The notes under the pieces: generated by a model | The model's input: the letters and a program-made list of their open reading frames with translations, nothing else | Databases searched by the model: none | What the model was told of the DNA's origin: nothing | Made by a program: the position numbers and the translations under genes | Source: Dehalococcoidia bacterium | GTDB lineage: Bacteria; Chloroflexota; Dehalococcoidia; UBA2979 | Reading direction: 5' to 3' | DNA length: 64,000 bases | NCBI GenBank assembly: GCA_036013055.1 | Contig: DASCQM010000011.1 | Location: forward strand, 1,132 to 65,131 | Shown here: positions 1 through 64,000 of the stretch, in pieces | Layout: each line of letters starts with the position of its first letter | Position numbering within the stretch: position 1 is the stretch's first letter

Positions 1-484
1 GCGCGGCCATGATGATCGCGGTCAGCACCAGCATCAGGCAGCCCGTCGCGCCCCGCTTGCGCAGCAGGCGGCTGCGTCCGGCCTTCGCAACGTCCGCGGG
101 ATCGGGCGTCCCGTCTGGCGCGTTGGGGCCGAAGACGCGGTCGATGTCCGGCTGCAGCAGGAAGTAGATCCAGTTGTGGATGCCCATGATCACGATCCAC
201 GCGCCGAACTTCACCAGTAGCTGCTCGTTCGACAGGATGTCGCCGAGTTCGAGTGAGGGATGCTCGATCACCAGCACGACGCCGAGGATCACCGCAGTCC
301 ACTGCACGAAGTAGCAGCGCCAGAGGATGCCTTTGACGATGCGTTCCATCAGCCGGTCCGCGTCGATGTGCGAGGGCCCCAGTTTGCCGCGCTCGCTGAC
401 GACCACGAGGTTGTAGTACGGCGCCGCCATCAGCACCACGGTGACGACGTGTAGCACGAGTATCAGATCGAATAACTGCGACAT
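1..484 (-). CDS. hypothetical integral membrane protein (3' end runs off the window)
   Basis: Reverse-strand ATG at 484-482. The frame stays open to nt 1 (no in-frame tca/cta/tta on the + strand) and third positions are G/C-rich. The product MSQLFDLILVLHVVTVVLMAAPYYNLVVV... is hydrophobic and multi-helical. It is not in the ORF track because no stop lies inside the window. No family recognised. Confidence 0.55.
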   Translation of the reverse strand, partial: MSQLFDLILVLHVVTVVLMAAPYYNLVVVSERGKLGPSHIDADRLMERIVKGILWRCYFVQWTAVILGVVLVIEHPSLELGDILSNEQLLVKFGAWIVIMGIHNWIYFLLQPDIDRVFGPNAPDGTPDPADVAKAGRSRLLRKRGATGCLMLVLTAIIMAA

Positions 485-505
485 CGTGGCGTTCCTGCCT
501 GTTCG

Positions 506-943
506 CTAGACCCCGAATAGCGCTAGCCCGCGCACGACGACGGTCTCGCCCCAGCTCATCAGCTCCCATTCGAGCGATGTCATCAGGTGCGAGGCGCCCG
601 CCATGAAGACGGCTGCAAGCACCAGCATCATCACGCCGCTGCCTGCGCGCAACCAGCGCTCAAGCGAGACGCGACGATGCAGCGTGAGGCCCTCGGGGAG
701 GCCTGTCACGACCAGCACGAACGGCAGCAGGTAGCCGAACGCGAGGATACCGAAGGCCGCAAAGACGACGCCCATCGATGCCGCACCGAGCACGGTGAGC
801 AGCGGCATCAGCAGCGTGAGCCCGACGATGCCGACGCAACTCGCGCAGCCGAGCGAGAGGCCGATGCCGAGGATGAACGAGCCGGCAGTGGACATGCCAT
901 CGCCCTGCTCCGCCTGCGCAAACCTGGTGGGATCAATTGGCAT
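506..943 (-). CDS. hypothetical integral membrane protein (about 4 TM helices)
   Basis: ORF 506..1078 trimmed to ATG 943, which has AAGGAGG (950-956, reverse strand) 6 nt upstream. The product is hydrophobic (GSFILGIGLSLGCASCVGIVGLTLLMPLL...). It ends 22 nt before the next minus-strand gene, so the two are probably co-transcribed. Confidence 0.6.
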   Translation of the reverse strand: MPIDPTRFAQAEQGDGMSTAGSFILGIGLSLGCASCVGIVGLTLLMPLLTVLGAASMGVVFAAFGILAFGYLLPFVLVVTGLPEGLTLHRRVSLERWLRAGSGVMMLVLAAVFMAGASHLMTSLEWELMSWGETVVVRGLALFGV

Positions 944-1136
944 CGAAGTCCTCCTTCCGAGTGCCGTTCGGTACAGGAAGCGGCCACCCGGCGATGTCGT
1001 GAAATCGCACCGCGAGGCAGCCCTCGGTAATGCCCATAAGGGGCGAGCGCTTCGCCCGGAGCGATCAGTCGATGTCATCGTGATTCCTCCACGAATGCAG
1101 CATCGTGCAAATCATCACGACCGCACGCTGGCGTTA

Positions 1137-1273
1137 GTCCCGGATTCATATGGACATTCGTGCAGACCGTCACAAGTAATTCTTGACGTTGGTCCTGCCG
1201 ACGTCGGGACATTCGTCCGGACCGCCAGAATCAAGGTCGGGCGCTAAGTCCCGGACACAGAGGGACGTTCGTC
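1137..1273. promoter_or_regulatory. cluster of GTCCC/GGGAC half-sites and GGGAC(A/G)TTCGT(C/G) words in the divergent promoter region (candidate Rrf2 operator set)
   Basis: TGGACATTCGTG 1151-1162, GGGACATTCGTC 1206-1217, GGGACGTTCGTC 1262-1273. TAGTCCCGGA 1135-1144 and AGTCCCGGA 1247-1255. GTCCC-N9-GGGAC inverted pair 1248-1266. -35-like TTGACG at 1183-1188. Confidence 0.4.
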
Positions 1274-1325
1274 GAGCGCCGCGATGAATGTTGAGTACTA
1301 CGCTTCAGGAGTTCTGAGAGGCGTC

Positions 1326-1892
1326 ATGGAGCACACGTTGACGCGCAAGGGTGACTACACGGTGCGAGCCGTGCTTTCTCTCGCCCGCCACCATGTTGGT
1401 GAGCGTCGGAAGGCGCGTCAGATCGCTTCCGAGATGGACGTGCCGCTCGCCTATCTGCGCCAGATTCTCGCCAACCTGGTGCAGTACGAAGTGCTGAGGT
1501 CGGTCGCCGGACCGGATGGCGGCTACGAGCTGTGCGAATCGCCCGACCAGATCACGTTGCTCAGAGTGATCGAACTTGCCGAGGGGCCGATCGAGGCGCG
1601 TGCCTGCGCCCTCTCGGGAGGGCCGTGCGACTGGGAGACGGTCTGCCCGCTGCACGAGACGTGGGCACGTGGCACGGAGCTACTGCGACAACATCTCGCA
1701 GGAACAACGTTCAGCGAGCTGGCGGAGGTCGACCGGTCGATCGAGACGGGTCATTACGAGTGGCCCTCAGACATCCCGCCTCACGCGGTCACGGTGATCC
1801 GCCGCGGTCTGCGCGATGAGGATCAGGGCGAACAGGGTCTGCTGGCCGACAGCCCCGACAGTGCGGCCGGCGCGGCGCCGTCCGTGGAGTAG
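1326..1892 (+). CDS. Rrf2/BadM-family transcriptional regulator with a Cys triad
   Basis: N-terminus MEHTLTRKGDYTVRAVLSLA... plus a winged-helix region (ASEMDVPLAYLRQILANLVQYEVLRS), typical of the Rrf2 family. CALSGGPCDWETVCPLH lies where Fe-S ligands sit in IscR/NsrR-type members. ATG 1326 is preferred; the ORF-track start 1284 is possible. Confidence 0.8.
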   Translation: MEHTLTRKGDYTVRAVLSLARHHVGERRKARQIASEMDVPLAYLRQILANLVQYEVLRSVAGPDGGYELCESPDQITLLRVIELAEGPIEARACALSGGPCDWETVCPLHETWARGTELLRQHLAGTTFSELAEVDRSIETGHYEWPSDIPPHAVTVIRRGLRDEDQGEQGLLADSPDSAAGAAPSVE

Positions 1893-1925
1893 GGGCCGCA
1901 GCGCGCGGCTGCGAAAGGAAACGGC

Positions 1926-2282
1926 ATGAAATCTGCGATTCTGCTCGTTGCGGTGGCGTTGACCGCCGCCGTGACCGCTGCCCTCTTCAGCGCCTGCAGC
2001 AGCGACGCCGACATCGAGGTCGGCAACGCCGCGGTGATGGCGCGATACGTGGAGGTCGGTGGCGCACTCGATGGCACGAGCGTCCGCTCCGCCGGGCCCT
2101 TCGATGAGGTGTTCTGGGCGCGCTGCGTGACCGACGAGAGCGCGACTTGTCTGCCGGTGCTGATCGTCGAGACGATCAACGGGAACGTCTTCGATATCCC
2201 GGTGACGCGAGAGTGCTTCGACGCGACTCGACCGGGCGTCCCATGGCCACCCTCCAGCGCGCTCTCACCCTGCAACGACTGA
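1926..2282 (+). CDS. small lipoprotein, function unknown
   Basis: MKSAILLVAVALTAAVTAALFSAC is a signal peptide ending in a lipobox Cys. No family recognised. Confidence 0.55.
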   Translation: MKSAILLVAVALTAAVTAALFSACSSDADIEVGNAAVMARYVEVGGALDGTSVRSAGPFDEVFWARCVTDESATCLPVLIVETINGNVFDIPVTRECFDATRPGVPWPPSSALSPCND

Positions 2283-2319
2283 CGGACCGCGCGTCGTCAG
2301 TGACGAGCGGCTGCCTGCC

Positions 2320-3864
2320 TCAGGGCCGCATGGGTCGCATGCGCATGCCGACCTGCGTGCGCAGTTCGATCTGGGCGCGCTGCACCCACTCGACGGTGAG
2401 CTGACGGGTCTCGCGCGGGTCGATCAGGTCGTGCAGCCCGAATGACTCGGCACGCAGGAACGGAGTGCGGTCCTTCTCGTGCTCCGCTTCGAGTTCGAGG
2501 CGACGTTGCTCGGGATCGGGCGCGGCTTCGATCTCGCGTCGATAGGCCGCCCAGACGCCGCCCTCGATCGGGATCGAGCCCCACTCGCCTGATGGCCACG
2601 CGTAGACGGGGCCGTTGCCGTTGTGGTGCGCGCCCTGAGCGACGCCGTAAGCGCGGCGCACGATGAAGTTCACCCACGGCACCGCGGCCTGATTGACGGC
2701 AGCGAGAGCGCGCACGCCCTTGCGCAGGGTGCCGGATCGTTCTGCGTCGACGCCGACCATGAAGCCCGGTTCGTCCTCGAAGCTGAGGATCGGCAGATGG
2801 AACGTGTCGCAGAGGTCGACGAAGCGGCTCAGCTTGTCGGCCGTATCGGCGTCCATCGCGCCGCCGTTGAAGTTCGGGTCGTTGCACATGACGCCGACGG
2901 GGTAGCCATCGACGCGCGCCAGCCCGGTCATCAGGGCTCGGCCGAAGTGGGGCGTGATCTGGAAGAAGGAGCCGTCGTCGACGATGGCGGTGATCAGTTG
3001 ATCGGGGCGGAACGTGCGACGTCGATCGCGGGGGATGATCGACAGCAGTTCCTCCGTACGCCCGTCCGGTGCGTCCGCCGGCTCGGCGCGTGGCGGCAAC
3101 TCCCAGACGTTCGGCGGCAGGTAGCCGAGGAACGCCGCGATCTGACGCAGGCAATCCGCCTCGTCCTCGGCGACGTTGTCGACGAGCCCGCTGAAGGCGT
3201 GCACGCGCCACCCGCCGAGCTCCTCCTTCGACGGCGCGTGCCCGATCGCGCGTTCGACGACCGGCGGACCACCCGCGAAGAGGAATGAGGCATCTCGCAC
3301 CATCACCGAGAAGTGGCTCGCGGCGACCCTCGCAGCCACGATGCCGGCGCAGGCACCCATCGCCCCGGCGACCACCGGCACGGTGCCCAGCAGGTCAGCG
3401 TGAGGCGAGACCGGGGATCCGGCGAGCGCGCGCCCGGCGTGGCGGCTGGTGTTCGTCTTCACGCTGCCGCCGGCACCCTCGTGCAGTCGCACCAGCGGCA
3501 CCTTCAACTGCCGCGCCTGGTGTTCGATGTAGTAGCCCTTGGCGCTGCCGCCGCCGTCCGACGCGCCGCCGCGGATCGTGGCGTCCTCGCCACCGATCAC
3601 GACCTCGCGACCATCGATGCGGCCCGTGCCGATCACCGAGTTGGAGGGCGTGATCTCGAGCAAGTTGCCGTCGTCATCGCGTTCGACACCGGCGCTGATC
3701 GGGCCGACCTCACGGAAGGTGCCGTCGTCGAGCATCGCGTCGATGCGCTCGCGCAGCGTCAGTTCGTCGCGGGAGTGCTTGCGCTCGATGGCCTCAGGGC
3801 CGCCCATCGCGGCGGCGATCTCGCGCCTGCGGTTGATCTCGTCGACTTCAGGTTGCCAGGTCAT
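2320..3864 (-). CDS. acyl-CoA carboxylase carboxyltransferase (beta) subunit family protein
   Basis: 514 aa with the two-lobed carboxyltransferase pattern (DDGTFREVG, GRIDGREVVIGGEDATIRGGA, VPLVRLHEGAGG, NFNGGAMD, AYGVAQGA), as in propionyl-/methylmalonyl-CoA carboxyltransferases. Confidence 0.85.
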   Translation of the reverse strand: MTWQPEVDEINRRREIAAAMGGPEAIERKHSRDELTLRERIDAMLDDGTFREVGPISAGVERDDDGNLLEITPSNSVIGTGRIDGREVVIGGEDATIRGGASDGGGSAKGYYIEHQARQLKVPLVRLHEGAGGSVKTNTSRHAGRALAGSPVSPHADLLGTVPVVAGAMGACAGIVAARVAASHFSVMVRDASFLFAGGPPVVERAIGHAPSKEELGGWRVHAFSGLVDNVAEDEADCLRQIAAFLGYLPPNVWELPPRAEPADAPDGRTEELLSIIPRDRRRTFRPDQLITAIVDDGSFFQITPHFGRALMTGLARVDGYPVGVMCNDPNFNGGAMDADTADKLSRFVDLCDTFHLPILSFEDEPGFMVGVDAERSGTLRKGVRALAAVNQAAVPWVNFIVRRAYGVAQGAHHNGNGPVYAWPSGEWGSIPIEGGVWAAYRREIEAAPDPEQRRLELEAEHEKDRTPFLRAESFGLHDLIDPRETRQLTVEWVQRAQIELRTQVGMRMRPMRP

Positions 3865-3897
3865 AGCTCCTCCTTCACGCGCGGCTGCGCGGGACGG

Positions 3898-5124
3898 TCA
3901 TTCAAGGGCACCGGCCGCGGCGTATTCCGCGACCTCGTCAGCGCTCAGGCCGAGTATCTCAGTCAGCACCTCGTACGTGTGCTCGCCGATCAGCGGTCCG
4001 AGGCGCACGTCCGCGGGGTTGCGACGCGCCTGGATCGGGCTGCCGTGTACGAGGAAGTCGCGGCCCGAGGGGTGCGGAAGGCGGTGATAGTAGCGATCGC
4101 TCAACGTCGGGTCGTCGCGCACGAGTTCGCCGAGGGTCTGGTACGGCCCGGCGGGGATACCGCGCTGCTGGAGCGCTTCCGCCAACGGCTGCGGCTCCCA
4201 GCCGACGGTCCACGCGTCGAGCAGCGCATCGATCGCCTCCTCGTTGCTACGGCGGCCCTCGACGGTGGCGAAGTCGTCGTCCGCGAGCGCGGAGATGCCG
4301 GCGAAGTCGACGAGCGCGGCCCACTGCTCGTCTGACTCGACCGCGATCGCGCACCACGAGTCATCGCCCTCGCAGTGGTAGAAGTTGTGCGGCGCGGCCA
4401 CGTCGTCGCGGTTGCCCTTCGGCTGTGGAGCCTCGCCAGTGAGGCTGTGCTCGAGCAGGGTCGTGCCGAGCAGGCTGACCGTCGATTCGTACTGGCTGAC
4501 CTCGATGAACTGCCCTTCGCCGGTGCGGTCGCGGTGCATCAGGGCCGCCATGATCGCGATCGCGGCGTGGAAGGGATTCGATGCGAAGTCGCCGTAGTTG
4601 TGCCCCCACGGCACCGGCGCCTCGCCGGGGTGGCCGCTGACCGACTTCAACCCCGCGATGCCTGCGAACATGTCGCCGAATCCGCGCCAGGCGAGGCGCG
4701 GCCCGCTGCTCTCCATCGTCGGAATGTTCACGACAATGATGCCGCGGTTCAGCTCGCGCACGACGTCGTAGCCGATGCCCCAGCGCTCAAGCTGGTCACC
4801 CGCGAGGTTGCAGATCACGACGTCGGACGCCACGACGAGCTTCAGCAGTAGCTCGCGGCCGCCGTCTGACTGCAGGTTGAGCGTAACCGACGACTTCCCG
4901 GCGTTCGCGTCCTGGAAGTAGCCGCCGGTGTCCGGGTTGCTGTTCGCGTCGCCCGGCAGCTCGCCGTAGAGCGGCGTGCGGTTGCCGCGCCCGACGTCCA
5001 TGCGACGGCGCGACTCGACCTTGACTACCTCCGCGCCGAAGTCGGCGAGCAGGCGACCCGCCAGTGGGCCGGCGATGATCCACGAAAGGTCGACGATGCG
5101 GATGCCGGAGAGCATGCCGGCCAT
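3898..5124 (-). CDS. family III CoA-transferase (CaiB/BaiF type)
   Basis: N-terminal GIRIVDLSWIIAGPLAGRLLADFGAEVVKVE signature of the CaiB/BaiF/Frc family. 408 aa. Start ATG overlaps the stop of the upstream gene (ATGA at 5124). Confidence 0.85.
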   Translation of the reverse strand: MAGMLSGIRIVDLSWIIAGPLAGRLLADFGAEVVKVESRRRMDVGRGNRTPLYGELPGDANSNPDTGGYFQDANAGKSSVTLNLQSDGGRELLLKLVVASDVVICNLAGDQLERWGIGYDVVRELNRGIIVVNIPTMESSGPRLAWRGFGDMFAGIAGLKSVSGHPGEAPVPWGHNYGDFASNPFHAAIAIMAALMHRDRTGEGQFIEVSQYESTVSLLGTTLLEHSLTGEAPQPKGNRDDVAAPHNFYHCEGDDSWCAIAVESDEQWAALVDFAGISALADDDFATVEGRRSNEEAIDALLDAWTVGWEPQPLAEALQQRGIPAGPYQTLGELVRDDPTLSDRYYHRLPHPSGRDFLVHGSPIQARRNPADVRLGPLIGEHTYEVLTEILGLSADEVAEYAAAGALE

Positions 5125-6356
5125 CAGACGGCCCCCTGCCCGCGCAGTGCCGCGATCTGCGCCTCGGTCAGCCCAAGGCTGCCGTAGACATCGCTGTTGT
5201 GCTCGCCGAGCAGCGGCGGGCGCGCGGCTGCGACGTAGGGCGTCTCGCTGAACCGGACCGGCGCTCCGCTGTCGAGCAGCGGTGACGGCAGGCCCGGCGC
5301 TTCGACCTCGACGAAGGTGCCGCGCGATTGCAGGAACGGGTCGGCCACCAGGTCGGCCGCGTCATGCACCGGCAGCCCGATCATCGCGAAGCGCTGGATC
5401 AGCTCGACGACCTCGGCGCGGCTTCGTGTCGCGGCGAAGCGAATCATCGCCGCATCAGCGTCGGCGTGCGCGATGAACTGCGCATCGCCGAGTTCCGCGC
5501 GCAGGTCGCGCAGCCCGGCGCTCTCGCCGACGGAGTCGAGCAGCGCGAGCGCCTCGTCGACCTTGCGCCAGGCGGCAAGCAGGAAGTAGCCGTCCGCGGC
5601 TTCGTAGAGCCCGACAGGTAGACCGTCGGTGCGCGGCAGGCGCCGGCGGTCGAACCCGAACTGGTCGTGGATCGAGGCGTTCCACATCTGGAAGGAGACC
5701 AGCGCCGCGACCCGCTGCATCGCGATGTCGATCACCTCGCCGCCGCCGCCGTGCTGCGCCCCGTAGAGCGCGATCAGCGCGCCGAGCGCCGCCGCGAGCC
5801 CGCTCATCTCCGAGGCCTGCTCCGGGCCGAAGCGAGCCGGGCGCTCCTCGGCGTATCCGAAGATGCCGAGCATCCCACTCATCGCCTGCGCGATCAGGTC
5901 GCCGCCCTGCCAGTACACGCGCGGGCCGTCGAGCCCGAACGGCGTCACCGAGACGACGACGAGCGGACGCGGTCCTGCTGCCAACGCATCGAGGTCTACG
6001 CCCCACGACTGTAGCTCGCCGTTGTCGAAGACGACGTCGACGGTATCGAGCAGCCGTCGCAGCAGATCGAGGCCGCCGGGCGCGGTCGGGTCGAGCGTGA
6101 TGCCCTGCATCCCGGTGTGGTAGTGGAGGAAGTACAGCGAGGGCGCGCCCTCCTCGCTGGTCGGGACGCTCGGTGCAGGGTGCTGTGCGGAGGGCGGCGG
6201 CCGGTGGCGCTGGAGTGAGCCCCCGGGGCGTTCGAGGCGGATCACTTCAGCGCCGAGCCCCCTCAGCAGTCGCGGGCCGTAGGCGCCGGGGCCATCGACC
6301 AGCGTGAGCGCGCGCACGCCATCGAGGGCGCCGGGGGAGAGCGAGGGTACGACCAT
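5124..6356 (-). CDS. family III CoA-transferase (CaiB/BaiF type), divergent paralogue
   Basis: VRALTLVDGPGAYGPRLLRGLGAEVIRLERPGG N-terminal motif. 410 aa. First gene of a three-gene minus-strand operon. Confidence 0.75.
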   Translation of the reverse strand: MVVPSLSPGALDGVRALTLVDGPGAYGPRLLRGLGAEVIRLERPGGSLQRHRPPPSAQHPAPSVPTSEEGAPSLYFLHYHTGMQGITLDPTAPGGLDLLRRLLDTVDVVFDNGELQSWGVDLDALAAGPRPLVVVSVTPFGLDGPRVYWQGGDLIAQAMSGMLGIFGYAEERPARFGPEQASEMSGLAAALGALIALYGAQHGGGGEVIDIAMQRVAALVSFQMWNASIHDQFGFDRRRLPRTDGLPVGLYEAADGYFLLAAWRKVDEALALLDSVGESAGLRDLRAELGDAQFIAHADADAAMIRFAATRSRAEVVELIQRFAMIGLPVHDAADLVADPFLQSRGTFVEVEAPGLPSPLLDSGAPVRFSETPYVAAARPPLLGEHNSDVYGSLGLTEAQIAALRGQGAV

Positions 6357-6457
6357 CAGGCGCGGATGATAGCGCGTCCGTCGAAGCGCCTGCTTACCGG
6401 GCGGTGGTGCGTGCAGCGCCGCTCACGGCCGGGCGAACCATGACACCCGGAGATACA

Positions 6458-6488
6458 GAGAGCCCCCGGCGTGACGCCGGGGGCTCTC
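6458..6488 (-). terminator. perfect 14-bp-stem hairpin downstream of the cupredoxin gene
   Basis: GAGAGCCCCCGGCG-TGA-CGCCGGGGGCTCTC, 38 nt past the stop at 6526. Only a weak T-run follows. Confidence 0.6.
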
Positions 6489-6495
6489 CAGTTGT

Positions 6496-6512
6496 GTGCC
6501 CGAGGTGGGCAC
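6496..6512 (-). terminator. second small hairpin directly after the cupredoxin stop
   Basis: GTGCCC-GAGGT-GGGCAC, 6-bp stem. Confidence 0.35.
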
Positions 6513-6525
6513 TCTGGTCGCGCCG

Positions 6526-7026
6526 TTACTCGACGGTGAAGCCCACGCGCATCCCGAGACCGTAGTGCGCGGGAATGTTGCAGATCAGCACGTAGCTGCC
6601 CGCCTCCAGCGAAATCGTCAGGTCCTCGGAACCGCCGCCATCGAGCGTTGCGGTGCGCCCGAGCACGTCGAGCACGGTCTCGTCGGCTGCGCCAACGGCG
6701 ACCGGCAGCGCGTCGGCACCAAGATCGCTCTTCACGACCACGAGCTCGTGCGGCGTCGCGCCGTCATTCGTCACGCTGAACGTGACCTCGCCGGACTGCC
6801 CCGTTGGAACATCGGAAGCGACACCCCACTCGGTGAGTGAGACGGCGATCCCGGCGGCGTCGGCAGCCGGTGCGGTCGTCGCTGCCGGAGCAGCCGCGGT
6901 CGTGGTTGCTGCCGACGACGCGGACGATGATGAATCGTCGTCGCTGTCGCTGCTGCACCCGATCGCCAGCGCCGCGATCAGCGAGAGCGAGACCCCCGCG
7001 ACCCACCGGCTCTTGATTGAAATCAT
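6526..7026 (-). CDS. lipid-anchored type-1 (blue) copper protein, auracyanin/azurin-like cupredoxin
   Basis: ATG 7026 is preceded by AAGGAGA. MISIKSRWVAGVSLSLIAALAIGC is a signal peptide with lipobox, followed by a Ser/Asp/Ala/Thr-rich linker and a cupredoxin domain. Ligand pattern: His (ATPHELVVV) ... C-x4-H-x4-M (LICNIPAHYGLGM). Confidence 0.8.
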   Translation of the reverse strand: MISIKSRWVAGVSLSLIAALAIGCSSDSDDDSSSSASSAATTTAAAPAATTAPAADAAGIAVSLTEWGVASDVPTGQSGEVTFSVTNDGATPHELVVVKSDLGADALPVAVGAADETVLDVLGRTATLDGGGSEDLTISLEAGSYVLICNIPAHYGLGMRVGFTVE

Positions 7027-7113
7027 CCGTCGACTCTCCTTAGACCTGCCGTCCACCTTCTTGCGTTATTGGCACGAATGGTCGCCGATCGCGGGCTTGT
7101 GACCCACCGCACA

Positions 7114-7166
7114 TAGTCCCGATGTCCATATGACTAAAGTCATAGCGCCTTCGTGACGAATGTCCC
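7114..7166. promoter_or_regulatory. candidate operator region between the cupredoxin gene and the cox operon
   Basis: TAGTCCCGA 7114-7122; inverted repeat TATGACT-AA-AGTCATA 7129-7144; GACGAATGTCCC 7155-7166, the reverse complement of the GGGACATTCGTC word at 1206-1217; another AGTCCC at 7193-7198. Confidence 0.4.
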
Positions 7167-7203
7167 TAGTGACCCCGGCCGAATTCCACGAAAGTCCCTG
7201 ACT

Positions 7204-7958
7204 ATGAAACGTGATCTGATTGTTCTTGCCGTGATTTGGGTGGTCGTAAGTGCGATCGCCGCAGCAGTGACGTACTACGTCCTGGACCCCTTCCCAACCG
7301 CCGGCGCAGAAGAGGCGAGGATCATCGACGACGCCTTTATGACGCTGACGTACATGGCGGTGCCGGTCTTCGGTCTCGTCGTCGCCGGCGTGGCATACAG
7401 CGTCATCCGCTTCCGCTCGCCGGGCCAGCCGACCGAGGATGGCCCTCCGATGTTCGGGCGCGGCGCGGTTCCGCTCGCGTGGTTGATCGTCACCTCGACG
7501 CTGGCGGTCGCAGTCATGATCCACCCGGGGCTAACCGGCCTCTTCGAATTGCGAGCCGACCGTCACGCCGACCTCGAGGTCAACGTGACCGGCTTCCGCT
7601 GGGCCTGGGCGATCGAGTACCCGGAGAGCGGCGTGCGCGTGAATTCGCCCGTCGACGAGATGGTGCTGCCCATCGATACGCGCATCCAGTTCAACATCAC
7701 CGCCATCGAGGGTGACGTCTTGCACGCCTTCTGGGTGCCGGCGTTCCGCGTGAAGATGGATGCGGTACCGGGCCAGATCACGGAGATGTTCGTCACGCCG
7801 AACCGGCTTGGTGATGCGAGTGACGTGGCGTTCCGCCTCCAGTGCACTGAACTCTGCGGACTCTTCCATGCCGGGATGTCTATGGACGTTCGGGTCGTGG
7901 AGCAGGACGAGTTTGAACGCTGGCTCGAATCTCAGGGCGCGACCGCGTCGAAGGTGAA

Positions 7959-7962
<4 letters not shown>
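7204..7962 (+). CDS. coxB: cytochrome c oxidase subunit II (CuA), no fused cytochrome c domain
   Basis: Two N-terminal TM helices and a cupredoxin domain with the CuA motif H(AFWVP)...QCTELCGLFHAGM. No CxxCH motif anywhere. ATG 7204 chosen within ORF 7153..7962. Confidence 0.9.
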
Positions 7963-9812
<1,850 letters not shown>

Positions 9813-9832
9813 GCCGGGACGAGGAGGAGATC

Positions 9833-10054
9833 GTGGAACGAGACAACCCCGAGGCGACGGCTCAGAACAACGGGCTGTTGGTGATCGCACTGCTGGCACT
9901 GCTGACGCTCGTCGAATTCCTTGTCTTCGCGGCAATCGACATGACGTCGGCGGTGATCCTGATGCTGGCTCCGATCGCGCTCGCGAAGGCGTGGCTGATC
10001 GTCACCTTCTTCATGCACATGCCCCGACTCTGGAACTCGGAGGACCACTCCTGA
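9833..10054 (+). CDS. cytochrome c oxidase subunit IV family protein (small prokaryotic type)
   Basis: 73 aa, two TM helices, LAKAWLIVTFFMHM motif typical of the bacterial subunit IV family. Its stop overlaps the next start (TGATG). Confidence 0.7.
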   Translation: MERDNPEATAQNNGLLVIALLALLTLVEFLVFAAIDMTSAVILMLAPIALAKAWLIVTFFMHMPRLWNSEDHS

Positions 10055-10623
10055 TGGCCGCTGAAAGCGCCGCTCCGGCGCACACGGAGTCGCCGGCGAC
10101 ACGCCTGCGCATGAACCAGCTCGGGCTATGGCTGTTCTTCATCTCGGACGGCCTGCTCTTCGCGCTGCTGGCGACCGCTCGCTTCTACCTCGTTGGTACC
10201 GAGACGCCCGACGAGTTGAGCCAGACGCTCGGTCTCGGCATCACGGCGATCCTGCTGCTGAGCAGCCTCACCGCGTTCCGCGCGGAGACCGCGATCGCGC
10301 ACGGCAACGTCGCGCACGCCAAGTTGATGCTGCTGCTGACGATCGTGCTCGGCACCATCTTCATGGGCGGCGTGGTCTACGAGTGGTCGATCGCGCACTT
10401 CCATGTGTACGAGGGTTACGGCACGGCGTTCTTCTCGATGACCGGCATGCACGCGACGCACGTTGCATCAGGCATCCTGCTGCTCGGCCTCGTCTACCGG
10501 CTGGCGAGTCAGGGGCGCTTCACGGCGCAGAACCACTGGGCGATCGCCGCGGTGGTGATGTACTGGCACTTCGTCGACGTGGTGTGGGTCTTCTTCTACC
10601 CGGTGCTCTACCTCATCAACTAG
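10054..10623 (+). CDS. coxC: cytochrome c oxidase subunit III
   Basis: Internal ATG 10054 of ORF 9742..10623. Product MAAESAAPAHTESPATRLRMNQLGLWLFFISDGLLFA...HATHVASGILLL...YWHFVDVVWVFFYPVLYL matches subunit III. Confidence 0.88.
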   Translation: MAAESAAPAHTESPATRLRMNQLGLWLFFISDGLLFALLATARFYLVGTETPDELSQTLGLGITAILLLSSLTAFRAETAIAHGNVAHAKLMLLLTIVLGTIFMGGVVYEWSIAHFHVYEGYGTAFFSMTGMHATHVASGILLLGLVYRLASQGRFTAQNHWAIAAVVMYWHFVDVVWVFFYPVLYLIN

Positions 10624-10829
10624 CCGCGCAGCTTGAACCCCGCGCCGCCTCGGATGCCTGCCGTCTCGTAGATCTGACCCACGGTCAGCTTGATGTCGTC
10701 TCAGGCCTCGCCGGCACGACCGACCATCGCGAAGTCCGCGTAAGGGATGTCGCTCACGGGGCGCGCGCCGTTGACGTGGTCGAAGGTGCGCACCGCCCAG
10801 CGGCCAGCCGCGCGTAGCAGCTGCGCCAC
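10620..10829 (-). CDS. unassigned 69-codon reading frame interrupted by one in-frame TGA (10703-10701): either recoded or a gene remnant
   Basis: By manual count, about 88% G/C at third positions on both sides of the TGA. Frame reads (V)AQLLRAAGRWAVRTFDHVNGARPVSDIPYADFAMVGRAGEA-TGA-DDIKLTVGQIYETAGIRGGAGFKLRG-TAG. GTG 10829 is a possible start. No family recognised. Confidence 0.3.
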
Positions 10830-10986
10830 CCGTGACTCTACAGTGCGTGAGCGTGCCGCCGGCTGCGGAGTCGTATCATCGGCGGCGGCGTGCGACGCGC
10901 TGTCGAGTGCTATCGCCACTGGATCCCCTGTCGCCCGGCGTAGGCCTCGATCAGTATACGTCTCGGCGCACCGCTCGGATGTACGA

Positions 10987-11763
10987 TCAGATGTTTGAGC
11001 GCGACTGGCCGCCATCGACGTTGATCGTCGCGCCGACGAGCCATGACGCGCGTGGCGAGGCCAGGAACGCGACCACGTCGGCGACCTCGTCGGCGCGGCC
11101 GAAGCGCCCGGCCGCGATGTTTGCGTCGATGAAGGCGGCCATCCCCTCGGGGTCGCTCTCCAGCCGCTGACCCCACGAACCACCGGGAAACGCGATCGAG
11201 CCGGGGGCGACCGTGTTCACGCGGACGCCGTCGCTGGCCCACGCGAGCGCGTAATTCTTCGATGCCGCGATCAGCGCCGACTTCGTGGCGTTGTACTGCC
11301 CGGAGCCGCCCGACTCACGCCCGAAGATCGACGAGATGTTGACGACAGAGCCACCGCCTTCCGCCTTCGCGAGATGCGGCTTCGCAAGTTCCATCAGGCG
11401 CACGACGGCGAGCGTGTTCAACTCGAACGAGGCTCGCCAGGCCTCCTCGATGTCGTCGGCACGCACTGAGGCGCCCGCGTTGTTGACGAGGATGTCGATG
11501 CCACCGAAGCGCGCAGCAGCAGCGTCGATCAGGCGCGCGCAGTCATCGGCATCGGTGACGTCCGCGACGACCGTCAGCACCTCCGCGCTGCCGTCGGCGG
11601 ACTGCCCGGCGATCAGCGTCGCAGCAGCATCGAGACCGTCCTCGTTGCGTGCGCAGATCGTGACGTTGGCACCCTCGGCTGCGAGCGCCTGCGCGATGGC
11701 GAGGCCGATGCCCCGGCTCCCGCCGGTGACGACCGCTGACCTCCCGGATAGGCCCAGATCCAT
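10987..11763 (-). CDS. SDR-family oxidoreductase (FabG-like)
   Basis: AVVTGGSRGIGLAIAQAL Rossmann motif, NNAG, and an S...YxxxK triad (YNATKSAL). ATG 11763 is preferred over GTG 11769. Confidence 0.85.
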   Translation of the reverse strand: MDLGLSGRSAVVTGGSRGIGLAIAQALAAEGANVTICARNEDGLDAAATLIAGQSADGSAEVLTVVADVTDADDCARLIDAAAARFGGIDILVNNAGASVRADDIEEAWRASFELNTLAVVRLMELAKPHLAKAEGGGSVVNISSIFGRESGGSGQYNATKSALIAASKNYALAWASDGVRVNTVAPGSIAFPGGSWGQRLESDPEGMAAFIDANIAAGRFGRADEVADVVAFLASPRASWLVGATINVDGGQSRSNI

Positions 11764-11862
11764 GCGCACACTTCCCTTCGATGCGATGCTGCGACTCGGC
11801 TCGCCGCGCTGCCGCCGAATGATAGCGGGCGGCGCTCTAGCGGCGAACGTCGAAAGGACTGC

Positions 11863-13173
11863 ATGAACCGTTCGATGCCATCGGCCCCGGCGGGCAGCGG
11901 TCGCTTCTTCTACGGCTGGGTGATCGTGGTCGTTGGCGCGTTGATCGCCTTCAGCAGCGGTCCGGGGCAGTCGTTCGTCTTCTCGATCTTCATCGACTCG
12001 ATCATGGAGGAGACCGGCTTCTCCCGTTCGACGATCTCCAGCCTCTACATGCTGAGCACCGGCCTGAGCGCCGCGATGGTGGCGATCGTCAGTCGCATGG
12101 CCGACCGCGTGGGGCCGCGCATCATGGTCGTGATCGTCGGTATTGGCTTCGCGGGAGCATGTTTCGGGATGGCGTTCGCGGCGGGGGTCGTGGCGTTCTA
12201 CCTCTCGTTTGCCGGCCTGCGAGCGCTCGGACAGGGCGCGCTGACGATCAACGCGACATTGCTGGTGAACCAGTGGTTCGTGATGCGTCGCGGGCGCGCG
12301 ATCGCGCTGATGGGGCTTGGTTTCCCGCTCTCGAACGCGATCCTGCCGCCGCTCTCGCGCTTCCTGATCGACGAGTTCGGGTGGCGCGAGGCGTACGGTG
12401 CGCTCGGCGTGATCGTGCTGCTGCTCGTCGTGCCGGCGGCGCTGATCTTCGCGCGCAACCGGCCGGAGGACGTCGGCCTCTATCCCGACGGTTACTCGCA
12501 GCCGCCGGAGGTCGAGAAGACGCTCACGAGCACCGATCCGCGGGACGACCAGCGTCGCGTGCTCTCGTCGCCGTCGTTCTGGCTGCTCGCGCTGCCGCTA
12601 TCGACGCCCGGGCTGGTGACGACGGCGCTGATCTTCCACCAGACATCGATCTTCGAAGAGCGAGGGCTGAGCGCGACGGTCGCGGCGGCGGTCTTCATCG
12701 TTTTCGCGATCGCGTCGGCATCGACGTCGATGATCGCCGGGTTCGTCGTTGAGCGGACGGGGCCGAAGCGGCTCTTCATCTTCGCGATGGTGGCGCTGCT
12801 GGTGGTGCTGGCGATGTCGATGGTCGTGACGTCGCTGTGGATCGCGGTGATCTACGTCGCCACGATGGGCGTCGCCGGCGGCTCGCAGCGCATCGTGCAG
12901 GGGGTGACGTGGGCGCACTACTACGGCCGCTTCGGCCTCGGACGCGTGCAGGGCTCGGCGATGATGGTGACGATCACCGGCGCGGCGATCGGCCCCTTCC
13001 CGCTCGCGCTCTTCCACGATCTCACCGGCAACTACGACGTCGGAATCATGGCGATGGCGCTGTTGCCGGTGCTCTCGATCGCCGCAGTAGTGCTCGGACA
13101 CCCCGAGCGCATGCTGGAGCGGGTGAACGACCCGCAGCCGGACTCAGTCGCGACGTCGGACACGGATTCTTGA
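11863..13173 (+). CDS. MFS transporter
   Basis: 436 aa, about 12 TM helices, two 6-helix halves separated by a charged loop (NRPEDVGLYPDGYSQPPE), resembling oxalate/formate-antiporter-like MFS proteins. Confidence 0.75.
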   Translation: MNRSMPSAPAGSGRFFYGWVIVVVGALIAFSSGPGQSFVFSIFIDSIMEETGFSRSTISSLYMLSTGLSAAMVAIVSRMADRVGPRIMVVIVGIGFAGACFGMAFAAGVVAFYLSFAGLRALGQGALTINATLLVNQWFVMRRGRAIALMGLGFPLSNAILPPLSRFLIDEFGWREAYGALGVIVLLLVVPAALIFARNRPEDVGLYPDGYSQPPEVEKTLTSTDPRDDQRRVLSSPSFWLLALPLSTPGLVTTALIFHQTSIFEERGLSATVAAAVFIVFAIASASTSMIAGFVVERTGPKRLFIFAMVALLVVLAMSMVVTSLWIAVIYVATMGVAGGSQRIVQGVTWAHYYGRFGLGRVQGSAMMVTITGAAIGPFPLALFHDLTGNYDVGIMAMALLPVLSIAAVVLGHPERMLERVNDPQPDSVATSDTDS

Positions 13174-13285
13174 CGCCGATCGCGCAGCTTCGTACGTTCG
13201 CGCGGCAGACTTGAGTCGAATCTGGCGACGGCGCACCACCCGATCGGCGTGATGCAGTCCTCAGATGAAGGAGAAGGAACAGCAG

Positions 13286-14098
13286 ATGGCACCAGCAGTG
13301 AATAAGGACGGGCTCATGGCGGGCAAGGTGGCGATCGTCACCGGCGCGTCGCGCGGCATCGGCGAGGCGATCGCGATCCGCTATGCGATGGACGGCGCGA
13401 AGGTCGTCGTCTCCGCGCGCACCGTCGATGAGGGCGACCACCCGCTCCCCGGCAGCATCAACGGCGTCGTCGAGCGCATCAACGCCGCCGGCGGTGAGGC
13501 CGTGGCGGTGCGCTGCGACCTGGGCAACAGCGACGACCGCGAGAACCTGATCAAGGAGACGGAGGCGGCCTTCGGGCCCGCCGACATCCTCGTCAATAAC
13601 GCGGCCGTGACCTACTTCATCCCGGTGCAGCAGTTCCCGGAGAAGCGCCAGAAGCTGATGTTCGAGGTGCAGGTGTTCGCATCGTTCCACCTCGCGCAGA
13701 TGGTGATGCCGAGCATGCGCGAGAAGGGCGAGGGCTGGATCGTGAACATCTCCTCGCACGCGGCACTGCACCCCCAGCTCGAGGGGCGCGGCGGCGGCAC
13801 CGTCTACGGCATGTGCAAGGCCGCGCTGGAGCGGTTCACAACGGGGCTGGCCTCCGAGGTCTACGGCGACGGGATCGCTGTGAACGTGATTTCGCCGGGC
13901 CTCGTCGCGACGCCGGGCGTGCTGCACCACGGGCTGGTCACAGAGGCGAACAAGGACACGGTGACCCCGGTCGAGCACATGGCCGAGGCGTGCTTCCGGC
14001 TGGCCCACAGCGAGCCCGAGATGCTGTCAGGGCGCATCACGTACGCGGCCGACATGCTTGAGGAATTCAAGCTCGACGCCGCCGAGCTGCTGGCCTGA
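13286..14098 (+). CDS. SDR-family oxidoreductase
   Basis: VAIVTGASRGIGEAIAIRYA, NNAA, ISS...YGMCKAAL. ATG 13286 lies about 10 nt after AAGGAG; the ORF track start is 13265. Confidence 0.8.
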   Translation: MAPAVNKDGLMAGKVAIVTGASRGIGEAIAIRYAMDGAKVVVSARTVDEGDHPLPGSINGVVERINAAGGEAVAVRCDLGNSDDRENLIKETEAAFGPADILVNNAAVTYFIPVQQFPEKRQKLMFEVQVFASFHLAQMVMPSMREKGEGWIVNISSHAALHPQLEGRGGGTVYGMCKAALERFTTGLASEVYGDGIAVNVISPGLVATPGVLHHGLVTEANKDTVTPVEHMAEACFRLAHSEPEMLSGRITYAADMLEEFKLDAAELLA

Positions 14099-14131
14099 CG
14101 GCTCGCCGCCCCTCGATAGGGCGATGATGCG

Positions 14132-14962
14132 ATGACGAACGACGTGCCCGACGCCATCGACGAGTGGGAGCGCCGCGTCGCAGCGGACGCGGAGCAGATC
14201 CCGCGGCTGCGGGAGAATCCGCCACAGGACGACCACTACGAGTCGCGAGCGGCGGACTTCCGGCCCGGTCGCCGCCCCTCGATCGAGATGCCGCTCGTCG
14301 AGCAGCACGCGCGGCCGGACGACGTCTGGCTGGACATCGGCGCAGGCGGCGGGCGCTTCGCCGTGCCGATCGCCGAGCAGGTGCGGCACGTAATCGCGCT
14401 CGACCCGTCAGCGGCAATGCGCACGACGATGGACGCCGCGATGGCGGAGACCGGCGTCCTAAACGTCGACGCCCGCGAGGGTCGCTGGCCCGTCGACGGC
14501 TGGAGCGAGGACGTCGATGTCAGCCTTGCTTCGCACGTGCTCTACGACGAGGCGAATATCACGGCGTTCCTCGACGCGATGGAGCGGCACACGCGACGTC
14601 GCTGCATCGTGATCCTCAGCGATCGCTCACGCGGCGCGAACCTGAACCCGCTGTGGGAGCTGGTTCACGGCGAACCGCGAGCCTCCTTGCCTGCGATGCC
14701 GGAGTTCATGGCCGTGCTGGCGGCCCGTGGGGTCGAGCCCGAGCTGGAGACGCTGGCCGTGAGCCAGGGTGAGCCGGTCCCACTCGATCGTGCCTGCGAC
14801 ACCGCACGACGCTTCCTCTGGCTCCAGCCGGGGACGGAGAAGGATCAGCGCATGTGCGCGCTGGTCGAGGAACGCTACGGCGTCGGTGACGGACTCGCGC
14901 AACTGCCCGCCGGACTGGGCGCGATCGGTGTCGTCAACTGGGCGCCACCATCGACGCCCTAA
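14132..14962 (+). CDS. class I SAM-dependent methyltransferase
   Basis: Motif I VWLDIGAGGGRFAVPIA followed by VIALDPS (acidic residue at the end of beta-2). Confidence 0.7.
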   Translation: MTNDVPDAIDEWERRVAADAEQIPRLRENPPQDDHYESRAADFRPGRRPSIEMPLVEQHARPDDVWLDIGAGGGRFAVPIAEQVRHVIALDPSAAMRTTMDAAMAETGVLNVDAREGRWPVDGWSEDVDVSLASHVLYDEANITAFLDAMERHTRRRCIVILSDRSRGANLNPLWELVHGEPRASLPAMPEFMAVLAARGVEPELETLAVSQGEPVPLDRACDTARRFLWLQPGTEKDQRMCALVEERYGVGDGLAQLPAGLGAIGVVNWAPPSTP

Positions 14963-14966
14963 CGCA

Positions 14967-16328
14967 CTACTTGCCGAGTACCGACTCGCTGACGCCTGAC
15001 GGGTAGAACGTCGTCCGCGCGGCGTCCCTGAGCATGCCCCTGTAGTCGGGGTGCGCGATCGAGATCAGCTCTTCAGCGCGCTGCCGCTCGCTCTTGCCGC
15101 CGAGTCGCGCAATGCCGAACTCGCTGACAACGTAGTCGGCGAAGTGACGCGGCACCGTGATGTAGGAGCCGTCATCGACGTGGGGGACGATGCGGGTGAT
15201 CGAACCCTCGGCTGCTGTCGATGGCAGTACCGTGATCGCCTTACCACCGGGCGCGATCGCGGCACCGATGTGGAATTCCGGCTGTCCGCCGGTGCCGTTG
15301 TAGATCTCCGCGGCGCGAGATTCGGCGGCGACCTGACCGGTGAGGTCAATCTGGAACGCATTGTTGATCGACAGCATCTTCTCGTGCCGTCCGATGTTCA
15401 TGATGTGATTCACCCACGTGACGGAGCGGGTCTCGACGGGTGGATCGTTATCGAGCCACTCGAACTCCTCAGGGCTGCGAGCGCTCACGGTCGCCATCAC
15501 GTGGATACCAGTGTCGTAGCTCTTGCGGGAGCCGTTGATCGTGCCATCCATCATGTAGGGAAGCACGCCGGGAGTGATCTCCGAATGCCAGCCCATGTCC
15601 TTGCGACCGTCGAACAGCCCCTCCTGCCCGAGCAGGCTCGATGTGCGACCGGCGCCGATCTGCACCGTGTCCCCGTCTTCCATGATCTCGCCAACGAAAC
15701 CGGCCACGGGAGCCGCTTCGGGGGTCGGGCCGCGCCGGGCCGCAAGCTGAGCGAGCATCGGATCTTCGGGCAGTTCCGTGTGCGTGAAGGCCGTGACCTC
15801 TGATACATGCAGACGCTCGGTTGTGGGCACGTTGGGAAGCCATGGCACAATCTCCATGATCGTGGTGCGGGCACGACGCGCGAAGTCGCCCTTCTGCCAC
15901 GGCATGCCGCCGAAAGTGACGTACCCGTCCTGATCCGGCGGAGTGACGCTGGTAGCGAAGACATCGATCGTCGGCAGGTGCTCCTGGCGGAAGTCCCAGA
16001 CGTTGAAGCTGTTCGAAAAGAGGCTCGGGTACCAGTCGGCGCGGTGGCCTTCGAGCGCGATGCGGGCCGTGGGGCCGGCGTAGACCTGCGAGCTGAGGTC
16101 GAACTCAAGCGCCGCGTACTCGTCGAAGAACCACTCCTGCGCTGGTGTTGGCGAGCAGGCGACGATCTTCACGTTCATGTTCAGTTCAACGACCCGGGGC
16201 AGCAACGCCGACATCAGGCTGCGGGCATCGCCACCGATGCTCGACCAGAACGTGTCGCCAGCCTGCACGAGCTGCGCGGCCTCTTCTTTGCTCATCAGCT
16301 TCTGCTTGAACTCGTCTTGCCAGCTCAT
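14967..16328 (-). CDS. acetyl-CoA hydrolase/transferase family protein (4-hydroxybutyrate CoA-transferase-like)
   Basis: 453 aa with the family pattern (MSKEEAAQLVQAGDTF..., EITPGV, GTGGQPEFHIGA, AEELISIAHPDYR). Confidence 0.8.
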   Translation of the reverse strand: MSWQDEFKQKLMSKEEAAQLVQAGDTFWSSIGGDARSLMSALLPRVVELNMNVKIVACSPTPAQEWFFDEYAALEFDLSSQVYAGPTARIALEGHRADWYPSLFSNSFNVWDFRQEHLPTIDVFATSVTPPDQDGYVTFGGMPWQKGDFARRARTTIMEIVPWLPNVPTTERLHVSEVTAFTHTELPEDPMLAQLAARRGPTPEAAPVAGFVGEIMEDGDTVQIGAGRTSSLLGQEGLFDGRKDMGWHSEITPGVLPYMMDGTINGSRKSYDTGIHVMATVSARSPEEFEWLDNDPPVETRSVTWVNHIMNIGRHEKMLSINNAFQIDLTGQVAAESRAAEIYNGTGGQPEFHIGAAIAPGGKAITVLPSTAAEGSITRIVPHVDDGSYITVPRHFADYVVSEFGIARLGGKSERQRAEELISIAHPDYRGMLRDAARTTFYPSGVSESVLGK

Positions 16329-16492
16329 GCCACACCCCCCCAGCGCCGGATTACATCCGTGGGCGGACTATACACGAGGTGCCGTCAGACTCGCTCTGAA
16401 TCTGAATCGCTGCCTTCCGTCGGTTCCTTGTCCGGGCGTACTACAATCCGCCTGCAACTTCCGTGGGGACCCGCAGTCGCGAGGAGGACGAG

Positions 16493-17323
16493 ATGGTGAG
16501 CAACGCACAGGTCGGGCGAGTACACGTCGTCGCCGGGGGCTACCCCGTCGGAGCGCTCGGCGGTCACGACATGGACTACGCACGGATGCGCATCCTTGAG
16601 CGGCTGCAGGAGCGCGAACTGCTGACGACGGTGGCTGGCGACTTCACCGACATCGAGAAGTGGCTGCCGAACAGCCAGTTCCTGATCACCTACACCGCCG
16701 GGCCCTTCCTCGATGACGAGCAGAACACGTTCGTGCGGCGATGGATCGACAGCGGCGGGCGCTGGCTCGGTCTGCACGGCTCGACCGGCGGTAAGGCCGC
16801 GCGCCAGGGCGAAGGCAAGCGACGACGGATGATGAAGACGAGCCACCACGACACGCTCGGTGGATTCTTCGTCAGCCACCCGCCGATCCGCCGCTTCGAT
16901 GTCGAGGTCACGGACAACAGCCACCCGCTCGTGCAGGGGCTGCCCGCGACGTTCGATGTCGTCGACGAGCCGTACATGGTCGAGCTACAGCACGAGGACA
17001 CGCGAGTGCTACTGACCTCCTCATGGGGGCCGGACCCGTCGAAGGGCACGTTTGGCTTCGACTACGACAAGGACACGACTCTGATGGAAGACGGCAAGAC
17101 GCGGGCCATCGCCTACACCCGCGACATCGGCAAGGGCGGCGTCACGTACTACGCGCTCGGGCACTGCCACTCACCGGCGTCGAACAGCCAGCCCAACCTT
17201 GACCCGAGTGCGACGGAGCAGGGCGAAGACCCGCTGCGCCTGCGCGGGCCGTGGGAGACAGATGCGTACCAGACGATGCTCGACAACGCGATCGACTGGG
17301 GCACCGCCCCGCCGCAGGACTAG
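16493..17323 (+). CDS. ThuA-domain protein (class-I glutamine-amidotransferase-like fold)
   Basis: VHVVAGGYP...DYARMRILERL...FLITYTAGPF...RWIDSGGRWLGLHGS pattern of ThuA-like proteins. ATG 16493 is preceded by GAGGAGGA. Confidence 0.6.
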   Translation: MVSNAQVGRVHVVAGGYPVGALGGHDMDYARMRILERLQERELLTTVAGDFTDIEKWLPNSQFLITYTAGPFLDDEQNTFVRRWIDSGGRWLGLHGSTGGKAARQGEGKRRRMMKTSHHDTLGGFFVSHPPIRRFDVEVTDNSHPLVQGLPATFDVVDEPYMVELQHEDTRVLLTSSWGPDPSKGTFGFDYDKDTTLMEDGKTRAIAYTRDIGKGGVTYYALGHCHSPASNSQPNLDPSATEQGEDPLRLRGPWETDAYQTMLDNAIDWGTAPPQD

Positions 17324-17329
17324 GGAGCG

Positions 17330-18502
17330 ATGGTGGCCGACCTCGAAGCTCGCCGCGAGACGATCCGCAGGGCGATCGACGCCGCGTCGGATGAACTGCG
17401 GGTGCTCAACCTCGACATCCACGGGCATCCTGAGGTCCGCTTCGAGGAGGAGCACGCGCACGCGGCGCTGACGACGTTCCTCGATGAGCATGGTTTCGAG
17501 GTCGTGCGCAGCGCCTTCGGGCTGCCGACGGCGTTCCGCGCGGTGGCCGGGAGCGGCGAGCCGACGGTGGCGATTATCTGCGAGTACGACGCGCTGCCGG
17601 ACATCGGCCACGCCTGCGGGCACAACCTGATCGCCACGGCGGGCATCGCTGTCGGCCTCGCGCTGCAGGAGGCGATCGAACCCGGCGAGGGCACGATCGT
17701 CGTCATGGGCAGTCCCGCGGAGGAAGGTGGCGGCGGCAAGATCGCGATGATCGATGAGGGAGCGTTCGACGGCATTGACCTCGCGATGATGCTGCACCCC
17801 GGCAACCGCACCGACACCGCGCGTTCCAGCTCGCTCGCGAACCGGCGGCTCGACATCGACTTCTACGGCGTGAACGCGCACGCTGCCGCCCGACCGTGGC
17901 AGGGCGTGAATGCGCTGGACGCGATGGTGCTGGCGTTCAGCGCGATCGGGCTGCTGCGCCAGCAGATCCAGCCGACGTGGCGCGTGCACGGCATCATCAG
18001 CAACGGCGGCGAGGCAGAGAACATCATCCCGGGGCACACGTCGGCGAAGATGCTCGTGCGCACACCGCTCGTCTCGGAGCGTCCCGAACTGGAGCAGCGC
18101 GTTCTCGCCTGCTTCGAGGGCGCGGCCGCGCAGACCGGCGCTCGGCTGGAGTACCGCTGGGACGAGCGCCCATACTCGGAGCTGCAGCAGTCGCCACCGC
18201 TCGCCGAGTCCTACGAGGGGCACTTCGAGGCGATGGCGGGTGAGATCGACCGCACCGTCGCTGCGGCAGCCAGCACCGACATGGGCAACGTCAGTCAGGT
18301 GCTGCCCTCGCTGCATCCGAGCTTCAAGATCCCGTCGGAATTCGGCAACCACAACGCCGGGTTCACCGAAGCGGCCGGCACGCAGGAGGCGCACGAGCTG
18401 ACGCTGCGTGCCGCAACGGCGCTGGCGCTGACGGCGCTCGATGCGTACGTCGACCCCTCGCTGATCGAGGAGGCGAAGCGCGAATTTGCGCAGCGCAAGT
18501 AG
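17330..18502 (+). CDS. M20-family amidohydrolase/metallopeptidase
   Basis: HGHPEVRFEEEHAHAALTTFLDEHGFEV, YDALPDIGHACGHNLIA, GSPAEEGGGGK: metal-ligand pattern of M20D-type amidohydrolases. Confidence 0.8.
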   Translation: MVADLEARRETIRRAIDAASDELRVLNLDIHGHPEVRFEEEHAHAALTTFLDEHGFEVVRSAFGLPTAFRAVAGSGEPTVAIICEYDALPDIGHACGHNLIATAGIAVGLALQEAIEPGEGTIVVMGSPAEEGGGGKIAMIDEGAFDGIDLAMMLHPGNRTDTARSSSLANRRLDIDFYGVNAHAAARPWQGVNALDAMVLAFSAIGLLRQQIQPTWRVHGIISNGGEAENIIPGHTSAKMLVRTPLVSERPELEQRVLACFEGAAAQTGARLEYRWDERPYSELQQSPPLAESYEGHFEAMAGEIDRTVAAAASTDMGNVSQVLPSLHPSFKIPSEFGNHNAGFTEAAGTQEAHELTLRAATALALTALDAYVDPSLIEEAKREFAQRK

Positions 18503-18529
18503 TAGAATCGCCGCCAGGGACGCTCGCGC

Positions 18530-19825
18530 ATGATCTTTCGCTTCAGCCTCTACGGCTTCCTGAAGAACCAGCGGTACTTCGAGCCGTTCCTGCTGCTCGC
18601 GCTGATCCAGATGGGGCTCAGCTTCTTCGAGATCGGGCTGCTGATCGCCTTCCGCGAGCTGGCGACCAACGTGATGGAGATCCCGTCCGGCGCGATCGCC
18701 GACCTCTACGGCCGTCGCAAGTCGATGATTCTCTCGTTCGCGGCGTACATCGTCGGCTTCCTGATCTTTGGCTTCGCCTCAGACATCACGCCGCTCTTCG
18801 GCGCTATGTTCTTCCTTGCCGTCGGCGACGCGTTCCGTACCGGTACGCACAAGGCGATGATCTTCACGTGGCTCCGGCTGCAGGGTCGCAGCGACGAGCG
18901 GACGAAGGTCTACGGCTTCACGCGCTCGTGGAGCAAGATCGGCTCCGCCGTCTCCGCTCTCGTCGCCGCCGGATTCGTGCTCGCGACGGACAGCTACACG
19001 CTCGTCTTCTTCTTCGCCGCCGTCCCTTACGCGATGAACATCGTGAACTTCCTCGGCTACCCCGCCGAGCTCGAGGGAGAGAAGGACGGCAATCCCGGCC
19101 CACGCGAGGTGCTCTCGCACCTGCGTGGCGCGTTCGGCAACGCCCTCGGCCTGAAGCCACTGCGACGCCTGATCCTCGAGTCGATGGCCTTCGAGGGCGT
19201 CTTCCACGCGGTGAAGAGCTACCTGCAGCCCGTGCTCGTGGTGCTCGCGGTCTCGCTGGCCTCCAGCTATGCGGTAGGCGGCGACCTCTCCGAGGTACAG
19301 CGCTCGGCCCTGCTCGTTGGTCCGGTCTACTTCGTGCTGCACCTGCTCTCGAGCGCCGCCAGCCGCAACGCGCACCGCGTCGCTGACCTCGCGGGCGGCG
19401 AAGACCGCGCGGCACGCTGGATCTGGGCCTCGAACACGGCCGTCTTCGCGGTCACGCTGGCCGCCGGCTGGTGGGAGATCACCGGCGCGCTGATCGTCGC
19501 CTTCGTGCTGATGCACGTGCTGCAGGACATGTGGCGTCCGGTACTGATGGCCCGCTTCGACAGCTACGGCGACGAGGGCGAGGCGGCGACGGTGCTTTCG
19601 ATCGAGAGCCAGGCGCAACGCTTCGCGACGATGCTGCTCGCCCCGGCCATCGGGCTGGCGATCGACACGACGCAGGGGAACGACGTCGGCGGCCCGTTCT
19701 GGCCGATCGGTGCTGTCGGGCTGGCCGTCGGGCTGATCTTCTTCGCAACGTCGGTGGCCGCGCCAAAGCCAAGTTCCGATCCGGGCACGGAGCCTCTCGT
19801 CGAGACGCCCGTGGCCGGCTCCTAG
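18530..19825 (+). CDS. MFS transporter
   Basis: 431 aa, multi-TM, with the MFS loop motif GAIADLYGRRKSM between TM2 and TM3. Confidence 0.75.
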   Translation: MIFRFSLYGFLKNQRYFEPFLLLALIQMGLSFFEIGLLIAFRELATNVMEIPSGAIADLYGRRKSMILSFAAYIVGFLIFGFASDITPLFGAMFFLAVGDAFRTGTHKAMIFTWLRLQGRSDERTKVYGFTRSWSKIGSAVSALVAAGFVLATDSYTLVFFFAAVPYAMNIVNFLGYPAELEGEKDGNPGPREVLSHLRGAFGNALGLKPLRRLILESMAFEGVFHAVKSYLQPVLVVLAVSLASSYAVGGDLSEVQRSALLVGPVYFVLHLLSSAASRNAHRVADLAGGEDRAARWIWASNTAVFAVTLAAGWWEITGALIVAFVLMHVLQDMWRPVLMARFDSYGDEGEAATVLSIESQAQRFATMLLAPAIGLAIDTTQGNDVGGPFWPIGAVGLAVGLIFFATSVAAPKPSSDPGTEPLVETPVAGS

Positions 19826-19832
19826 CCGTCGC

Positions 19833-20873
19833 ATGCAGGTCTCGACGGGTATCGCGGGCAATGGCCCCGGCGATTGGGAAGGCGCGGCGACCTACGCGGT
19901 CGAAGCCGAGCGGCTCGGCGTGCACTCACTGTGGTCGGCCGAGACGTGGGGCACGGACGCACTCACACCGCTGGCGTTCATCGCGGCCCGTACGACGTCG
20001 ATCAAGCTCGGTACCGGCATCATGCAGATCGGCGCGCGCACGCCAGCGATGGTCGCGATGTCCGCGCGCGGGATGGCCAGCATCTCGGGCGGTCGCTTCA
20101 TCCTCGGACTGGGGACGAGCGGGCCGCAGGTGATCGAGGGCTGGCACGGCGTCCCCTTCGACCGGCCGGTCCAACGCACCCGCGAACTGATCGAGATCGT
20201 GCGCATGGCCAGTCGCGGGGAGCGACTTGAGTACAGCGGAGAGACGTTCGAACTACCGCTGCCCGGTGGGCAGGGCCGCGCGATCCGCCCCGCGGGCGAA
20301 CCATTCGACGTGCCGATCTACCTTGCCTCGCTCGGCCCTCGCAACCTCGAACTGACGGGCGAGCTGTGTGACGGCTGGATCGGGAATTCGTTCATCCCGG
20401 AGACAGCGGATGTCTTCTTCGACCGGATGCGCGTGGGCGCGGAGCGCAACGGCCGCACGCTGGCCGACCTCAACCTGCAGGTGTCGGTCTCCGTCGAGTT
20501 CGGCGACGACGTGGATGAGATCACGAAGCGCCACGCGCGCGGCTACGCCTTCACCTTCGGGGCGATGGGGTCGCGCAGCGACAACTTCTACCTGAACGCC
20601 TTCGCGAAGCAGGGTTACGCCGACGAAGGGCGCGAGATCCAGGCGCTGTGGCTCGATGGCAAGCGCGACGAGGCCGCCGATCGCGTGCCGCTCGAACTGG
20701 CGACGCGCACGAACCTGCTCGGCACGGACGACCTGATCAAGCAGCGGCTGCGGATCTACCGCGATGCCGGTGTGACGACGTTACGCGCTTTTGTGCGCGG
20801 CTCATCAGTCGCCGAGCGACTGGCAGATCTCGGACGGCTGATCGACCTCGTGAACGAGGTCTCGTCGGAGTAG
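19833..20873 (+). CDS. LLM-class (luciferase-like) F420-dependent oxidoreductase
   Basis: GVHSLWSAETWGTDALTPLAFIAARTTSIKLGTGIMQIGARTPAM...RFILGLGTSGPQVIEGWHG, typical of F420-dependent LLM enzymes. Confidence 0.8.
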   Translation: MQVSTGIAGNGPGDWEGAATYAVEAERLGVHSLWSAETWGTDALTPLAFIAARTTSIKLGTGIMQIGARTPAMVAMSARGMASISGGRFILGLGTSGPQVIEGWHGVPFDRPVQRTRELIEIVRMASRGERLEYSGETFELPLPGGQGRAIRPAGEPFDVPIYLASLGPRNLELTGELCDGWIGNSFIPETADVFFDRMRVGAERNGRTLADLNLQVSVSVEFGDDVDEITKRHARGYAFTFGAMGSRSDNFYLNAFAKQGYADEGREIQALWLDGKRDEAADRVPLELATRTNLLGTDDLIKQRLRIYRDAGVTTLRAFVRGSSVAERLADLGRLIDLVNEVSSE

Positions 20874-20923
20874 CCTCAGGATCGTCGACCCCGCAGCGGC
20901 CTTGACCTAGCGGCGGCCCTAAT

Positions 20924-22303
20924 CTACCGGCGGCGCTTACCGCCACCGCCGGCGACACGGCCGGAGCGCTTCTTCGTCTGGCCGAGGCTCCACTCACCAC
21001 GCTTACGGCTGCGCTGTGCGGCACCAACGGTCTTGGCGATGCCGCGCGGCGGGTCCCATGCCTCGAGGTCGAGCAGTCGCGGGTCGTCTGAGGACATCTT
21101 CACGATCTGGATGTCGATGCCGGCCTTCTGCTCGAGCCGGGTGACATCGCGCAGCTGCTCCGGGAGCACCAGCGTGACGACCATGCCCTCCTTGCCCGCG
21201 CGGGCCGTGCGGCCGGAGCGGTGCAGGTAGACCTTGTGATCTTCCGGCGGGTCGAAGTGGACGACGAGGTCGATGTCATCGATGTGCAGCCCGCGCGCCG
21301 CGACGTTGGTCGCAACGAGCACCGGCGCTTTGCCGCTGGCGAACTGCTTCAGCGTCTGCTCGCGCTTGCTCTGCGAGAGGCGGCCGTGGATCGGGACAGC
21401 GTTCAGGCCCTCGCGGCCGAGCTGCTTGGCGAGACGGTCGGCGCCATGCGTGGTGCGCACGAAGACGAGCGCCCGCGCTGCGCCGGCACAGACCTTCGCG
21501 GCAACGACGATCTTATCGGCGGCGGTGACGCGGATAAAGCGCTGCTCAAGCGTGTCGACGGTGGCGTTCTGCGACTCAACCTCGTGATGCACGGGGTCGC
21601 TCTGGTAGCGCTCGATCAGCGTGCCAACCATGCCGTCGAGGGTGGCGGAGTAGAGCAGCGTCTGCGGCTTGGCACCGGTCTGCTGCATGATGCGGTCGAC
21701 CTGCGGGAAGAAGCCCATGTCGGCCATCTGGTCTGCCTCATCGATCACGACGAAGCCGACATCGCGCAGGGAGATCTCCTTGCGCTCGATCAGGTCGTTG
21801 AGACGACCCGGGGTCGCGATCACGATGTCGAGACCCTCCTTCAGCGCCGAGATCTGACGGGGCATCGAGACGCCACCGTAGATTGCGCTGAGCCAGAGGC
21901 CGCGCTCCGCGGCCAGCGGTGTCAGCTCTTCAGCGACCTGATTGGCGAGCTCGCGTGTCGGTACGAGTACGAGCGAGTGCGGACGTCGCGGTCGCGCCGT
22001 CACGGTGCGCTCGACCATCGGCAGGCCGAAGGCCAGCGTCTTGCCGGAGCCGGTCTGCGCCTTGCCGGTCACGTCGCGCCCTTCGAGCGCGTCGGGGATC
22101 GTCATCGCCTGTACCGGGAACGGTTCGGTGATGCCTTGCTCGGCGAGTACGTCCACAAGGTCGTCGGCGATGCCGAGTTCCGCGAACGTCTGGTCTACAG
22201 CGTAGCTGTCGGTCTGGTCGCCGGCGGTCTTCTCGTCATCAATCTGGATGGTGGCCTCGTCTTCGTACTTCTTGGTACGCGGCCTGGATGAAAGTAATGT
22301 CAC
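20924..22303 (-). CDS. DEAD-box ATP-dependent RNA helicase
   Basis: Q motif (FAELG...PFPVQ), AQTGSGKT, PTRELA, DEAD (VIDEAD), SAT, HGRLSQ, HRSGRTARAG, plus a basic RG-rich C-terminal tail. GTG start at 22303. Confidence 0.92.
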   Translation of the reverse strand: MTLLSSRPRTKKYEDEATIQIDDEKTAGDQTDSYAVDQTFAELGIADDLVDVLAEQGITEPFPVQAMTIPDALEGRDVTGKAQTGSGKTLAFGLPMVERTVTARPRRPHSLVLVPTRELANQVAEELTPLAAERGLWLSAIYGGVSMPRQISALKEGLDIVIATPGRLNDLIERKEISLRDVGFVVIDEADQMADMGFFPQVDRIMQQTGAKPQTLLYSATLDGMVGTLIERYQSDPVHHEVESQNATVDTLEQRFIRVTAADKIVVAAKVCAGAARALVFVRTTHGADRLAKQLGREGLNAVPIHGRLSQSKREQTLKQFASGKAPVLVATNVAARGLHIDDIDLVVHFDPPEDHKVYLHRSGRTARAGKEGMVVTLVLPEQLRDVTRLEQKAGIDIQIVKMSSDDPRLLDLEAWDPPRGIAKTVGAAQRSRKRGEWSLGQTKKRSGRVAGGGGKRRR

Positions 22304-22630
22304 TGGTGAGATGGTCCGTTTCCAAAGGCTGTGCTGGTTGTACGAACGTAGTCCGAACCGGAATACCGCTAACGCGGCTCACGGTTCGAAGCAGTGTGAA
22401 CACCCGACAGCCGACGGACGCTCTGCTCGCGTACCACTCAATCCCCGGACACCCGTGCGTCTGATCGCCAACCAAGTCCCGCGTTGGCACCGCCGGGAGC
22501 TCTTCCGGGCATCCACGAGTAAACGTCGAGCAAAGAAGAGGTGAGATGAGAGGAAGGTTCATTCGCCTGACGCTCTACGCCCTGCGAAATCAACTGCAAA
22601 CAGGATAGCACGAATCCACCCGTTTGTGAC
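22304..22630 (-). promoter_or_regulatory. long (about 0.3 kb) non-coding leader/promoter region of the DEAD-box helicase
   Basis: No convincing ORF on either strand, and locally lower GC than the flanks. It lies between the helicase start and the stop of the upstream YkgJ gene. Confidence 0.35.
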
Positions 22631-23179
22631 CTATGGCACTAGTGGTTCACCCTGCCCTACCCCGGCCGCAGCCCCGAGACGCGGGTCGTCGTCAGCTACG
22701 ACGCAGACTCGGTACCAGGTGCAGCGGACCAGCGAATCCGTCGGCAGCCACAGCTCGCCGTGCTCCTCGATGTCGCGTTCGATGTCCGGACCCCACACGG
22801 GATACTCGCCGCACCGCGGCGGCCGCTCTTCGAGATGTCGACCGCAGAGCGCTCGCCCGTCCGGTTGCTCTTCCAGCGCCGAGCATCGGAAGCGTGTCGG
22901 CGTCAGTTCGTGTGCGTCCTCCGGCTGGAAGTCGCGCTCGACCCACTGCTCACCGACCTCCTGAAGCGGGATGATCAGCGCTTCGCCCGACGTCAGTTCG
23001 CGGTACTGCTGCTCCGGGAGCACGCCCCACGTCCAGTAGCCGTTCGTCCGACGCGAGTCGCAGCAGTCGCCGCAGCCGTTGCACTGCATCGCCCGCGCCT
23101 GCTCAAGCGTGACGTACTGCGAGTCGACGTTGCCGCCCGTCGATCGGTTCGTCGAGGCGTCGCTCCCGGCGGCGGTCAC
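22631..23179 (-). CDS. YkgJ-family cysteine-cluster protein (CxxCxxCC)
   Basis: MQCNGCGDCCDSRR is the CxxCxxCC Zn/Fe-chelating motif of the UPF0153/YkgJ family. Additional Cys residues are present downstream. Confidence 0.7.
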   Translation of the reverse strand: MTAAGSDASTNRSTGGNVDSQYVTLEQARAMQCNGCGDCCDSRRTNGYWTWGVLPEQQYRELTSGEALIIPLQEVGEQWVERDFQPEDAHELTPTRFRCSALEEQPDGRALCGRHLEERPPRCGEYPVWGPDIERDIEEHGELWLPTDSLVRCTWYRVCVVADDDPRLGAAAGVGQGEPLVP

Positions 23180-23799
23180 GGGGCGGCCGGCGAATCTTCC
23201 GAGGAGGCACGGTGCAACTTGTGGATCTCGGCGGAGACGACGCCGTTGGTGATGTCGAGCGTCGCGAAGGTGCCGAGGTCGCCGCTCGCGTGCCTGACGC
23301 CCGGTCGCGTCGGGCTGCCCGGGTTGATGAAGAGCACACCCGCGTAGAAGCCGATGTACTCCTCATGGGTGTCGCCGAAACAGACGACATCGACCGGCCC
23401 GCCGAACTTGCGTCGCCACAACTCCTTGAGCGGCATCTCCGGGAACTCCAGCGTCTGCGAGAACCTGATGCCGGGGCTCGGCCAGGCGGGGTCGTGCGTC
23501 ATGCCGATGCGCACGCCATCGATCGTGACAACACGCGTCGCGCCGCCAACGCGGTCGCCTTCCTCGTCCGGGTCGGGATAGCCGCGGATCGCATGCACCG
23601 GCGCGATCGTCTCAAGGTGGTCGAGCACGCCGAGCACGTCGAAGTCGCCGCAATGCAGGATCACGTCGGAGCCCTGCAGCGCCTCGATCAGCTCGGGCGG
23701 CGAACCCCAGCCGTCATCCTGCTGATGCGTATCGGCGACGACCGCGACGCGCGTCACCCGGCGAACACCTGACGCGTGGGTTCGTCGCGAACCCGGCAA
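23176..23799 (-). CDS. metallophosphoesterase (YfcE/MJ0936-like)
   Basis: VAVVADTH, HCGDF, GMTHD, FGDTHE, INPGS: the phosphoesterase metal-binding motif series. Overlaps the downstream gene by 4 nt. Confidence 0.8.
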   Translation of the reverse strand: MPGSRRTHASGVRRVTRVAVVADTHQQDDGWGSPPELIEALQGSDVILHCGDFDVLGVLDHLETIAPVHAIRGYPDPDEEGDRVGGATRVVTIDGVRIGMTHDPAWPSPGIRFSQTLEFPEMPLKELWRRKFGGPVDVVCFGDTHEEYIGFYAGVLFINPGSPTRPGVRHASGDLGTFATLDITNGVVSAEIHKLHRASSEDSPAAP

Positions 23800-23899
23800 G
23801 TCGAACTCGATGCGTGGGGGGCCATGGCGATCTTTCGCTGCGGTATGGGGTGCGCACGCAGTCTAGCGGCTACGACGGACCGTCGAGGGCGGGGCTGCG

Positions 23900-25015
23900 T
23901 CAGCGGGCCGTGAAGCCGGACCAGATGTCGAGGACAGGCTTGGGGGTGCCGTCGTTCAGCCGCAGCGCGACGCTCTCGAATGCTGGCCCGCCAACGTCGC
24001 CGAGGTCGTGCTGGAACGACCAGAGCGCGAATCGTACGTCGAGCCCCCCGATCAGCTGTGCGAAGCGCAGCGCGAACGCGATCTGCTCGTCGGCCGACCC
24101 GCCGTACTCGGAGTCGGGAGCCGTCGAAAGCGGGCGCGACGGCCACCCGAGCTCCGTGAACGCGATCGGGAGATCCGCGCGCGCCGCCAGCTCGGCGTAG
24201 TAGTCGTCCGGCAGGTCAGACGGCGCACCGTAGTCGAAGTACGGGTGGGACGAGATAGCGATGAAGTCGATGCTGCCATTGAAGCGGTCGATCAGTTCCC
24301 AGCGAGGCTCGTGCGTCTCGCCGGAGAGGAAGCCGCCTCCGCGCAAGAATTCGAACTGGAAGCCGGTGCCGACCTCCGTCTCGGGAGAGGCCTCGTTCAC
24401 CGCTGCGTAGAGTTCTGGCCAGGCGGTGGCGAAGGCGTTGAACGCGGCGGGGAATTGCTCCCACAGGCGGTTCACCTCTGCGCCGATCACGATGAACGGC
24501 GGTTGCTGCTCACGGGCGATCGCGACTGCGGTGCGGGTGTAGCGCTTAACCGCCTCCTGATCCGCCCAATCGATGGTGGGGTCGACCTTCCCGGTGCGCA
24601 CATCCTCGGTAAACGTGCCGAGACCGACGACCGCCGAGAAGTTGTACTGGCGAGCTGCGGCTGCGCCAGCCTGGAAGACCTCCGGGATCTCACCCTGGGT
24701 CGCAATGTCGTCGAACCATCCGCCGTAGACGCCGAGCAGCGGCCCGCTCTCGTCGAGCCCCTCATACAGCGCGACCCAGTCCGCAGCCTCGCTACTGGGG
24801 AAATTGCGCGGGATCAGCCCCGCTGCGCCGAACTGCGTGCGAGCGGCTGCTGCGGCCTCGGCGTCGGTGACGACGCCCCCCGCGATGATTACGGCGACCG
24901 CGGAGTCTGCGGGCGCAGCGTCGGATGCGGTCTCGTCCGTGGCGGCGTCACACGCGGCCAGTAGCAGCGAGGCGGCGGCGAGGATCAGTGCGGTCAGGAC
25001 TCGCGAGCGGGTCAT
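23900..25015 (-). CDS. lipoprotein, putative TIM-barrel glycoside hydrolase-like protein
   Basis: MTRSRVLTALILAAASLLLAAC is a signal peptide with lipobox. IGAEVN (candidate acid/base Glu) and AFTELGWPS (candidate nucleophile Glu) resemble clan GH-A enzymes. The function call is weak. Confidence 0.45.
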   Translation of the reverse strand: MTRSRVLTALILAAASLLLAACDAATDETASDAAPADSAVAVIIAGGVVTDAEAAAAARTQFGAAGLIPRNFPSSEAADWVALYEGLDESGPLLGVYGGWFDDIATQGEIPEVFQAGAAAARQYNFSAVVGLGTFTEDVRTGKVDPTIDWADQEAVKRYTRTAVAIAREQQPPFIVIGAEVNRLWEQFPAAFNAFATAWPELYAAVNEASPETEVGTGFQFEFLRGGGFLSGETHEPRWELIDRFNGSIDFIAISSHPYFDYGAPSDLPDDYYAELAARADLPIAFTELGWPSRPLSTAPDSEYGGSADEQIAFALRFAQLIGGLDVRFALWSFQHDLGDVGGPAFESVALRLNDGTPKPVLDIWSGFTAR

Positions 25016-25110
25016 GGCCTCACCGTACAGGAGCAGGCGGGCACCAGAAACTTGACGCGCGATCAGGGACGTCGATGGTGTCGGCGCGCTGCGGTTAGCG
25101 GCCGTCCGGC

Positions 25111-25635
25111 ATGCTCAGCGTCGTACCTGCGTTGGAGAGCATGAACAGCGCGTCGAGGTGGTCGACGGTGATGAAGTCGCTGAATGCGGACGGGACACCG
25201 GGCAGGAAGATCTCCCAGCTCTGGTCGACCGAGGCGATACGGCTGATCGAGGGGGCATTCCGGGCGCTTGAGGCCGGTGGGCAGTTGCTGTTGGAGCCGC
25301 AGACCTTCGCGGTCGTGAGAGGCGAGCAGGATGCCGAAACATCGTGGTACTCAGCTTCGGCAGGGCTCTTCTCGTCAGAGCCGCATTTCGTACTCACGGA
25401 GCGCTTCTGGGACGAAGCTACGACGAGTTCGACGCAACGGTTCCTCGTGATCGATGCCGCGACCGGCAACATTGCCCAGCATGCGCTGACGAGTGAGGCC
25501 TACACCGACGATCAGCTCTTGGAGTTGCTTGCGGCAGCCGGATTCGAGGATGTGCGGCTGCTCCCCTCGCTGACCGGCGTCGAGGATGCCAATCAGGCCG
25601 CGTTTCAGGTTGTCGTCGCGCGCAAGCCCGCCTGA
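25111..25635 (+). pseudogene. 5'-truncated SAM-dependent methyltransferase remnant
   Basis: Only the C-terminal two thirds look methyltransferase-like (RALEAGGQLLLEP..., YTDDQLLELLAAAGFEDVRL). No GxGxG SAM motif is present. An in-frame TAG lies at 25096-25098, and the first roughly 35 codons are not protein-like. Confidence 0.45.
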
Positions 25636-25639
25636 GCCG

Positions 25640-26080
25640 TCAGGATGGCAACGCACGCTCGATCTGGTCGAGGTGCTCCTCGCGGTGCCCCCAGCGACCG
25701 ACCATGTAGCTATCGTCTGAGTTGAGAATCGCCGCACGAGCGTCCGGCGCGAGATTGGCGGCCACCTCATCGACCGCCGTCGCAGCGCTGACGGCGAGCT
25801 GTGCGACCGGTCGAGGGTCGGCAAGCACCGCCAGCCGCTCCAGGGCGGCGTTCACGGCGTCGTCACTGGCACCGCCGAGGAGTTCACCGGTCTCGGTGTA
25901 GTGGTGGAGCGCGGCCGCCTGACGGGTGTCCCAGAAGCCGAGGTGCGCGAGCGCGACCGCGACCGTCCAGCCACCGCCCAGCGAGATCCTCAGGTCCTCG
26001 TCGCTCAGCTTCGCGACAAGTTCGCGCAATCGCCGCGTCGATTCCGCGTTGTGCTGAAGATCCGTGTCGTCCGTCGTCAT
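25640..26080 (-). CDS. DinB-superfamily / maleylpyruvate-isomerase N-terminal-domain protein
   Basis: 146 aa four-helix pattern with WTVAVALAHLGFWD and a C-terminal HREEHLDQI (His ligands typical of DinB_2). Confidence 0.55.
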   Translation of the reverse strand: MTTDDTDLQHNAESTRRLRELVAKLSDEDLRISLGGGWTVAVALAHLGFWDTRQAAALHHYTETGELLGGASDDAVNAALERLAVLADPRPVAQLAVSAATAVDEVAANLAPDARAAILNSDDSYMVGRWGHREEHLDQIERALPS

Positions 26081-26141
26081 GTCAGCCCCCTACCTCTTCC
26101 GGTGATCGCTCGGGCAACCATGCTACCGGGGATGCAGACTG

Positions 26142-26669
26142 CTAGCTCGTGCCGCCCTCGCCTGCCGGGGGCTCACTCCCCGTGTGGCCCGCGAGCGTTC
26201 GAGCGTGCTCGATCAGCCCGTCGACGTCGAACAGCTCCGCCTCGATGTTCATGTGCTCGCCCGTCGCCGGTCGGATGCGCCATTGAATCGAATCGTAGTC
26301 AGCATCCTCGATCTCGACCGTCGCATCCCAGCGCACAGTGACCAGCTCCCGCCCCTCGTGCAGCGCGACCGCCGCCTCGCGCGTTAGCACCACCGCCGTG
26401 GCCGTGCGACGCCACGTCACCGCCACGACCGGCAGCAGCACGACGGTCACGCCGAAGGCGAAGAGCCCGAAGCCCAGCGCCTCAGCCGACGACACCACGA
26501 GCCCCGCCACCGTCGAGACCAGCCCGACGAGGAAGGGCAGCACGAACGAGGCGTTGTTCCACCAGTGCGACTGGGTGACGTGAACGCTGACCACGTCGCT
26601 CATCGCCTCGATGGCGCGCGCGTCCGACGTCCGCACCTCGGGAACTGCCTCCGCAGGCGATTCATTCAT
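26142..26669 (-). CDS. hypothetical membrane protein (2 TM helices plus a soluble C-terminal domain)
   Basis: Hydrophobic hairpin FVLPFLVGLVSTVAGLVVS...FGLFAFGVTVVLLPVVAV. No family recognised. Confidence 0.5.
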   Translation of the reverse strand: MNESPAEAVPEVRTSDARAIEAMSDVVSVHVTQSHWWNNASFVLPFLVGLVSTVAGLVVSSAEALGFGLFAFGVTVVLLPVVAVTWRRTATAVVLTREAAVALHEGRELVTVRWDATVEIEDADYDSIQWRIRPATGEHMNIEAELFDVDGLIEHARTLAGHTGSEPPAGEGGTS

Positions 26670-26731
26670 CGGAAAACTCTATCAGCGACAACTGATGAGG
26701 TCGCCGCCCTGCCCGGCCGTATAATCCCGCG

Positions 26732-27481
26732 ATGACCGCGCTCTACGACACGCTCGGACTGAACTACTCGCAGTGGCGACGCCCCGACGCGCGAATTGCC
26801 GAAGCGATCCACGCCGCGCTCGGAGACGCGCGCTCCGTCGTCAACGTCGGTGCCGGCACCGGCTCCTACGAGCCGGCGGACCGTGACGTCACCTCCGTCG
26901 AGCCATCGCCCGTGATGGTCGCCCAGCGGCCCGCAGACGTCGCTCCGGCCGTGCGAGCGGTGGCTGAGGCATTGCCCTTCGCTGCAGATTCGTTCGATGC
27001 CTCGCTGGCGGTGCTGACACTCCACCACTGGCCCGACTGGCGGGCGGGCGCGGCGGAACTGAAGCGCGTCGCGCGTGGGCGTGCCGTCGTATTCACGCAT
27101 GACTGGGCTGCGACGTCGTTCCTCGACTTCTGGCTGCTCCGCGACTACCTGCCGAGCCTGGTTGAAGCGGGCAGCAAGGGCGCCCCGCCGATCGACGAGC
27201 TGTGTGCGCTGCTCGGCGGATCAGCCGAGGTCGTGCCGGTGCCGGCGGACTGCGCAGACGGCTTTCTCTCCGCCTACTGGCAGCGTCCGGAGGTCTATCT
27301 GGACGAGGCTGCACGCGCGGCGATCTCGGCCTTCCACTGGATTCCAGACGACCTCCGCGAGTCCGGCGTACAGCGACTGGAAGCCGATCTTGCGAGCGGC
27401 GCGTGGGCCGATCGCAACGCCAACCTGCTCGACCTTGATGCGCTCGACCTCGGCTACCGGCTGATCGTCGCGGACGTCTAA
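26732..27481 (+). CDS. class I SAM-dependent methyltransferase
   Basis: VVNVGAGTGSYEP motif I, DVTSVEPS, LPFAADSFDASLAVLTLHH (type-11-like). Confidence 0.75.
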   Translation: MTALYDTLGLNYSQWRRPDARIAEAIHAALGDARSVVNVGAGTGSYEPADRDVTSVEPSPVMVAQRPADVAPAVRAVAEALPFAADSFDASLAVLTLHHWPDWRAGAAELKRVARGRAVVFTHDWAATSFLDFWLLRDYLPSLVEAGSKGAPPIDELCALLGGSAEVVPVPADCADGFLSAYWQRPEVYLDEAARAAISAFHWIPDDLRESGVQRLEADLASGAWADRNANLLDLDALDLGYRLIVADV

Positions 27482-27605
27482 GCAGGTTGGCTGCACGTAG
27501 CCGTCGAACGATCCCGCGTACTGCTCTCTGCCCCGCTCTCGACGTGCAGCGAGCGACCGATCGCGTACACTCCGCGCGATTCAGACGACAGATACGCGAG
27601 GAACC

Positions 27606-28388
27606 ATGCAGAAGACCACCATCCACGAATCGATGACGTCGGCCGTCGCCGACATTCCCGACGGGATCATGCTGATGATCGGCGGATTCGCCGGCGCTGG
27701 CTTCCCGTGGAACCTGTTGACGGCGCTCTACAACCAGGGCGCGAAGGACCTCACCACCGTCTCGAACGGCGTCGGCTTCCCGTCCGACCGCGAGGACGCA
27801 CGAGGGCTCGGTGACTTCGTCGTCGATGGGCGCGTGAAGAAGGTGATCGCCTCCTTCACCGCTGCCACGCGACCCTCGCGCCCCGGTACCGCCGAGGTCG
27901 CGATCCGCTCCGGCGAGATGGAAGCGGACCTCTCACCTCAGGGCACGCTCGCCGAGCGCATTCGCTCCGGCGGCGCAGGCATTCCCGCCTTCTACACGCC
28001 CGCAGCGGTCGGTACCCGCGTCGCCGAGGGCAAGGAAGTGCGGACGTTTGACGGCCGCGACTATGTGATGGAGACGGCGCTCTTCGCCGATTACGCCTTC
28101 ATTCGCGCGTCGAGAGCAGATACAGCCGGGAATCTCGTCTTCCGACGCTCGGCACAGAACTTCAACGACCCGATGGCGATGGCTGCCGAGCACGTGATCG
28201 TCGAGGTCGAGCATCCGATCGTTCCGGCCGGCGAGATCGACCCGGACCACATCCACCTGCCGGGCGTCTACGTCGAACGCCTCGTCCAGATCCCGGAAGA
28301 CGGCATCATCCGAGTTCAGCGGCAGGCGACGCAGTCGCCGGCGGCAGCGGCGGCCGAACAGGCATCCGCCGCAGTCGCGAGAGGGTAG
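27606..28388 (+). CDS. 3-oxoacid CoA-transferase subunit A (family I)
   Basis: IPDGIMLMIGGFAGAGFPWNL, SNGVG, PQGTLAERIRSGGAGIPAFYTP: ScoA/AtoD pattern. Confidence 0.85.
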   Translation: MQKTTIHESMTSAVADIPDGIMLMIGGFAGAGFPWNLLTALYNQGAKDLTTVSNGVGFPSDREDARGLGDFVVDGRVKKVIASFTAATRPSRPGTAEVAIRSGEMEADLSPQGTLAERIRSGGAGIPAFYTPAAVGTRVAEGKEVRTFDGRDYVMETALFADYAFIRASRADTAGNLVFRRSAQNFNDPMAMAAEHVIVEVEHPIVPAGEIDPDHIHLPGVYVERLVQIPEDGIIRVQRQATQSPAAAAAEQASAAVARG

Positions 28389-28392
28389 AGCG

Positions 28393-29070
28393 ATGGCCGA
28401 TCAGCAACCACTGACACGCGAACAGATTGCCGCCGTGATCGCGCGGTACCTCGAACCCGGCTGGATGGTGAACCTCGGCGTCGGCATGCCGATGATGGTC
28501 TCCAACTTCGTCTTCCCTGAGCAGGACATCATGTTCAGCTCCGAGAACGGGCTGATCGGCTACAGCGGTGCGGCGCCCCAGGGCGAGGAGGACTGGGACA
28601 CCGTCAACGCGGGCGGGCGGCCGATGACGATCGTCCCCGGCGCAACCGCCGTGCACCACGCCGACTCGTTCGCGATGATCCGCCGCGGGCTGATCGATGT
28701 CACCGTGCTCGGTGCATACGAGGTGGCGCTCGACGGCTCATTCGCCAACTGGAAGACGAACAACGACGAATTCAGCAACCTCGGCGGCATCGGCGGCGCG
28801 ATGGACCTCGCTGCTAGTGCGCAGCAGGTCTGGGTGACGATGGACCACACGACGCGCGATGGGCAGCCACGGCTGCTGGAGCAGTGCCAGCTTCCGGTCA
28901 CGGCACCATCGGGGGCCACGCTCGTCGTCACCGACCGCGCGGTGGTCGCGGTGCGCGACGGCAGCTTCGAGCTGCTTGAACACGCGCCCGGCTTCAGCGT
29001 CGAGGAGATCCAGGCGGCGACGGGAGCACCGCTGGCGATCAGCCCGGATCTCCACCAGATCGCGGTCTAG
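28393..29070 (+). CDS. 3-oxoacid CoA-transferase subunit B (family I)
   Basis: VNLGVGMP, and FSSENGLIGY carrying the catalytic SENG Glu; GGAMDL. Starts 5 nt after subunit A. Confidence 0.85.
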   Translation: MADQQPLTREQIAAVIARYLEPGWMVNLGVGMPMMVSNFVFPEQDIMFSSENGLIGYSGAAPQGEEDWDTVNAGGRPMTIVPGATAVHHADSFAMIRRGLIDVTVLGAYEVALDGSFANWKTNNDEFSNLGGIGGAMDLAASAQQVWVTMDHTTRDGQPRLLEQCQLPVTAPSGATLVVTDRAVVAVRDGSFELLEHAPGFSVEEIQAATGAPLAISPDLHQIAV

Positions 29071-29102
29071 CGGGCAGCGTCCGTCACAGCCGGTGCGGTG
29101 GG

Positions 29103-30059
29103 CTACTCGTCGATGAGAGCGAAGTATCGCCCGGCGGGCTGGTCCGGATCCGGTCGGTAGACGTAGCTGCCACCGGGCGTCAGCGCCTCCTCGTACAGCA
29201 CTTCCTCGCGGCCATCGAACGTGATCGACAGCGCGTAGTTCTCCGTGACCGGCAGGTAGAACTTCGCGATGCCCTTGCGATTGGTTCGCGAGGTGTTCAG
29301 ACCCGCCACCAGTACCTCGGCGCCCGCGACCGGTTGGTCGTTCTCATCAAGCACCAGCAGCCGTGCGGTGCGTGACGGGACGAAGTGGACGAGGAAGAAC
29401 TGTTTCAGCGGCCCGGCACGACCGGGAACGGACCCCGGCGGCATGTTGTCGAGCACGTCCTTCTCGTAGCCCACCCGCTTCGGCGTGACCCAGTCCGGGC
29501 CGTACTTGTACTCGAGGTACTCCTCGGGCGGGTTCGGGATGCGATAGGAACCGCCGTTGAACTCAACCTCGGCGAAGTCGGTGAAGAGGTGAATCGGGAA
29601 CGGCACGCCCGGGTAGTGGGCGATCGTGCCCTCCACGACGCGGTAGCACTGCCAGTCGATCTTGATGCGGTACTTCATGATCCGCACCGACGAATAGAGC
29701 CCGTCGTGCTCGACCTCGACGTAGCAGCCACCGGCGCGCAGCGCCTCTACCGCGGGGTCGATGTCGTCGAGGGTGAAGCCGTGCATGTCGATGATCGAAC
29801 CGAGGTCGAGGTCGTCGTCCCACTCGATCAGCGCGTGGTCGCGGTACGCGCCGAGACACGTCCCCTGCCGCAGGAAGAAGACCACGCCGAGCGCGTCGAA
29901 GATCTCCTTTACCTCGTGGAGCAGCTTCGCGGCGTTGCTCAAGTCCATCGGCGGGATCGTGCGTTCGAGGTGCAGCATCAGCGCGGAGTTCTCGGCGTCG
30001 GTCGCCTCGATGCCGTCGTCGTTGGGGTGCTCGGGAGGCGGCAGGGTCTTGTCGGTCAT
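29103..30059 (-). CDS. LicD-family phosphotransferase with a C-terminal beta-sandwich (carboxypeptidase-regulatory-like) domain
   Basis: ORF 29103..30182 trimmed to ATG 30059. FFLRQGTCLGAYRDHALIEWDDDLDLG is the LicD signature including DxD. The tail RLLVLDENDQPVAGAEVLVAGLNTSRTNRKGIAKFYLP looks like a CarboxypepD_reg-type fold. Confidence 0.75.
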   Translation of the reverse strand: MTDKTLPPPEHPNDDGIEATDAENSALMLHLERTIPPMDLSNAAKLLHEVKEIFDALGVVFFLRQGTCLGAYRDHALIEWDDDLDLGSIIDMHGFTLDDIDPAVEALRAGGCYVEVEHDGLYSSVRIMKYRIKIDWQCYRVVEGTIAHYPGVPFPIHLFTDFAEVEFNGGSYRIPNPPEEYLEYKYGPDWVTPKRVGYEKDVLDNMPPGSVPGRAGPLKQFFLVHFVPSRTARLLVLDENDQPVAGAEVLVAGLNTSRTNRKGIAKFYLPVTENYALSITFDGREEVLYEEALTPGGSYVYRPDPDQPAGRYFALIDE

Positions 30060-30076
30060 CGAGCGGCTGCGGGCGG

Positions 30077-31918
30077 CTAGAGCAGGGCCGCGAGCGCCTG
30101 CACGAGCTGGCGATTCTCCGCCGACGTGCGTGACGCGATGCGCAGGTAGCGGTCGGCCTCCGGCATGCTCTTCGCCGCGCAATCCTTAATCAGGATGTTG
30201 TGCTCGACGTAGAGGCGGCGTGCGAACTCCGGGCCGGAAAGTGGTGAACCGGTCAGCTTGCAGAGGATGAAGTTCGCGTCCGGCTCGATCGGGTCGACGC
30301 CCGGCAGCGCCAGCAGGTCCGCGTACAACTCACTGCATGCCTCGCGCGTCAGGTCGCAACTCGCGGCGAACTCGCTACGGTAGCGTCCAACGGTGCGCAG
30401 GAACTCCTCCGCGAGGCCGTTGATGTTCCAGATCGGCAACGTGCCGCGAACGGCGTTGATGAACTCGCGATCCGCGCTCAGCAGGTAGCCGATGCGCAGG
30501 CCGGCGATGCCGAAGACCTTGCTCATGCTCTTGATGATCACGAGGTTCGGAACCTCCTCGACCATCTCCTCGACGCTTCCCGGAACACCGACTCGTGAGA
30601 ACTCGATGAACGATTCGTCGACGATCAAGCGGCAGCCTGCGGGTTCGAGGCGACGCGCCAATCGCAGCACGTCGTCGCGCGTGACGGAGACTGCGGTCGG
30701 GTTGTTCGGCGTGACGACGACCGCCGTGTCGGAATTCCACTCGATCGCGGACTCGGCGAAGGCGTCGATGTCCAGCTCGAAGGTCACGGGGTCAAGCGTG
30801 AAGCGGTTCAGTCCGGCGGGGTCGATCACTTCCTCGTACTCGTTGAACGAGGGTGTGGGGATCGTCAGCCGCTCAACGAACTCGCTACCGAGGATCTTGA
30901 TCAGCTCAGCGGCGCCGTTGGCGACGGCGAGGTGGTCGGGGTTCGCGCCGGTCCAGTCGGAGACGAGGCGGGCGAGATCTTTCTGGGCGACCGGGTAGTT
31001 GGTGACGATCTCGCGCAGGTCGGCTCCGAACGCCTTGAGCATCGCGGGCGGCGGGAAGTGCATGTTGTAGAGATAGGAGTGGTCGGTGAAGCCGTAGCGC
31101 CAGTACGCCCCGTGGAGCTGCTGGATGCGGTCGAACTGCGCGTCGCCATCGAGGAAGAGGAACTCAGCGGCGTCCTGATCGCGATGATCGTCGATCTCGT
31201 ACCAGCGGCTCGCCGAGACATCGATGGCGGCGAGCTCGGTGACCGATCCGTCCGCGACAAAGTCGTGAAAGAGACTCTCGTAGTAGCGGTTGACGTGCCC
31301 CGCATCGATCGCGCTGCGCAGGCGCGGAACGAGCTGCTCTCGCAGCAATTGCTCGCGCAGCAGGTAGACGTTGACGGTCTTGAATGCATCGCTCGAATCG
31401 AAGTCCGGCCCCTGGTCGGCACCGAGGATGAAGTCGGTGACGCGATGCTCGCCGTCACGTCGCACGACGGTGCCGGAGAGCGCGGGGTGATCGGGCGCGA
31501 CGGCGGCGCTGCTGCGCGGATCCGCGAGCAGGGCCGTGATCACCTCCGGGTCGAATACGACGTCGGCCTCCAGCAGCAGAACGTCCTGATCGAGGTAGTC
31601 GCAGGCATCCCAGAGTGAGCGGATGTTGTTCGTCGTCTCGTAGTCGGGCGCCTCGACGTACTTGATGTCGACATCGGCAAAACAGGTTCCGATGCGCTCC
31701 CGGATCACCTCGCCCTTGTAGCCGATCACGATCACAGCCTCGCTGGTGCCCTGCGCACCGAGCGCCCGCAACGCGCGCTCCAGCAGCGGTTCGCCGCCGA
31801 CCTCGACCATGCACTTCGGAATCTCCGCGGTCAGCGGCAGCAGACGGTTGCCCTTGCCGGCAGCGAGGATCACAGCACGGCGAACCGGCGGTGCGGCGTT
31901 GCTCGACGCGTTCGTCAT
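30077..31918 (-). CDS. bifunctional nucleotidyltransferase (LicC/PntC-like) fused to a class I/II PLP enzyme (HisC/CobD-like)
   Basis: ORF 30077..32182 trimmed to ATG 31918. N-terminal AVILAAGKGNRLLPLTAEIPKCMVEVGG is the GxGxRL NTP-transferase motif. The C-terminal half has TPNNPT and IIKSMSKVFGIAGLRIGY (PLP-Lys motif SxSK). Confidence 0.8.
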   Translation of the reverse strand: MTNASSNAAPPVRRAVILAAGKGNRLLPLTAEIPKCMVEVGGEPLLERALRALGAQGTSEAVIVIGYKGEVIRERIGTCFADVDIKYVEAPDYETTNNIRSLWDACDYLDQDVLLLEADVVFDPEVITALLADPRSSAAVAPDHPALSGTVVRRDGEHRVTDFILGADQGPDFDSSDAFKTVNVYLLREQLLREQLVPRLRSAIDAGHVNRYYESLFHDFVADGSVTELAAIDVSASRWYEIDDHRDQDAAEFLFLDGDAQFDRIQQLHGAYWRYGFTDHSYLYNMHFPPPAMLKAFGADLREIVTNYPVAQKDLARLVSDWTGANPDHLAVANGAAELIKILGSEFVERLTIPTPSFNEYEEVIDPAGLNRFTLDPVTFELDIDAFAESAIEWNSDTAVVVTPNNPTAVSVTRDDVLRLARRLEPAGCRLIVDESFIEFSRVGVPGSVEEMVEEVPNLVIIKSMSKVFGIAGLRIGYLLSADREFINAVRGTLPIWNINGLAEEFLRTVGRYRSEFAASCDLTREACSELYADLLALPGVDPIEPDANFILCKLTGSPLSGPEFARRLYVEHNILIKDCAAKSMPEADRYLRIASRTSAENRQLVQALAALL

Positions 31919-31947
31919 CCTGAGTTGCTCCGCTCGCAGTTCGACTG

Positions 31948-33159
31948 CTACGCGGTGCTGCCAGACGCTGCCGAGACCGGCTCGTCGACGCTTGTCGACG
32001 TGAAGTACTCGCGCAGGCGGTCGATGCCCTCGTTGTAGCGGTCGTTGCAGAACGCGAGGCGCAGGTCGTGCGGGACGCCGAAGTCGGTTCCCGGCACCAC
32101 GGCGACGTGGACGCGCTTGAGAATGTCGCGCGCCAATTCCTTCGATGAGGCGAAGCCGTGGTCGTTGTTCCACTGCTCGCATCGCAGGATGGCGTAGAAG
32201 CCGCCGTCGGCCGGGATCGGCTCGCAGCCCGTGCCGGTCAGCCGTTCCGTGGTGTATTCCGCGCGGGATCGATAGGTGCTGTTCAGCTCCTCGGGGCTCT
32301 CCTCGTCCTCGAGCGCCGCGATCATGCCGTCCTGGTAGGCGGGATCGGTGCAGAGCAGCGTGTGCTGCTGGATCACGCGCAGGTTCATCTGCAGTTCCTC
32401 GGGCAGGATCGCGAAGCCGATGCGCTTCGTGTACATGCGGTAGCCCTTGGAGAAGCTGTTCGTGACGATCGTCATGTCCTTGTACTCGGGCAGCAGCGCG
32501 AGCGGCGAGTGGAACTCGTCGTAGAACATCACGTTGTTGTAGATCTCGTCGTTCAGGATGTAGGCCTGTCGATCGACGATCTCGTAGATCTCGCGCATCT
32601 CGTCGGGCGTCACGATGTTGCCGATCGGGTTGCCGGGCGAGTTGATCACGACGAGCGACGTGCGCTCCGGCGAGAAGTTGCGACGGAACGAGTCCATGTC
32701 GACCCGCTTCGTGTCGATGTCGATGTCGTAGAACTTGACCGTCGCGCCGGCCAGCGTGGCGCAGTAGAGGTAGAGCGAGTAGTACGGGCGCGGAATCATG
32801 ATTTCATATTCGGGCCCGGAGACGAGCTGGAAGATGTTGCGGAAGATCGGCGAGCTGCCGGTGTTGACGATCACCGAGTCGGCGGCGACGTCCGTTTTGT
32901 GGTTGCGGTTGTAGAAGTCCGCGATCGCCTCGCGTAGCTCGGGGAGCCCTTCCGGATAGACGCGGCGCACGAAATCGGGGTCGCGCAGCTTGTCGATCAT
33001 ACGGTCGAGGACGGTATCCGGCATCGGCATCTCGGAGACGCCGATCGTCAGCTTGAGAACGTCGGCACCCTCCTCGATCAGTTCGTCAGCCAGTTCATCA
33101 AGCACGAACATCTGGAACTCCAGATCGTTCGGCATCAAGTCTCTGATCGTGCGTGGCAC
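31948..33159 (-). CDS. class I/II PLP-dependent aminotransferase
   Basis: 403 aa. INSPGNPIGN, NDEIY, and TNSFSKGYRMYTKRIGF (PLP Lys). First gene of the three-gene cassette. Confidence 0.8.
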   Translation of the reverse strand: MPRTIRDLMPNDLEFQMFVLDELADELIEEGADVLKLTIGVSEMPMPDTVLDRMIDKLRDPDFVRRVYPEGLPELREAIADFYNRNHKTDVAADSVIVNTGSSPIFRNIFQLVSGPEYEIMIPRPYYSLYLYCATLAGATVKFYDIDIDTKRVDMDSFRRNFSPERTSLVVINSPGNPIGNIVTPDEMREIYEIVDRQAYILNDEIYNNVMFYDEFHSPLALLPEYKDMTIVTNSFSKGYRMYTKRIGFAILPEELQMNLRVIQQHTLLCTDPAYQDGMIAALEDEESPEELNSTYRSRAEYTTERLTGTGCEPIPADGGFYAILRCEQWNNDHGFASSKELARDILKRVHVAVVPGTDFGVPHDLRLAFCNDRYNEGIDRLREYFTSTSVDEPVSAASGSTA

Positions 33160-33418
33160 TCAGTGTCTCCTCGGGTGGTCAGCACCCACGATGCGCGGCG
33201 GCTGCCGCGTCGCGAACGAGCAATTCAGGTTCACCGCAGCGGACAGGCGTCGCGCAGTTGGGCGGCTCGTGCTGAGTCGGAATGGAATCGAAACACTAAG
33301 GCACAGGGCCGCAAATAGCGAGCCGAGGGCGATCCGACGCCTCCTCGCGCGAATCTACGGCGTGTACCATCGCGCCCGGCGACGGAACCAGGCGATCACG
33401 ATCAGCGAGAGGCAGAAG

Positions 33419-34066
33419 ATGGACGCAATCGAAGCTGGTGAGCGATTCGCGATGACGCTCGGCGAAGCGATGTTCACGATGCGCGCGATCCGGCGCCTGA
33501 AGCCCGACCCGATCGACGATCTTGACCTGCGCGACATCCTGACGGCCGCCACGCGGGCGCCGTCCGGTGGCAACAGCCAGCCGTGGCACTTCCTCGTCGT
33601 GCAGGGCCCGGCCCAGCGCCAGCGCTTCGCGGATCTCTACCGCGAGGCGTGGTGGGCGAAACGCGCCGATGAAGGCATCGAGGGGCCGGAGGGCATCGTG
33701 CGCCCCACCGCTCAGTCTGCAATGGGGCTGGCGGACGAGATCGGCACGGCGCCGGTCGTGGTGCTCGTCTGCGCGAACTCGCGTGGACCGGGGCCGATGG
33801 CATCGGTGATCCCGGCCGCGCAGAACCTGTTGCTCGCCGCCCGCGCAATCGGCATCGGCGGCACGATCACGACGCTCCATGCGGTTGTCGACGAGCGCGT
33901 CCACGAGCTGTTCGCCATCCCGGACGAGGTGCAGGTCGTCTACTGCGTCCCGCTCGGCTACCCGAAGGGCGGGTTCGGCGACCTCGACCGCAAGCCATTG
34001 CCGGAGGTGGTCTCACTCGACGCGTGGGCGGCAACGCCGGGCTGGGCCGAGGATGAGCGAGCGTAA
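33419..34066 (+). CDS. nitroreductase-family protein
   Basis: MRAIRRLKPDPI...ILTAATRAPSGGNSQPWHFLVV is the nitroreductase FMN-binding signature. ATG 33419 lies within ORF 32990..34066; ATG 33452 is an alternative. Confidence 0.8.
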   Translation: MDAIEAGERFAMTLGEAMFTMRAIRRLKPDPIDDLDLRDILTAATRAPSGGNSQPWHFLVVQGPAQRQRFADLYREAWWAKRADEGIEGPEGIVRPTAQSAMGLADEIGTAPVVVLVCANSRGPGPMASVIPAAQNLLLAARAIGIGGTITTLHAVVDERVHELFAIPDEVQVVYCVPLGYPKGGFGDLDRKPLPEVVSLDAWAATPGWAEDERA

Positions 34067-34268
34067 GCCTCGCTCCCTCCGCGCTCCCGCGCGGACTGCG
34101 ACTCTGTCGTCGAATCTGCCGTATTCAGATTCACACCTGACGTGCGACCCGCCAACACCAACGTTATCGCTTCACATCACGACGCGGCGGTTACACTCTT
34201 TGTGACGACATTTATCGGCTAACAGACGCCGGATCGCCCCGAATCTGGGGGCATGACAGAGGGCACGA

Positions 34269-34715
34269 ATGACCGAAGAAAGCGGCGTGCTGCACGTTCT
34301 CGTGGTGGAGGACGACGAAGGCAGTCGAGAGTTGATGTCCGAGGTCTTTCTTGAGTTCGGTCACACCGTCGTAGGGACGGAGGACGGTGCCAGCGGCATC
34401 GCGGCGCTCGAGGAAGAGGACACGAACTTCGACCTGATGGTGCTCGACATCCAGATGCCGGTGATGAACGGCATCGACGTCGCGATCAAGGTGCGACAGA
34501 ACCCTCGTTTCCGCGACCTCCCGATCCTCGCCGTCACCGCACTCGCCCATCCTAGCGACGCCGCTCGCATCCTGCGTGCCGGCTGCGACGCCTACCTCTC
34601 GAAGCCGGTATCGATCACCGAGGTGCGGGACGCCGCACGAATGCTGCTCGACGAGGGGCGCTCACGGGCGGCACTGCACGCATTTGCGGACGCAGTAGCA
34701 AGGAAGAACCAGTAG
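34269..34715 (+). CDS. single-domain response regulator (CheY-like receiver)
   Basis: VLVVEDDEGS (acidic pocket), DLMVLDIQMPVMNG (phospho-acceptor Asp), LAVTA, and K in LSKP. Confidence 0.88.
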   Translation: MTEESGVLHVLVVEDDEGSRELMSEVFLEFGHTVVGTEDGASGIAALEEEDTNFDLMVLDIQMPVMNGIDVAIKVRQNPRFRDLPILAVTALAHPSDAARILRAGCDAYLSKPVSITEVRDAARMLLDEGRSRAALHAFADAVARKNQ

Positions 34716-34753
34716 GCGCGAAGTTCCGCCAGCGGCGGTAAGGCTGACGACAC

Positions 34754-36195
34754 GTGGAGACATACATCCTTCACGAGGCGATCGGTTCAGGCAGATTCGG
34801 CACTGTCCATCGCGCGACGCATGAGACCTTCGGCATCGACCGCGCCGTGAAGTTGCTCGATGCCCGCTACACAGACGCGGCGTCGGTCGGCGAAGCCGTC
34901 CAGCGCGCCGCCGTAGAGGCGAGGGAAATCAGCCCCCAGTACGCGGTGCAGGTCTACGACTCCGGCCAGGCAGACGGGCAGGTGTGGTTCGCCAGCGAGT
35001 TGATGCCGCTCGGTGCACTCTCGCCGACGCGGGCGGAGCCAAGCTCTCAGACTTCGGGATCACCGCCACGCTCGCCGCCGAGGTCGGTGTCGACACGTCC
35101 AGCGACCCCACGCGCTACCAGCCACCTGAGCAGGGCTCCGGCGACGCCGCACGCGCCTCCGATCTCTACGCGCTGGGCAAGATTGCGCTCGAGATGTTCG
35201 GCGCCGACGCAGCGGCGCTGCCGATGGTCGAAGAGACCGACCCCGAGCTCTGGGAGCTCCTGCAGCGGATGCTGGACGAAGATCCGGGGCAGCGACCCGA
35301 GGCGATCGAGATCCGCGACGTGTTGCTCCGCTCTGCCGGCACGCCGCCGCCCGAGCCGATCTCCCACGTCGAGCGGGAGGAGCCAGAACCGACGCTCATC
35401 GACCGGCTGCGCGAGCGCGCGGCGCTCGTTGCTGTCGGTGGCGTCGTCGTCGTTGCCGCACTCGCCTCTGTGGTGGCGCTGCTCGCGGGCGGCGGCGACA
35501 CGAGCGAGACCGGCAGTGCCACGACGAACCTCGCGACAGGCGCCGGAGGAACCGGTGTCCTCACAGCCGGAGAGACCGACAGCCAGCCACCGTCCGACGG
35601 CAGCAACGACGACGGCGAGGGAGGCCCCCTCGGCATCATCCTCGATGTAGTCAGGGACGCCGTCGATCCCGACGCGGAGCCCGCCACAACCAGCACGGCG
35701 ACGCCGGTACCGCCAACGCCAACGCCAGCTCCGTTGCTACCGTTCCTCACGCCGACCCCGACCCCGACTCCTCCGCCACCACCGACCCCGACGGCGACGC
35801 CAACGCCACCACCGACAGCGACACCCACGCCAACCGCGACGCCGATCGTCGTGGTGACCGTGACGGGGCCCTGTCCGCCCATCGACCTGCGTGCGCCGGG
35901 CGTCAATCAGCCCACACAGCAGGCATCGCTGATCCTGCCGTTCACGGCCTGGGGTGAGAACGTCTGCGGGCGGGACATCGTCACCGCCTACATCGGCAGC
36001 GAGTTCTGCCGCGCGACGGTCGCCGATGACGACGGGCGCTGGTTCCTGCAGATCGAGTCCACCGACGCCTGCGCGCCGGAGGACGGCGCGGTTCTGCGCT
36101 TCGAGCTCAACCTGCAGCCGACCGCGGCAGAGGCGATCTGGCACGCGGCCGAAGCCAACGTGAACGGGCTTGTCCTCAGGGGCCCGATCGACTGA
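34754..36195 (+). pseudogene. Hanks-type Ser/Thr kinase with an internal deletion/frameshift (catalytic loop missing), TM helix, Pro/Thr linker and extracytoplasmic domain
   Basis: Frame 1 (34754-) has IGSGRFGTV, AVKLL and ...VWFASELMPLGAL. The frame then switches near 35017-35030 to the frame of ORF 34984..36195, which reads AKLSDFGIT, YQPPE, SDLYALGKIALEMF, DPGQRP. No HRDxKxxN loop exists in any frame between these parts. Confidence 0.65.
35698..35844 (+). repeat. low-complexity Pro/Thr-coding tract (ACN-CCN repeats)
   Basis: Encodes TPVPPTPTPAPLLPFLTPTPTPTPPPPPTPTATPTPPPTATPTPTATP, a linker between the TM helix and the C-terminal domain of the kinase remnant. Confidence 0.85.
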
Positions 36196-37462
36196 TCGAT
36201 CCGCGCGCGCACGTCGCAGCCGATCCGCTCGCAGGCGTAGACTGCGCAGGCTCGAAGGCACGTTCGAGGAGGGCGCCATCGACTTCGCATTCAACTCCGA
36301 CCAGCAGGCGTTTCGCGCCGACGTGAAGCAGTTCATCGCCGAGACGCTCACCGACGAGTTCCGTGAGCAGCATCGCGGGCAGGCCTCCGTGCCCGAGTAC
36401 AGCCGCGAGGCCGGTGAGCGCGGCTGGCTCGCCGTCGCCTGGCCGGAGCAGTTCGGTGGCGGGGGCTTCAGCTTCTTCGAGCAGATGATCTATATGGAGG
36501 AGATGGCGGAAGCCGGCGCCCCGCAGGAGCACCACCGCCGGGCCGTGCAGCAGGTCGGCCCGTCGATCATCCTCTCCGGCTCTGACGAGCAGAAGCGCGA
36601 GTACCTGCCCCGCATCGCCAGTGGTGAGATCTCGTTTGCGATGGGGCTGTCCGAGCCCGGTGCCGGCTCCGACCTGGCTGCCGTCTCGACTGCTGCTGTG
36701 CGCGACGGCGATGAGTTCGTGCTCAACGGGCACAAGCTCTTCACCAGCGGCGCGCACTACTCCGACTACCTCTGGGCGGTCACCCGCACCGACCCGGACG
36801 CGCCAAAGCATCGCGGCATCTCGATGCTGATCGTGCCGCTGCATGAGACGGGCGTCAGCGTGCGCCCGCTGCTCGACATGCTCGGCGAGCACCACATCAA
36901 CGAGGTGTTTATGGAGGACGTGCGCGTGCCCGCCGCAAACCTCGTCGGCGAGGAGAACCGCGGCTGGTACGTGAACGCGACGACGATGGACTTCGAGCGC
37001 TCCGGCATCGCCCGCATCGCCGGCCTCCGACGCTCGCGCAGTCGCGCCATCGAGGAGATGCGATCGATGCCAGAGGCGCGCGACCGCATCGGTCACGAAC
37101 CGCGGCGAGTACGCATCGCCGACCTCGCGATCGCGATCGAGGTCTCGCAATGGCTCGCCTACCGCGTGACGTGGATGCAGGCCTCCGCGCGCGTGCCGAA
37201 CTACGAGGTCTCGATCACCAAAGTGCTGGCAACCGAGGCCGGACAGAAGCTCTCGCACGAGATGGTCGGCTACCACGGCCCGATCGCGTGGACGCTGCCC
37301 GCCGACGGTGGTGCCGCGGACGGGCGATCGGACACCGGAGCGCCGGGCCAGAGCTGGGGCGCGAGCGTCGTCGGCGGCATCCCCGCGACGATCGCACAAG
37401 GTTCGAACGAGATTCAGCGCAACGTGATCGCCACGCGCGGTCTCGGTCTGCCGCGAGGCTAG
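36170..37462 (+). CDS. acyl-CoA dehydrogenase family protein (start codon uncertain)
   Basis: IDFAFNSDQQAFRADVKQFI..., MGLSEPGAGSDLAA, NGHKLFTSGA and MDFERSG fit the ACAD fold. The conserved N-terminus begins at ATC 36278, 4-5 nt after GAGGAGGG. TTG 36170 is the only canonical in-frame start and adds a 36-codon Arg-rich extension that overlaps the previous gene. Confidence 0.8.
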   Translation: MSSGARSTDRSARARRSRSARRRRLRRLEGTFEEGAIDFAFNSDQQAFRADVKQFIAETLTDEFREQHRGQASVPEYSREAGERGWLAVAWPEQFGGGGFSFFEQMIYMEEMAEAGAPQEHHRRAVQQVGPSIILSGSDEQKREYLPRIASGEISFAMGLSEPGAGSDLAAVSTAAVRDGDEFVLNGHKLFTSGAHYSDYLWAVTRTDPDAPKHRGISMLIVPLHETGVSVRPLLDMLGEHHINEVFMEDVRVPAANLVGEENRGWYVNATTMDFERSGIARIAGLRRSRSRAIEEMRSMPEARDRIGHEPRRVRIADLAIAIEVSQWLAYRVTWMQASARVPNYEVSITKVLATEAGQKLSHEMVGYHGPIAWTLPADGGAADGRSDTGAPGQSWGASVVGGIPATIAQGSNEIQRNVIATRGLGLPRG

Positions 37463-37466
37463 CGCG

Positions 37467-38729
37467 GTGGCAGGACCGTTCGAGGGGCTGACAATCGTCG
37501 AATTCGGCCGCTTCATCGCCGTCCCCTACTGCGCGCAGCTCTTCGCGGACGGCGGCGCGGACGTGATCAAGGTCGAGCCGATCATCGGTGACGAGACCCG
37601 CCGCAACGGGCAGATCATCGAGGGCGAAGGCCGCCAGTACCTGAACAAGAACCGCGGCAAACGCTCGCTCGCGGTCGATCTCAACGACGAGGCGGCGCGC
37701 GACGCGGTGAAGGCGCTGGTGCATCGCGCCGACATCGTGCTGGCGAACTTCCGCCCCGGCCTCGCCGAGGGGTTCGGACTTGACTACGACTCCGTCGCGG
37801 CGGTGAACCCGCGCGTGATCTACGCGGAGAACACCGGCTACGGACACGCGGGTCCGCTCGCCGATGCGCCCGGCATCGACATCACGCTGCAGGCGTACTC
37901 CGGGATCGCGCAGTTCCATCCGGACGACGGGCCGATCAGGCAGCCGAACCCGCTCACGGACTACGGCACGGCGCTGATAATGGCGTGGGGCGTCTCGACC
38001 GCGCTCTATCATCGCGAGCGCTCTGGCCGCGGCCAGAAGTTGGACACATCGCTGCTGCAGGCCGCGCTCGTGCTGCAGAACAACCATCTCAACCACATCG
38101 ATGCGATCGACAGCGGCCGCAGCGAGTTCGCCGAGTACTTGAAGACGGCTTTCGCGGACGGCGCGAGCTGGTCCGACGTGCTTGAGGCCCGCGCGGAAGC
38201 GCAGGCAGCCGTGCCGATGAACGCGTACTATGGCTTCCATCGCACGTCGGACGGCACGATCGCGCTCGGCGGCGGTAGCGTCGCGATCCGGCGGCAGATC
38301 GTGAAGTTGCTGGAGATCGAGGACCGCTGGGTCACCGAGCCCGGCTGGATGCCAGACGACGCGCGAGCGCATGCCACGGCGATGGTGGAGCAGATGTCGA
38401 CGACTCTCGCGGCACACACGACGGAGCATTGGCTCGCAGCATTCCGCGGCATTGGCGTGCCGGTGGCGCCGGTGCAGATGACGGAGCAGGTGATCGAAGA
38501 CGAGCAGGTGTTGGCGAACGGGTACGTCGTGCGGCTCGAACACGAGCTGTTGGGCGGCTACACCGTGACTGCACCGCCGGTGCAGTTCAGCGAGACCGCG
38601 CTCTCGGCGGAGAACGGGTCGCCCGTGCTCGGCAAGCACACGCGGGAACTGCTGGGCGAGGCCGGGCTCGACAACGCCGCCATCAACGCGCTGATCGAGG
38701 CGGGCGCGGCGCGGGAGCCGTCCGCGTGA
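37467..38729 (+). CDS. family III CoA-transferase (CaiB/BaiF type)
   Basis: GLTIVEFGRFIAVPYCAQLFADGGADVIKVEP signature. GTG start 5 nt after the ACAD stop. Confidence 0.85.
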   Translation: MAGPFEGLTIVEFGRFIAVPYCAQLFADGGADVIKVEPIIGDETRRNGQIIEGEGRQYLNKNRGKRSLAVDLNDEAARDAVKALVHRADIVLANFRPGLAEGFGLDYDSVAAVNPRVIYAENTGYGHAGPLADAPGIDITLQAYSGIAQFHPDDGPIRQPNPLTDYGTALIMAWGVSTALYHRERSGRGQKLDTSLLQAALVLQNNHLNHIDAIDSGRSEFAEYLKTAFADGASWSDVLEARAEAQAAVPMNAYYGFHRTSDGTIALGGGSVAIRRQIVKLLEIEDRWVTEPGWMPDDARAHATAMVEQMSTTLAAHTTEHWLAAFRGIGVPVAPVQMTEQVIEDEQVLANGYVVRLEHELLGGYTVTAPPVQFSETALSAENGSPVLGKHTRELLGEAGLDNAAINALIEAGAAREPSA

Positions 38730-38754
38730 GCCACGCGCTGGTGAGGTGGGCGCG

Positions 38755-39768
38755 ATGAGCCGCGCGCTGGTTGTCGGCGGCACCGGACCGACGGGGCCAC
38801 ACATCGTCAACGCGCTGCTCGCCGACGGCTACGAGGTCGTGATCTTCCACACCGGCGCGCACGAGGCCGAACTCGATGGCAAGGTCGAGCATCGCCACGG
38901 CGACGCACGCGATGCCGAGAGCATCGCCGCCGCCCTCGGAGACGAGCGCTGGGACGTCGCGGTCTGCACGTCGGGTCGGCTGCGCGCGCTCGCCGAGCAT
39001 CTCAGCGGCAAGACCGGCCGCCTCGTCGGCATCACCGGACAGCCCGTCTACGCAGGTTCGAACCTGCCGACGCCGACCGGCAAGCTACCGCTCCCCGTTC
39101 CGGAGGACGCAGAACGTCAGTCCGACAAGGAGGGCTACACCGGCCGCGTCGCCGTCGGTGAGGACCAGCTCTTCGAGCAGCACGCGAACGGCGACTTCGA
39201 GACCGTGATCGTGCGCTATCCCGGCATCTTTGGTCCGCGAGCGCCGATCAACCACGAGTGGGCGGTCGTGCGCCGCATCATCGACGAGCGCCCGTTCATG
39301 CTGATGCCCCACGACGGCGCCTCGTACTTCCAGCGCGGCGCGGCGGAGAACGTCGGGCGGCTCGTCTATCTTGCCGCCACCCACCCGCGGGCCGCCGGCG
39401 AGGCGTTCAACGCCGGCGACGACCGCGTGATGAGTAGCCTCCACGTCGCAGAGGTGATCGCCGATGAGCTGGGCTCCGCGATCGAGTTCCTTGGCGTCCC
39501 CGCCGAACTCTGCCGCGGCGTCTACCCGCTCGCGGAGAAGTCGAGCATCGTCCTCGACATGTCGAAGCGGCGCGAGCTGCTTGGCTACAGCGACGTTGTC
39601 GAGGTCGAGGTCGCGACGCGGCAGACCGCACGCTGGCTCATCGACCACCCGCCGGACGAAGACGACCTGCGGCCCGGCGGGCACGGGCGCATCGACTACG
39701 AGCGCGAGGACGGCATCGCAGCCGCGTGGCGCGAACTACTCGCGGCGGCGCAGGATCGCCTGCAGTAG
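38755..39768 (+). CDS. NAD(P)-dependent epimerase/dehydratase-family (extended SDR) protein
   Basis: ALVVGGTGPTGPHIVNALLADGYEVVIF Rossmann motif. About 337 aa. Confidence 0.7.
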   Translation: MSRALVVGGTGPTGPHIVNALLADGYEVVIFHTGAHEAELDGKVEHRHGDARDAESIAAALGDERWDVAVCTSGRLRALAEHLSGKTGRLVGITGQPVYAGSNLPTPTGKLPLPVPEDAERQSDKEGYTGRVAVGEDQLFEQHANGDFETVIVRYPGIFGPRAPINHEWAVVRRIIDERPFMLMPHDGASYFQRGAAENVGRLVYLAATHPRAAGEAFNAGDDRVMSSLHVAEVIADELGSAIEFLGVPAELCRGVYPLAEKSSIVLDMSKRRELLGYSDVVEVEVATRQTARWLIDHPPDEDDLRPGGHGRIDYEREDGIAAAWRELLAAAQDRLQ

Positions 39769-39802
39769 CGCCGTACGCGCCACGACCGACGGAGGACAGA
39801 CG

Positions 39803-40234
39803 ATGAGCGACCCTGCCGGCGAGGCAATCGCCGCGTTCCAACGGTGGAGCGACGGTTTCAACGCTCGCGACGTCGAGGCGCAGGTCGCCACGATGCACTT
39901 TCCGCACGTCCGCATCTCCGCGACGAACGAGCTGCAGCGCTGGGAGAGCGCGGACGACTTCCGCGCGCAGCACGACCGCCTCACCGAGCGGCTACGTGCC
40001 GAGGGCTGGGATCACACCGCTTCGCCATCGATCGAGGTGGTGCAGGTCGGTGATCAGAAGGTGCACCTGGCGATGCACCAGTCGCGGCAGCACGCGGACG
40101 GCACCGAGTACAACGGCTTCGACACGCTCTGGATCTTTACGCAGATCGATGGTCGCTGGGGCGTGCAGTTCCGCTCGTCGTTCCTCGCAAACGCGGCGCA
40201 GGGCTTCCGAGCTGGCTCAGAGGGCAAGTCGTAA
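39803..40234 (+). CDS. SnoaL/NTF2-like small protein
   Basis: Internal ATG 39803 (GGAGGA 7 nt upstream) of ORF 39464..40234. AIAAFQRWSDGFNARDVEAQVATMHFPHV...WIFTQIDGRWGVQFRS is an NTF2-fold pattern. Confidence 0.55.
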   Translation: MSDPAGEAIAAFQRWSDGFNARDVEAQVATMHFPHVRISATNELQRWESADDFRAQHDRLTERLRAEGWDHTASPSIEVVQVGDQKVHLAMHQSRQHADGTEYNGFDTLWIFTQIDGRWGVQFRSSFLANAAQGFRAGSEGKS

Positions 40235-40260
40235 CCGTCGCTGGCAGCGCGCCCGCGGCG

Positions 40261-40611
40261 TTACCCGGCGAGCGGGATGAACATGCACATCCCGGACTGC
40301 AGCACGTGCGAAGTGTGGCCGTTCCCGGTCGTGTCCTCCGCGCGCAGCACGTCACCAGGCTCCATCACCATGCTCGAACCGTCGCCGCAGCCGATCTCGA
40401 CCGACGCGGTGAGGTAGACGACGTACTGCAGTCGCGGCGCGTTGTGGAACTCGCCGACCGGTCCCGCCTCCCGCTTCAAGAAGTTCGCCGAGGTCGTCGG
40501 CAGCATCTCCGTGCGAGTGCCGTTGCGCTCGACGTAATCGAACTCGCTCGAATCGAGCGATTCGACGTGGGATTCGCCATCGTCGCCGGTGTATACGCGC
40601 CCAAGCTTCAT
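40261..40611 (-). CDS. cupin-domain protein
   Basis: Trimmed to ATG 40611 (116 aa). GEFHNAPRLQYVVYLTASVEIGCGDG...MEPGDVLRAEDTTGNGH is a cupin beta-barrel pattern. Confidence 0.6.
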   Translation of the reverse strand: MKLGRVYTGDDGESHVESLDSSEFDYVERNGTRTEMLPTTSANFLKREAGPVGEFHNAPRLQYVVYLTASVEIGCGDGSSMVMEPGDVLRAEDTTGNGHTSHVLQSGMCMFIPLAG

Positions 40612-40729
40612 CAGCAGCCTCCAACGGTCTCGATGCTTCGGGCGCACTATACGACGCTCCGGACTAGGATTCAGACGAGGTTCCGGAGCGCGCGTCGATG
40701 GCTGCGCCGTGTGGACGGAAGGTTGTGCG

Positions 40730-41329
40730 ATGGCTCGTCCGCCCGTGGAGTCACTGACCGAAGGCTTCGCGCCCCTGCGCACCTGGTTCAATGCCGACCT
40801 CGACCGCCCGAGGTTCGTGGCGATCATGTCCCCTACCTGACCGCAGTGTCTGAAAGGCGCCGGTTCGGTGCAGGAGTCGATTTTCGATGCGTTCCCGGAA
40901 GCGGAGTTCCGCGTAGCGATCGTGTGGATCGACATCATGGACAGCGACACGCCAGCGACCGCGCTGTCGGCGTCCGTCGAGCTTGGGGACGGTCGTGCCT
41001 CGTACTTCCACGACCCCACGCACCACGCCGGTCGAGCGCTGGCGAGGTCGCTGGACTGGCAGCGACACGTCCCGTGGGATGCGTACCTGTTCTACGCGCC
41101 GGGCCAGCGATGGGATGGCGAGGCACCGCCCCCACCGTCGGAGTGGTTCCACGCGCTGCAGGATCGCGAGGTCTGGGAAGAGACCCTCGCCGCCGAGGGT
41201 GCCGAAGGCACCGGGTGGACCGAGCACCTGGCTGAAGAATCCGAGGCGGACCCTGAGCGATTTCGGCGCGATCGGGCGCTCACCGTCGCGCTCCGTGACG
41301 CGGGGACGGAGTGGCTCGCCCGCAGCTAG
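40730..41329 (+). CDS. thioredoxin-fold protein with in-frame TGA at the first position of the CxxC motif (candidate selenoprotein, T-U-P-Q-C)
   Basis: ORFs 40589..40840 and 40868..41329 share one frame and are separated only by TGA 40838-40840. The read-through product is MARPPVESLTEGFAPLRTWFNADLDRPRFVAIMSPT-U-PQCLKGAGSVQESIFDAFPEAEFRVAIVWIDI.... Third-position G/C is high on both sides of the TGA. Confidence 0.55.
40857..40871 (+). promoter_or_regulatory. SECIS-like hairpin 16 nt downstream of TGA 40838
   Basis: GCGCC-GGUUC-GGUGC: 5-bp stem including one G-U pair, with an apical loop starting GGU. A possible outer helix is GAAAG 40852-40856 with UUUUC 40881-40885. Confidence 0.4.
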
Positions 41330-41428
41330 CCGGCTCGTCCCCCACCCGCTCGCGTCTCTATCGGCGCTCTCGCGTATCATGCCCCGGCCGACTGGCGAGC
41401 ACGTGAGAGACGGACCGAGGGGCAACGA

Positions 41429-42841
41429 ATGATCGGTGCAGAACAGTTAGACCGCGCGTTGAACCCGCGTACCGTGGCGGTCGTCGGCGACGCGAAGGCC
41501 CGCAACTACCGCTGGCTCCGCTCCATGAGCACGTTCCAGGGCAAGGTCTACTCCGTGCAGGTCGATCCGGAAGAGATCCCGGGCATCGAGGCGCTCGGCA
41601 TCGCGAATTACACGAGCCTGACCGATATCCCCGACGAGGTTGACTACGTCGTTTGCGCCGTGCCGCGAAACGTCGCGCCGATCGTGCTGCGAGACGCGAT
41701 CGCCAAGCAGGTCGGCGGCGTTGGCATGTTCACCTCCGGATTCGCGGAGACCGAGAGCGACGAAGGGCAGGAGCTGCAGACGCAGATCACCGGCATGGCG
41801 CGCGACGCCGGCATGGTGCTGATCGGCCCCAACTGCATGGGGCTCTACAACCCCGCGCTCGGCGTGCGCTTCGGCGAGAACCAGGCCACCGGGTTCGAGG
41901 GCGATGTCACCTTCCTCTCGCAGAGCGGCGGACATGGCGGCGACTTCGCGACCGCCGCCCACGCCAGCGGCGTCCCGATTCGCAAGGTCGTCAGTTTCGG
42001 CAACGGCGTGGTGCTGGGCATCGCGGACTACCTCGAATACTTCGCCGAGGATGACGACACCAGCTACATCTCGATGTACCTCGAAGGCCTGCGCGAAGGT
42101 CCGCGCTTCTTCCAGTCGTTGCGCCAGACGACGCTGCGCAAGCCCGTGGTGCTGTGGAAGGGCGGCCTGAGCGACCCCGGACAGCGCGCCACTGCCTCGC
42201 ACACGGCCTCGCTGGCCGGATCAGCCGAGGTCTGGGACGCGATGTACCGGCAGACGGGCGCGATCCCGGTCAGTTCCGTCGCTGAGATGGTCGATGTGCT
42301 GAAGGCATTGCGCGAGCTGCAGCCGTTCACGGGCACGGGCATCGGCATCACCGGCGGTTCGGGCGGCCAGTCGGTCGCAATGGCCGATACGTTCTCGCGT
42401 GCCGGGCTGCGCGTGCCAACGCTGACCGGCGACTCCTACGAGCGGCTCGCCTCCTGGTTCCGGGTCGTCGGTGCCAGCTTCGGCAACCCGATCGACATGG
42501 GGTCGAATCGCAGCGAGATCGACACGATCATGGAGGTGCTGATCTCCGACGCGAACGTCGACTGCCTCGTCGTGCAGCTGCGGCCGGCCTCCGGCGACCC
42601 CGACGACGTGCAGCGGCTGAACGCGCAATTCGATGCGATCGAGCAGGCGAAGGAACGCGCCCAGAAGCCGGTCGCCGCGATTGTCTACTCGTCCGCGCCG
42701 GTGGACGAGGGCCCCGCGATCGCCGCCATCGATGAGCGCCTGCGCGCGATCGGTGTCCCGTCGTTCCCGACCTACGAGCGGGCCGCGACGGCGCTCTCCA
42801 GGGTCAGCGCGTACTACCGCTTCCTAGAGGCAGCGAAGTAA
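41429..42841 (+). CDS. CoA-binding / ADP-forming acyl-CoA synthetase alpha-type protein
   Basis: PRTVAVVGDA..., IGPNCMGLYNP, LSQSGGHGG, ASHTASLAGS (phospho-His loop), as in the NDP-forming acetyl-CoA synthetase/succinyl-CoA-ligase alpha fold. No ATP-grasp partner gene is adjacent. Confidence 0.75.
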   Translation: MIGAEQLDRALNPRTVAVVGDAKARNYRWLRSMSTFQGKVYSVQVDPEEIPGIEALGIANYTSLTDIPDEVDYVVCAVPRNVAPIVLRDAIAKQVGGVGMFTSGFAETESDEGQELQTQITGMARDAGMVLIGPNCMGLYNPALGVRFGENQATGFEGDVTFLSQSGGHGGDFATAAHASGVPIRKVVSFGNGVVLGIADYLEYFAEDDDTSYISMYLEGLREGPRFFQSLRQTTLRKPVVLWKGGLSDPGQRATASHTASLAGSAEVWDAMYRQTGAIPVSSVAEMVDVLKALRELQPFTGTGIGITGGSGGQSVAMADTFSRAGLRVPTLTGDSYERLASWFRVVGASFGNPIDMGSNRSEIDTIMEVLISDANVDCLVVQLRPASGDPDDVQRLNAQFDAIEQAKERAQKPVAAIVYSSAPVDEGPAIAAIDERLRAIGVPSFPTYERAATALSRVSAYYRFLEAAK

Positions 42842-43052
42842 GCGAGCGACGCGACTGACACCGCCAGCGGTCCTCGGATCTCACGCCGGGATCGGCGCGA
42901 TCGTGACGCGATGCCTGCAAAAACCTCGTCAAATCTATCGCGATCACCGAGTAAGTCCGCGCAGATTCCCAAAAGTCCATTGATCGTCCGTCGGGCCTCG
43001 CGCAGCATGGCGGACGGTCAAGTGACACGCGAATCTTCAGGTAGGACGAGAA

Positions 43053-44129
43053 ATGAACGATCGATGGCTCAGAGGCGTATTCGCCGTTGGTGTCGGCGCG
43101 GCTCTGATGTTCGCCGCCTGCTCGGACAGCGATGACGACGCGGGTTCCGCCGCGACATCGCAGCCAACCACGGCAGCTGCGGCCACGACCGCTCCGACTC
43201 AGGCTCCAGCGCCTGTCGCGACCGAAGCACCGACTGCGGCGCCGACCACCGCACCGACTGCCGCACCGACAGAGGTGCCGACGGAGTACCCGCTGACCGT
43301 TCGCGACCTGCTCGGGCGCGAAGTGACCATCGCGGCCGCACCCCAGCGCATCGTCACCACCAGCCCGTCCGCGATCGAGATGCTCTACGCCGCTGGCGGC
43401 GAGGCGATCGCACGGTCGCAGACGTCGGTGCATCCGGATGGCGTCAGTGACCTGCCATCGATCGGCCCGTCCTACGCGCCAGCGTTCGAGGCCATCATCG
43501 AACTCGGTCCCGACCTCGTAATTGCCGACGCCTCAGCACAGGCCCACCTCGCCGAAGCCTTCGGCGGCGCGCTGCGCGGGAGCGCCGTGATCTTCATCGG
43601 CGCCGTCGGCTATGAGGACGTCGCGACCTCGATCCGGCTGATCGGGCAGGTGATCGACAGCAACACGACAGCCGAGGCATCCGCTAACTCCATGGAGCTG
43701 GCACTGAATGAGATGCTCGCGTCGTCCACGGGCAAGACTGCACCGCGCGTCCTGATCATGAACGGCGCGATCAACGACTTCTTCGTTGCGATGCCAGGTT
43801 CGTTCGTCGGCAACCTCGTTGACGAGCTCGGCGGCGTGAACGTCTCTGAGGGACAGCCGCAGATCGGCCGCTACCCCGGCTACACGCAGCTCTCACTCGA
43901 GGCGATCATCGACACCGACCCGCAGGTGATCCTCACGATCACGGCGGGCCCTCCCGGTGGACCGTCGCTCGCCGACCTCGTAATGGACGATCCGACGTTT
44001 GCCGGGCTCGCCGCCGTAGTCAACGGCCGCGTCCACGACCTCGATCTCGAGATCTACCTCCAGGCGCCGGGACCGCGTGCTGCTGACGGCGTGCGCGAGC
44101 TCACGACTCTGCTCTATGCGGCTGAGTAG
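43053..44129 (+). CDS. ABC transporter substrate-binding lipoprotein (Fe-siderophore/heme/B12 type, FecB/BtuF fold)
   Basis: Signal peptide with lipobox (LMFAAC), an Ala/Thr/Pro linker, then PQRIVTTSPSAIEMLYAAGG...LGPDLVIAD, typical of the PBP class III (periplasmic binding protein 2) family. Confidence 0.8.
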   Translation: MNDRWLRGVFAVGVGAALMFAACSDSDDDAGSAATSQPTTAAAATTAPTQAPAPVATEAPTAAPTTAPTAAPTEVPTEYPLTVRDLLGREVTIAAAPQRIVTTSPSAIEMLYAAGGEAIARSQTSVHPDGVSDLPSIGPSYAPAFEAIIELGPDLVIADASAQAHLAEAFGGALRGSAVIFIGAVGYEDVATSIRLIGQVIDSNTTAEASANSMELALNEMLASSTGKTAPRVLIMNGAINDFFVAMPGSFVGNLVDELGGVNVSEGQPQIGRYPGYTQLSLEAIIDTDPQVILTITAGPPGGPSLADLVMDDPTFAGLAAVVNGRVHDLDLEIYLQAPGPRAADGVRELTTLLYAAE

Positions 44130-44147
44130 CTGACCCGTTAGCCACCG

Positions 44148-45146
44148 GTGGACAGCTCGGCAGGCGGTCGGCAGCTAGCCCCAGCGGGCGCGATCGCTGC
44201 GGCGTCGCTGCTGCTGATCGTCGCGATCGGGATCGCCGTCTCGCTCGGTGCCGTTCGCCTCTCGCCGGACCGGCTGATCGGCGGGCTGTTCGATACCGGC
44301 GATGCCGCAGCGCGACAGATCGTCTGGCACCTGCGCCTGCCGCGCGTCCTCGTTGCCGCGCTCGTTGGTGCGAACCTCTCGCTCGCTGGCGTGCTGCTGC
44401 AGGGCGTGACGCGTAACCCGCTGGCGGGGCCGCACGTGCTCGGCCTCTCGGCCGGGGCCGGCTTCGCAGCAATCACCGTGGTCGTGATCGCGCCCGGTGC
44501 ACCGGTGGAACTGGCCGCGCCGGCCGCCTTTGCCGGCGCGATCGCCGCCGCCCTCGTCGTCTACGGGCTGGCGTGGCGAGGTGGCATCTCGCCCGTGCGC
44601 TTCGCCCTCTCCGGCGTCGCAACCGCCGCGCTATTCGCCGCGCTCAGTACTGCCGTGCTCGCCAGTTCAGACCTGTTCACGCAATCGGTGCTCAGCTTCC
44701 TCGCCGGAGGACTGTTCAGTCGCGACTGGGACGATGTGCGCCAGATCTTCCCCTATACGCTAGTCATCGGCGGTGCTGCGGTCGTCGTCGGCGGAACGCT
44801 GAACGTGCTGGCGCTCGGCGACGACATCGCGCGCAGCCTCGGCATGCGTGTCGAGCGAACGCGGCTATTTCTCGTGGTGCTGGCCGCCGGCCTCGCTGGA
44901 TCCGCGGTCGCGGTGAGCGGCATGCTCGCCTTCGTCGGGCTCGTGATGCCGCATGTCGCCCGCCTGATCGTCGGTAACGACAACCGGGTGATCGCGCCGC
45001 TAGCCGCGCTGCTCGGCGCCAGCCTGCTGGTATTCGCCGACACATTCGCGCGGCTGGTGATCGCACCAGCCGAGATTCCCGTCGGCATCGTCACCGCCGT
45101 AATCGGCGCGCCCGTGTTCCTGCTGCTGATCCGGACCCGCACATGA
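44148..45146 (+). CDS. FecCD-family ABC transporter permease
   Basis: LRLPRVLVAALVGANLSLAGVLLQGVTRNPLAGPHVLG and a C-terminal GAPVFLLLI, as in the FecCD/BtuC family. Confidence 0.88.
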   Translation: MDSSAGGRQLAPAGAIAAASLLLIVAIGIAVSLGAVRLSPDRLIGGLFDTGDAAARQIVWHLRLPRVLVAALVGANLSLAGVLLQGVTRNPLAGPHVLGLSAGAGFAAITVVVIAPGAPVELAAPAAFAGAIAAALVVYGLAWRGGISPVRFALSGVATAALFAALSTAVLASSDLFTQSVLSFLAGGLFSRDWDDVRQIFPYTLVIGGAAVVVGGTLNVLALGDDIARSLGMRVERTRLFLVVLAAGLAGSAVAVSGMLAFVGLVMPHVARLIVGNDNRVIAPLAALLGASLLVFADTFARLVIAPAEIPVGIVTAVIGAPVFLLLIRTRT

Positions 45147-46021
45147 CCGCGCCAGAGTCCGCACGAGGGCCGCAGATACCACGCAGCGAGGCGGGCGGCG
45201 CACCCGTGCTCGAAGCCAGCGATCTCGTCGTCAGCTACGGCGCACGCGAAGTGCTTCGCGGGCTCTCGCTGAGCTTCGACGAAGGCGAGTTCGCGGCGAT
45301 CATCGGCCCAAACGGCTCCGGCAAGTCGACGCTACTGCGCACGCTCGCCCGACTGATCCGTCCGCAGCAGGGGCGAATCGCCTTCGACGGGCGCGATATC
45401 GAGGACACGACGCCCCGCGATCTCGCTCAACGCCTCGCGTTCCTCCCGCAGGCTCCCGAAGGGCCGGCCGACCTAACGATCGAGGACCTCGTCTGGCGCG
45501 GCCGCTACCCGCACCGTGGCCTCTTCGCCTCCGCCAGCGCCGAGGATCGCGCCGCCGTCGAGCGTGCGCTGCTGCAGGCCGGCGTCGACGAGCTGCGGCA
45601 TCGCGCATTAGCGACGCTCTCCGGCGGCGAGCGTCAGCGCGCGTGGATCGCGATGTCACTCTCGCGCGAGCCGGACCTGCTGCTGCTCGATGAGCCGACG
45701 ACCTTCCTCGACATCGGCCACCAGGCGGAGCTACTGGGACTGCTGGGCACGCTGAACCGCGAGCGCGGGCTGACGGTGGTGATGGTGCTGCACGACGTCA
45801 CGCAGGCGGCGCAGTACGCGCGGCGGGTCATCGCGCTGCACGACGGTCGCGTGATGCACGACGGGACGCCGGCCGAGGTCGTGACGGCGGAGCGCATCTC
45901 CTCGCTGTTCGACGCCACCGTCGACGTGCTCGCGGATCCGGTCACCGGCGTCCCCGTCGTAGTGCCGAGAGCGCCGACCGCAGTCGCTGACGTCGACGGT
46001 AGCGACAGCGGAGACGCCTGA
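45143..46021 (+). CDS. ABC transporter ATP-binding protein (FecE/BtuD type)
   Basis: Walker A GPNGSGKST, signature LSGGERQR, Walker B LLLLDEP, H-loop VLHD. Overlaps the permease gene by 4 nt. Confidence 0.9.
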   Translation: MTAPESARGPQIPRSEAGGAPVLEASDLVVSYGAREVLRGLSLSFDEGEFAAIIGPNGSGKSTLLRTLARLIRPQQGRIAFDGRDIEDTTPRDLAQRLAFLPQAPEGPADLTIEDLVWRGRYPHRGLFASASAEDRAAVERALLQAGVDELRHRALATLSGGERQRAWIAMSLSREPDLLLLDEPTTFLDIGHQAELLGLLGTLNRERGLTVVMVLHDVTQAAQYARRVIALHDGRVMHDGTPAEVVTAERISSLFDATVDVLADPVTGVPVVVPRAPTAVADVDGSDSGDA

Positions 46022-46213
46022 GCGATAACGCGCCAGCCGACACCCGCCGATTCGCTGTCGGGAGATGATCCGTTGCTGAATTACGTGAGAGAGTGGAGCC
46101 GTACTGGGTCGTAGGGGATCTCCAGGAACATGCGGCAACACTGGCCGTTCGCCCGATCACTCACGATCCCGTCGCGTCGTGTGCTCGATCGACGAGCCTG
46201 AAAGGCCCGCTCC

Positions 46214-46531
46214 ATGACTACGGATTCCGCGTCGTTCTACACCACGTCGACACCGCACCGTCACCGCCGCACGGTCACGATGGGGCTGATCGGTGCCGCG
46301 CTCGCCGTCGCGCTGGCTGGACTGACGGCGGTGACGCTGCTCCAGCGTCTGCCGGAGGTCGTCGACGGTGGCACGTGGCACGAGGTGCGCGCATACGGGT
46401 CGTTCGGCCTGATGGCGCTGGCGATGCTGGTCGCAATACGCGCGGCGGTCTCGCTCGGCAGCAAAGGGAATGGCGCAGGCACTCTCGCTGCGTGTCGCCC
46501 GTCCGAGGGGCCCCGCGTTCTGGTCGAATGA
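46214..46531 (+). CDS. small two-TM membrane protein, unknown function
   Basis: MGLIGAALAVALAGLTAVTLL and FGLMALAMLVAIRAAV helices. The stop lies 16 nt before the next ATG. Confidence 0.45.
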   Translation: MTTDSASFYTTSTPHRHRRTVTMGLIGAALAVALAGLTAVTLLQRLPEVVDGGTWHEVRAYGSFGLMALAMLVAIRAAVSLGSKGNGAGTLAACRPSEGPRVLVE

Positions 46532-46547
46532 CGCCGTCGCGCTCGCG

Positions 46548-47609
46548 ATGTCGCGCGAGGAACTGGCGCGGACGACCGCGAACTCGTGGGAGGCGAGGAT
46601 CCTCGCCGGGGTCTCGCGCTTCTTCATCATCGCGCCGCCGTGGTTCCGAGCCGGTGGGGAGGCGCTGCTCAGTCATGGGGCGCGTCTCGTCGTCTGGGGG
46701 CTCGTGCTGGCGATCGGCGTCCCGCTGTTGGAGCGAGCGCTCGACAGCCAGGCGGTCATGGATCTCCTCACGGGTAACGGTGCGAACCTTGAACTGACCG
46801 TCGCGCTCGCGAACGTTCGCAACAATCTGACGGCTACGCCGGGGCTGGTCCTGCTCATGATCGGGCTTGGCGCGATGGCAGCCGTCTGGGCCTACTCCCC
46901 GCTCGCGCTCGCCCCACTCTCCCTCAGCCAGGATTCGCAACGCCTCGATGGCGCGGTGTTCGCGCAGGACATCCCGGTGCGACTGCGCGACCAGCTTGAG
47001 CAGATGGCGTGGGACGGCGAACGCGCGAGTACGTACTGGGAACGCGACGACGCCACCACCGAGGCGAGCGTGATGGACACCGGAACGGTGCGACTGAAGA
47101 CGATCGTCGAGAGCCCGGTCTCGCTCGAAGAGGATGCCGTCTCGTCCTACTGGCTGGTGCCGGCGATCGCCGGAGCGGCGATCACGATGCTCGCGTTCGG
47201 CATCTACTACTCGGCGCTCCCGCAGGCCGCGGACTTCGTCCCACTTGACCGCGCTGACGTATTGAACGGGCCGCTGCTGCCGACGGCGCTTTGGACGCTG
47301 GCGGTGGTGCTGCTTGCTGGCGTCGGCCCGCTGCTCGTGCAGACCGCGCGCCTGATGGCCGGCGTCTACCACTACCGATCCACGGTGGTCTATGTGGAGA
47401 TCGTCGGTTCGTTCACCCGCAGCGAGGTGAACGTCGGCAAGGCGCGTTCGGACAGCGTCGAGTCGCGCAACCTCGTCGTCCGCTCCAACCTCGTGCTGAG
47501 GTACTTCGTCGCGGAGGTGGCGAGCGAGTCAGTCGATGTGAACGCGGCACGCCACCTGATCGCCCTCGAGTCAACGCAATCCACCGACGAGCTGTTGCCG
47601 AACTCGTGA
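46548..47609 (+). CDS. multi-TM membrane protein, unknown function
   Basis: ATG 46548 within ORF 46470..47609. Several hydrophobic helices (LVVWGLVLAIGVPLL, GLVLLMIGLGAMAAVWAY, WLVPAIAGAAITMLAFGIYY, TALWTLAVVLLAGVGPLLV) and a soluble C-terminus. No family recognised. Confidence 0.5.
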   Translation: MSREELARTTANSWEARILAGVSRFFIIAPPWFRAGGEALLSHGARLVVWGLVLAIGVPLLERALDSQAVMDLLTGNGANLELTVALANVRNNLTATPGLVLLMIGLGAMAAVWAYSPLALAPLSLSQDSQRLDGAVFAQDIPVRLRDQLEQMAWDGERASTYWERDDATTEASVMDTGTVRLKTIVESPVSLEEDAVSSYWLVPAIAGAAITMLAFGIYYSALPQAADFVPLDRADVLNGPLLPTALWTLAVVLLAGVGPLLVQTARLMAGVYHYRSTVVYVEIVGSFTRSEVNVGKARSDSVESRNLVVRSNLVLRYFVAEVASESVDVNAARHLIALESTQSTDELLPNS

Positions 47610-48016
47610 CCGCACTCAGCGGCGACATCGACGCGGGCGTCGCGCCGGTAGCGGTCGATCTGGACGCGGCGGGGACGCAACGCGTTGTCGACAGCAACCT
47701 GGCCATACTTGAGGCCAGCGCAGCGATCGGCCGCGGCGCTGCCGACCCGGACGAGCTTGCGCGCGGTGGAGCCGCGGATCCCACGCCCGCCCTCGACGTG
47801 CCGGCCGGAGAGACACCGGCAATCGCACCGCCGTCCCCTGACGGTTCCGCCGACGCAACAGCGGCACCGCCTGATCAGCCGTCGACGGGCGATGCGAAAC
47901 CGACGTCGGGAGGCGCGCTCGAACGCCTGAGCGAGCTGCAGACGATCTTCGATGCCGGGCACATCACGGCCGAGGAGTTTGAACAGAAGAAGTCTGAGAT
48001 CATCGCCGACCTCTGA
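47606..48016 (+). CDS. SHOCT-domain protein
   Basis: GTG 47606 overlaps the upstream stop (GTGA). C-terminal LERLSELQTIFDAGHITAEEFEQKKSEIIADL matches the SHOCT short C-terminal domain. The middle of the protein is Pro/Ala-rich and low-complexity. Confidence 0.5.
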   Translation: MTALSGDIDAGVAPVAVDLDAAGTQRVVDSNLAILEASAAIGRGAADPDELARGGAADPTPALDVPAGETPAIAPPSPDGSADATAAPPDQPSTGDAKPTSGGALERLSELQTIFDAGHITAEEFEQKKSEIIADL

Positions 48017-48049
48017 TCGCCGGGCCCGACGAGGCGATCGTCTCGTGAG

Positions 48050-48565
48050 CTAGTCGCCCTCGACGCGCAACAACAGGCCGTACAAGACATCGCCCGGCGG
48101 CGCGATCACCATGGCGCTCACCACGTACAGCCCCGGCGTGAGATCCGCGTCGAACGCGACGCTTCCGCCACCGATCGACGCTGCGAGCGACATCGGATCC
48201 CCCGACGGGCTCCATGCCAGCCAGTCGGGCGCGCTCTCGATCGGTTGATCGCTCTCCACCGACCACGCGTGCAGCGCGATCTCGACATCGGTCAGCAACG
48301 GCGAGTCCAGCGCCACAGTCTCGCGAACGGCGACGACAAGCGGGTCGACGTTGGTGATCCGTCCGATCGAATCCGCACATAACGCGAACTGCTCTTCGGC
48401 GCTCCGCCAGCAGTAACTGCCAAGCCCCAGTTGCACCTCGCTGCCGTCGCTGCCGGACGCCACGACGGCTGGCGGGCTCACCGAGTCAGGCGCGGGGGAG
48501 CCGTCACAGGCGTCGGCGCCCACAATCGCCATCGCGAGCAGGGCCACGATCCACCTTCTCCGCAT
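48050..48565 (-). CDS. secreted/lipoprotein of unknown function
   Basis: MRRRWIVALLAMAIVGADAC is a signal peptide with a lipobox-like Cys. No family recognised. Confidence 0.5.
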   Translation of the reverse strand: MRRRWIVALLAMAIVGADACDGSPAPDSVSPPAVVASGSDGSEVQLGLGSYCWRSAEEQFALCADSIGRITNVDPLVVAVRETVALDSPLLTDVEIALHAWSVESDQPIESAPDWLAWSPSGDPMSLAASIGGGSVAFDADLTPGLYVVSAMVIAPPGDVLYGLLLRVEGD

Positions 48566-48757
48566 CGGTTCCGCCCATCCTCATCGCATCAACTGCAAGC
48601 CTCTGCTCACTGGACGTCGCACGACGCCCGAATGTTCCCAGCGGCCGCCCTCAGTTCACAGCATGAGGATGGCCCGCAGTGTGGCTGGCCTACGCCTGAT
48701 CGACCGCAATTGGAGCGCGAAAGGGATTCGAGCCATCGCCCACAGTGCAGTCGACCC

Positions 48758-49723
48758 TCAGTCCCCGATCGTAATGACGACGTTGCCAATCTTCTGGCCA
48801 GTCTCGACGTAGGTGTGCGCCTCGACGATCTGATCGAGGGAGTAGCGGCGGTCGATCACCGGCCTGAACTGACCGGACTCCATGAGCTCCTTGAAGTAGT
48901 TGATCATCTGCTGATTGTGCTTCGGGATCGGCATCATCACCTTGCGGCCTCGGGACAGCGGTGAGACCAGGGCGAGGATGGGATTCTGCGCCCACGGACC
49001 CATCTCCGAGGAGAAGTAGATTCCACTGGGCCTGAGCAGCCGCTTGCATTGACCGAACGTGCTCTTGCCGACGGCATCGAAGACGACGTCGAAGGTCTGC
49101 CCGTCCGCAGTAAAGTCCTCGCGCCGGTAGTCGATGACGCGATCGGCGCCCTGCGCCTCGACGAGTGCCACGCTCTCGGTCCCGCAAACGGCGGTCACGT
49201 TTGCTCCAAGGCTGACCAAGATCTGTACCGCCGCCGAGCCAATCGCTCCCGTCGCGCCGTTAACGATGACGTCGTGCCCGCGGTCGACCTTCGCCGCCCG
49301 GATCATCGCGAGGGCGTAGTGCGAGCCTTCAGTCCCCGGTGCGGTGTCCTCGAAGCTCAGGTTCGTGGGCATCATGGCGATCGAACGATCCTCGGCAATC
49401 GTCATGTACTCCGCGTGCGCGCCGAACGGTCCCTCGTTGTAGCCGAACACCCGGTCCCCTACGTCGAACGACGAGACGTCGCTACCAATCGCCTCCACCT
49501 CGCCAGCGAACTCGTTCCCGAGGACTGTCGCTTTCGGCTTGCGCAGCCCCGTGACGACTTTCGCGAAGAACGGCGTGCCCGCACGCGTGTGGCAATCCGT
49601 CCGATTCACCGTCGACGCCCGAACCCGCACGAGCAGCTCGTCGGCCTGAGGGGTCGGCTTCGGCACGTCGATGACGCGAATCACTTGCGGCGGGCCATAC
49701 CTTGTGTGAACTGCAGCCTTCAT
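48758..49723 (-). CDS. NAD(P)-dependent MDR-family oxidoreductase (quinone oxidoreductase/ADH-like)
   Basis: MKAAVHTRYGPP...LLVRVRASTVNRTDC, GNEFAGEVEAIG, VIVNGATGAIGSAAVQI (Rossmann fold). Confidence 0.8.
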   Translation of the reverse strand: MKAAVHTRYGPPQVIRVIDVPKPTPQADELLVRVRASTVNRTDCHTRAGTPFFAKVVTGLRKPKATVLGNEFAGEVEAIGSDVSSFDVGDRVFGYNEGPFGAHAEYMTIAEDRSIAMMPTNLSFEDTAPGTEGSHYALAMIRAAKVDRGHDVIVNGATGAIGSAAVQILVSLGANVTAVCGTESVALVEAQGADRVIDYRREDFTADGQTFDVVFDAVGKSTFGQCKRLLRPSGIYFSSEMGPWAQNPILALVSPLSRGRKVMMPIPKHNQQMINYFKELMESGQFRPVIDRRYSLDQIVEAHTYVETGQKIGNVVITIGD

Positions 49724-49934
49724 CGCGGACAGACCTTTCGCGTCAGCAGCGAGCTACGTCAGTCGCTCTCGCGCCCGGAACCGGACAAGCGAAGCCTAGC
49801 GGTTGTGCGCATGCGCCGTGAACGGCAGTCGATGCTCCGAGAACCGATGGTCCGAGAGCGCGGCACGTGAGGCTCGCCGAGATGGCTGCGACGGCACGCT
49901 CCGGCTCATGCGAAGATCGGTCGGCGATGAGGCA

Positions 49935-50510
49935 ATGACAGGAACCATGGAAGACGTTCGTGGACGACGCGGGAGCCGTCGAAGGATCGGGGGCTGGGCG
50001 GCATTCGTGGCGCTCATTCTGTCGCTACCCCTGCTCGCGATGCGGGTCACGGACGAGGTGGTTTGGACTGCGTTCGATTTCGCCCTCGCCGGTGCCCTCC
50101 TCTTCGGCACTGGAGTCGCCTACGAACTGGCAACGAGGGTCAGGGGCGACATGGCGTACAGAGCCGCCGTCGGCGTGGCGCTCGTGGCTGGACTCACTCT
50201 CGCCTGGGTGAACGGCGCCGTGGGCGTCATCGGGAGTGACGACGACCCCGCGAACCTGATGTTTGGCGGGGTGCTCGCCGTCGGCATGATCGGCGCGATC
50301 GTCGTGCGCTTTCAGCCAGACGGGATGGCACGCGCGCTGTTCGCGACCGCGCTCGCTCAGGCATTGGTGGCCGTGATCGTGCTGATCTTCGGGTTCGGAT
50401 CCACCGTGCCGGACTGGCCTCGGGACACCCTGATGCTGAGCGGGTTCTTTGCGGGGCTGTGGCTCACGTCGGCCTGGCTGTTTCGGCAGGCGTCGCGAGA
50501 ACGATCCTAG
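49935..50510 (+). CDS. hypothetical membrane protein (about 5 TM helices)
   Basis: ATG 49935 within ORF 49803..50510. Repeated hydrophobic helices. No family recognised. Confidence 0.45.
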   Translation: MTGTMEDVRGRRGSRRRIGGWAAFVALILSLPLLAMRVTDEVVWTAFDFALAGALLFGTGVAYELATRVRGDMAYRAAVGVALVAGLTLAWVNGAVGVIGSDDDPANLMFGGVLAVGMIGAIVVRFQPDGMARALFATALAQALVAVIVLIFGFGSTVPDWPRDTLMLSGFFAGLWLTSAWLFRQASRERS

Positions 50511-50608
50511 CCCGGGCTAGTCGCTCGCCGCCTCCCGCGCCTCGAACTCGATCCCGAACTTCGATGCTTCAGAGGCGGCTGGTCGTACTCAAGGCTGCCG
50601 GAGTGGGT

Positions 50609-51043
50609 CTAATCGCCGGGCCGCACTACGAGCACCGGACAGGGGCTCAGCCGGAGGAGACTCTGGGCGACGCTTCCGAGCAGCAGACCCTGCACGCCCG
50701 ACGCATGCTTGCTGGCAACCACCACGATGTCGGCCCCAGATTCGCGAGCGACGTGCGCGATGTGGCCGGCAACGTCGTCTCCGTGCTCGAACGCCTCGAT
50801 GCGGAGGGTCGCTGGCGGATTGCCGAGCTTCTTCAGCAATTCCTCCGCGTCAGCCTGCTCACGCGTCGCAACCTTGCTCAGGCCCTCTGATGCTGATGAC
50901 GCATCTGTGTCGATCGCGTCGGTGTGGGGATTCAGAACGTGGAGGACGGTGAGTTCTGCGTCGGCTTCGCCCGCCAGCGCGATCGCCCTGCCCAGGGCCA
51001 CCGCGGAGTTCTCGGAGCCGTCGTACGCGGCAAGTAACTTCAT
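50609..51043 (-). CDS. universal stress protein (UspA family)
   Basis: KLLAAYDGSENS...LTVLHV...ADIVVVASKHASGVQGLLLGSVAQSLLRLSPCPVLVV is the classic USP ATP-binding C-terminus. Confidence 0.85.
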   Translation of the reverse strand: MKLLAAYDGSENSAVALGRAIALAGEADAELTVLHVLNPHTDAIDTDASSASEGLSKVATREQADAEELLKKLGNPPATLRIEAFEHGDDVAGHIAHVARESGADIVVVASKHASGVQGLLLGSVAQSLLRLSPCPVLVVRPGD

Positions 51044-51244
51044 TGAGCCTCTTCCTACTCGTTCGCGGGCGACGGCCGCCCCTGGTCAGCGTACCGACCG
51101 AGACTCAAGCGGATCCCGTCGCGAAGTTCGGGACTTCGCGCCGGGAGCGAGCCGATTCGAGCCCTCGTGATCAGAAGCATGGCTTCGCTTCGGCCTCTCA
51201 CGATCGCGCCTGCATGCTCGCGGCACTCTGATTCATGCGTCTCG

Positions 51245-52474
51245 CTACCCGCTGCCTGATGCCGCGTTGCCATCATGCTGCTCGGCTGCACCCCCGGTCT
51301 GGAGGTATTCGTCGCGCGCGCTGCCCCAGAGGGCAGGGAGATCCGCTCGCTTCACGAACAAGATGCCGACAGTGAGCACCAAGTAGGCCGCCGTGATCAC
51401 GATTCGGACCGCCGTCGTCGGGATCGCGAATTGCACCGCGAAGAGGGCGAAAATCAGCGCCGCCTGGCGCGTACTCAACGACAGGCCGACCAGGAGTGCC
51501 ACCGCGAAGGCCGACTGCGCGGCGGTAAGCAGAACCTCGAGCGTCTGACGGTCGTCGAGCGGAAGTCCGCCCAAGGTGTCGCCGGAGAGGCCAAAGGCGA
51601 CCGGAAGCCCACCAATCAGTAGCGTCCACTGGTTGACCTTCGAGGAGAGCAGCACCCCGATCGCAACGGCGCCACGGCCGCGGAATGCGAGGATTCCGGC
51701 GATCAGGAACTCCGGAGCCTCTGACGCCAGTGGCGCGACCCACTGCACCAGCAAGAACTCGTCGACACCGAGGACGTGGCCGCTCTCGACCAGACCCTCG
51801 GCGAACGGCTCCGCCGAGGCCAGGATGGCTATCGCGGAGTACACGAACAGCGCACCGATCGAGGATCGTCGCTGACGCAGTGGCAACGAGCCGATGCTGC
51901 GCGCCGGCCCGACCAGCTCGGGTTCTTCGGCGGGTGCTCGCGCGATTATGTAGACGTAGCCGATGAAGATCGCGGTCAGAAAGAACGTGTCATACAACCC
52001 CACCGAGCCTGTCAACGGGATTGTGAATGAGTAGAGCGTGGCAACGCTCAACGCGACGATCGCCACCGCGTGGTCACCCTCAAGCACGATTTCGCGCAGC
52101 CTCGTTCGGAACCAGAAGACCGCGACGATCACCGGCCAGCCGAGGCCGATCAGCAGTCGGTTGGCGCCGGTCATGTTCGCGACGGCGTAGGGCGCGAATT
52201 CGGGGTCCTCTCCGGCTTTCCAGGCGAAGGTCATGTCCACGGCGTACTCGGGGAGCACCGCGATCAACGCGATGAATGCGACAGCGAGACCCTGCGAGAT
52301 GTCCACCTCGGCCGCTTCCGCCGCCCAGCTGAGAAGGAAGGCGGCCGCGACGATGGTGAGACCGTAGAGGGCCGTATCGGAGACCGTCCCGAGGTGCGTT
52401 TCGGTGATTCGTAGAATCGGGCCGGGCAGCGCGGCCACGAGGGTTAGACCGACAACGACGGGCGTTCTGCTCAT
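51245..52474 (-). CDS. CaCA-superfamily cation antiporter (Na+/Ca2+ exchanger-like membrane protein)
   Basis: Multi-TM protein with two alpha-repeat-like motifs, AVLPEYAVD and LASEAPEFLIAGILA. ATG 52474 within ORF 51245..52498. Confidence 0.6.
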   Translation of the reverse strand: MSRTPVVVGLTLVAALPGPILRITETHLGTVSDTALYGLTIVAAAFLLSWAAEAAEVDISQGLAVAFIALIAVLPEYAVDMTFAWKAGEDPEFAPYAVANMTGANRLLIGLGWPVIVAVFWFRTRLREIVLEGDHAVAIVALSVATLYSFTIPLTGSVGLYDTFFLTAIFIGYVYIIARAPAEEPELVGPARSIGSLPLRQRRSSIGALFVYSAIAILASAEPFAEGLVESGHVLGVDEFLLVQWVAPLASEAPEFLIAGILAFRGRGAVAIGVLLSSKVNQWTLLIGGLPVAFGLSGDTLGGLPLDDRQTLEVLLTAAQSAFAVALLVGLSLSTRQAALIFALFAVQFAIPTTAVRIVITAAYLVLTVGILFVKRADLPALWGSARDEYLQTGGAAEQHDGNAASGSG

Positions 52475-52612
52475 GACTGTGCCCGCGTGGGGTGGCACGC
52501 GCGTGTTCGACTACGACTGGCTTCCGCAGCGCCCGGACGCATCACGCGATATCGACGATCACGCACCGGGGAACCGATTGGAAACGGGGCCGGCATCCAA
52601 TCTGCACGCTAA

Positions 52613-53131
52613 TCAAGACTGATCCTCCGTCACTTCACGCTGCTCTCGCGCGCGCCGTGCCTCATCGTGCACCTGCATGATCGGTTCGAGCAGGTCGACG
52701 CGACGGACGAGGCCGACGAGCTTGCCATCGCGGACGACCGGCAACGAGTGGTACGGCTCATCAGCGAAGATCTCGGCGACCCGCTGAAGCGTCTCTGTCT
52801 CGTCGATGGTGACAACCGGGGACGTCATGCTGTTGGCGACGACATCCTCGCTGGCTCGTCTCTGTAGCTCAAGATGTCCGAGCGCCGCCTCGATGGAAGA
52901 GGTGATCTCGCGCAGGTGGTGGCCTCCCGGTACCTGCTCACTGAGCACCATGCGGACGACATCGCCATCGGTGACGATGCCGATCGGCTGGGCCTGATCG
53001 TCGACGACCACGAAGCAGCCATGGTCGGCGGTCGCGATCTCAACAAACATCTGACGCGCCGGGGTAGCCGGATCGATCGTCGCGACACTCCGCTGCATCA
53101 CGTCGACGACCTTGTACTTGCTCAGGGGCAC
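52613..53131 (-). CDS. CBS-domain pair protein
   Basis: VVDVMQRSVATIDPATP...FVVVDDQAQPIGIVTDGDVVR and VANSMTSPVVTIDETETL...LPVVRDGKLVGLVRRVDLL form two CBS motifs. GTG 53131 (GAGG 7 nt upstream) is preferred to the ORF-track start 53227. Confidence 0.75.
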   Translation of the reverse strand: MPLSKYKVVDVMQRSVATIDPATPARQMFVEIATADHGCFVVVDDQAQPIGIVTDGDVVRMVLSEQVPGGHHLREITSSIEAALGHLELQRRASEDVVANSMTSPVVTIDETETLQRVAEIFADEPYHSLPVVRDGKLVGLVRRVDLLEPIMQVHDEARRAREQREVTEDQS

Positions 53132-53457
53132 GCGGGTACCTCGGTGGCCCTGCGTGTCCACGCGCGCAGTCGCTGGTGGTCGAGCAAGATGTGCCGTCCT
53201 CCGGCCAGGGACGACAGCGCGAAACATCGTTGGCTTGTCTCAAGCGACGGAGTCTGCACGCGTATCTCACCGCCCGCAGAGCGATCCGGTCGTCGCGACT
53301 GCGGAGTCCAGAGTTGTTCCGCCACTATAGGTGATCGAGATGTTTGGCCACTATTGAGGATCAACGGGACTGACTGCCTGCGCCTTCCGGAAGTGCGAGC
53401 ACGCCGGGCGCATGAAGCCCGACGCGTCGTCAGGCTGCCGCGAAAGCGATCCACATA

Positions 53458-54837
53458 TCAATCGATGTCCGGTGCGGCTCGGCCCATGGAACGAAGAGTG
53501 AGGTAGCCAGCCACTCCGGACACCACCGAGGCCGCCAGGATGCCTACCTTGGCCTCGTCTTGCAGGATCGGGCTGGTGTAGGCCAGCTCAGTCACGAACA
53601 AGGAGATCGTGAAGCCGATACCGGCAAGCATGCCGACACCGAGCACGCCGGCCCACGTCACGCCGTCGGGCCGCTCGCCGCCCAGGCGCAGAGCGATGGC
53701 ATACCCGACGGTCAGTCCGATCGGCTTTCCCAGTACGAGGCCAGCCAGGATCGCCCAGGTCAGCGAGGAACCGAGTGCGTTGCCTAAGGCACCCCCCTGG
53801 AGCGAAACCCCGGCGTTTGCCCACGCGAACAGGGGAACAATGACGAAGGCCACCCACGGGAGTAGTTCGTGTTCGATGCGGTCAAGCGGTGCCACAGTCT
53901 CTCGGGTGATCTCGCTCATCTGCAGAAGCGCTTCAGTTCGCTGCTCACGCCCGCTCACGTCCGGCGCGGAACCGATCCCCTCACGCAGTTCGGTCAGCGT
54001 GCGTTCCGCGTTCTCTTCGAAGTCCGCTGAGCTGTACCAGGATCGCCATGGTGTCATCAGGCCCAGCGCGACCCCAACGACCGTCGGGTGAACACCCGAT
54101 TCCAGAACAGCCGCCCATGCCGCGATGCCAAGAAGCATGTAGATCGTATTCGGGCGCACCCCGATCCGGGTCAGCACCGGGACCAGGCCGAGGAGACCGA
54201 CACCAATCAGGAGAGGGACTATCTCTACGACTTCGGTGTAGAACACGGTGATCACTAGGACCGCACCGAGGTCGTCAAAGATCGCAGCCGCCAGCAGCAG
54301 CACCTTCAATTGAACTGGAACACGGGGCCCGAGCAACGCTACGACGCCAAGGGCGAATGCGATATCGGTCGCCATCGGCACGCCCCAGCCCGCGCTGGCC
54401 TCGTCGCCCTGCGCAAGCAGGAGAAAGAGTCCTATCGGCACCAACATTCCACCGAGCGCGGCAAGGAGCGGAGCGACAACCCGGCGAAACGTTCGGAGTT
54501 CGCCAACCACCATTTCCCGCTTGATCTCCATGCCGACCAGGAAGAAGAAGACGACCATTGCGACGTCGTTCACCCAGAAGTGGAACGGCTCATCGACTCG
54601 GATGATGCCGAGATCAACGACAAGCGGAGACTCGAGCAGGTCGTGATAGACGTCGGACCAGGGTGAGTTAGCCCAGACGATCGCGACCACGGCCGCCGCA
54701 ACCAGGACGATCCCTCCGGCGCCTTCCGTGTTGATGACGTCCTGGACCGGCGAAACAAACCGCCGATGAGGTACCGGCCGATGTCGATCGCCGGCGATGC
54801 CAGATTCGTCGCTAGGCACTACTGCTCGTCGCTCCAC
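53458..54837 (-). CDS. nhaA: Na+/H+ antiporter NhaA
   Basis: EGAGGIVLVAAAVVAIVWANSPW, FWVNDVAMVVFFFLVGMEIKRE, ATDIAFALGV, FDDLGAV: NhaA signatures. Confidence 0.9.
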   Translation of the reverse strand: MERRAVVPSDESGIAGDRHRPVPHRRFVSPVQDVINTEGAGGIVLVAAAVVAIVWANSPWSDVYHDLLESPLVVDLGIIRVDEPFHFWVNDVAMVVFFFLVGMEIKREMVVGELRTFRRVVAPLLAALGGMLVPIGLFLLLAQGDEASAGWGVPMATDIAFALGVVALLGPRVPVQLKVLLLAAAIFDDLGAVLVITVFYTEVVEIVPLLIGVGLLGLVPVLTRIGVRPNTIYMLLGIAAWAAVLESGVHPTVVGVALGLMTPWRSWYSSADFEENAERTLTELREGIGSAPDVSGREQRTEALLQMSEITRETVAPLDRIEHELLPWVAFVIVPLFAWANAGVSLQGGALGNALGSSLTWAILAGLVLGKPIGLTVGYAIALRLGGERPDGVTWAGVLGVGMLAGIGFTISLFVTELAYTSPILQDEAKVGILAASVVSGVAGYLTLRSMGRAAPDID

Positions 54838-55298
54838 TGGTGCGGTGTATTCGTCATCGGCGGCGGCGCACCGGCGGACGGCGATCTGAAGACGGCGCGT
54901 GGCGATCGACGTGAGGCGACGTGCACGTTGCCGAAACCGCCCACGCTGACGACGGCATCAGGGGTGTTCTTGAGTGCGATGATGCCGTCCGTCCCAGCGT
55001 GCTCGTCGACCGTGATCGCACATTCGCTTCCTGCATCCTACCGCGAAGCAAACGGACGCCGTAGGCGCTCGATCATATGCCGATCGTCGCGTGCTCTCGA
55101 ACGTTGACCGAAATTCGCTCGGGTTCCAAGGCCGCCACTTGTGGGCAGGGACAGCGTCGGAGATTCGCAGCGCTGTCGCGACGGGTCATGCCGCAACCGC
55201 CAGCATGCCAAATCGTGTCGTCACCAGAGTCGCAGAGTTGACGGCATACGCGAAATAACACAACGATGCTGCCTGTACAGATAGAGGAACAGAGACCT

Positions 55299-55985
55299 AT
55301 GGCCTCAACAATCGACGTAAAGAACCTCCTTCAGCTCCGAGTGCCGCCGGTCGCGGTTGGGCTCTTCGATGAACCCCCGGCTGGGGTTGACCGCTACGAC
55401 CAAGAAGCGACTGCCTCGGGTTGTACGTTCTGGCAGATAGCGCAACAAGGGCACGTCTTCTACACGGAGCCGGATGATCACCATTGCGCGGTTGGGTCGT
55501 ACACGCACAGCATGGCGCCAGCGCCGGACGCCGACCTACCCGGCACTATCGAGTTGATGGTGGCTCAGAACTACATCAAGCCCGACGAGGTGGCGGGCAT
55601 TCCCACGCTCGCCGACTCACCGTCGGTGGTCGCGTACGGCCCCGCACTTGCGGAGGCGTTTGACCCTGCAGTCGTCGTCGTCGCAGCGCAGCCGGCTCAG
55701 GCGATGCTGTTCTCGGAGGCGGCCGTACGAGCTGGCGCGGGTGAAGCCGTGTCATCGCTGATTGCCCGACCCGGATGCGCGGTCATCCCACAAGCCGTCG
55801 GCGATGGGATTGCAGCGATGTCGTTTGGCTGCATCGGCAATCGCACCTACACGGGACTCCCAGACGGTGAGCTCTACGTGGCGATTCCCGGAGCAAGCTG
55901 GACCGGCGTAACCGAAGCGCTGCAGGCAATCATGGAAGCGAACAACTCGATGGAGTCGCACTACAAGTCGACGCTCATCCAGTAG
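55299..55985 (+). CDS. DUF169-family protein
   Basis: ATG 55299 within ORF 55266..55985. PVAVGLFDEPP...CTFWQIAQQGHVFYTEPDDHHCAVGSYTH...ARPGCAVIPQA...SFGCIGNRTYTGL resembles the DUF169/COG2043 pattern. Confidence 0.6.
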   Translation: MASTIDVKNLLQLRVPPVAVGLFDEPPAGVDRYDQEATASGCTFWQIAQQGHVFYTEPDDHHCAVGSYTHSMAPAPDADLPGTIELMVAQNYIKPDEVAGIPTLADSPSVVAYGPALAEAFDPAVVVVAAQPAQAMLFSEAAVRAGAGEAVSSLIARPGCAVIPQAVGDGIAAMSFGCIGNRTYTGLPDGELYVAIPGASWTGVTEALQAIMEANNSMESHYKSTLIQ

Positions 55986-56006
55986 CTCGGCGGCGGCGCG
56001 CGCGGG

Positions 56007-56204
56007 TTACCTCGCGACCGAGCCGGCGCTACTGACGGAGGGAACGAGGCGGTAGGTAAACGTGATGCAGCCGGGCGATTCGTCCTCGCAGTAGTAGGAG
56101 TCGAAGCGCACGATCGCATCCTGACCCTCGCCGGTTCGGATCAAGTAGACGTCGTCGCGGGCGACGATCACGTGCCGCACGAAGTTGTAGAAGTACCACT
56201 TCAT
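56007..56204 (-). CDS. 65-codon ORF resembling only the C-terminal strands of an HmuY-like beta-protein (stand-alone mini-protein or gene remnant)
   Basis: By manual count, about 89% G/C at third positions. MKWYFYNFVRHVIVARDDVYLIRTGEGQDAIVRFDSYYCEDESPGCITFTYRLV.... The W-x-Y...VYxxRTxxGxxAxxxxxSYY...G-ITFxY layout recalls HmuY-family C-termini. The upstream minus-strand frame is Arg-rich and unconvincing. Confidence 0.45.
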   Translation of the reverse strand: MKWYFYNFVRHVIVARDDVYLIRTGEGQDAIVRFDSYYCEDESPGCITFTYRLVPSVSSAGSVAR

Positions 56205-56273
56205 GATCTCGGGGTTACGCACCTCGTCGCCGTCGACCTCTGGGCTCCGGCGGCTGCGTGGCGCGCTGCTGAG

Positions 56274-57797
56274 ATGTCGCAGGACTCGACGGGGCTCTGG
56301 CATTGGTCGGCCGACTTCTCCCGACCACCTGACCTCACGGAAGGGGAATGGGGAGAGCCGGTCGCGCTCGAGCTGGCGACCACACGAGGTCAGGCGATTC
56401 AGAACGTCGATCTGTCGGGCGGGACTCTGGTCCACTTCGGCTCTCAGGAAGACGGCGGTGGTGACGAACCGCTCGCGGACACGCAGACGCCCGACGACGT
56501 AGACGATGGTGCGGGCGACGGCGCAGGAGGCGGCGGCGACGGCGAGGAGATCAGCGATGACCGCGGGCGCGGCATCAATGGGGCCACCAGCCGGCTCGAC
56601 GAGATCGTGCTGGAGCTCTATCCGGATGACCCTGACAGGCAGGAACTTGTCGCTGCGGGAACGATCGGCGACCTCTTCCGCGACCTGCGCGGCAAGGACC
56701 AGGTGAAGGAAGTTACCGACGCGCTCAAGGCCGCAGTCAAGGGCGAAGCCCTCATCGATCGCACCGTGGACCTCGAGAGCGACGAGGACGTCACTACCGA
56801 GGTCGATAAGGCCACAGGCAAGGATCGCCGCGTCGTGATCGTCTCGTCGGCGTCCAACGAAGTGACGGTCCGCGTGCCGGTGCAGGCGATCGAGAAGTCC
56901 GGCCAGTTCGTCGCGGTTGACGTTGAGCCGATCGAGGATCTCACGACGTTCTCGGCGAGTATCCCGCTGCCGAGCACCACCGTGGACACGACAGATGACT
57001 CCGGGACGCCAATCGTGACGGCGATTGACGTGGAATTGACCGACGAGAACGGTACACCGCTGACCGCGTTCGACGAGGACCTGACGATCACGCTGCAGGT
57101 CGATCCGGCAACGAAGAATCTCGACTCGCTCGTCGTCGCCTCCTTCAATGACAGGAGCGCCAGCTGGACACCGATCGCGGCGACCGTCTCGTCGAACGGT
57201 GTCGTCGAGTTCTCGGTCAATCACCTCACGCTCTTCGCCCTGCTGAGAATGGTTGAGGTGACGCACACGCTGAGCGCTGGCCTGAACTCAGTGACGTTCA
57301 CCGGACCGTCCGGGACGCTACCGGGTGCCGTCGCAGCCCAGATCGGCAACTCGCTTGAGAACCTGCTGACCTTCGATGTGCCAACCCAGTCGTTCCTCAG
57401 CTACGCGCCGGGGGCTTCTGCCACGTTCAACACGCTGGAAGCGCTCAGCCAGCGTGAAGCGTTGTTCGTACGCGTGACCCGCGGGCCGGTGGCCTGGACC
57501 GAGACCGACATCATCCCCAGTGCGACAGGAAGCCGTACGGTTGCCGTGGTGCAGGGCCTGAACGCCGTTGGCTTCACGGGCCGTGATGGTACCGACGTCG
57601 CTGAAATCGCGTCGCTCGACGCAGGAATCGAGTCAGTCTCTCGGTTCGAGACGGCCACGCAGCGGTGGCTCACGTACGTGCCCGGAGCTCCCACATTCGC
57701 GAACTCGCTGACGTCGATCGGACGCCTGGACGTCATCTTCGTCCGCTACTCAGGGCCGGCGGGGTTGATCGAGTTACCGGAAGTCGGCGGCGAATAG
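56274..57797 (+). CDS. large acidic hypothetical protein with two tandem C-terminal repeats of about 85 aa; no signal peptide seen
   Basis: ATG 56274 within ORF 56172..57797. There is a Gly/Asp-rich low-complexity segment. The C-terminal repeats align: GLNSVTFTGPSGT...TQSFLSYAPGA..FNTL....ALFVRV with GLNAVGFTGRDGT...TQRWLTYVPGAPTFANSL....VIFVRY. Confidence 0.55.
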   Translation: MSQDSTGLWHWSADFSRPPDLTEGEWGEPVALELATTRGQAIQNVDLSGGTLVHFGSQEDGGGDEPLADTQTPDDVDDGAGDGAGGGGDGEEISDDRGRGINGATSRLDEIVLELYPDDPDRQELVAAGTIGDLFRDLRGKDQVKEVTDALKAAVKGEALIDRTVDLESDEDVTTEVDKATGKDRRVVIVSSASNEVTVRVPVQAIEKSGQFVAVDVEPIEDLTTFSASIPLPSTTVDTTDDSGTPIVTAIDVELTDENGTPLTAFDEDLTITLQVDPATKNLDSLVVASFNDRSASWTPIAATVSSNGVVEFSVNHLTLFALLRMVEVTHTLSAGLNSVTFTGPSGTLPGAVAAQIGNSLENLLTFDVPTQSFLSYAPGASATFNTLEALSQREALFVRVTRGPVAWTETDIIPSATGSRTVAVVQGLNAVGFTGRDGTDVAEIASLDAGIESVSRFETATQRWLTYVPGAPTFANSLTSIGRLDVIFVRYSGPAGLIELPEVGGE

Positions 57798-57822
57798 GCG
57801 CCAGCTATCGCCCCCGGCCTGC

Positions 57823-57909
57823 GCCCGTCGGATGACGGGCCCTTCCTCTATCTGCAGTGCTTGGAGCGGGAGAAGGAATTCGAACCCTCGACCCTCTGCT
57901 CGCGAAGCA
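57823..57909 (-). repeat. repeat A: tRNA-Gly-like 3' half (57862-57909) plus spacer plus hairpin (57823-57840); diverged copy
   Basis: The minus strand reads ...UGCUUCGCGAGCAGAGGGUCGAGGGUUCGAAUUCCUUCUCCCGCUCCA. Hairpin GCCCGTC-GGAT-GACGGGC. No 5' acceptor strand or D arm. Confidence 0.8.
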
Positions 57910-57971
57910 TGGTGGTTTGCCGGGCGGCACGTGGCCGAAAGCCGGTCAGTTCAATTCACCCGGTCGACGGC

Positions 57972-58628
57972 TCAGCTCCCGGCCCACTCGCGGAGCGCAG
58001 CCTCCAACTCCTCGACCGACCCCACCCGGGCATACACATCGCCCACCTCGCGCTCCTGTCCAACCCCTCCCGGAGCGAAGAACACGCAGTGCAATCCCGC
58101 CGCGCGCGCCGCGTCGACGCCGCGGGGCGAGTCCTCGACGGCAATGCACTCCCCGGCGCCCAGGGCTGTCCGCTCGATCCCCGCAAGATACCCATCCGGA
58201 TGCGGCTTCGCGCGCTCGTAGTCCTCGCGCACGACCGCAAACTCCATGTGCTCCAGCAGCCCCGACCGCTCATGGATGATCTCGAAGTGCTCGCGGAGCG
58301 ACGAAGTCACGATTCCCATCGAGAACCCCTCCTTCAAACGGCCCAGCAAGGCCGCCATCCCCGGCATCACGACGTTCTCGATCCGCAGCAGCTCGCCGTA
58401 GAGCGCATCCCGCCGCGCATACAGATCCTCCAGCGCCTCGCCTTGAAGCCCCGATAGCGACAACAAGCTCACGCCCTGCTTCAAGTTGATCTTCTCGAAC
58501 TGCTCCCAGCTCGCCGTCACGCCCAGCGTCGCTAGCTCCCGCCGGTTGGCCTCAAAGAACAACGGCTCGGTGTCCACCAGCACGCCGTCGTTGTCCCACA
58601 AGATGGCGCGGCGCCGCTGACTCACCAT
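57972..58628 (-). CDS. HAD-superfamily hydrolase (beta-phosphoglucomutase-like subfamily IA)
   Basis: ATG 58628 within ORF 57972..58694. AILWDNDGVLVDTE (motif I DxDG), IVTSS (motif II), K...EDSPRGVDAARAAG (motifs III/IV). Confidence 0.8.
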   Translation of the reverse strand: MVSQRRRAILWDNDGVLVDTEPLFFEANRRELATLGVTASWEQFEKINLKQGVSLLSLSGLQGEALEDLYARRDALYGELLRIENVVMPGMAALLGRLKEGFSMGIVTSSLREHFEIIHERSGLLEHMEFAVVREDYERAKPHPDGYLAGIERTALGAGECIAVEDSPRGVDAARAAGLHCVFFAPGGVGQEREVGDVYARVGSVEELEAALREWAGS

Positions 58629-58749
58629 CGCATCTACACCTCCCACGGCGCACGCCTCGGTTGATGAACGTATCGATTCGTCGTCGGCGATCAACTGTCG
58701 GATCGCCCTGGAAGTCCCGTAGTCAGGACCGAACGCAGGGCCACGAGGT

Positions 58750-58829
58750 AAGGCCCACCGATTGGCGGGCCCTACCTCTATCTATTCTAGTTGGAGCGGG
58801 AGAAGGGATTCGAACCCTCGACCCTCTGC
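58750..58829 (-). repeat. repeat B: hairpin (58752-58771) plus spacer plus tRNA-Gly-like 3' segment (58792-58829)
   Basis: 77/80 identical to repeat C. Identity to the tRNA stops at the 3' strand of the anticodon stem. Confidence 0.85.
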
Positions 58830-59039
58830 CGGGGAGTCAGAGGATGATAGCGGACTTCAATCGAGTCCCTCCGTCACATGGTTGTGGCAATGAACACGGC
58901 ATTGTGAGGACACGGCCAACCGAGGCCTGAACATCTCACGTTGGAGATCCCCGGAGTACTGGGACCTCAGGCTGGCGTCGAAGGGCGGCTCTTCCGTCTG
59001 AACACCAGCCGCCCCGTGAGAGACACACGATCGTCGCGG

Positions 59040-60107
59040 CTAGACGTCATGCAGCTCCTTGATCAGCCACTGGAGCCGTTCCTCGGTCGGAACCGCCGCC
59101 TTCGCCTCCTTGCTGGCGTCGCCCCCGTAGGTGCCGGCGCGCTCGCGACCGCTCGGCATCCGGAAGCTGATCCGGTCCGCATACTCGAAGTGCTCTCGAG
59201 CAAACTGTGGGAGGTTGTCGTAGGTCGTCGCATTCGCCATCTCAAGGGCGACTTCAAAATTGACCGCGTCGAACATCTTGTCCCACTGGCCCTTCTGCGA
59301 GAGCTCGTGAAGCTGCATCCCCAACGACTCGAGACCGTGCGCCCGGAACACACCGTGATAGGACCGCGTAGAGCCATAGAACGAGATCGGACGGCGCAGC
59401 GCTTCGATCGACTGCTCGACCTCAGTGTCAGTCTCCCCGAACGCGTTGAAGCCACCCACGGAGATACTGATGTCGTCGACCGAACGCCCAGCACGCTTTG
59501 CACCCTTCGCAACTGCGGGGAGCACCGTTTCGCGAAGGTACTTCTCGGTCATGAAGCCGTGCGGTCGAAGGCCGTCCGCGCTGTAGCCAGCGGCTTCGGC
59601 CATTCGTGGCCCCACACTTGCCAGTGAGATCTTTGGGTGCGGGTAGTCGATCGGGCCAGGACTGAAGGCTGGCGTCATCAGCGTGTAGTTGTAGTCTTCG
59701 GTGGCGTATTGAGGCTTCTCGCCCTCCTGCCAGGAGCGCCAGATCGCGCGCATCATGCCGATGTAACTCTCCATGCGTTTTGCCGGTGGCGTCCAGGTCC
59801 CGCCGAAGCGGCGCAGATTGTGGCCCTTTACCTGACTACCGAGTCCGAGGTTGATACGCCCCTTGCTGAACTCCTGCAGATCCCAGGCCGACTGCGCCAT
59901 CACCATCGGCGAGCGCGGGAACGCGATGGTGACGCTGGTGGCCAACTCGATGCTTTCGGTGTGCTCAGCGGCGAGTGTCAGCGCGAGGATCGAGTTGTGC
60001 TTCAGCTCGCCCGTGCTGATTCCGTCGAAACCGGCGGCCTCAGCGGCCTGTACCTGATCCTTAACGTTGCCAAGCCACGTTTCCCCGTAACCCGTCGTTA
60101 CCTTCAT
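59040..60107 (-). CDS. LLM-class F420-dependent oxidoreductase
   Basis: ATG 60107 (GGGAGGA upstream) within ORF 59040..60161. GFDGISTGELKHNSILALTLAAEHTESIELATSVTIAFPRSPMV...RINLGLGSQVKGH is an LLM TIM-barrel pattern. Confidence 0.8.
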   Translation of the reverse strand: MKVTTGYGETWLGNVKDQVQAAEAAGFDGISTGELKHNSILALTLAAEHTESIELATSVTIAFPRSPMVMAQSAWDLQEFSKGRINLGLGSQVKGHNLRRFGGTWTPPAKRMESYIGMMRAIWRSWQEGEKPQYATEDYNYTLMTPAFSPGPIDYPHPKISLASVGPRMAEAAGYSADGLRPHGFMTEKYLRETVLPAVAKGAKRAGRSVDDISISVGGFNAFGETDTEVEQSIEALRRPISFYGSTRSYHGVFRAHGLESLGMQLHELSQKGQWDKMFDAVNFEVALEMANATTYDNLPQFAREHFEYADRISFRMPSGRERAGTYGGDASKEAKAAVPTEERLQWLIKELHDV

Positions 60108-60332
60108 TTCATTCCTCCCAAGCCGGCTGCTACCGGACTGACTCGAAACCGACCGAATCATCGTCGAGCCACCGCCTCACGTCTAGGTGCATCTGAGGTT
60201 GGGCTTGGATGGAGGCAGAGCCGCGATTCGATCCACGCGCGATTTGACCCGTGCGGTGCCGTCTGCGTCCTTGGGATCTCGCCGTGACGAAGCGTGCTCA
60301 GAAGGCAGATGGCCCACGTCTCGGACGCGAAG

Positions 60333-60422
60333 AAGGCCCGCCGATTGGCGGGCCTTACCTCCATCTATTCTAGTTGGAGCGGGAGAAGGGATTCGAACCC
60401 TCGACCCTCTGCTTGGGAAGCA
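60333..60422 (-). repeat. repeat C: perfect hairpin (60335-60354) plus spacer plus tRNA-Gly(CCC) 3' half, nt ~29-76 (60375-60422)
   Basis: The minus strand reads UGC-UUCCCAA-GCAGA-GGGUC-GAGGG-UUCGAAU-CCCUU-CUCCCGC-U-CCA. The upstream sequence cannot form the D arm or the 5' acceptor strand GCGGGAG. Hairpin GGCCCGCC-GATT-GGCGGGCC. Confidence 0.85.
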
Positions 60423-60485
60423 CGCTGGTCAGACTCATTTTGCGAATTCTGCGACGACCTCTGACTACCCTCGGCGAATCTGGAA

Positions 60486-60507
60486 ATGGCAGGGGGGATG
60501 GCAGGGG
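60486..60507. repeat. two tandem ATGGCAGGGG direct repeats (12-bp phase) between repeat C and the integrase stop; candidate arm-type recombinase sites
   Basis: ATGGCAGGGG at 60486-60495 and 60498-60507. A related GCAGGGG lies at 61747-61753 on the other side of the integrase gene. Confidence 0.35.
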
Positions 60508-60616
60508 TTTCAACGATTTCTAGCGTCGGTGAGATGTCGGTGACCAGTTTCAGCACTTCAGGGAAGCTTCAGGAGAAACGCCGCCTGGCGGCCCCCGTTG
60601 CCCACGTGCCAGTTGA

Positions 60617-61591
60617 TCAGGCGCTAGACTCAGATTCTGCGGCAGGGCTGCGGTAGATCTGCGGTGAAATCGGCTGCCTGGAGAGCATCTGGTCGGCTGG
60701 CGAGAAGCGATGATGCCGCATCGCGGCCTGCTCTGAGCGGTAGCTCGAAGAATACCGCCGCACCATGTCCGGGGATGAGTGTCCGAGCAAGTATTGGACG
60801 TCGAGTTCGCGAGCATCGTGCTCGATCGCCCAGGTAGCGAACGTGTGACGGAAGCGGTGTGCATGCACCTTCGCGATGCCGGTCTCGCGGCCGAGTCGCC
60901 GCAGCATCTGCTTCAGGCCGTTGGGACGAAGCGCGACGCCATCCTTCAGCTGCCCCTGAGAAGTCGACGCGAGGAAGAGCGGCCCCTCGACAGTGCCGCG
61001 GGCGATGAGGTAGCTCTCGATTGCGTCTCGACATCGCTCGGCGAACGGGACGACGCGCTGTTTGCTCCCCTTGCCAAGACGCACAAGTAGTCGCTGTACC
61101 TCGACGTCGAGATCACTCAGATCGAGATGAACGACTTCGGAGCAGCGCAGGCCCGTGTCGACGAGCGTGAACAAGAGAGCTCGGTTGCGCACGCCAACAG
61201 GTCCGTCCCCGCACTCCGCCAGAAGCTGTCCCACCTCCTCGGCGGAGAATGGCTGCACGACGCGCTGCGGCAAACGAATGTTCTTCACGCCGCGGAACGG
61301 CGATTCCTCTAGGTATCCCGACTCGACGAGCCAACTGAAGAAGCACCTCACCTCACGGAAGTATCGATGCCTCGTGTCTGCTGAGAGGTCAGTGAATCGA
61401 CCGAGGTAAACATAGATGTGGTCACGCTCGATGGCGTCAGCGCGGTCAGGTACACCTTCTTCACCGAGCAGTGCGACGAAGCGTTCCAGCGTCCAGCGAT
61501 ACGCGCGAACGGTGTTCGGTGACTTGCCTTCGACGTCGCAGCGCAGCAGGTAGAGGTCGACCAGGTCGGTGAGGTGATTCATCTGGTGCAT
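60617..61591 (-). CDS. tyrosine site-specific recombinase/integrase (XerC/D-like architecture)
   Basis: N-terminal SAM-like core-binding domain (TVRAYRWTLERFVALL). Catalytic residues in order: R (DTGLRCSE), K (GKGSKQRVV), H-x-x-R (HRFRHTFAT), H (LGHSS), Y (VRRYSSSY). ATG 61591 or 61582 is preferred over the TTG 61618 of the ORF track. Confidence 0.88.
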   Translation of the reverse strand: MHQMNHLTDLVDLYLLRCDVEGKSPNTVRAYRWTLERFVALLGEEGVPDRADAIERDHIYVYLGRFTDLSADTRHRYFREVRCFFSWLVESGYLEESPFRGVKNIRLPQRVVQPFSAEEVGQLLAECGDGPVGVRNRALLFTLVDTGLRCSEVVHLDLSDLDVEVQRLLVRLGKGSKQRVVPFAERCRDAIESYLIARGTVEGPLFLASTSQGQLKDGVALRPNGLKQMLRRLGRETGIAKVHAHRFRHTFATWAIEHDARELDVQYLLGHSSPDMVRRYSSSYRSEQAAMRHHRFSPADQMLSRQPISPQIYRSPAAESESSA

Positions 61592-61752
61592 GGACGCTCT
61601 ATGTGGGCGACGAGTCAAGGTGGAGACACTGCATGCGCTCGCTTGTGTCTAGCGACGGACCAGCCCCGGTTGGCGCGATAGAATCTGCTATATTGCGTGC
61701 TCATCCGGGCTAGGTCGCAATCCAACGCGGCGCTCGCCGTGGAACCGCAGGG

Positions 61753-62676
61753 GTGGAATCGGGATTGAAGCCAGCCGCGTTCGAGTACTTTGACCCAGAG
61801 ACCGTGTCGGAGTGCCTCGCTCTGCTATCGGAGCACGGCGACGAGGCGAAGTTGATCGCTGGTGGGCAGAGCCTCGCTCCCCTCATGAATTTCCGTCTGG
61901 CGCAGCCAGGCATCGTCGTCGATCTCAACCGCATCGAGTCCCTCTCGTACATTCGTACCGACGGGGATGTCCTGCGGATTGGCGCCATGACGCGGCAGCG
62001 CGAGATTGAGATGGACGCGGTCACCCGCGAGTTCGCGCCACTGCTCGCGGAGGCTATCCCACATATCGGACACTTTCAGATTCGAAACAGGGGCACAATC
62101 GGCGGCAGTCTGGCTCACGCGGATCCAGCGGCAGAACTCCCGGCAGTGCTATTGGCGCTGGACGCAACGCTGCTGATTCAAGGCCCCGGCGGCGAACGGA
62201 CCGAGACCGCCACCAACTTCTTCCACGGGTACCTCACTACGTCACTTGCTCCCGACGAGATTCTCAGCGAGATCGCGATCCCTCGGGCCGACGTGCGCGA
62301 AGGCTGTTCGGTGCTCGAACTGACCGAGCGTCACGGCGACTTTGCGCTCGTTGGCGTCGCCTGCAGGCTCACGACCGACGCTGAAGGCGTGATCTCCGAC
62401 GCTGCCGTCTCGCTGTTCGGGGTGAGCGACCGGCCAGTGCTGGCACCTGCAGTCGAGGCGCTGGTGGGAGGGGCCGGGGGCAACTTCAGCGAGGTCGCAC
62501 AATCGATCTCGGAGACGTTGACACCCGACTCGGACAGTCATGCCTCAGCTGAATATCGATCACGCGTCGCCGGTGTTCTCGCGCGACGAGCGCTCGAAGA
62601 GGCATATGAGAGGTCGACCGATGCGTCGGCCTCGGTCGAATCGCGCACATGCCCGCTGACGCCGCCGACCTCGTAG
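61753..62676 (+). CDS. FAD-binding subunit of a xanthine dehydrogenase/CO dehydrogenase-family molybdoenzyme (CoxM/subunit M type)
   Basis: KPAAFEYFDPETVSECLALL...KLIAGGQSLAPLMNFRLA...IRNRGTIGGSLAHADPAAELPAVLLAL is the FAD_binding_5/CO_deh_flav_C pattern. The start is uncertain (GTG 61753 or TTG 61765). Confidence 0.8.
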   Translation: MESGLKPAAFEYFDPETVSECLALLSEHGDEAKLIAGGQSLAPLMNFRLAQPGIVVDLNRIESLSYIRTDGDVLRIGAMTRQREIEMDAVTREFAPLLAEAIPHIGHFQIRNRGTIGGSLAHADPAAELPAVLLALDATLLIQGPGGERTETATNFFHGYLTTSLAPDEILSEIAIPRADVREGCSVLELTERHGDFALVGVACRLTTDAEGVISDAAVSLFGVSDRPVLAPAVEALVGGAGGNFSEVAQSISETLTPDSDSHASAEYRSRVAGVLARRALEEAYERSTDASASVESRTCPLTPPTS

Positions 62677-64000
62677 TACGCAACGGATGGGTCGTCAGCG
62701 AATCCGGACGTTTCCGAGGAGGTGTCGCGGTACGCGGCGAGACGATCGTGGCTGTGGGTCCCGACGACAGCCTGCCGCCCGCAGATCGTGTGATCGACGC
62801 CGAAGGGCAGTTCATCATTCCCGGACTGATCGACGCGCATGTCCACATGAGCAGCGAGGAGGACCCGACGATCGCGGAGGCGCTGGAAGCCAACCTCCCG
62901 GTTGAGACGGACGGGATGTTGCACGGTGGCGTCACCACGTTCGGCACGTTCGTCGCAGCAGCGAGCGACGAGTTGATCGCCGCCGTCAGCGATTCAATCT
63001 CCGGTCTCGACCGATGGTCCCACGTCGATTCCTTCTGTCACGCAGTGGTCCGGGATGAAGAGACCCTCGCAGTGATCCCCGACGCCTGGAGTCTCGGTGT
63101 CACGTCGTTCAAGCACTTCTACAACGCCTATCGCCGACGAGGGCACGAAGATCCGGGCCTTGCCTCGCTCTATCGCCCGGTCGAGAACGATGTCCTGCTG
63201 CGCTCGATGAAGCTGATCCAGTCGCTCGGACAGCCGGGCGTGGCGATGGTTCATGCCGAGGACATCGACATCATCAGTGTCGCCGAGGCAGAGGTGTCGG
63301 CGACCGGGCGGCGCGACCTCAAGGCGTGGAGTGACAGCCGGCCGAACATGGCCGAGTTTCTCCGCGTCGGGCAGGCGATCGAACTCAGCAAGTTCACTGG
63401 CTGTCCGCTGTACATCGTCCACATGTCGACGCAGGAAGCCTGCGCCATGGTAGGAGCGGCCAGGCGCGACGGGCTGCCGATCTGGTCAGAGGTCGGACCG
63501 CACTGGCTAACCCATCACGGCGACATGGAGGCGGAAATCGGCTGCTGGGGCAAGGTGAACGCGCCGCTCCGTTCACCGGCCGACAACGAGGCGCTGTGGA
63601 GAGGCTTCCATTCGGACTCCGTCACCTGCCTCGGTACGGACCACGGCACGGGTGGGAGGACGCACGAGACCAAGGAGAAGGGCGGCGGCAAGCACGACAA
63701 CATCTGGGCCGCTCGACCCGGTATCAAGGGGGGCAGCGAGCACATGCTCCCCGTGATGATGACCTACGGCGTCCACACCGGACGCATCTCGATCGAAGAC
63801 CTCGTCCGGACCGGGTCAGCGACGACGGCCCGCGTCTTCGGCCTCTACCCGCGCAAGGGCATCCTCGCTCCGGGCGCGGACGCAGATATCGTGATCGTCG
63901 ACCCCGATCGGGAGGCGGTTGTCGACGACGACTTCTACCACGGCCTGTGCGAGGTGAGCATCTACGCCGGCCACCAGCTGCGAGGGATGGCACGCACCAC
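62649..64000 (+). CDS. cyclic amidohydrolase (dihydropyrimidinase/hydantoinase-like), 3' end outside the window
   Basis: ATG 62649 overlaps the previous gene by 28 nt. MPADAADLVVRNGWVV...IIPGLIDAHVHM...TSFKHF...MVHAED...YIVHMST...CLGTDHG is the metal-ligand series of the amidohydrolase superfamily. The frame is open to nt 64000, so it is absent from the ORF track. Confidence 0.8.
   Translation, partial: MPADAADLVVRNGWVVSESGRFRGGVAVRGETIVAVGPDDSLPPADRVIDAEGQFIIPGLIDAHVHMSSEEDPTIAEALEANLPVETDGMLHGGVTTFGTFVAAASDELIAAVSDSISGLDRWSHVDSFCHAVVRDEETLAVIPDAWSLGVTSFKHFYNAYRRRGHEDPGLASLYRPVENDVLLRSMKLIQSLGQPGVAMVHAEDIDIISVAEAEVSATGRRDLKAWSDSRPNMAEFLRVGQAIELSKFTGCPLYIVHMSTQEACAMVGAARRDGLPIWSEVGPHWLTHHGDMEAEIGCWGKVNAPLRSPADNEALWRGFHSDSVTCLGTDHGTGGRTHETKEKGGGKHDNIWAARPGIKGGSEHMLPVMMTYGVHTGRISIEDLVRTGSATTARVFGLYPRKGILAPGADADIVIVDPDREAVVDDDFYHGLCEVSIYAGHQLRGMART

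Follow-up and report, generated by a model that had tools for sequence, protein, structure and literature searches.

The three genes AT, FUS and LicD form a conserved, horizontally mobile module that is present in many uncultured ocean bacteria. The module is uncharacterised so far, and no literature on the three-gene trio was found. It occupies positions 29103-33159 on the minus strand of the window, which is the whole stretch of 64,000 nucleotides that was analysed. The first-pass annotation had described a tight operon with gaps of 29 nt and 17 nt, and the ORF coordinates agree with this. Public gene callers predict these three products as well. The features are as follows.

29103..30059, minus strand: LicD-family phosphotransferase, 318 aa (ATG at 30059; domain search, structure model)
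29154..29378, minus strand: LicD C-terminal transthyretin-like / CarboxypepD_reg beta-sandwich, aa ~228-302 (Pfam and structure model)
29805..29819, minus strand: LicD metal-binding motif D81-D-D83-L-D85 (alignment with FKRP and homologues)
30077..31918, minus strand: FUS, bifunctional nucleotidyltransferase and CobD-like PLP enzyme, 613 aa (ATG at 31918)
30080..31150, minus strand: FUS C-terminal fold-type-I PLP domain, aa ~257-613 (domain search, structure match, motifs)
31151..31885, minus strand: FUS N-terminal nucleotidyltransferase (NTase) domain, aa ~12-256 (domain search, structure match, motif)
31948..33159, minus strand: AT, class-I (AspAT-Ib-like) PLP aminotransferase, 403 aa (GTG start; domain search; copies upstream of FUS)
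33160..33400, no strand: divergent AT/nitroreductase intergenic region, presumably with the promoter (position)

The flanking genes encode CoA-transferase subunits and a nitroreductase and are unrelated, as had been described. Also in line with the earlier description, the Pfam tables for the window (~1.8-59.7 kb) contain no glycosyltransferase, choline kinase, flippase or PEP mutase. Neither a riboswitch nor a sigma-70 consensus was found in 33160..33400, and none of the RNA runs searched contains the trio sequence.

The AT-FUS-LicD gene order recurs in ~45 independent loci; hence, the arrangement is far beyond chance. Among related loci with flanking DNA, LicD follows FUS in 41/43 and AT precedes FUS in 30/34, so the trio is indeed co-located in other genomes. 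The loci are spread over at least six phyla, with proteins 62-86% identical and unrelated flanks, and one pair of trio copies lies between an integrase and IS elements. Starting from three AT homologues, reciprocal look-ups lead back to trios. Trio-bearing records include OZ253555.1 and OZ252250.1.

Our best reading, to which we give an even chance, is a self-contained mobile pathway leading from 3-phosphohydroxypyruvate via phosphoserine, phosphoethanolamine and CDP-ethanolamine to transfer by LicD; its substrate, nucleotide, reaction order and acceptor are what we infer. AT would transaminate 3-phosphohydroxypyruvate to O-phospho-L-serine. The PLP domain of FUS would decarboxylate this to phosphoethanolamine, and the NTase domain would form CDP-ethanolamine with CTP, a nucleotide suggested by the partner families of FUS. 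The two FUS steps may occur in either order, as cytidylylation comes first in FrbH and the PLP step comes first in PntC-AEPT. LicD, which is likely cytoplasmic, would then move phosphoethanolamine from CDP-ethanolamine onto the hydroxyl of an acceptor, using its DxDxD metal site and freeing CMP. The acceptor might be a lipid or glycolipid, a lipid-linked glycan or a small molecule. Thus, of the AT to FUS to LicD pathway first proposed, the domains, layout and gene coupling stand, the phosphonate substrate is unsupported, and AT may be the substrate supplier.

All motifs quoted earlier (SFSK, LAAGKGNRL, SMSK and GTCLGAYRDHALIEWDDDLD) are found in the trio proteins, and the assignments as aminotransferase, NTase-PLP fusion and LicD with an extra domain hold in profile searches. 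AT starts with GTG, with GGAGA 7 nt upstream, and matches PF00155 with 178 bits. It retains PLP Lys238 (SFSK), the Asn of NSPGNP, DEIY, the PLP-phosphate Arg246 and the alpha-carboxylate Arg367 (LRLAF). With GSSPIFRN in place of GGKQ, it has no distal-carboxylate Lys as in AspAT Ib, and R107, R241 and K245 are additional conserved basic residues. The AT copies upstream of FUS (30/34 loci) are 77-86% identical; AT is absent from 4/34 LicD-type loci. It is restricted to the marine clade of the trio. A further AT homologue, at 79% identity, adjoins a PehA-like phosphonate-monoester/phosphodiester hydrolase without FUS. Phosphoserine usually comes from the class-V enzyme SerC, and we know of no class-I phosphoserine aminotransferase. 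As such an enzyme, AT would be redundant in most hosts, which counts against our best reading. A PGDH/SerA-like gene occurs in four loci, non-adjacent, and is a weak link. FUS occurs without AT in all non-trio contexts and in four trio-type loci, in keeping with a common metabolite as its substrate.

FUS matches PF12804/PF00483 over residues 15-163 and PF00155 over residues 289-609. Its signature G21-K-G-N-R25-x8-P34-K35 fits the nucleotidyltransferase consensus GxG(T/S)Rx4-8PK with the catalytic Lys (PMC6697681). The PLP domain is preceded by the invariant arm GxYWRxGFxDHSYLYxMxFPP and carries PLP Lys467 (SMSK), Asp434 and Arg475 as well as a C-terminal R590/R593/R597 motif in common with CobD. 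In NCBIfam, TIGR01140 CobD scores 183 bits and hisC 134 bits, both below their equivalog cut-offs, which is the outcome of the HMM comparison suggested earlier for this domain. Scored by itself, the PLP domain ranks SMUL_1544 (6oux, labelled 'SMUL_1544, a decarboxylase' in the Foldseek match of the FUS model; 126 bits) above CobD (85 bits) and HisC (≤76 bits). Judged from these sequence comparisons, FUS is probably a decarboxylase rather than an aminotransferase; this is short of proven because its score lies under the CobD equivalog cut-off. The NTase plus decarboxylase-type PLP layout holds, with PntC-AEPT as structural neighbour (whole FUS model, Foldseek E 1e-27).

The closest characterised relatives of the PLP domain are SMUL_1544 (the norcobamide L-Ser-P decarboxylase), CobD and C. 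jejuni Cj1436, which convert O-phospho-Ser or O-phospho-Thr to amino-alcohol phosphates. According to a reference listed in PMC6759758, SMUL_1544 governs ethanolamine-linker norcobamide. For the capsule, Cj1436 forms ethanolamine phosphate from L-serine phosphate by decarboxylation (PMC11800397). Unlike FUS, these enzymes are stand-alone and feed cobamide or capsule amidation without nucleotidyl activation.

Were the PLP domain instead a HisC/Cj1437-like aminotransferase, it could convert, e.g., dihydroxyacetone phosphate to serinol phosphate before cytidylylation and LicD transfer. HisC family HMMs and structures also match FUS well, the fused PLP domain of PntC-AEPT is a transaminase, and Cj1437 produces serinol-P for a capsule (PMC11800397). 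However, decarboxylases rank above HisC in all comparisons, and two aminotransferases in one cassette would have no obvious need, which makes this very unlikely.

Another phospho-amino acid is a rather unlikely substrate: L-threonine-O-3-phosphate (giving CDP-1-amino-2-propanol), O-phosphohomoserine (giving 3-aminopropyl phosphate) or 4-phosphohydroxythreonine. The CobD HMM is the top NCBIfam hit of FUS, and the R-x2-R-x3-R motif is common to CobD, but SMUL_1544, of the Ser-P type, outscores CobD. Moreover, Thr-P and phosphohomoserine are not transamination products and would leave AT without a role, 4-phosphohydroxythreonine is confined to the DXP-dependent PLP pathway, and the PMT-like methyltransferase partner described below suggests an ethanolamine-type amine.

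Cobamide nucleotide-loop chemistry, in which a CobD-like decarboxylase, a CobY-like NTase and CobS-like phosphotransfer build or remodel B12 analogues, is hardly credible. It would agree with the PLP homology to CobD/SMUL_1544, with PF12804, which includes CobY, and with the LicD reaction type, which is akin to that of CobS. Against it, no cobalamin riboswitch was found, cob/cbi genes are absent from all flanks, and FUS relatives are accompanied by methyltransferases and lipid or glycan enzymes.

The phosphonate route is unlikely. Here, AT would convert phosphonopyruvate from an unlinked PEP mutase to phosphonoalanine, FUS would turn this into CMP-2-aminoethylphosphonate (CMP-AEP) by cytidylylation and decarboxylation, and LicD would decorate a surface lipid or glycan with AEP. 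FrbH, a characterised NTase-PLP fusion, is a PF12804 NTase acting on L-2-amino-4-phosphonobutyrate, and LicD-like genes are present in phosphonate tailoring clusters (PMC6697681). By description, FrbH (FR-900098, Streptomyces rubellomurinus) is like FUS in its N-terminal PF12804 NTase with the signature and catalytic Lys, its C-terminal class-I/II PLP decarboxylase-type domain and its output, a CMP-activated amino-alkyl phosph(on)ate. FrbH, however, belongs to a ppm-containing antibiotic cluster whose product is tailored and released without LicD transfer, whereas FUS has no ppm nearby and is partnered by AT and LicD. PntC-AEPT (Treponema denticola Tde1415; PDB 6PD1/6PD2), the top whole-chain match, likewise makes and cytidylylates an amine-bearing phosph(on)ate, but with a class-V AEP transaminase as its PLP domain and in a pathway that begins at ppm/ppd. 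The AspAT-like character of AT would suit phosphonoalanine, an aspartate analogue; the lone AT homologue beside the PehA-like hydrolase and an NTase-PLP-GNAT fusion in Streptosporangium, 42% identical, also fit. We take the latter to resemble FrbH plus the FR-900098 N-acetyltransferase.

On the other side, phosphonate nucleotidyltransferases are normally clustered with or fused to ppm (PMC6697681), but the Pfam tables list no PEP mutase family for the +/-8-10 kb around any of 131 loci, and a scan of ~2 Mb of loci plus the window for EDK..NS found no such motif. The phosphonate branch of the earlier proposal thus finds no support. A mobile three-gene cassette relying on unlinked ppm/ppd is unparsimonious, and the closest matches of the FUS PLP domain are phosphate-ester decarboxylases.

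LicD matches PF04991 with 38 bits (cut-off 22.6) over residues 58-87 only. D81-D-D83-L-D85, which lines up with WDYDVD of FKRP, is unchanged across 35 homologues. The structure model (pLDDT 70) resembles FKRP in its catalytic part (Foldseek E 1e-8) and, in its C-terminal part, the transthyretin-like domain of carboxypeptidase D; PF13620 CarboxypepD_reg matches residues 236-296 below cut-off (24.8 bits). The additional beta-sandwich is thus borne out by the model. No signal peptide or transmembrane segment is visible in the 318 aa. As in the LicC/LicD phosphocholine and FKRP/fukutin ribitol-phosphate systems, nucleotidyl activation would precede LicD-family transfer to a hydroxyl with release of CMP, and the Asp triad and fold are shared with FKRP, whose donor is CDP-ribitol. 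Unlike LicC/LicD, the trio would make its head group de novo by PLP chemistry, with no uptake/phosphorylation and no LicA/LicB. Its LicD differs from known LicD in being short, in matching Pfam only near the motif, in its transthyretin-like C-terminus and in having no glycan genes nearby.

More distant FUS relatives have other partners. Of 41 loci with FUS at 41-63% identity, 33 contain a CDP-alcohol phosphatidyltransferase, joined in some by a PMT-like methyltransferase, for which plant phospho(methyl)ethanolamine N-methyltransferases are the top PDB matches; one locus (L089) combines LicD, methyltransferase, FUS and CDP-alcohol transferase. Relatives at ≤40% identity are found in capsule/teichoic loci alongside canonical LicD, Wzx, GT2/GT4 and TagF-like genes. 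Besides NTase-PLP-GNAT, the fusions are NTase-PLP-LicD, NTase-PLP-MTase (five) and GT4-NTase-PLP. The suspected functional coupling of the three genes is thus supported by cross-phylum synteny, Rosetta-stone fusions and the alternative phosphatidyltransferase partner. Like the eukaryotic/Treponema Kennedy (CDP-ethanolamine / CDP-choline) and plant/Plasmodium PMT routes, the trio would provide a CDP-amino-alcohol donor for a phosphotransferase, and the sister cassettes contain in addition a PMT-like methyltransferase and a CDP-alcohol phosphatidyltransferase. Unlike the Kennedy pathway, the trio has no kinase, its phospho-amine would arise by phosphoserine decarboxylation, and its cytidylyltransferase belongs to the LicC/GlmU-like fold family. 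LicD and CDP-alcohol phosphatidyltransferases are both families that use CDP-linked donors. With such varied partners and fusions, FUS most likely serves as a general source of CDP-activated amino-alcohol phosph(on)ates.

The cassette consists of three genes on the minus strand of the window, which encode an aminotransferase (AT), a fusion of a nucleotidyltransferase (NTase) with a CobD-like PLP domain (FUS) and a LicD/FKRP-type phosphotransferase (LicD):

31948-33159, minus strand: AT, ORF of 403 aa
30077-31918, minus strand: FUS, 613 aa, likely start at the ATG at 31918
29103-30059, minus strand: LicD, 318 aa, likely start at the ATG at 30059

These ORF coordinates bear out the tight spacing described in the first-pass annotation (gaps of 29 nt and 17 nt), and public gene calls on a contig 99.9% identical to the window contain the same three products. 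Pfam and NCBIfam agree with the domains assigned earlier to AT, FUS and LicD, and all peptide motifs quoted at that time were found in the three proteins. No compositional anomaly was detected in the window. An Rfam scan of 28.5-34.5 kb gave sub-threshold noise alone and no riboswitch for cobalamin or any other ligand, a scan for a consensus promoter or terminator upstream of the cassette performed no better than shuffles, and the direct and inverted repeats flanking the cassette, searched as insertion marks, were short chance matches.

According to the Pfam tables (window ~1.8-59.7 kb), the neighbouring genes encode CoA-transferases, acyl-CoA dehydrogenases, luciferase-like oxidoreductases, transporters, a cytochrome oxidase operon, a Ser/Thr kinase and a response regulator. 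As had been noted before, a PEP mutase, a LicA-type kinase, a glycosyltransferase and a flippase are all missing from these tables. The window DNA occurs in seawater and marine metagenomes, and the RNA-seq runs searched for the window sequence gave no match. Around the cassette (window 2320-6356, 36170-38729 and 27606-29070), there are multiple paralogous family-III CoA-transferases and several luciferase-like monooxygenases, besides a carboxyl transferase and acyl-CoA dehydrogenases, and such catabolic, paralogue-rich surroundings recur around copies of the trio in Dehalococcoidia MAGs. At 34754-36331 (about 35020-35036), the window has 136 nt fewer than the 99.9%-identical public contig JAMYGI010012676. 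A 17-nt direct repeat borders the missing nucleotides, which fall within the Ser/Thr protein kinase gene; the difference splits this gene into the out-of-frame ORFs 34754-35650 and 34984-36195 and reflects either an assembly artefact or a true deletion variant.

We scanned one genome per species and counted FUS relatives at ≥54% identity, which yielded 53 loci, all from MAGs. The hosts include Dehalococcoidia (some with Mb-scale chromosomes), Gammaproteobacteria/Pseudomonadales, Acidimicrobiia and other Actinomycetota, Gaiellaceae, Myxococcota (on a 2.6-Mb contig), Limisphaerales and Acidobacteria. The trio spans at least six phyla at 62-86% protein identity, where MAG taxonomy can err for short contigs and the Mb-scale contigs alone span several phyla; its proteins are annotated just as “aminotransferase” or “hypothetical.” With the three window proteins as tblastn queries, the gene order AT-FUS-LicD recurs across phyla at identities of 77-86% (AT), 65-77% (FUS) and 62-74% (LicD), and the genes flanking the window trio are not common to the other loci. 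When all flanking ORFs were clustered, the commonest non-trio neighbour was a DEAD-box helicase, present in just 10 of 82 loci.

For the synteny counts, 80 metagenome loci were added. The trio-type LicD follows FUS in 41 of the 43 loci with FUS at ≥64% identity and downstream DNA present, and AT lies upstream in 30 of the 34 LicD-type loci whose upstream DNA extends for 1.3 kb or more; the exceptions are L015, L050 and L086, which have no AT, and the hybrid locus L089. Three AT homologues, used as queries in reciprocal look-ups, lead back to trios. Co-location in other genomes, named earlier as a check, was hence found, and the synteny statistics rule out chance adjacency of the three genes. 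L081 and L082 (7204-14845) are related copies of one locus in which a phage-type integrase stands on one side of the trio and IS3/IS240 transposases on the other, and in L171 and L172 an IS110 transposase is near the trio (L171:1809-3197). The high cross-phylum identity, the unrelated flanks and the mobile-element neighbours argue for horizontal spread of the trio as a self-sufficient unit. In the AT-less FUS-LicD locus L015, a stand-alone nucleotidyltransferase of 257 aa (PF12804) is encoded directly downstream of LicD (11039-11812).

AT matches PF00155 (class I) in Pfam, and the structures nearest to it are aspartate aminotransferases of subgroup Ib (AspAT; 1O4S, 1J32, 1BJW family). It keeps the PLP lysine K238, the Asn of NSPGNP, the Asp and Tyr of DEIY, the PLP-phosphate arginine R246 and the alpha-carboxylate arginine R367. 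As the PLP lysine and both arginines are kept, AT should act on alpha-amino/alpha-keto acids. The distal-carboxylate Lys motif of AspAT Ib, GGKQ, is replaced by GSSPIFRN, and the best equivalog score (188 bits vs. a cut-off of 550) places AT short of the AspAT equivalogs. Extra conserved basic residues beside the PLP lysine are R107, R241 and K245. Judged from the sequence, these features would fit an anionic, non-carboxylate substrate side chain. In L171 and L172, a genuine AspAT (523 bits, PRK06107) is encoded just upstream of the cassette AT, and thus the two are not redundant copies. Assignment of AT as a SerC-type enzyme was rejected, as SerC has the class-V fold (PF00266) and AT belongs to class I; if AT makes phosphoserine, it would be a non-homologous analogue of SerC. 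The AspAT-like AT is confined to the marine trio clade, and outside this clade FUS has no class-I aminotransferase gene next to it in any of the loci. An AT homologue (79% identity to the window AT) occurs alone, with neither FUS nor LicD, in L166 (10001-12836), where a PehA-like phosphonate-monoester/phosphodiester hydrolase (NF045661, 602 bits) follows 46 nt downstream. Here the same aminotransferase may serve in catabolism.

In FUS, Pfam places PF12804/PF00483 at residues 15-163 and PF00155 at residues 289-609. The FrbH-type order recognised in the first-pass annotation, with an N-terminal PF12804 NTase and a C-terminal class-I/II PLP domain, is upheld by Pfam and by the structure match: the AlphaFold model (mean pLDDT 82) has the NTase-PLP fusion PntC-AEPT as its best whole-chain match (6PD1/6PD2, E 1e-27). 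The likeness to FrbH is one of layout and motif, as FUS has the same NTase-then-PLP arrangement and the signature Lys, and the nearest FrbH proxy is a 42%-identical NTase-PLP-GNAT protein from Streptosporangium. The NTase signature is GKGNRLLPLTAEIPK, in which GKGNR-x8-PK matches GxG(T/S)Rx4-8PK with Asn in place of Thr/Ser. The terminal Lys of this motif is essential in FrbH (K38), PntC and YgbP (PMC6697681). G21, G23, R25 and K35 are kept at ≥90% in 60 diverse fusions (28-63% identity). The two known fusions differ in order of reaction: PntC-AEPT begins with the PLP step, FrbH with cytidylylation of the amino acid (PMC6697681).

The best NCBIfam match of FUS is CobD (TIGR01140, 183.3 bits vs. 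a cut-off of 290.55), followed by hisC with 134.5 bits. As the score is below the equivalog cut-off, the sequence indicates a CobD-like protein and not a CobD orthologue. In a structure search, the PLP half alone matches “SMUL_1544, a decarboxylase,” CobD and HisC. By sequence, the PLP domain scores 126 bits with 6OUX (SMUL_1544, an L-serine-O-phosphate decarboxylase), 85 bits with CobD and at most 76 bits with HisC. The CobD-type PLP lysine, Asp, PLP-phosphate Arg and C-terminal Arg are invariant or nearly so (K467, D434, R475, R593 and R597), with K467, D434, R475 and the C-terminal R593 kept at ≥90% across the same 60 NTase-PLP fusions. The catalytic residues on which the first-pass annotation depended are in place, and the scores favour a CobD-type over a HisC-type domain. 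SMUL_1544 controls the formation of norcobamide, in which ethanolamine serves as linker (PMC6759758). CobD is tied to cobamide synthesis, whereas the trio has no cobamide context, and a cobamide reading was rejected because neither a cobamide biosynthesis setting nor a B12 riboswitch was found. Between the two domains lies a strictly conserved arm, GxYWRxGFxDHSYLYxMxFPP, which is modelled with low confidence and may close the PLP site.

The PF04991 match of LicD (38.1 bits vs. a cut-off of 22.6) covers residues 58-87 only and is centred on the motif GTCLGA...WDDDLD. The NCBIfam Mf1 model gives 59 bits, below its cut-off of 225, and a CarboxypepD_reg match at the C-terminus is sub-threshold. 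FKRP is the sole PDB match by phmmer, with the Asp triad aligned (WDDDLD vs. WDYDVD), and the Asp-x-Asp-x-Asp metal site (D81, D83 and D85) shows no substitution of these residues in 35 homologues. In Foldseek, the model (pLDDT only 70) aligns with the catalytic domain of FKRP (E 1e-8, ~175 columns, TM 0.38 on the full-length query), and the C-terminal 75 residues, forming the beta-sandwich, match transthyretin-like domains and may bind the acceptor. Neither a signal peptide nor a membrane segment is apparent from the LicD sequence. FKRP and LicD proteins use CDP-linked donors. Pfam, metal site and fold place the protein in the LicD family, and transfer of a phospho-alcohol from a CDP-linked donor is predicted at the family level.

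The wider FUS family comprises 532 clusters at 50% identity (E≤1e-30), with more than 100 full-length two-domain representatives. Further domains are fused to NTase-PLP in some of them: a C-terminal SAM methyltransferase in five clusters of ~840 aa (P0409, P0460, P0474, P0481, P0493), a C-terminal LicD (P0494, 898 aa), an N-terminal GT4 glycosyltransferase (P0367, 999 aa) and a C-terminal GNAT acetyltransferase (P0380, 780 aa, the Streptosporangium protein). Among 41 loci at 41-63% FUS identity, 33 have a CDP-alcohol phosphatidyltransferase (PF01066) directly downstream, which is PssA/archaetidylserine-synthase-like and overlaps FUS by 4 nt in L031, and 13 have a class-I methyltransferase. The best PDB matches of this methyltransferase are plant phospho(methyl)ethanolamine N-methyltransferases (PMT; 5WP5/5WP4, about 1e-11), a likeness that is weak but suggestive. 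In L089 (3757-8280), a trio-type LicD (69%), a methyltransferase, FUS (61%) and a CDP-alcohol phosphatidyltransferase stand side by side, an arrangement suggesting that both transferases draw on one activated head group.

A second conserved cassette consists of a divergent class-I SAM methyltransferase, a FUS homologue (41-66%) and a CDP-alcohol phosphatidyltransferase overlapping FUS by 4 nt. It occurs in Ilumatobacter, Acidimicrobiaceae, Dehalococcoidia and Acidobacteria (L027, L031, L034, L035, L036, L042, L047, L088, L090, L093, L094 and ~25 metagenome loci) and may represent a de novo lipid pathway via CDP-choline/CDP-ethanolamine. FUS relatives at ≤40% identity sit in polysaccharide loci, some of them from human gut metagenomes, together with a canonical full-length LicD (139 bits), Wzx-type flippases, GT2/GT4 glycosyltransferases, WecA-like and TagF-like enzymes, UDP-GlcNAc 2-epimerase and a NusG/UpxY-like regulator. 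In a set of these loci (L106, L162 and eight others), octopine/opine dehydrogenase-family genes (6 loci) and ornithine cyclodeaminase/mu-crystallin-family genes (4 loci) adjoin the FUS homologue; they may encode further amine tailoring enzymes, e.g., for N-carboxyethylation.

Because the LicD and CDP-alcohol phosphatidyltransferase partners use CDP-linked substrates, the FUS product should be CDP-activated, and because N-methyl and N-acetyl tailoring domains need a free amine, it should be an amino-alcohol phosph(on)ate. The partners and fusions support such a product, with the partner transferase setting the acceptor. The trio would work on the same logic as LicC/LicD and the PntC/LicD-like phosphonyl tailoring systems. 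The earlier observation is confirmed and its interpretation partly supported: comparative genomics strengthens the pathway logic, in that partners and fusions speak for a CDP-activated amine made by FUS, and weakens the phosphonate option, as no PEP mutase gene (ppm) is near the loci.

A phosphonate source of the head group is improbable in our estimation. FrbH is encoded in a ppm cluster, whereas PEP mutase is absent from the Pfam tables of the window and of the regions flanking 131 loci, and a crude regex for the Ppm motif EDK..NS found none in the sequence covered, ~2 Mb of loci plus the window. Phosphonate nucleotidyltransferases occur in about two-thirds of ppm clusters and are often fused to Ppm (Rice et al., PMC6697681). 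On the other hand, the FrbH substrate is a phosphonate isosteric with phosphoserine, the Streptosporangium GNAT fusion resembles a natural-product enzyme, and the lone L166 AT homologue precedes a hydrolase of phosphonate monoesters or phosphodiesters. For the phosphate, we count the PLP domain, which is nearest to Ser-P/Thr-P decarboxylases, the PMT-like methyltransferase partner, and the precedent of Cj1436, which decarboxylates serine phosphate for capsule decoration (PMC11800397). Most FUS contexts, and also four trio-type loci, lack a gene for a dedicated supplier, which fits a housekeeping substrate such as phosphoserine. A PGDH/SerA-like gene was set aside as weak support, because it is found in 4 loci only and is not adjacent, being parted from the cassette by CtaA, beta-lactamase, methyltransferase and HPF genes. 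Overall, we give the phosphoserine route about an even chance and the phosphonate route a small one; the remaining weight lies with other phospho-amino acids or with transaminase chemistry in FUS.

In the phosphoserine route, AT would convert 3-phosphohydroxypyruvate and Glu to O-phospho-L-serine, and the PLP domain of FUS, a probable decarboxylase, would release phosphoethanolamine from it. The NTase domain would probably form CDP-ethanolamine and PPi, with CTP as the co-substrate suggested by the partners; the two FUS steps may run in either order. LicD would transfer phosphoethanolamine from CDP-ethanolamine to an acceptor hydroxyl, yielding acceptor-O-P-ethanolamine and CMP, as predicted from its family. 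The hydroxyl may belong to a lipid or glycolipid of the membrane, to a conserved intermediate linked to a lipid, or to a soluble metabolite. Since the cassette occurs in monoderm and diderm hosts and without glycan genes, the acceptor is probably common to all hosts.

In the library searched, we found no publication on the trio or the sister cassettes. We tentatively propose that the trio encodes a portable “mini-Kennedy” pathway, independent of any kinase, from phosphoserine to CDP-ethanolamine with phosphoethanolamine transfer by LicD; taken jointly with the sister cassettes and a widespread branch, this is a proposal that we doubt more than we believe. In this pathway, AT would be a class-I phosphoserine aminotransferase of a kind not recognised before, FUS would be the FrbH-like fusion enzyme, and a soluble LicD would place phosphoethanolamine on a ubiquitous acceptor (membrane lipid/glycolipid or small-molecule phosphodiester). 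Through the sister cassettes, bacteria would be able to make CDP-choline and phosphatidylcholine or PE de novo, independently of choline. In seawater metagenomes the module is abundant, with hundreds of 90%-identity clusters, some of which have hundreds of members. If the proposal is true, an unrecognised and widespread branch of head-group metabolism would exist in abundant uncultured marine lineages, and bacteria would have a de novo route to CDP-ethanolamine-type donors that needs neither uptake nor a kinase. The large NTase-PLP fusion family, including its members in gut Bacteroidales-like capsule loci and lipid-type operons, would gain a function. Dominant deep-ocean heterotrophs would carry a phosphodiester-linked amine decoration or lipid, which would bear on marine organic phosphorus.

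What the first reader, a model, noticed from the sequence alone, without database searches (positions are those of the whole stretch)
40730..41329. Candidate selenoprotein: in-frame TGA at the first Cys position of a thioredoxin-fold CxxC motif, with a SECIS-like hairpin
Seen: ORFs 40589-40840 and 40868-41329 are in the same frame and are separated only by TGA 40838-40840. Third-position G/C stays high across the junction (about 83% in the 36 codons before it).

The read-through protein is ...DRPRFVAIMSPT-[TGA]-PQC-LKGAGSVQESIFDAF...RVAIVWIDI.... That is a hydrophobic beta-strand followed by x-P-Q-C at the start of a helix, which is exactly the geometry of a thioredoxin-fold CxxC site with TGA replacing the first Cys.

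Sixteen nt after the TGA lies a hairpin GCGCC-GGUUC-GGUGC (40857-40871). Its apical loop begins GGU about 22 nt from the UGA. A possible lower helix is GAAAG/UUUUC.

Established knowledge: bacterial selenoproteins very often are thioredoxin-fold proteins with a UxxC motif. Bacterial SECIS elements are stem-loops immediately 3' of the UGA with conserved G/U in the apical loop.

Inference: the product is a 199-residue Sec-containing thiol-selenol oxidoreductase that ordinary gene callers would split or truncate. The alternative is a single TGC/TGT-to-TGA nonsense mutation.
Basis: partly seen in the sequence, partly recalled or inferred. Interest (0 to 1): 0.75.

Follow-up and report, generated by a model that had tools for sequence, protein, structure and literature searches.

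The report
Uncatalogued thioredoxin-fold selenoprotein gene
The "stop" codon at 40838 almost certainly encodes selenocysteine in the active site of a 199-residue thioredoxin-like protein that databases truncate to 153 residues, and its family matches no curated protein-family model searched here.

Summary
ATG 40730 to TAG 41329 is one reading frame interrupted only by TGA 40838-40840.

- **TGA is conserved.** The same TGA sits at the same position in 14 other related sequences (36-72% identical). Protein conservation runs on both sides of it (PLRxWFN..PRFxAIxSPT-U-PxC-xxGAxAV).
- **Cys homologues exist.** Many homologues carry Cys there (SPT-C-xx-C), including a 43%-identical one in the window's own subgroup. 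One relative has Sec at the second position instead (CxxU).
- **SECIS-like hairpin.** All 65 cells pair across 13 Sec forms, with compensatory third-position changes, and it is broken in all 8 Cys forms. It is short (5 bp) and not unusually stable. The proposed lower helix is not supported.
- **Fold.** AlphaFold models of two Cys homologues (pLDDT 87 and 92) match only thioredoxin-fold structures (CcmG, TlpA, Sco, GPx).
- **Family.** It has at least about 150 clusters, roughly 10% probably Sec forms. It has no Pfam or NCBIfam model and is often fused to HMA, MerT or other metal-binding modules.
- **Not testable.** Sec-decoding genes could not be checked, because this is a metagenome contig.

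Verdict: a genuine, mis-annotated selenoprotein and a new member of a known kind.

The parts
40730..41329 (+). Full selenoprotein coding sequence: 199 codons including Sec37, plus the TAG stop
   Evidence: Single frame. GC3 is 0.83 before and 0.82 after the TGA. Homologues are conserved over the whole length (alignment A1; P0144).
40717..40722 (+). GGAAGG, a Shine-Dalgarno-like sequence 7 nt before ATG 40730 (inferred)
   Evidence: Read directly from the sequence. Homologues start at equivalent positions, 12-20 residues before PLRxWFN.
40838..40840 (+). TGA read as selenocysteine (U37), the first position of the U-P-Q-C motif
   Evidence: TGA is at the identical column in 14 other loci. It aligns with Cys in P0011, P0144 and about 120 representatives.
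40847..40849 (+). TGT, Cys40, the second (resolving) position of the UxxC motif
   Evidence: Invariant Cys column in alignments A1 and A5.
40857..40871 (+). SECIS-like hairpin: stem 40857-40861 / 40867-40871, apical loop 40862-40866 (GGUUC), 21 nt after the UGA
   Evidence: Only consensus structure found by RNAalifold. 65 of 65 cells are paired in 13 Sec forms. Pair 30-42 occurs as CG, GC and UA. The helix is broken in 8 of 8 Cys forms.
40868..41329 (+). The truncated 153-residue ORF as currently called in public databases (P0001)
   Evidence: P0001 is listed as held in NCBI, Logan, ENA and NCBI nr as a 153-residue protein. Gene callers also emit a separate 36-residue upstream ORF.

Best explanation
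Window 40730-41329 encodes one 199-residue cytoplasmic selenoprotein with a thioredoxin-like fold.

**Decoding (inferred mechanism).** When the ribosome reaches UGA 40838, the hairpin 21 nt downstream (40857-40871, loop GGUUC) is bound by SelB carrying Sec-tRNA(Sec). Selenocysteine is inserted instead of termination.

**Active site.** Sec37 and Cys40 form a U-P-Q-C motif between strand 1 and the first turn of helix 1. This is the active-site position of CcmG/TlpA-type CxxC oxidoreductases.

**Chemistry (inferred).** The selenolate is the attacking or ligating atom. It either reduces a substrate disulfide through a selenenylsulfide that Cys40 resolves, or it binds a soft metal. The family's repeated fusions to HMA, MerT, TRASH and other metal-binding modules point to keeping metal-binding cysteines reduced, or to handing over Cu(I) or Hg(II).

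**Shown versus inferred.**
- Shown: the conserved TGA, the Sec/Cys pairs, the hairpin conservation, and the fold of two Cys homologues.
- Inferred: actual Sec insertion, the substrate, and the metal link for this stand-alone member.
For: 1. **Conserved TGA.** An in-frame TGA lies at the same column in the window and in L001-L005, L012, L015, L016, L023, L025-L027, L108, L110 and L111. Conserved residues flank it on both sides.
2. **Cys homologues.** Cys sits at that column in P0011-P0026, P0144 (43% identical, same subgroup) and 120 of the 150 best representatives.
3. **Interspersed Sec forms.** Sec forms from separate subgroups each have CxxC relatives at 41-57% identity. L010 has CxxU.
4. 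**Truncated calls.** All three N-truncated representatives that were tested proved to be Sec forms.
5. **Hairpin.** RNAalifold finds it as the sole consensus. Pairing is 100% in 13 sequences. Compensatory synonymous changes give CG, GC and UA at one pair, and GU becomes GC at another. No shuffle out of 500 reaches the observed pairing.
6. **Hairpin specific to Sec forms.** The same helix forms in 10 of 10 Sec forms against 0 of 8 Cys forms. The chance of it arising under synonymous recoding is about 0.12-0.23 per sequence.
7. **bSECIS criteria.** It meets the published criteria for loop size, stem length, G in the first two loop positions, and 16-37 nt spacing (PMC13188914).
8. **Other hairpins.** L023 and L108 have different hairpins with G-containing loops at the same distance.
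9. **Fold.** AlphaFold2 models have pLDDT 87 and 91.7, with Cys47/Cys50 of P0144 at the start of helix 48-63. Foldseek hits are exclusively thioredoxin-fold: CcmG 1kng, Etrx1 4evm, DipZ 2hyx, TlpA-Sco 4txo, Sco and GPx.
10. **TGA is otherwise a stop.** It is an ordinary stop elsewhere in the window.
11. **Lineage.** The nearest CtaD relatives are Chloroflexota MAGs. Dehalococcoidia are among the most selenoprotein-rich bacteria (PMC13326102).
Against: - **No Sec machinery seen.** No selA, selB, selD or tRNA-Sec was found in the 64 kb window or in any fetched locus. The rest of the genome is not available.
- **Weak hairpin.** It has only 5 bp, with dG of -4.6 to -6.4 kcal/mol alone, against the -7.5 kcal/mol threshold of the bSECIS model.
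- **No excess stability.** The region folds no better than synonymous recodings or dinucleotide shuffles. In the window sequence alone, the minimum-energy fold is a different hairpin.
- **Limited covariation.** It rests on one pair, with two or three events among related sequences.
- **No Rfam match**.
- **No expression or peptide evidence.**
- **Indirect structure.** The models are of Cys homologues, not of the window protein itself.
- **No conserved gene neighbourhood** to fix the function.
Confidence: 0.88

Rival explanations
1. It is a pseudogene. A TGY-to-TGA nonsense mutation inactivated a CxxC thioredoxin-like gene, or left only a 153-residue remnant translated from GTG 40868.
For: Public gene calls give only the 153-residue ORF. 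Most family members have Cys at this position.
Against: The TGA is retained at the same column in 15 loci as little as 36% identical. The upstream 36 codons stay under protein-level conservation with high GC3. The 153-residue remnant would lack strand 1 and the whole active site.
Confidence: 0.02
2. The UGA is read through by something other than Sec. Candidates are near-cognate Trp or Cys insertion, or a lineage-wide reassignment of UGA.
For: No Sec machinery could be shown in this organism. The hairpin is weak.
Against: UGA ends many ordinary genes in the window. One example is the CoA-transferase stop at 3898-3900, followed by a new ATG. The TGA aligns specifically with a redox Cys. It occurs in phyla with standard code, such as Desulfobacterales. 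A position-specific hairpin accompanies it only in the TGA forms.
Confidence: 0.04
3. It is a genuine selenoprotein but not a new family. [quoted passage not shown]
For: Those families are also TlpA-like UxxC proteins (PMC13188914 Table 1; PMC1088965). CDD model cd02966 and the representative accessions could not be compared here.
Against: The window protein gave no hit at E<=10, and 20 other family members none on this domain except sub-threshold Thioredoxin_4 (E 6.5e-4, 20.4 bits vs 23.2 cutoff) and MJ0307-thioredoxin (E 0.021) matches. This includes the AhpC-TSA, Redoxin, Thioredoxin_8 and Thioredoxin_2 models that TlpA-like proteins normally hit. A PDB sequence-profile search finds only the fused HMA domain. 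The only source names are for the HMA domain.
Confidence: 0.2

Closest known systems
Bacterial UxxC thioredoxin-fold selenoproteins (Sec-thioredoxin, Prx-like thiol:disulfide oxidoreductase, thiol:disulfide interchange protein, Redoxin-family UxxC; PMC13188914 Table 1)
   Same: Sec replaces the N-terminal Cys of a CxxC motif at the start of helix 1 of a thioredoxin fold. The hairpin lies in the coding region just 3' of the UGA. Cys homologues are far more numerous. Gene callers truncate the product.
   Different: There is no above-cutoff sequence match to any Pfam or NCBIfam model of those families. The signature is distinct: SPT-[U/C]-xx-C, FHDP, AWDxY, PPxPxxWxHQL. The window subgroup has a C-terminal helical extension of about 60 residues. 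One relative has the CxxU arrangement.
CcmG / TlpA / ResA / Etrx reducing thiol-disulfide oxidoreductases, and Sco copper chaperones
   Same: They are the best structural matches: 1kng at prob 1.00, then 4evm, 2hyx, 4txo, 1wp0 and 1xzo. They share the strand-CxxC-helix geometry. TlpA reduces the Cys pairs of the copper proteins ScoI and CoxB, which parallels this family's fusions to metal-binding domains.
   Different: Foldseek E-values reach only about 2e-3, with TM-scores of 0.5-0.56 and 10-18% identity. The conserved cis-Pro of these families is not conserved here (VPW in the window, VAW in its relatives). The window protein has no signal peptide or membrane anchor.
Metal-handling selenoproteins (UxxU metal-binding protein NF041115, MerT/CopZ fusion NF045683, DF family NF049942)
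   Same: Cys-form relatives of the window protein are fused to exactly these domains. Sec is recurrent in this functional neighbourhood.
   Different: Those models match the fusion partners, not the thioredoxin-like domain. The window protein carries none of them.

Membership tests
Bacterial selenoprotein gene | The in-frame UGA aligns with Cys in homologues (Sec/Cys pair) | tested here: met
   P0011, P0144 and 120 of the 150 best representatives have Cys at that column.
Bacterial selenoprotein gene | TGA-containing homologues exist in other organisms, with conservation on both sides of the TGA | tested here: met
   14 further loci, 36-72% identical, in several subgroups.
Bacterial selenoprotein gene | bSECIS: 4-16 bp upper stem, 3-9 nt loop, G in the first two loop positions, 16-37 nt after the UGA, MFE <= -7.5 kcal/mol (PMC13188914) | tested here: inconclusive
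   Stem of 5 bp, loop of 5 nt (GGUUC), invariant G at the second loop position, and spacing of 21 nt are all met and conserved with covariation. The hairpin alone is -6.4 kcal/mol. The region is no more stable than controls.
Bacterial selenoprotein gene | selA, selB, selC and selD are present in the same genome | not testable with these tools
   This is a metagenome contig. None was found in the window or loci. The probable phylum, Chloroflexota, includes selenoprotein-rich members.
Bacterial selenoprotein gene | Selenium is physically incorporated (75Se labelling or mass spectrometry) | not testable with these tools
   This needs an experiment.
Thioredoxin-fold CxxC oxidoreductase (TlpA/CcmG-like) | Thioredoxin fold with the CxxC motif between strand 1 and the N-terminus of helix 1 | tested here: met
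   AlphaFold2 models of P0017 (pLDDT 87) and P0144 (pLDDT 91.7). In P0144 the strand is 37-43, the cysteines are C47 and C50, and the helix is 48-63. All Foldseek hits are thioredoxin-fold. The window protein itself could not be submitted.
Thioredoxin-fold CxxC oxidoreductase (TlpA/CcmG-like) | Sequence membership in Pfam or NCBIfam thioredoxin-clan models (AhpC-TSA, Redoxin, Thioredoxin_8 and others) | tested here: not met
   The window protein has no hit at E<=10. Other family members reach only sub-threshold Thioredoxin_4 matches.
Thioredoxin-fold CxxC oxidoreductase (TlpA/CcmG-like) | Conserved cis-proline loop facing the active site | tested here: inconclusive
   The equivalent stretch is (P)AWDxY, with invariant W and D. 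The Pro is variable (VPW in the window, VAW in its relatives).
Catalogued prokaryotic selenoprotein families (119 in PMC13188914 Table 1) | A match to the family's listed Pfam, NCBIfam or TIGRFAM model | tested here: not met
   No hit to any listed PF, NF or TIGR model. Families defined only by CDD identifiers (cd02966, cd02970) could not be tested.

The most novel reading that the evidence does not exclude
A large thioredoxin-like family with no Pfam or NCBIfam model is an uncatalogued selenoprotein family. Its signature is SPT-[C/U]-xx-[C/U], and it has at least about 150 clusters at 50% identity. Selenocysteine has been recruited in several of its subgroups, at either redox position. The family's role would be to service soft-metal (Cu or Hg) binding modules. 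That would make it a selenol-based partner of HMA/MerT-type metal handling rather than a general antioxidant.
Probability: 0.35. Interest if true: 0.6.

Novelty: new member of a known kind. Interest (0 to 1): 0.5.

Why it matters
**Annotation.** Public databases hold this gene, and about a tenth of its family, as N-terminally truncated proteins that lack their active site. A corrected annotation restores a 199-residue selenoenzyme.

**Catalogue.** It adds a family to the prokaryotic selenoproteome list. That list is still compiled family by family and is used to train predictors such as deep-Sep and BSepDB.

**Biology.** The family contains UxxC, CxxC and CxxU forms. Its Cys forms are fused to HMA, MerT, TRASH and DF-family domains. 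This offers a natural system for asking why selenium is chosen over sulfur in metal-associated redox chemistry.

**Limits.** It is not a new mechanism. The decoding and the fold are both conventional.

Tried and rejected
- **Family models.** Pfam and NCBIfam scans of the read-through protein (Cys in place of Sec) gave no hits at E<=10.
- **Rfam.** The local region at E<=10 and the whole window at gathering thresholds gave no SECIS or other relevant match.
- **PDB by sequence profile.** It found only the fused HMA domain, because the profile unintentionally included it. For the same reason, the low-stringency counts of the deep search (5481, 1673) are inflated. Only the top 150 were used.
- **Structure of the window protein.** Cys homologues P0017 and P0144 were modelled instead.
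- **Wider genome scan.** Family-wide alignments had no stretch conserved enough to scan genomes.
- **Sec machinery.** tRNA-Sec and sel genes were not found in the window or in the 27 loci (L001-L027) scanned for tRNA genes.
- **Second candidate Sec site.** The TGA at 3898-3900 (minus strand), between two long in-frame ORFs, is an ordinary stop between a CoA-transferase and a carboxyltransferase.
- **Thermodynamics.** Tests of the SECIS region against synonymous recodings and dinucleotide shuffles showed no excess stability.
- **BSepDB reference sequences.** The supplement is not held.
- **Literature.** A search for a thioredoxin-like/HMA selenoprotein found nothing matching.

Full report
**1. 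The observation**

The coordinates are right. ATG 40730, TGA 40838-40840, GTG 40868 and TAG 41327-41329 lie in one frame. The read-through protein has 199 residues: MARPPVESLTEGFAPLRTWFNADLDRPRFVAIMSPT-U-PQC-LKGAGSVQES...

Third-position G+C is 0.833 in the 36 codons before the TGA and 0.817 in the 153 codons after GTG 40868. It is about 0.6 in the other frames and about 0.6 in-frame upstream of ATG 40730. Coding signal therefore begins near 40730 and crosses the TGA.

A GGAAGG lies 7 nt before the ATG. The hairpin GCGCC-GGTTC-GGTGC is at 40857-40871.

**2. Homologues**

A search with the read-through protein (Cys in place of the TGA) returned 11 proteins. Ten of them are 128-163 residues long and begin just after the motif. 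One, P0011, is full length and reads ...PRFVAILSST-C-AAC-VAGAVAVQ....

I fetched the DNA around the short ones. In every case the frame continues upstream through a TGA at the identical column, preceded by conserved PLRxWFN..PRFxAI(L/M)S(A/P)T:
- L001-L005.
- L025-L027.
- L012, L015, L016 and L023, from a metagenome scan.

These sequences are 36-72% identical to the window protein. A one-off nonsense mutation is therefore excluded.

The same scans found Cys forms (TC[AG]AC) in L011 (a Planctomycetota MAG), L013, L014 and L017-L022. L010, from a Desulfobacterales MAG, has SPT-C-P-L-TGA, with Sec at the second position.

**3. Size and make-up of the family**

An exhaustive profile search gave 286 clusters at E<=1e-30. 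The profile included a fused HMA domain, so I used only the best 150.
- 120 have (L/V)SPT-C-xx-C.
- 16 are gene calls that start with M, V or L between 1 and 32 columns after the motif.
- I tested three of these (P0041, P0047, P0120). All three have an in-frame TGA at the first Cys position (L108, L110, L111). Roughly a tenth of the family is therefore probably Sec-containing.

P0144 is a Cys form in the window's own subgroup. It is 43% identical over the full length and reads SST-C-PMC. Sec forms from different subgroups each have CxxC relatives at 41-57% identity.

**4. The SECIS candidate**

- **Pairing.** All 65 cells are paired.
- **Covariation.** The pair formed by the third positions of a Gly and a Val codon occurs as C-G (10), G-C (2) and U-A (1). 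A G.U pair becomes G-C in L110. None of 500 shuffles reaches the observed pairing or covariation score. Versions slid by one to three columns pair in only 26-59% of cells.
- **Caveat on these counts.** The sequences are related, so the counts overstate independence. Only one pair shows double changes.
- **Contrast with Cys forms.** They encode nearly the same peptide (GAVAV) but use codons that break both free pairs in all 8 loci. Their hairpin dG is +0.3 or higher, against -4.6 to -6.4 kcal/mol in the Sec forms. Under synonymous recoding the helix would arise with probability of only about 0.12-0.23 per sequence.
- **Published bSECIS model.** The hairpin satisfies the criteria for loop size, stem length, G in the first two loop positions, and 16-37 nt spacing (PMC13188914).
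- **Other subgroups.** L023 and L108 carry different hairpins with G-containing loops at almost the same distance from the UGA.

Several points count against it:
- The hairpin is short.
- Taken alone, it misses the -7.5 kcal/mol criterion.
- The region is no more stable than synonymous recodings or shuffles.
- In the window sequence alone, the minimum-energy fold is a competing hairpin.
- Rfam finds nothing.

**5. Fold**

The window protein itself could not be submitted to AlphaFold2. I modelled two Cys homologues instead.

| Model | pLDDT | pTM |
|---|---|---|
| P0017 | 87 | 0.85 |
| P0144 | 91.7 | 0.87 |

In P0144, strand 37-43 is followed by Cys47 and Cys50 at the start of helix 48-63.

Foldseek against the PDB returns only thioredoxin-fold proteins: CcmG 1kng (prob 1.00, E 1.8e-3), Etrx1 4evm, DipZ 2hyx, the TlpA-ScoI complex 4txo, Sco1/BsSco, and glutathione peroxidases. 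TM-scores are about 0.5 and identity is 10-18%. The fold is clear, but no close structural relative exists.

**6. Is the family known?**

The window protein has no hit to any Pfam-A or NCBIfam (release 20) model at E<=10. Twenty other members gave nothing on this domain beyond sub-threshold Thioredoxin_4 (best E 6.5e-4, 20.4 bits against a 23.2-bit cutoff) and MJ0307-thioredoxin (E 0.021) matches. A PDB sequence-profile search matches only the HMA domain. The only names given by sources refer to that domain.

The 2026 inventory of 119 prokaryotic selenoprotein families identifies nearly all of them by Pfam, NCBIfam or TIGRFAM models (PMC13188914). This protein matches none. Two or three families defined only by CDD models (cd02966, cd02970) could not be compared. 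I leave about a 20% chance that it is already listed under one of those names.

**7. Function**

Cys-form relatives are commonly fused to HMA domains. Individual members also carry MerT/MerTP, a TRASH domain, Thioredoxin_3, or the DF-family domain. Several of these fusion partners match NCBIfam models that are themselves selenoprotein families.

Some forms carry a lipoprotein-type signal, including the Sec form L108. The window protein has neither a signal peptide nor a fusion.

Gene neighbourhoods of the Sec forms are not conserved. One sits beside COX2-COX1 (L001) and one beside a MerR regulator (L026).

The best-supported reading is a selenol/thiol oxidoreductase of the CcmG/TlpA type. A role in keeping metal-binding cysteines reduced, or in binding Cu(I) or Hg(II), is plausible but unproven.

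**8. Organism and Sec machinery**

The window is part of a 103.7 kb metagenome contig (JAMYGI010012676.1). The same gene occurs on more than 20 contigs from several samples.

Its cytochrome oxidase subunit I is closest, at 68% identity, to Anaerolineaceae and Dehalococcoidia MAGs. This suggests Chloroflexota. Dehalococcoidia are among the most selenoprotein-rich bacteria known (PMC13326102).

No sel genes or tRNA-Sec occur in the window or in the fetched loci. That says nothing about the rest of the genome. TGA functions as a normal stop elsewhere in the window.

**9. Verdict**

This is a genuine, mis-annotated thioredoxin-fold UxxC selenoprotein gene.

By every test available here it belongs to an uncatalogued family. 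I classify it as a new member of a known kind. It is of moderate interest, because the decoding mechanism and the fold are conventional.

Noticed in passing
L010:1511-1525 (Desulfobacterales MAG JBFFCW010000451.1): A family member has Sec at the second redox position (SPT-C-P-L-TGA, CxxU) instead of the first. The same hairpin lies about 6 nt closer to the UGA.
   Followed up: partly
L108:2264-3364 (CAZJHD010000032.1, GCA_964545855.1); also L110 and L111: These are Sec forms in other subgroups. L108 combines a lipoprotein-like signal, T-TGA-GAC and a long C-terminal extension matching the HMA part of the query profile (no Pfam hit on record). All three N-truncated database representatives that were tested turned out to be Sec forms.
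   Followed up: yes
P0014, P0023, P0031, P0159 (Cys-form relatives): Their fusion partners match NCBIfam models of other (seleno)protein families: UxxU metal-binding NF041115, DF family NF049942, MerT/CopZ NF045683 and MerTP NF033556. This points to a metal-handling context for the whole family.
   Followed up: partly
P0066, P0068, P0072, P0073, P0087, P0119, P0145: Some family members lack the first Cys (SPT-[S/H/E/D]-xx-C, or both positions changed). They may be single-Cys or inactive variants.
   Followed up: no
window 3898-3900 (minus strand): Two long high-GC3 ORFs lie in one frame, separated by a single TGA, and look like a second Sec candidate. They are in fact a family III CoA-transferase ending normally and a carboxyltransferase starting at an ATG 12 codons later.
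   Followed up: yes
L006 vs L007, about 15.2-20.4 kb: The same locus in another sample carries about five different genes between the ABC transporter and the Usp/Na-Ca exchanger genes. This is strain-level variation next to the selenoprotein locus.
   Followed up: no
window 60617-61618 (minus strand): A XerC/XerD-like tyrosine recombinase gene sits where G+C falls to about 0.61. This may be the edge of a mobile or acquired segment.
   Followed up: no
L001:1-2193 and 2602-3462; L026:505-933: In one relative the Sec gene lies divergently next to the cytochrome oxidase COX2-COX1 genes. In another, a MerR-family regulator is its convergent neighbour. The two cases are isolated but fit a metal or redox role.
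   Followed up: no
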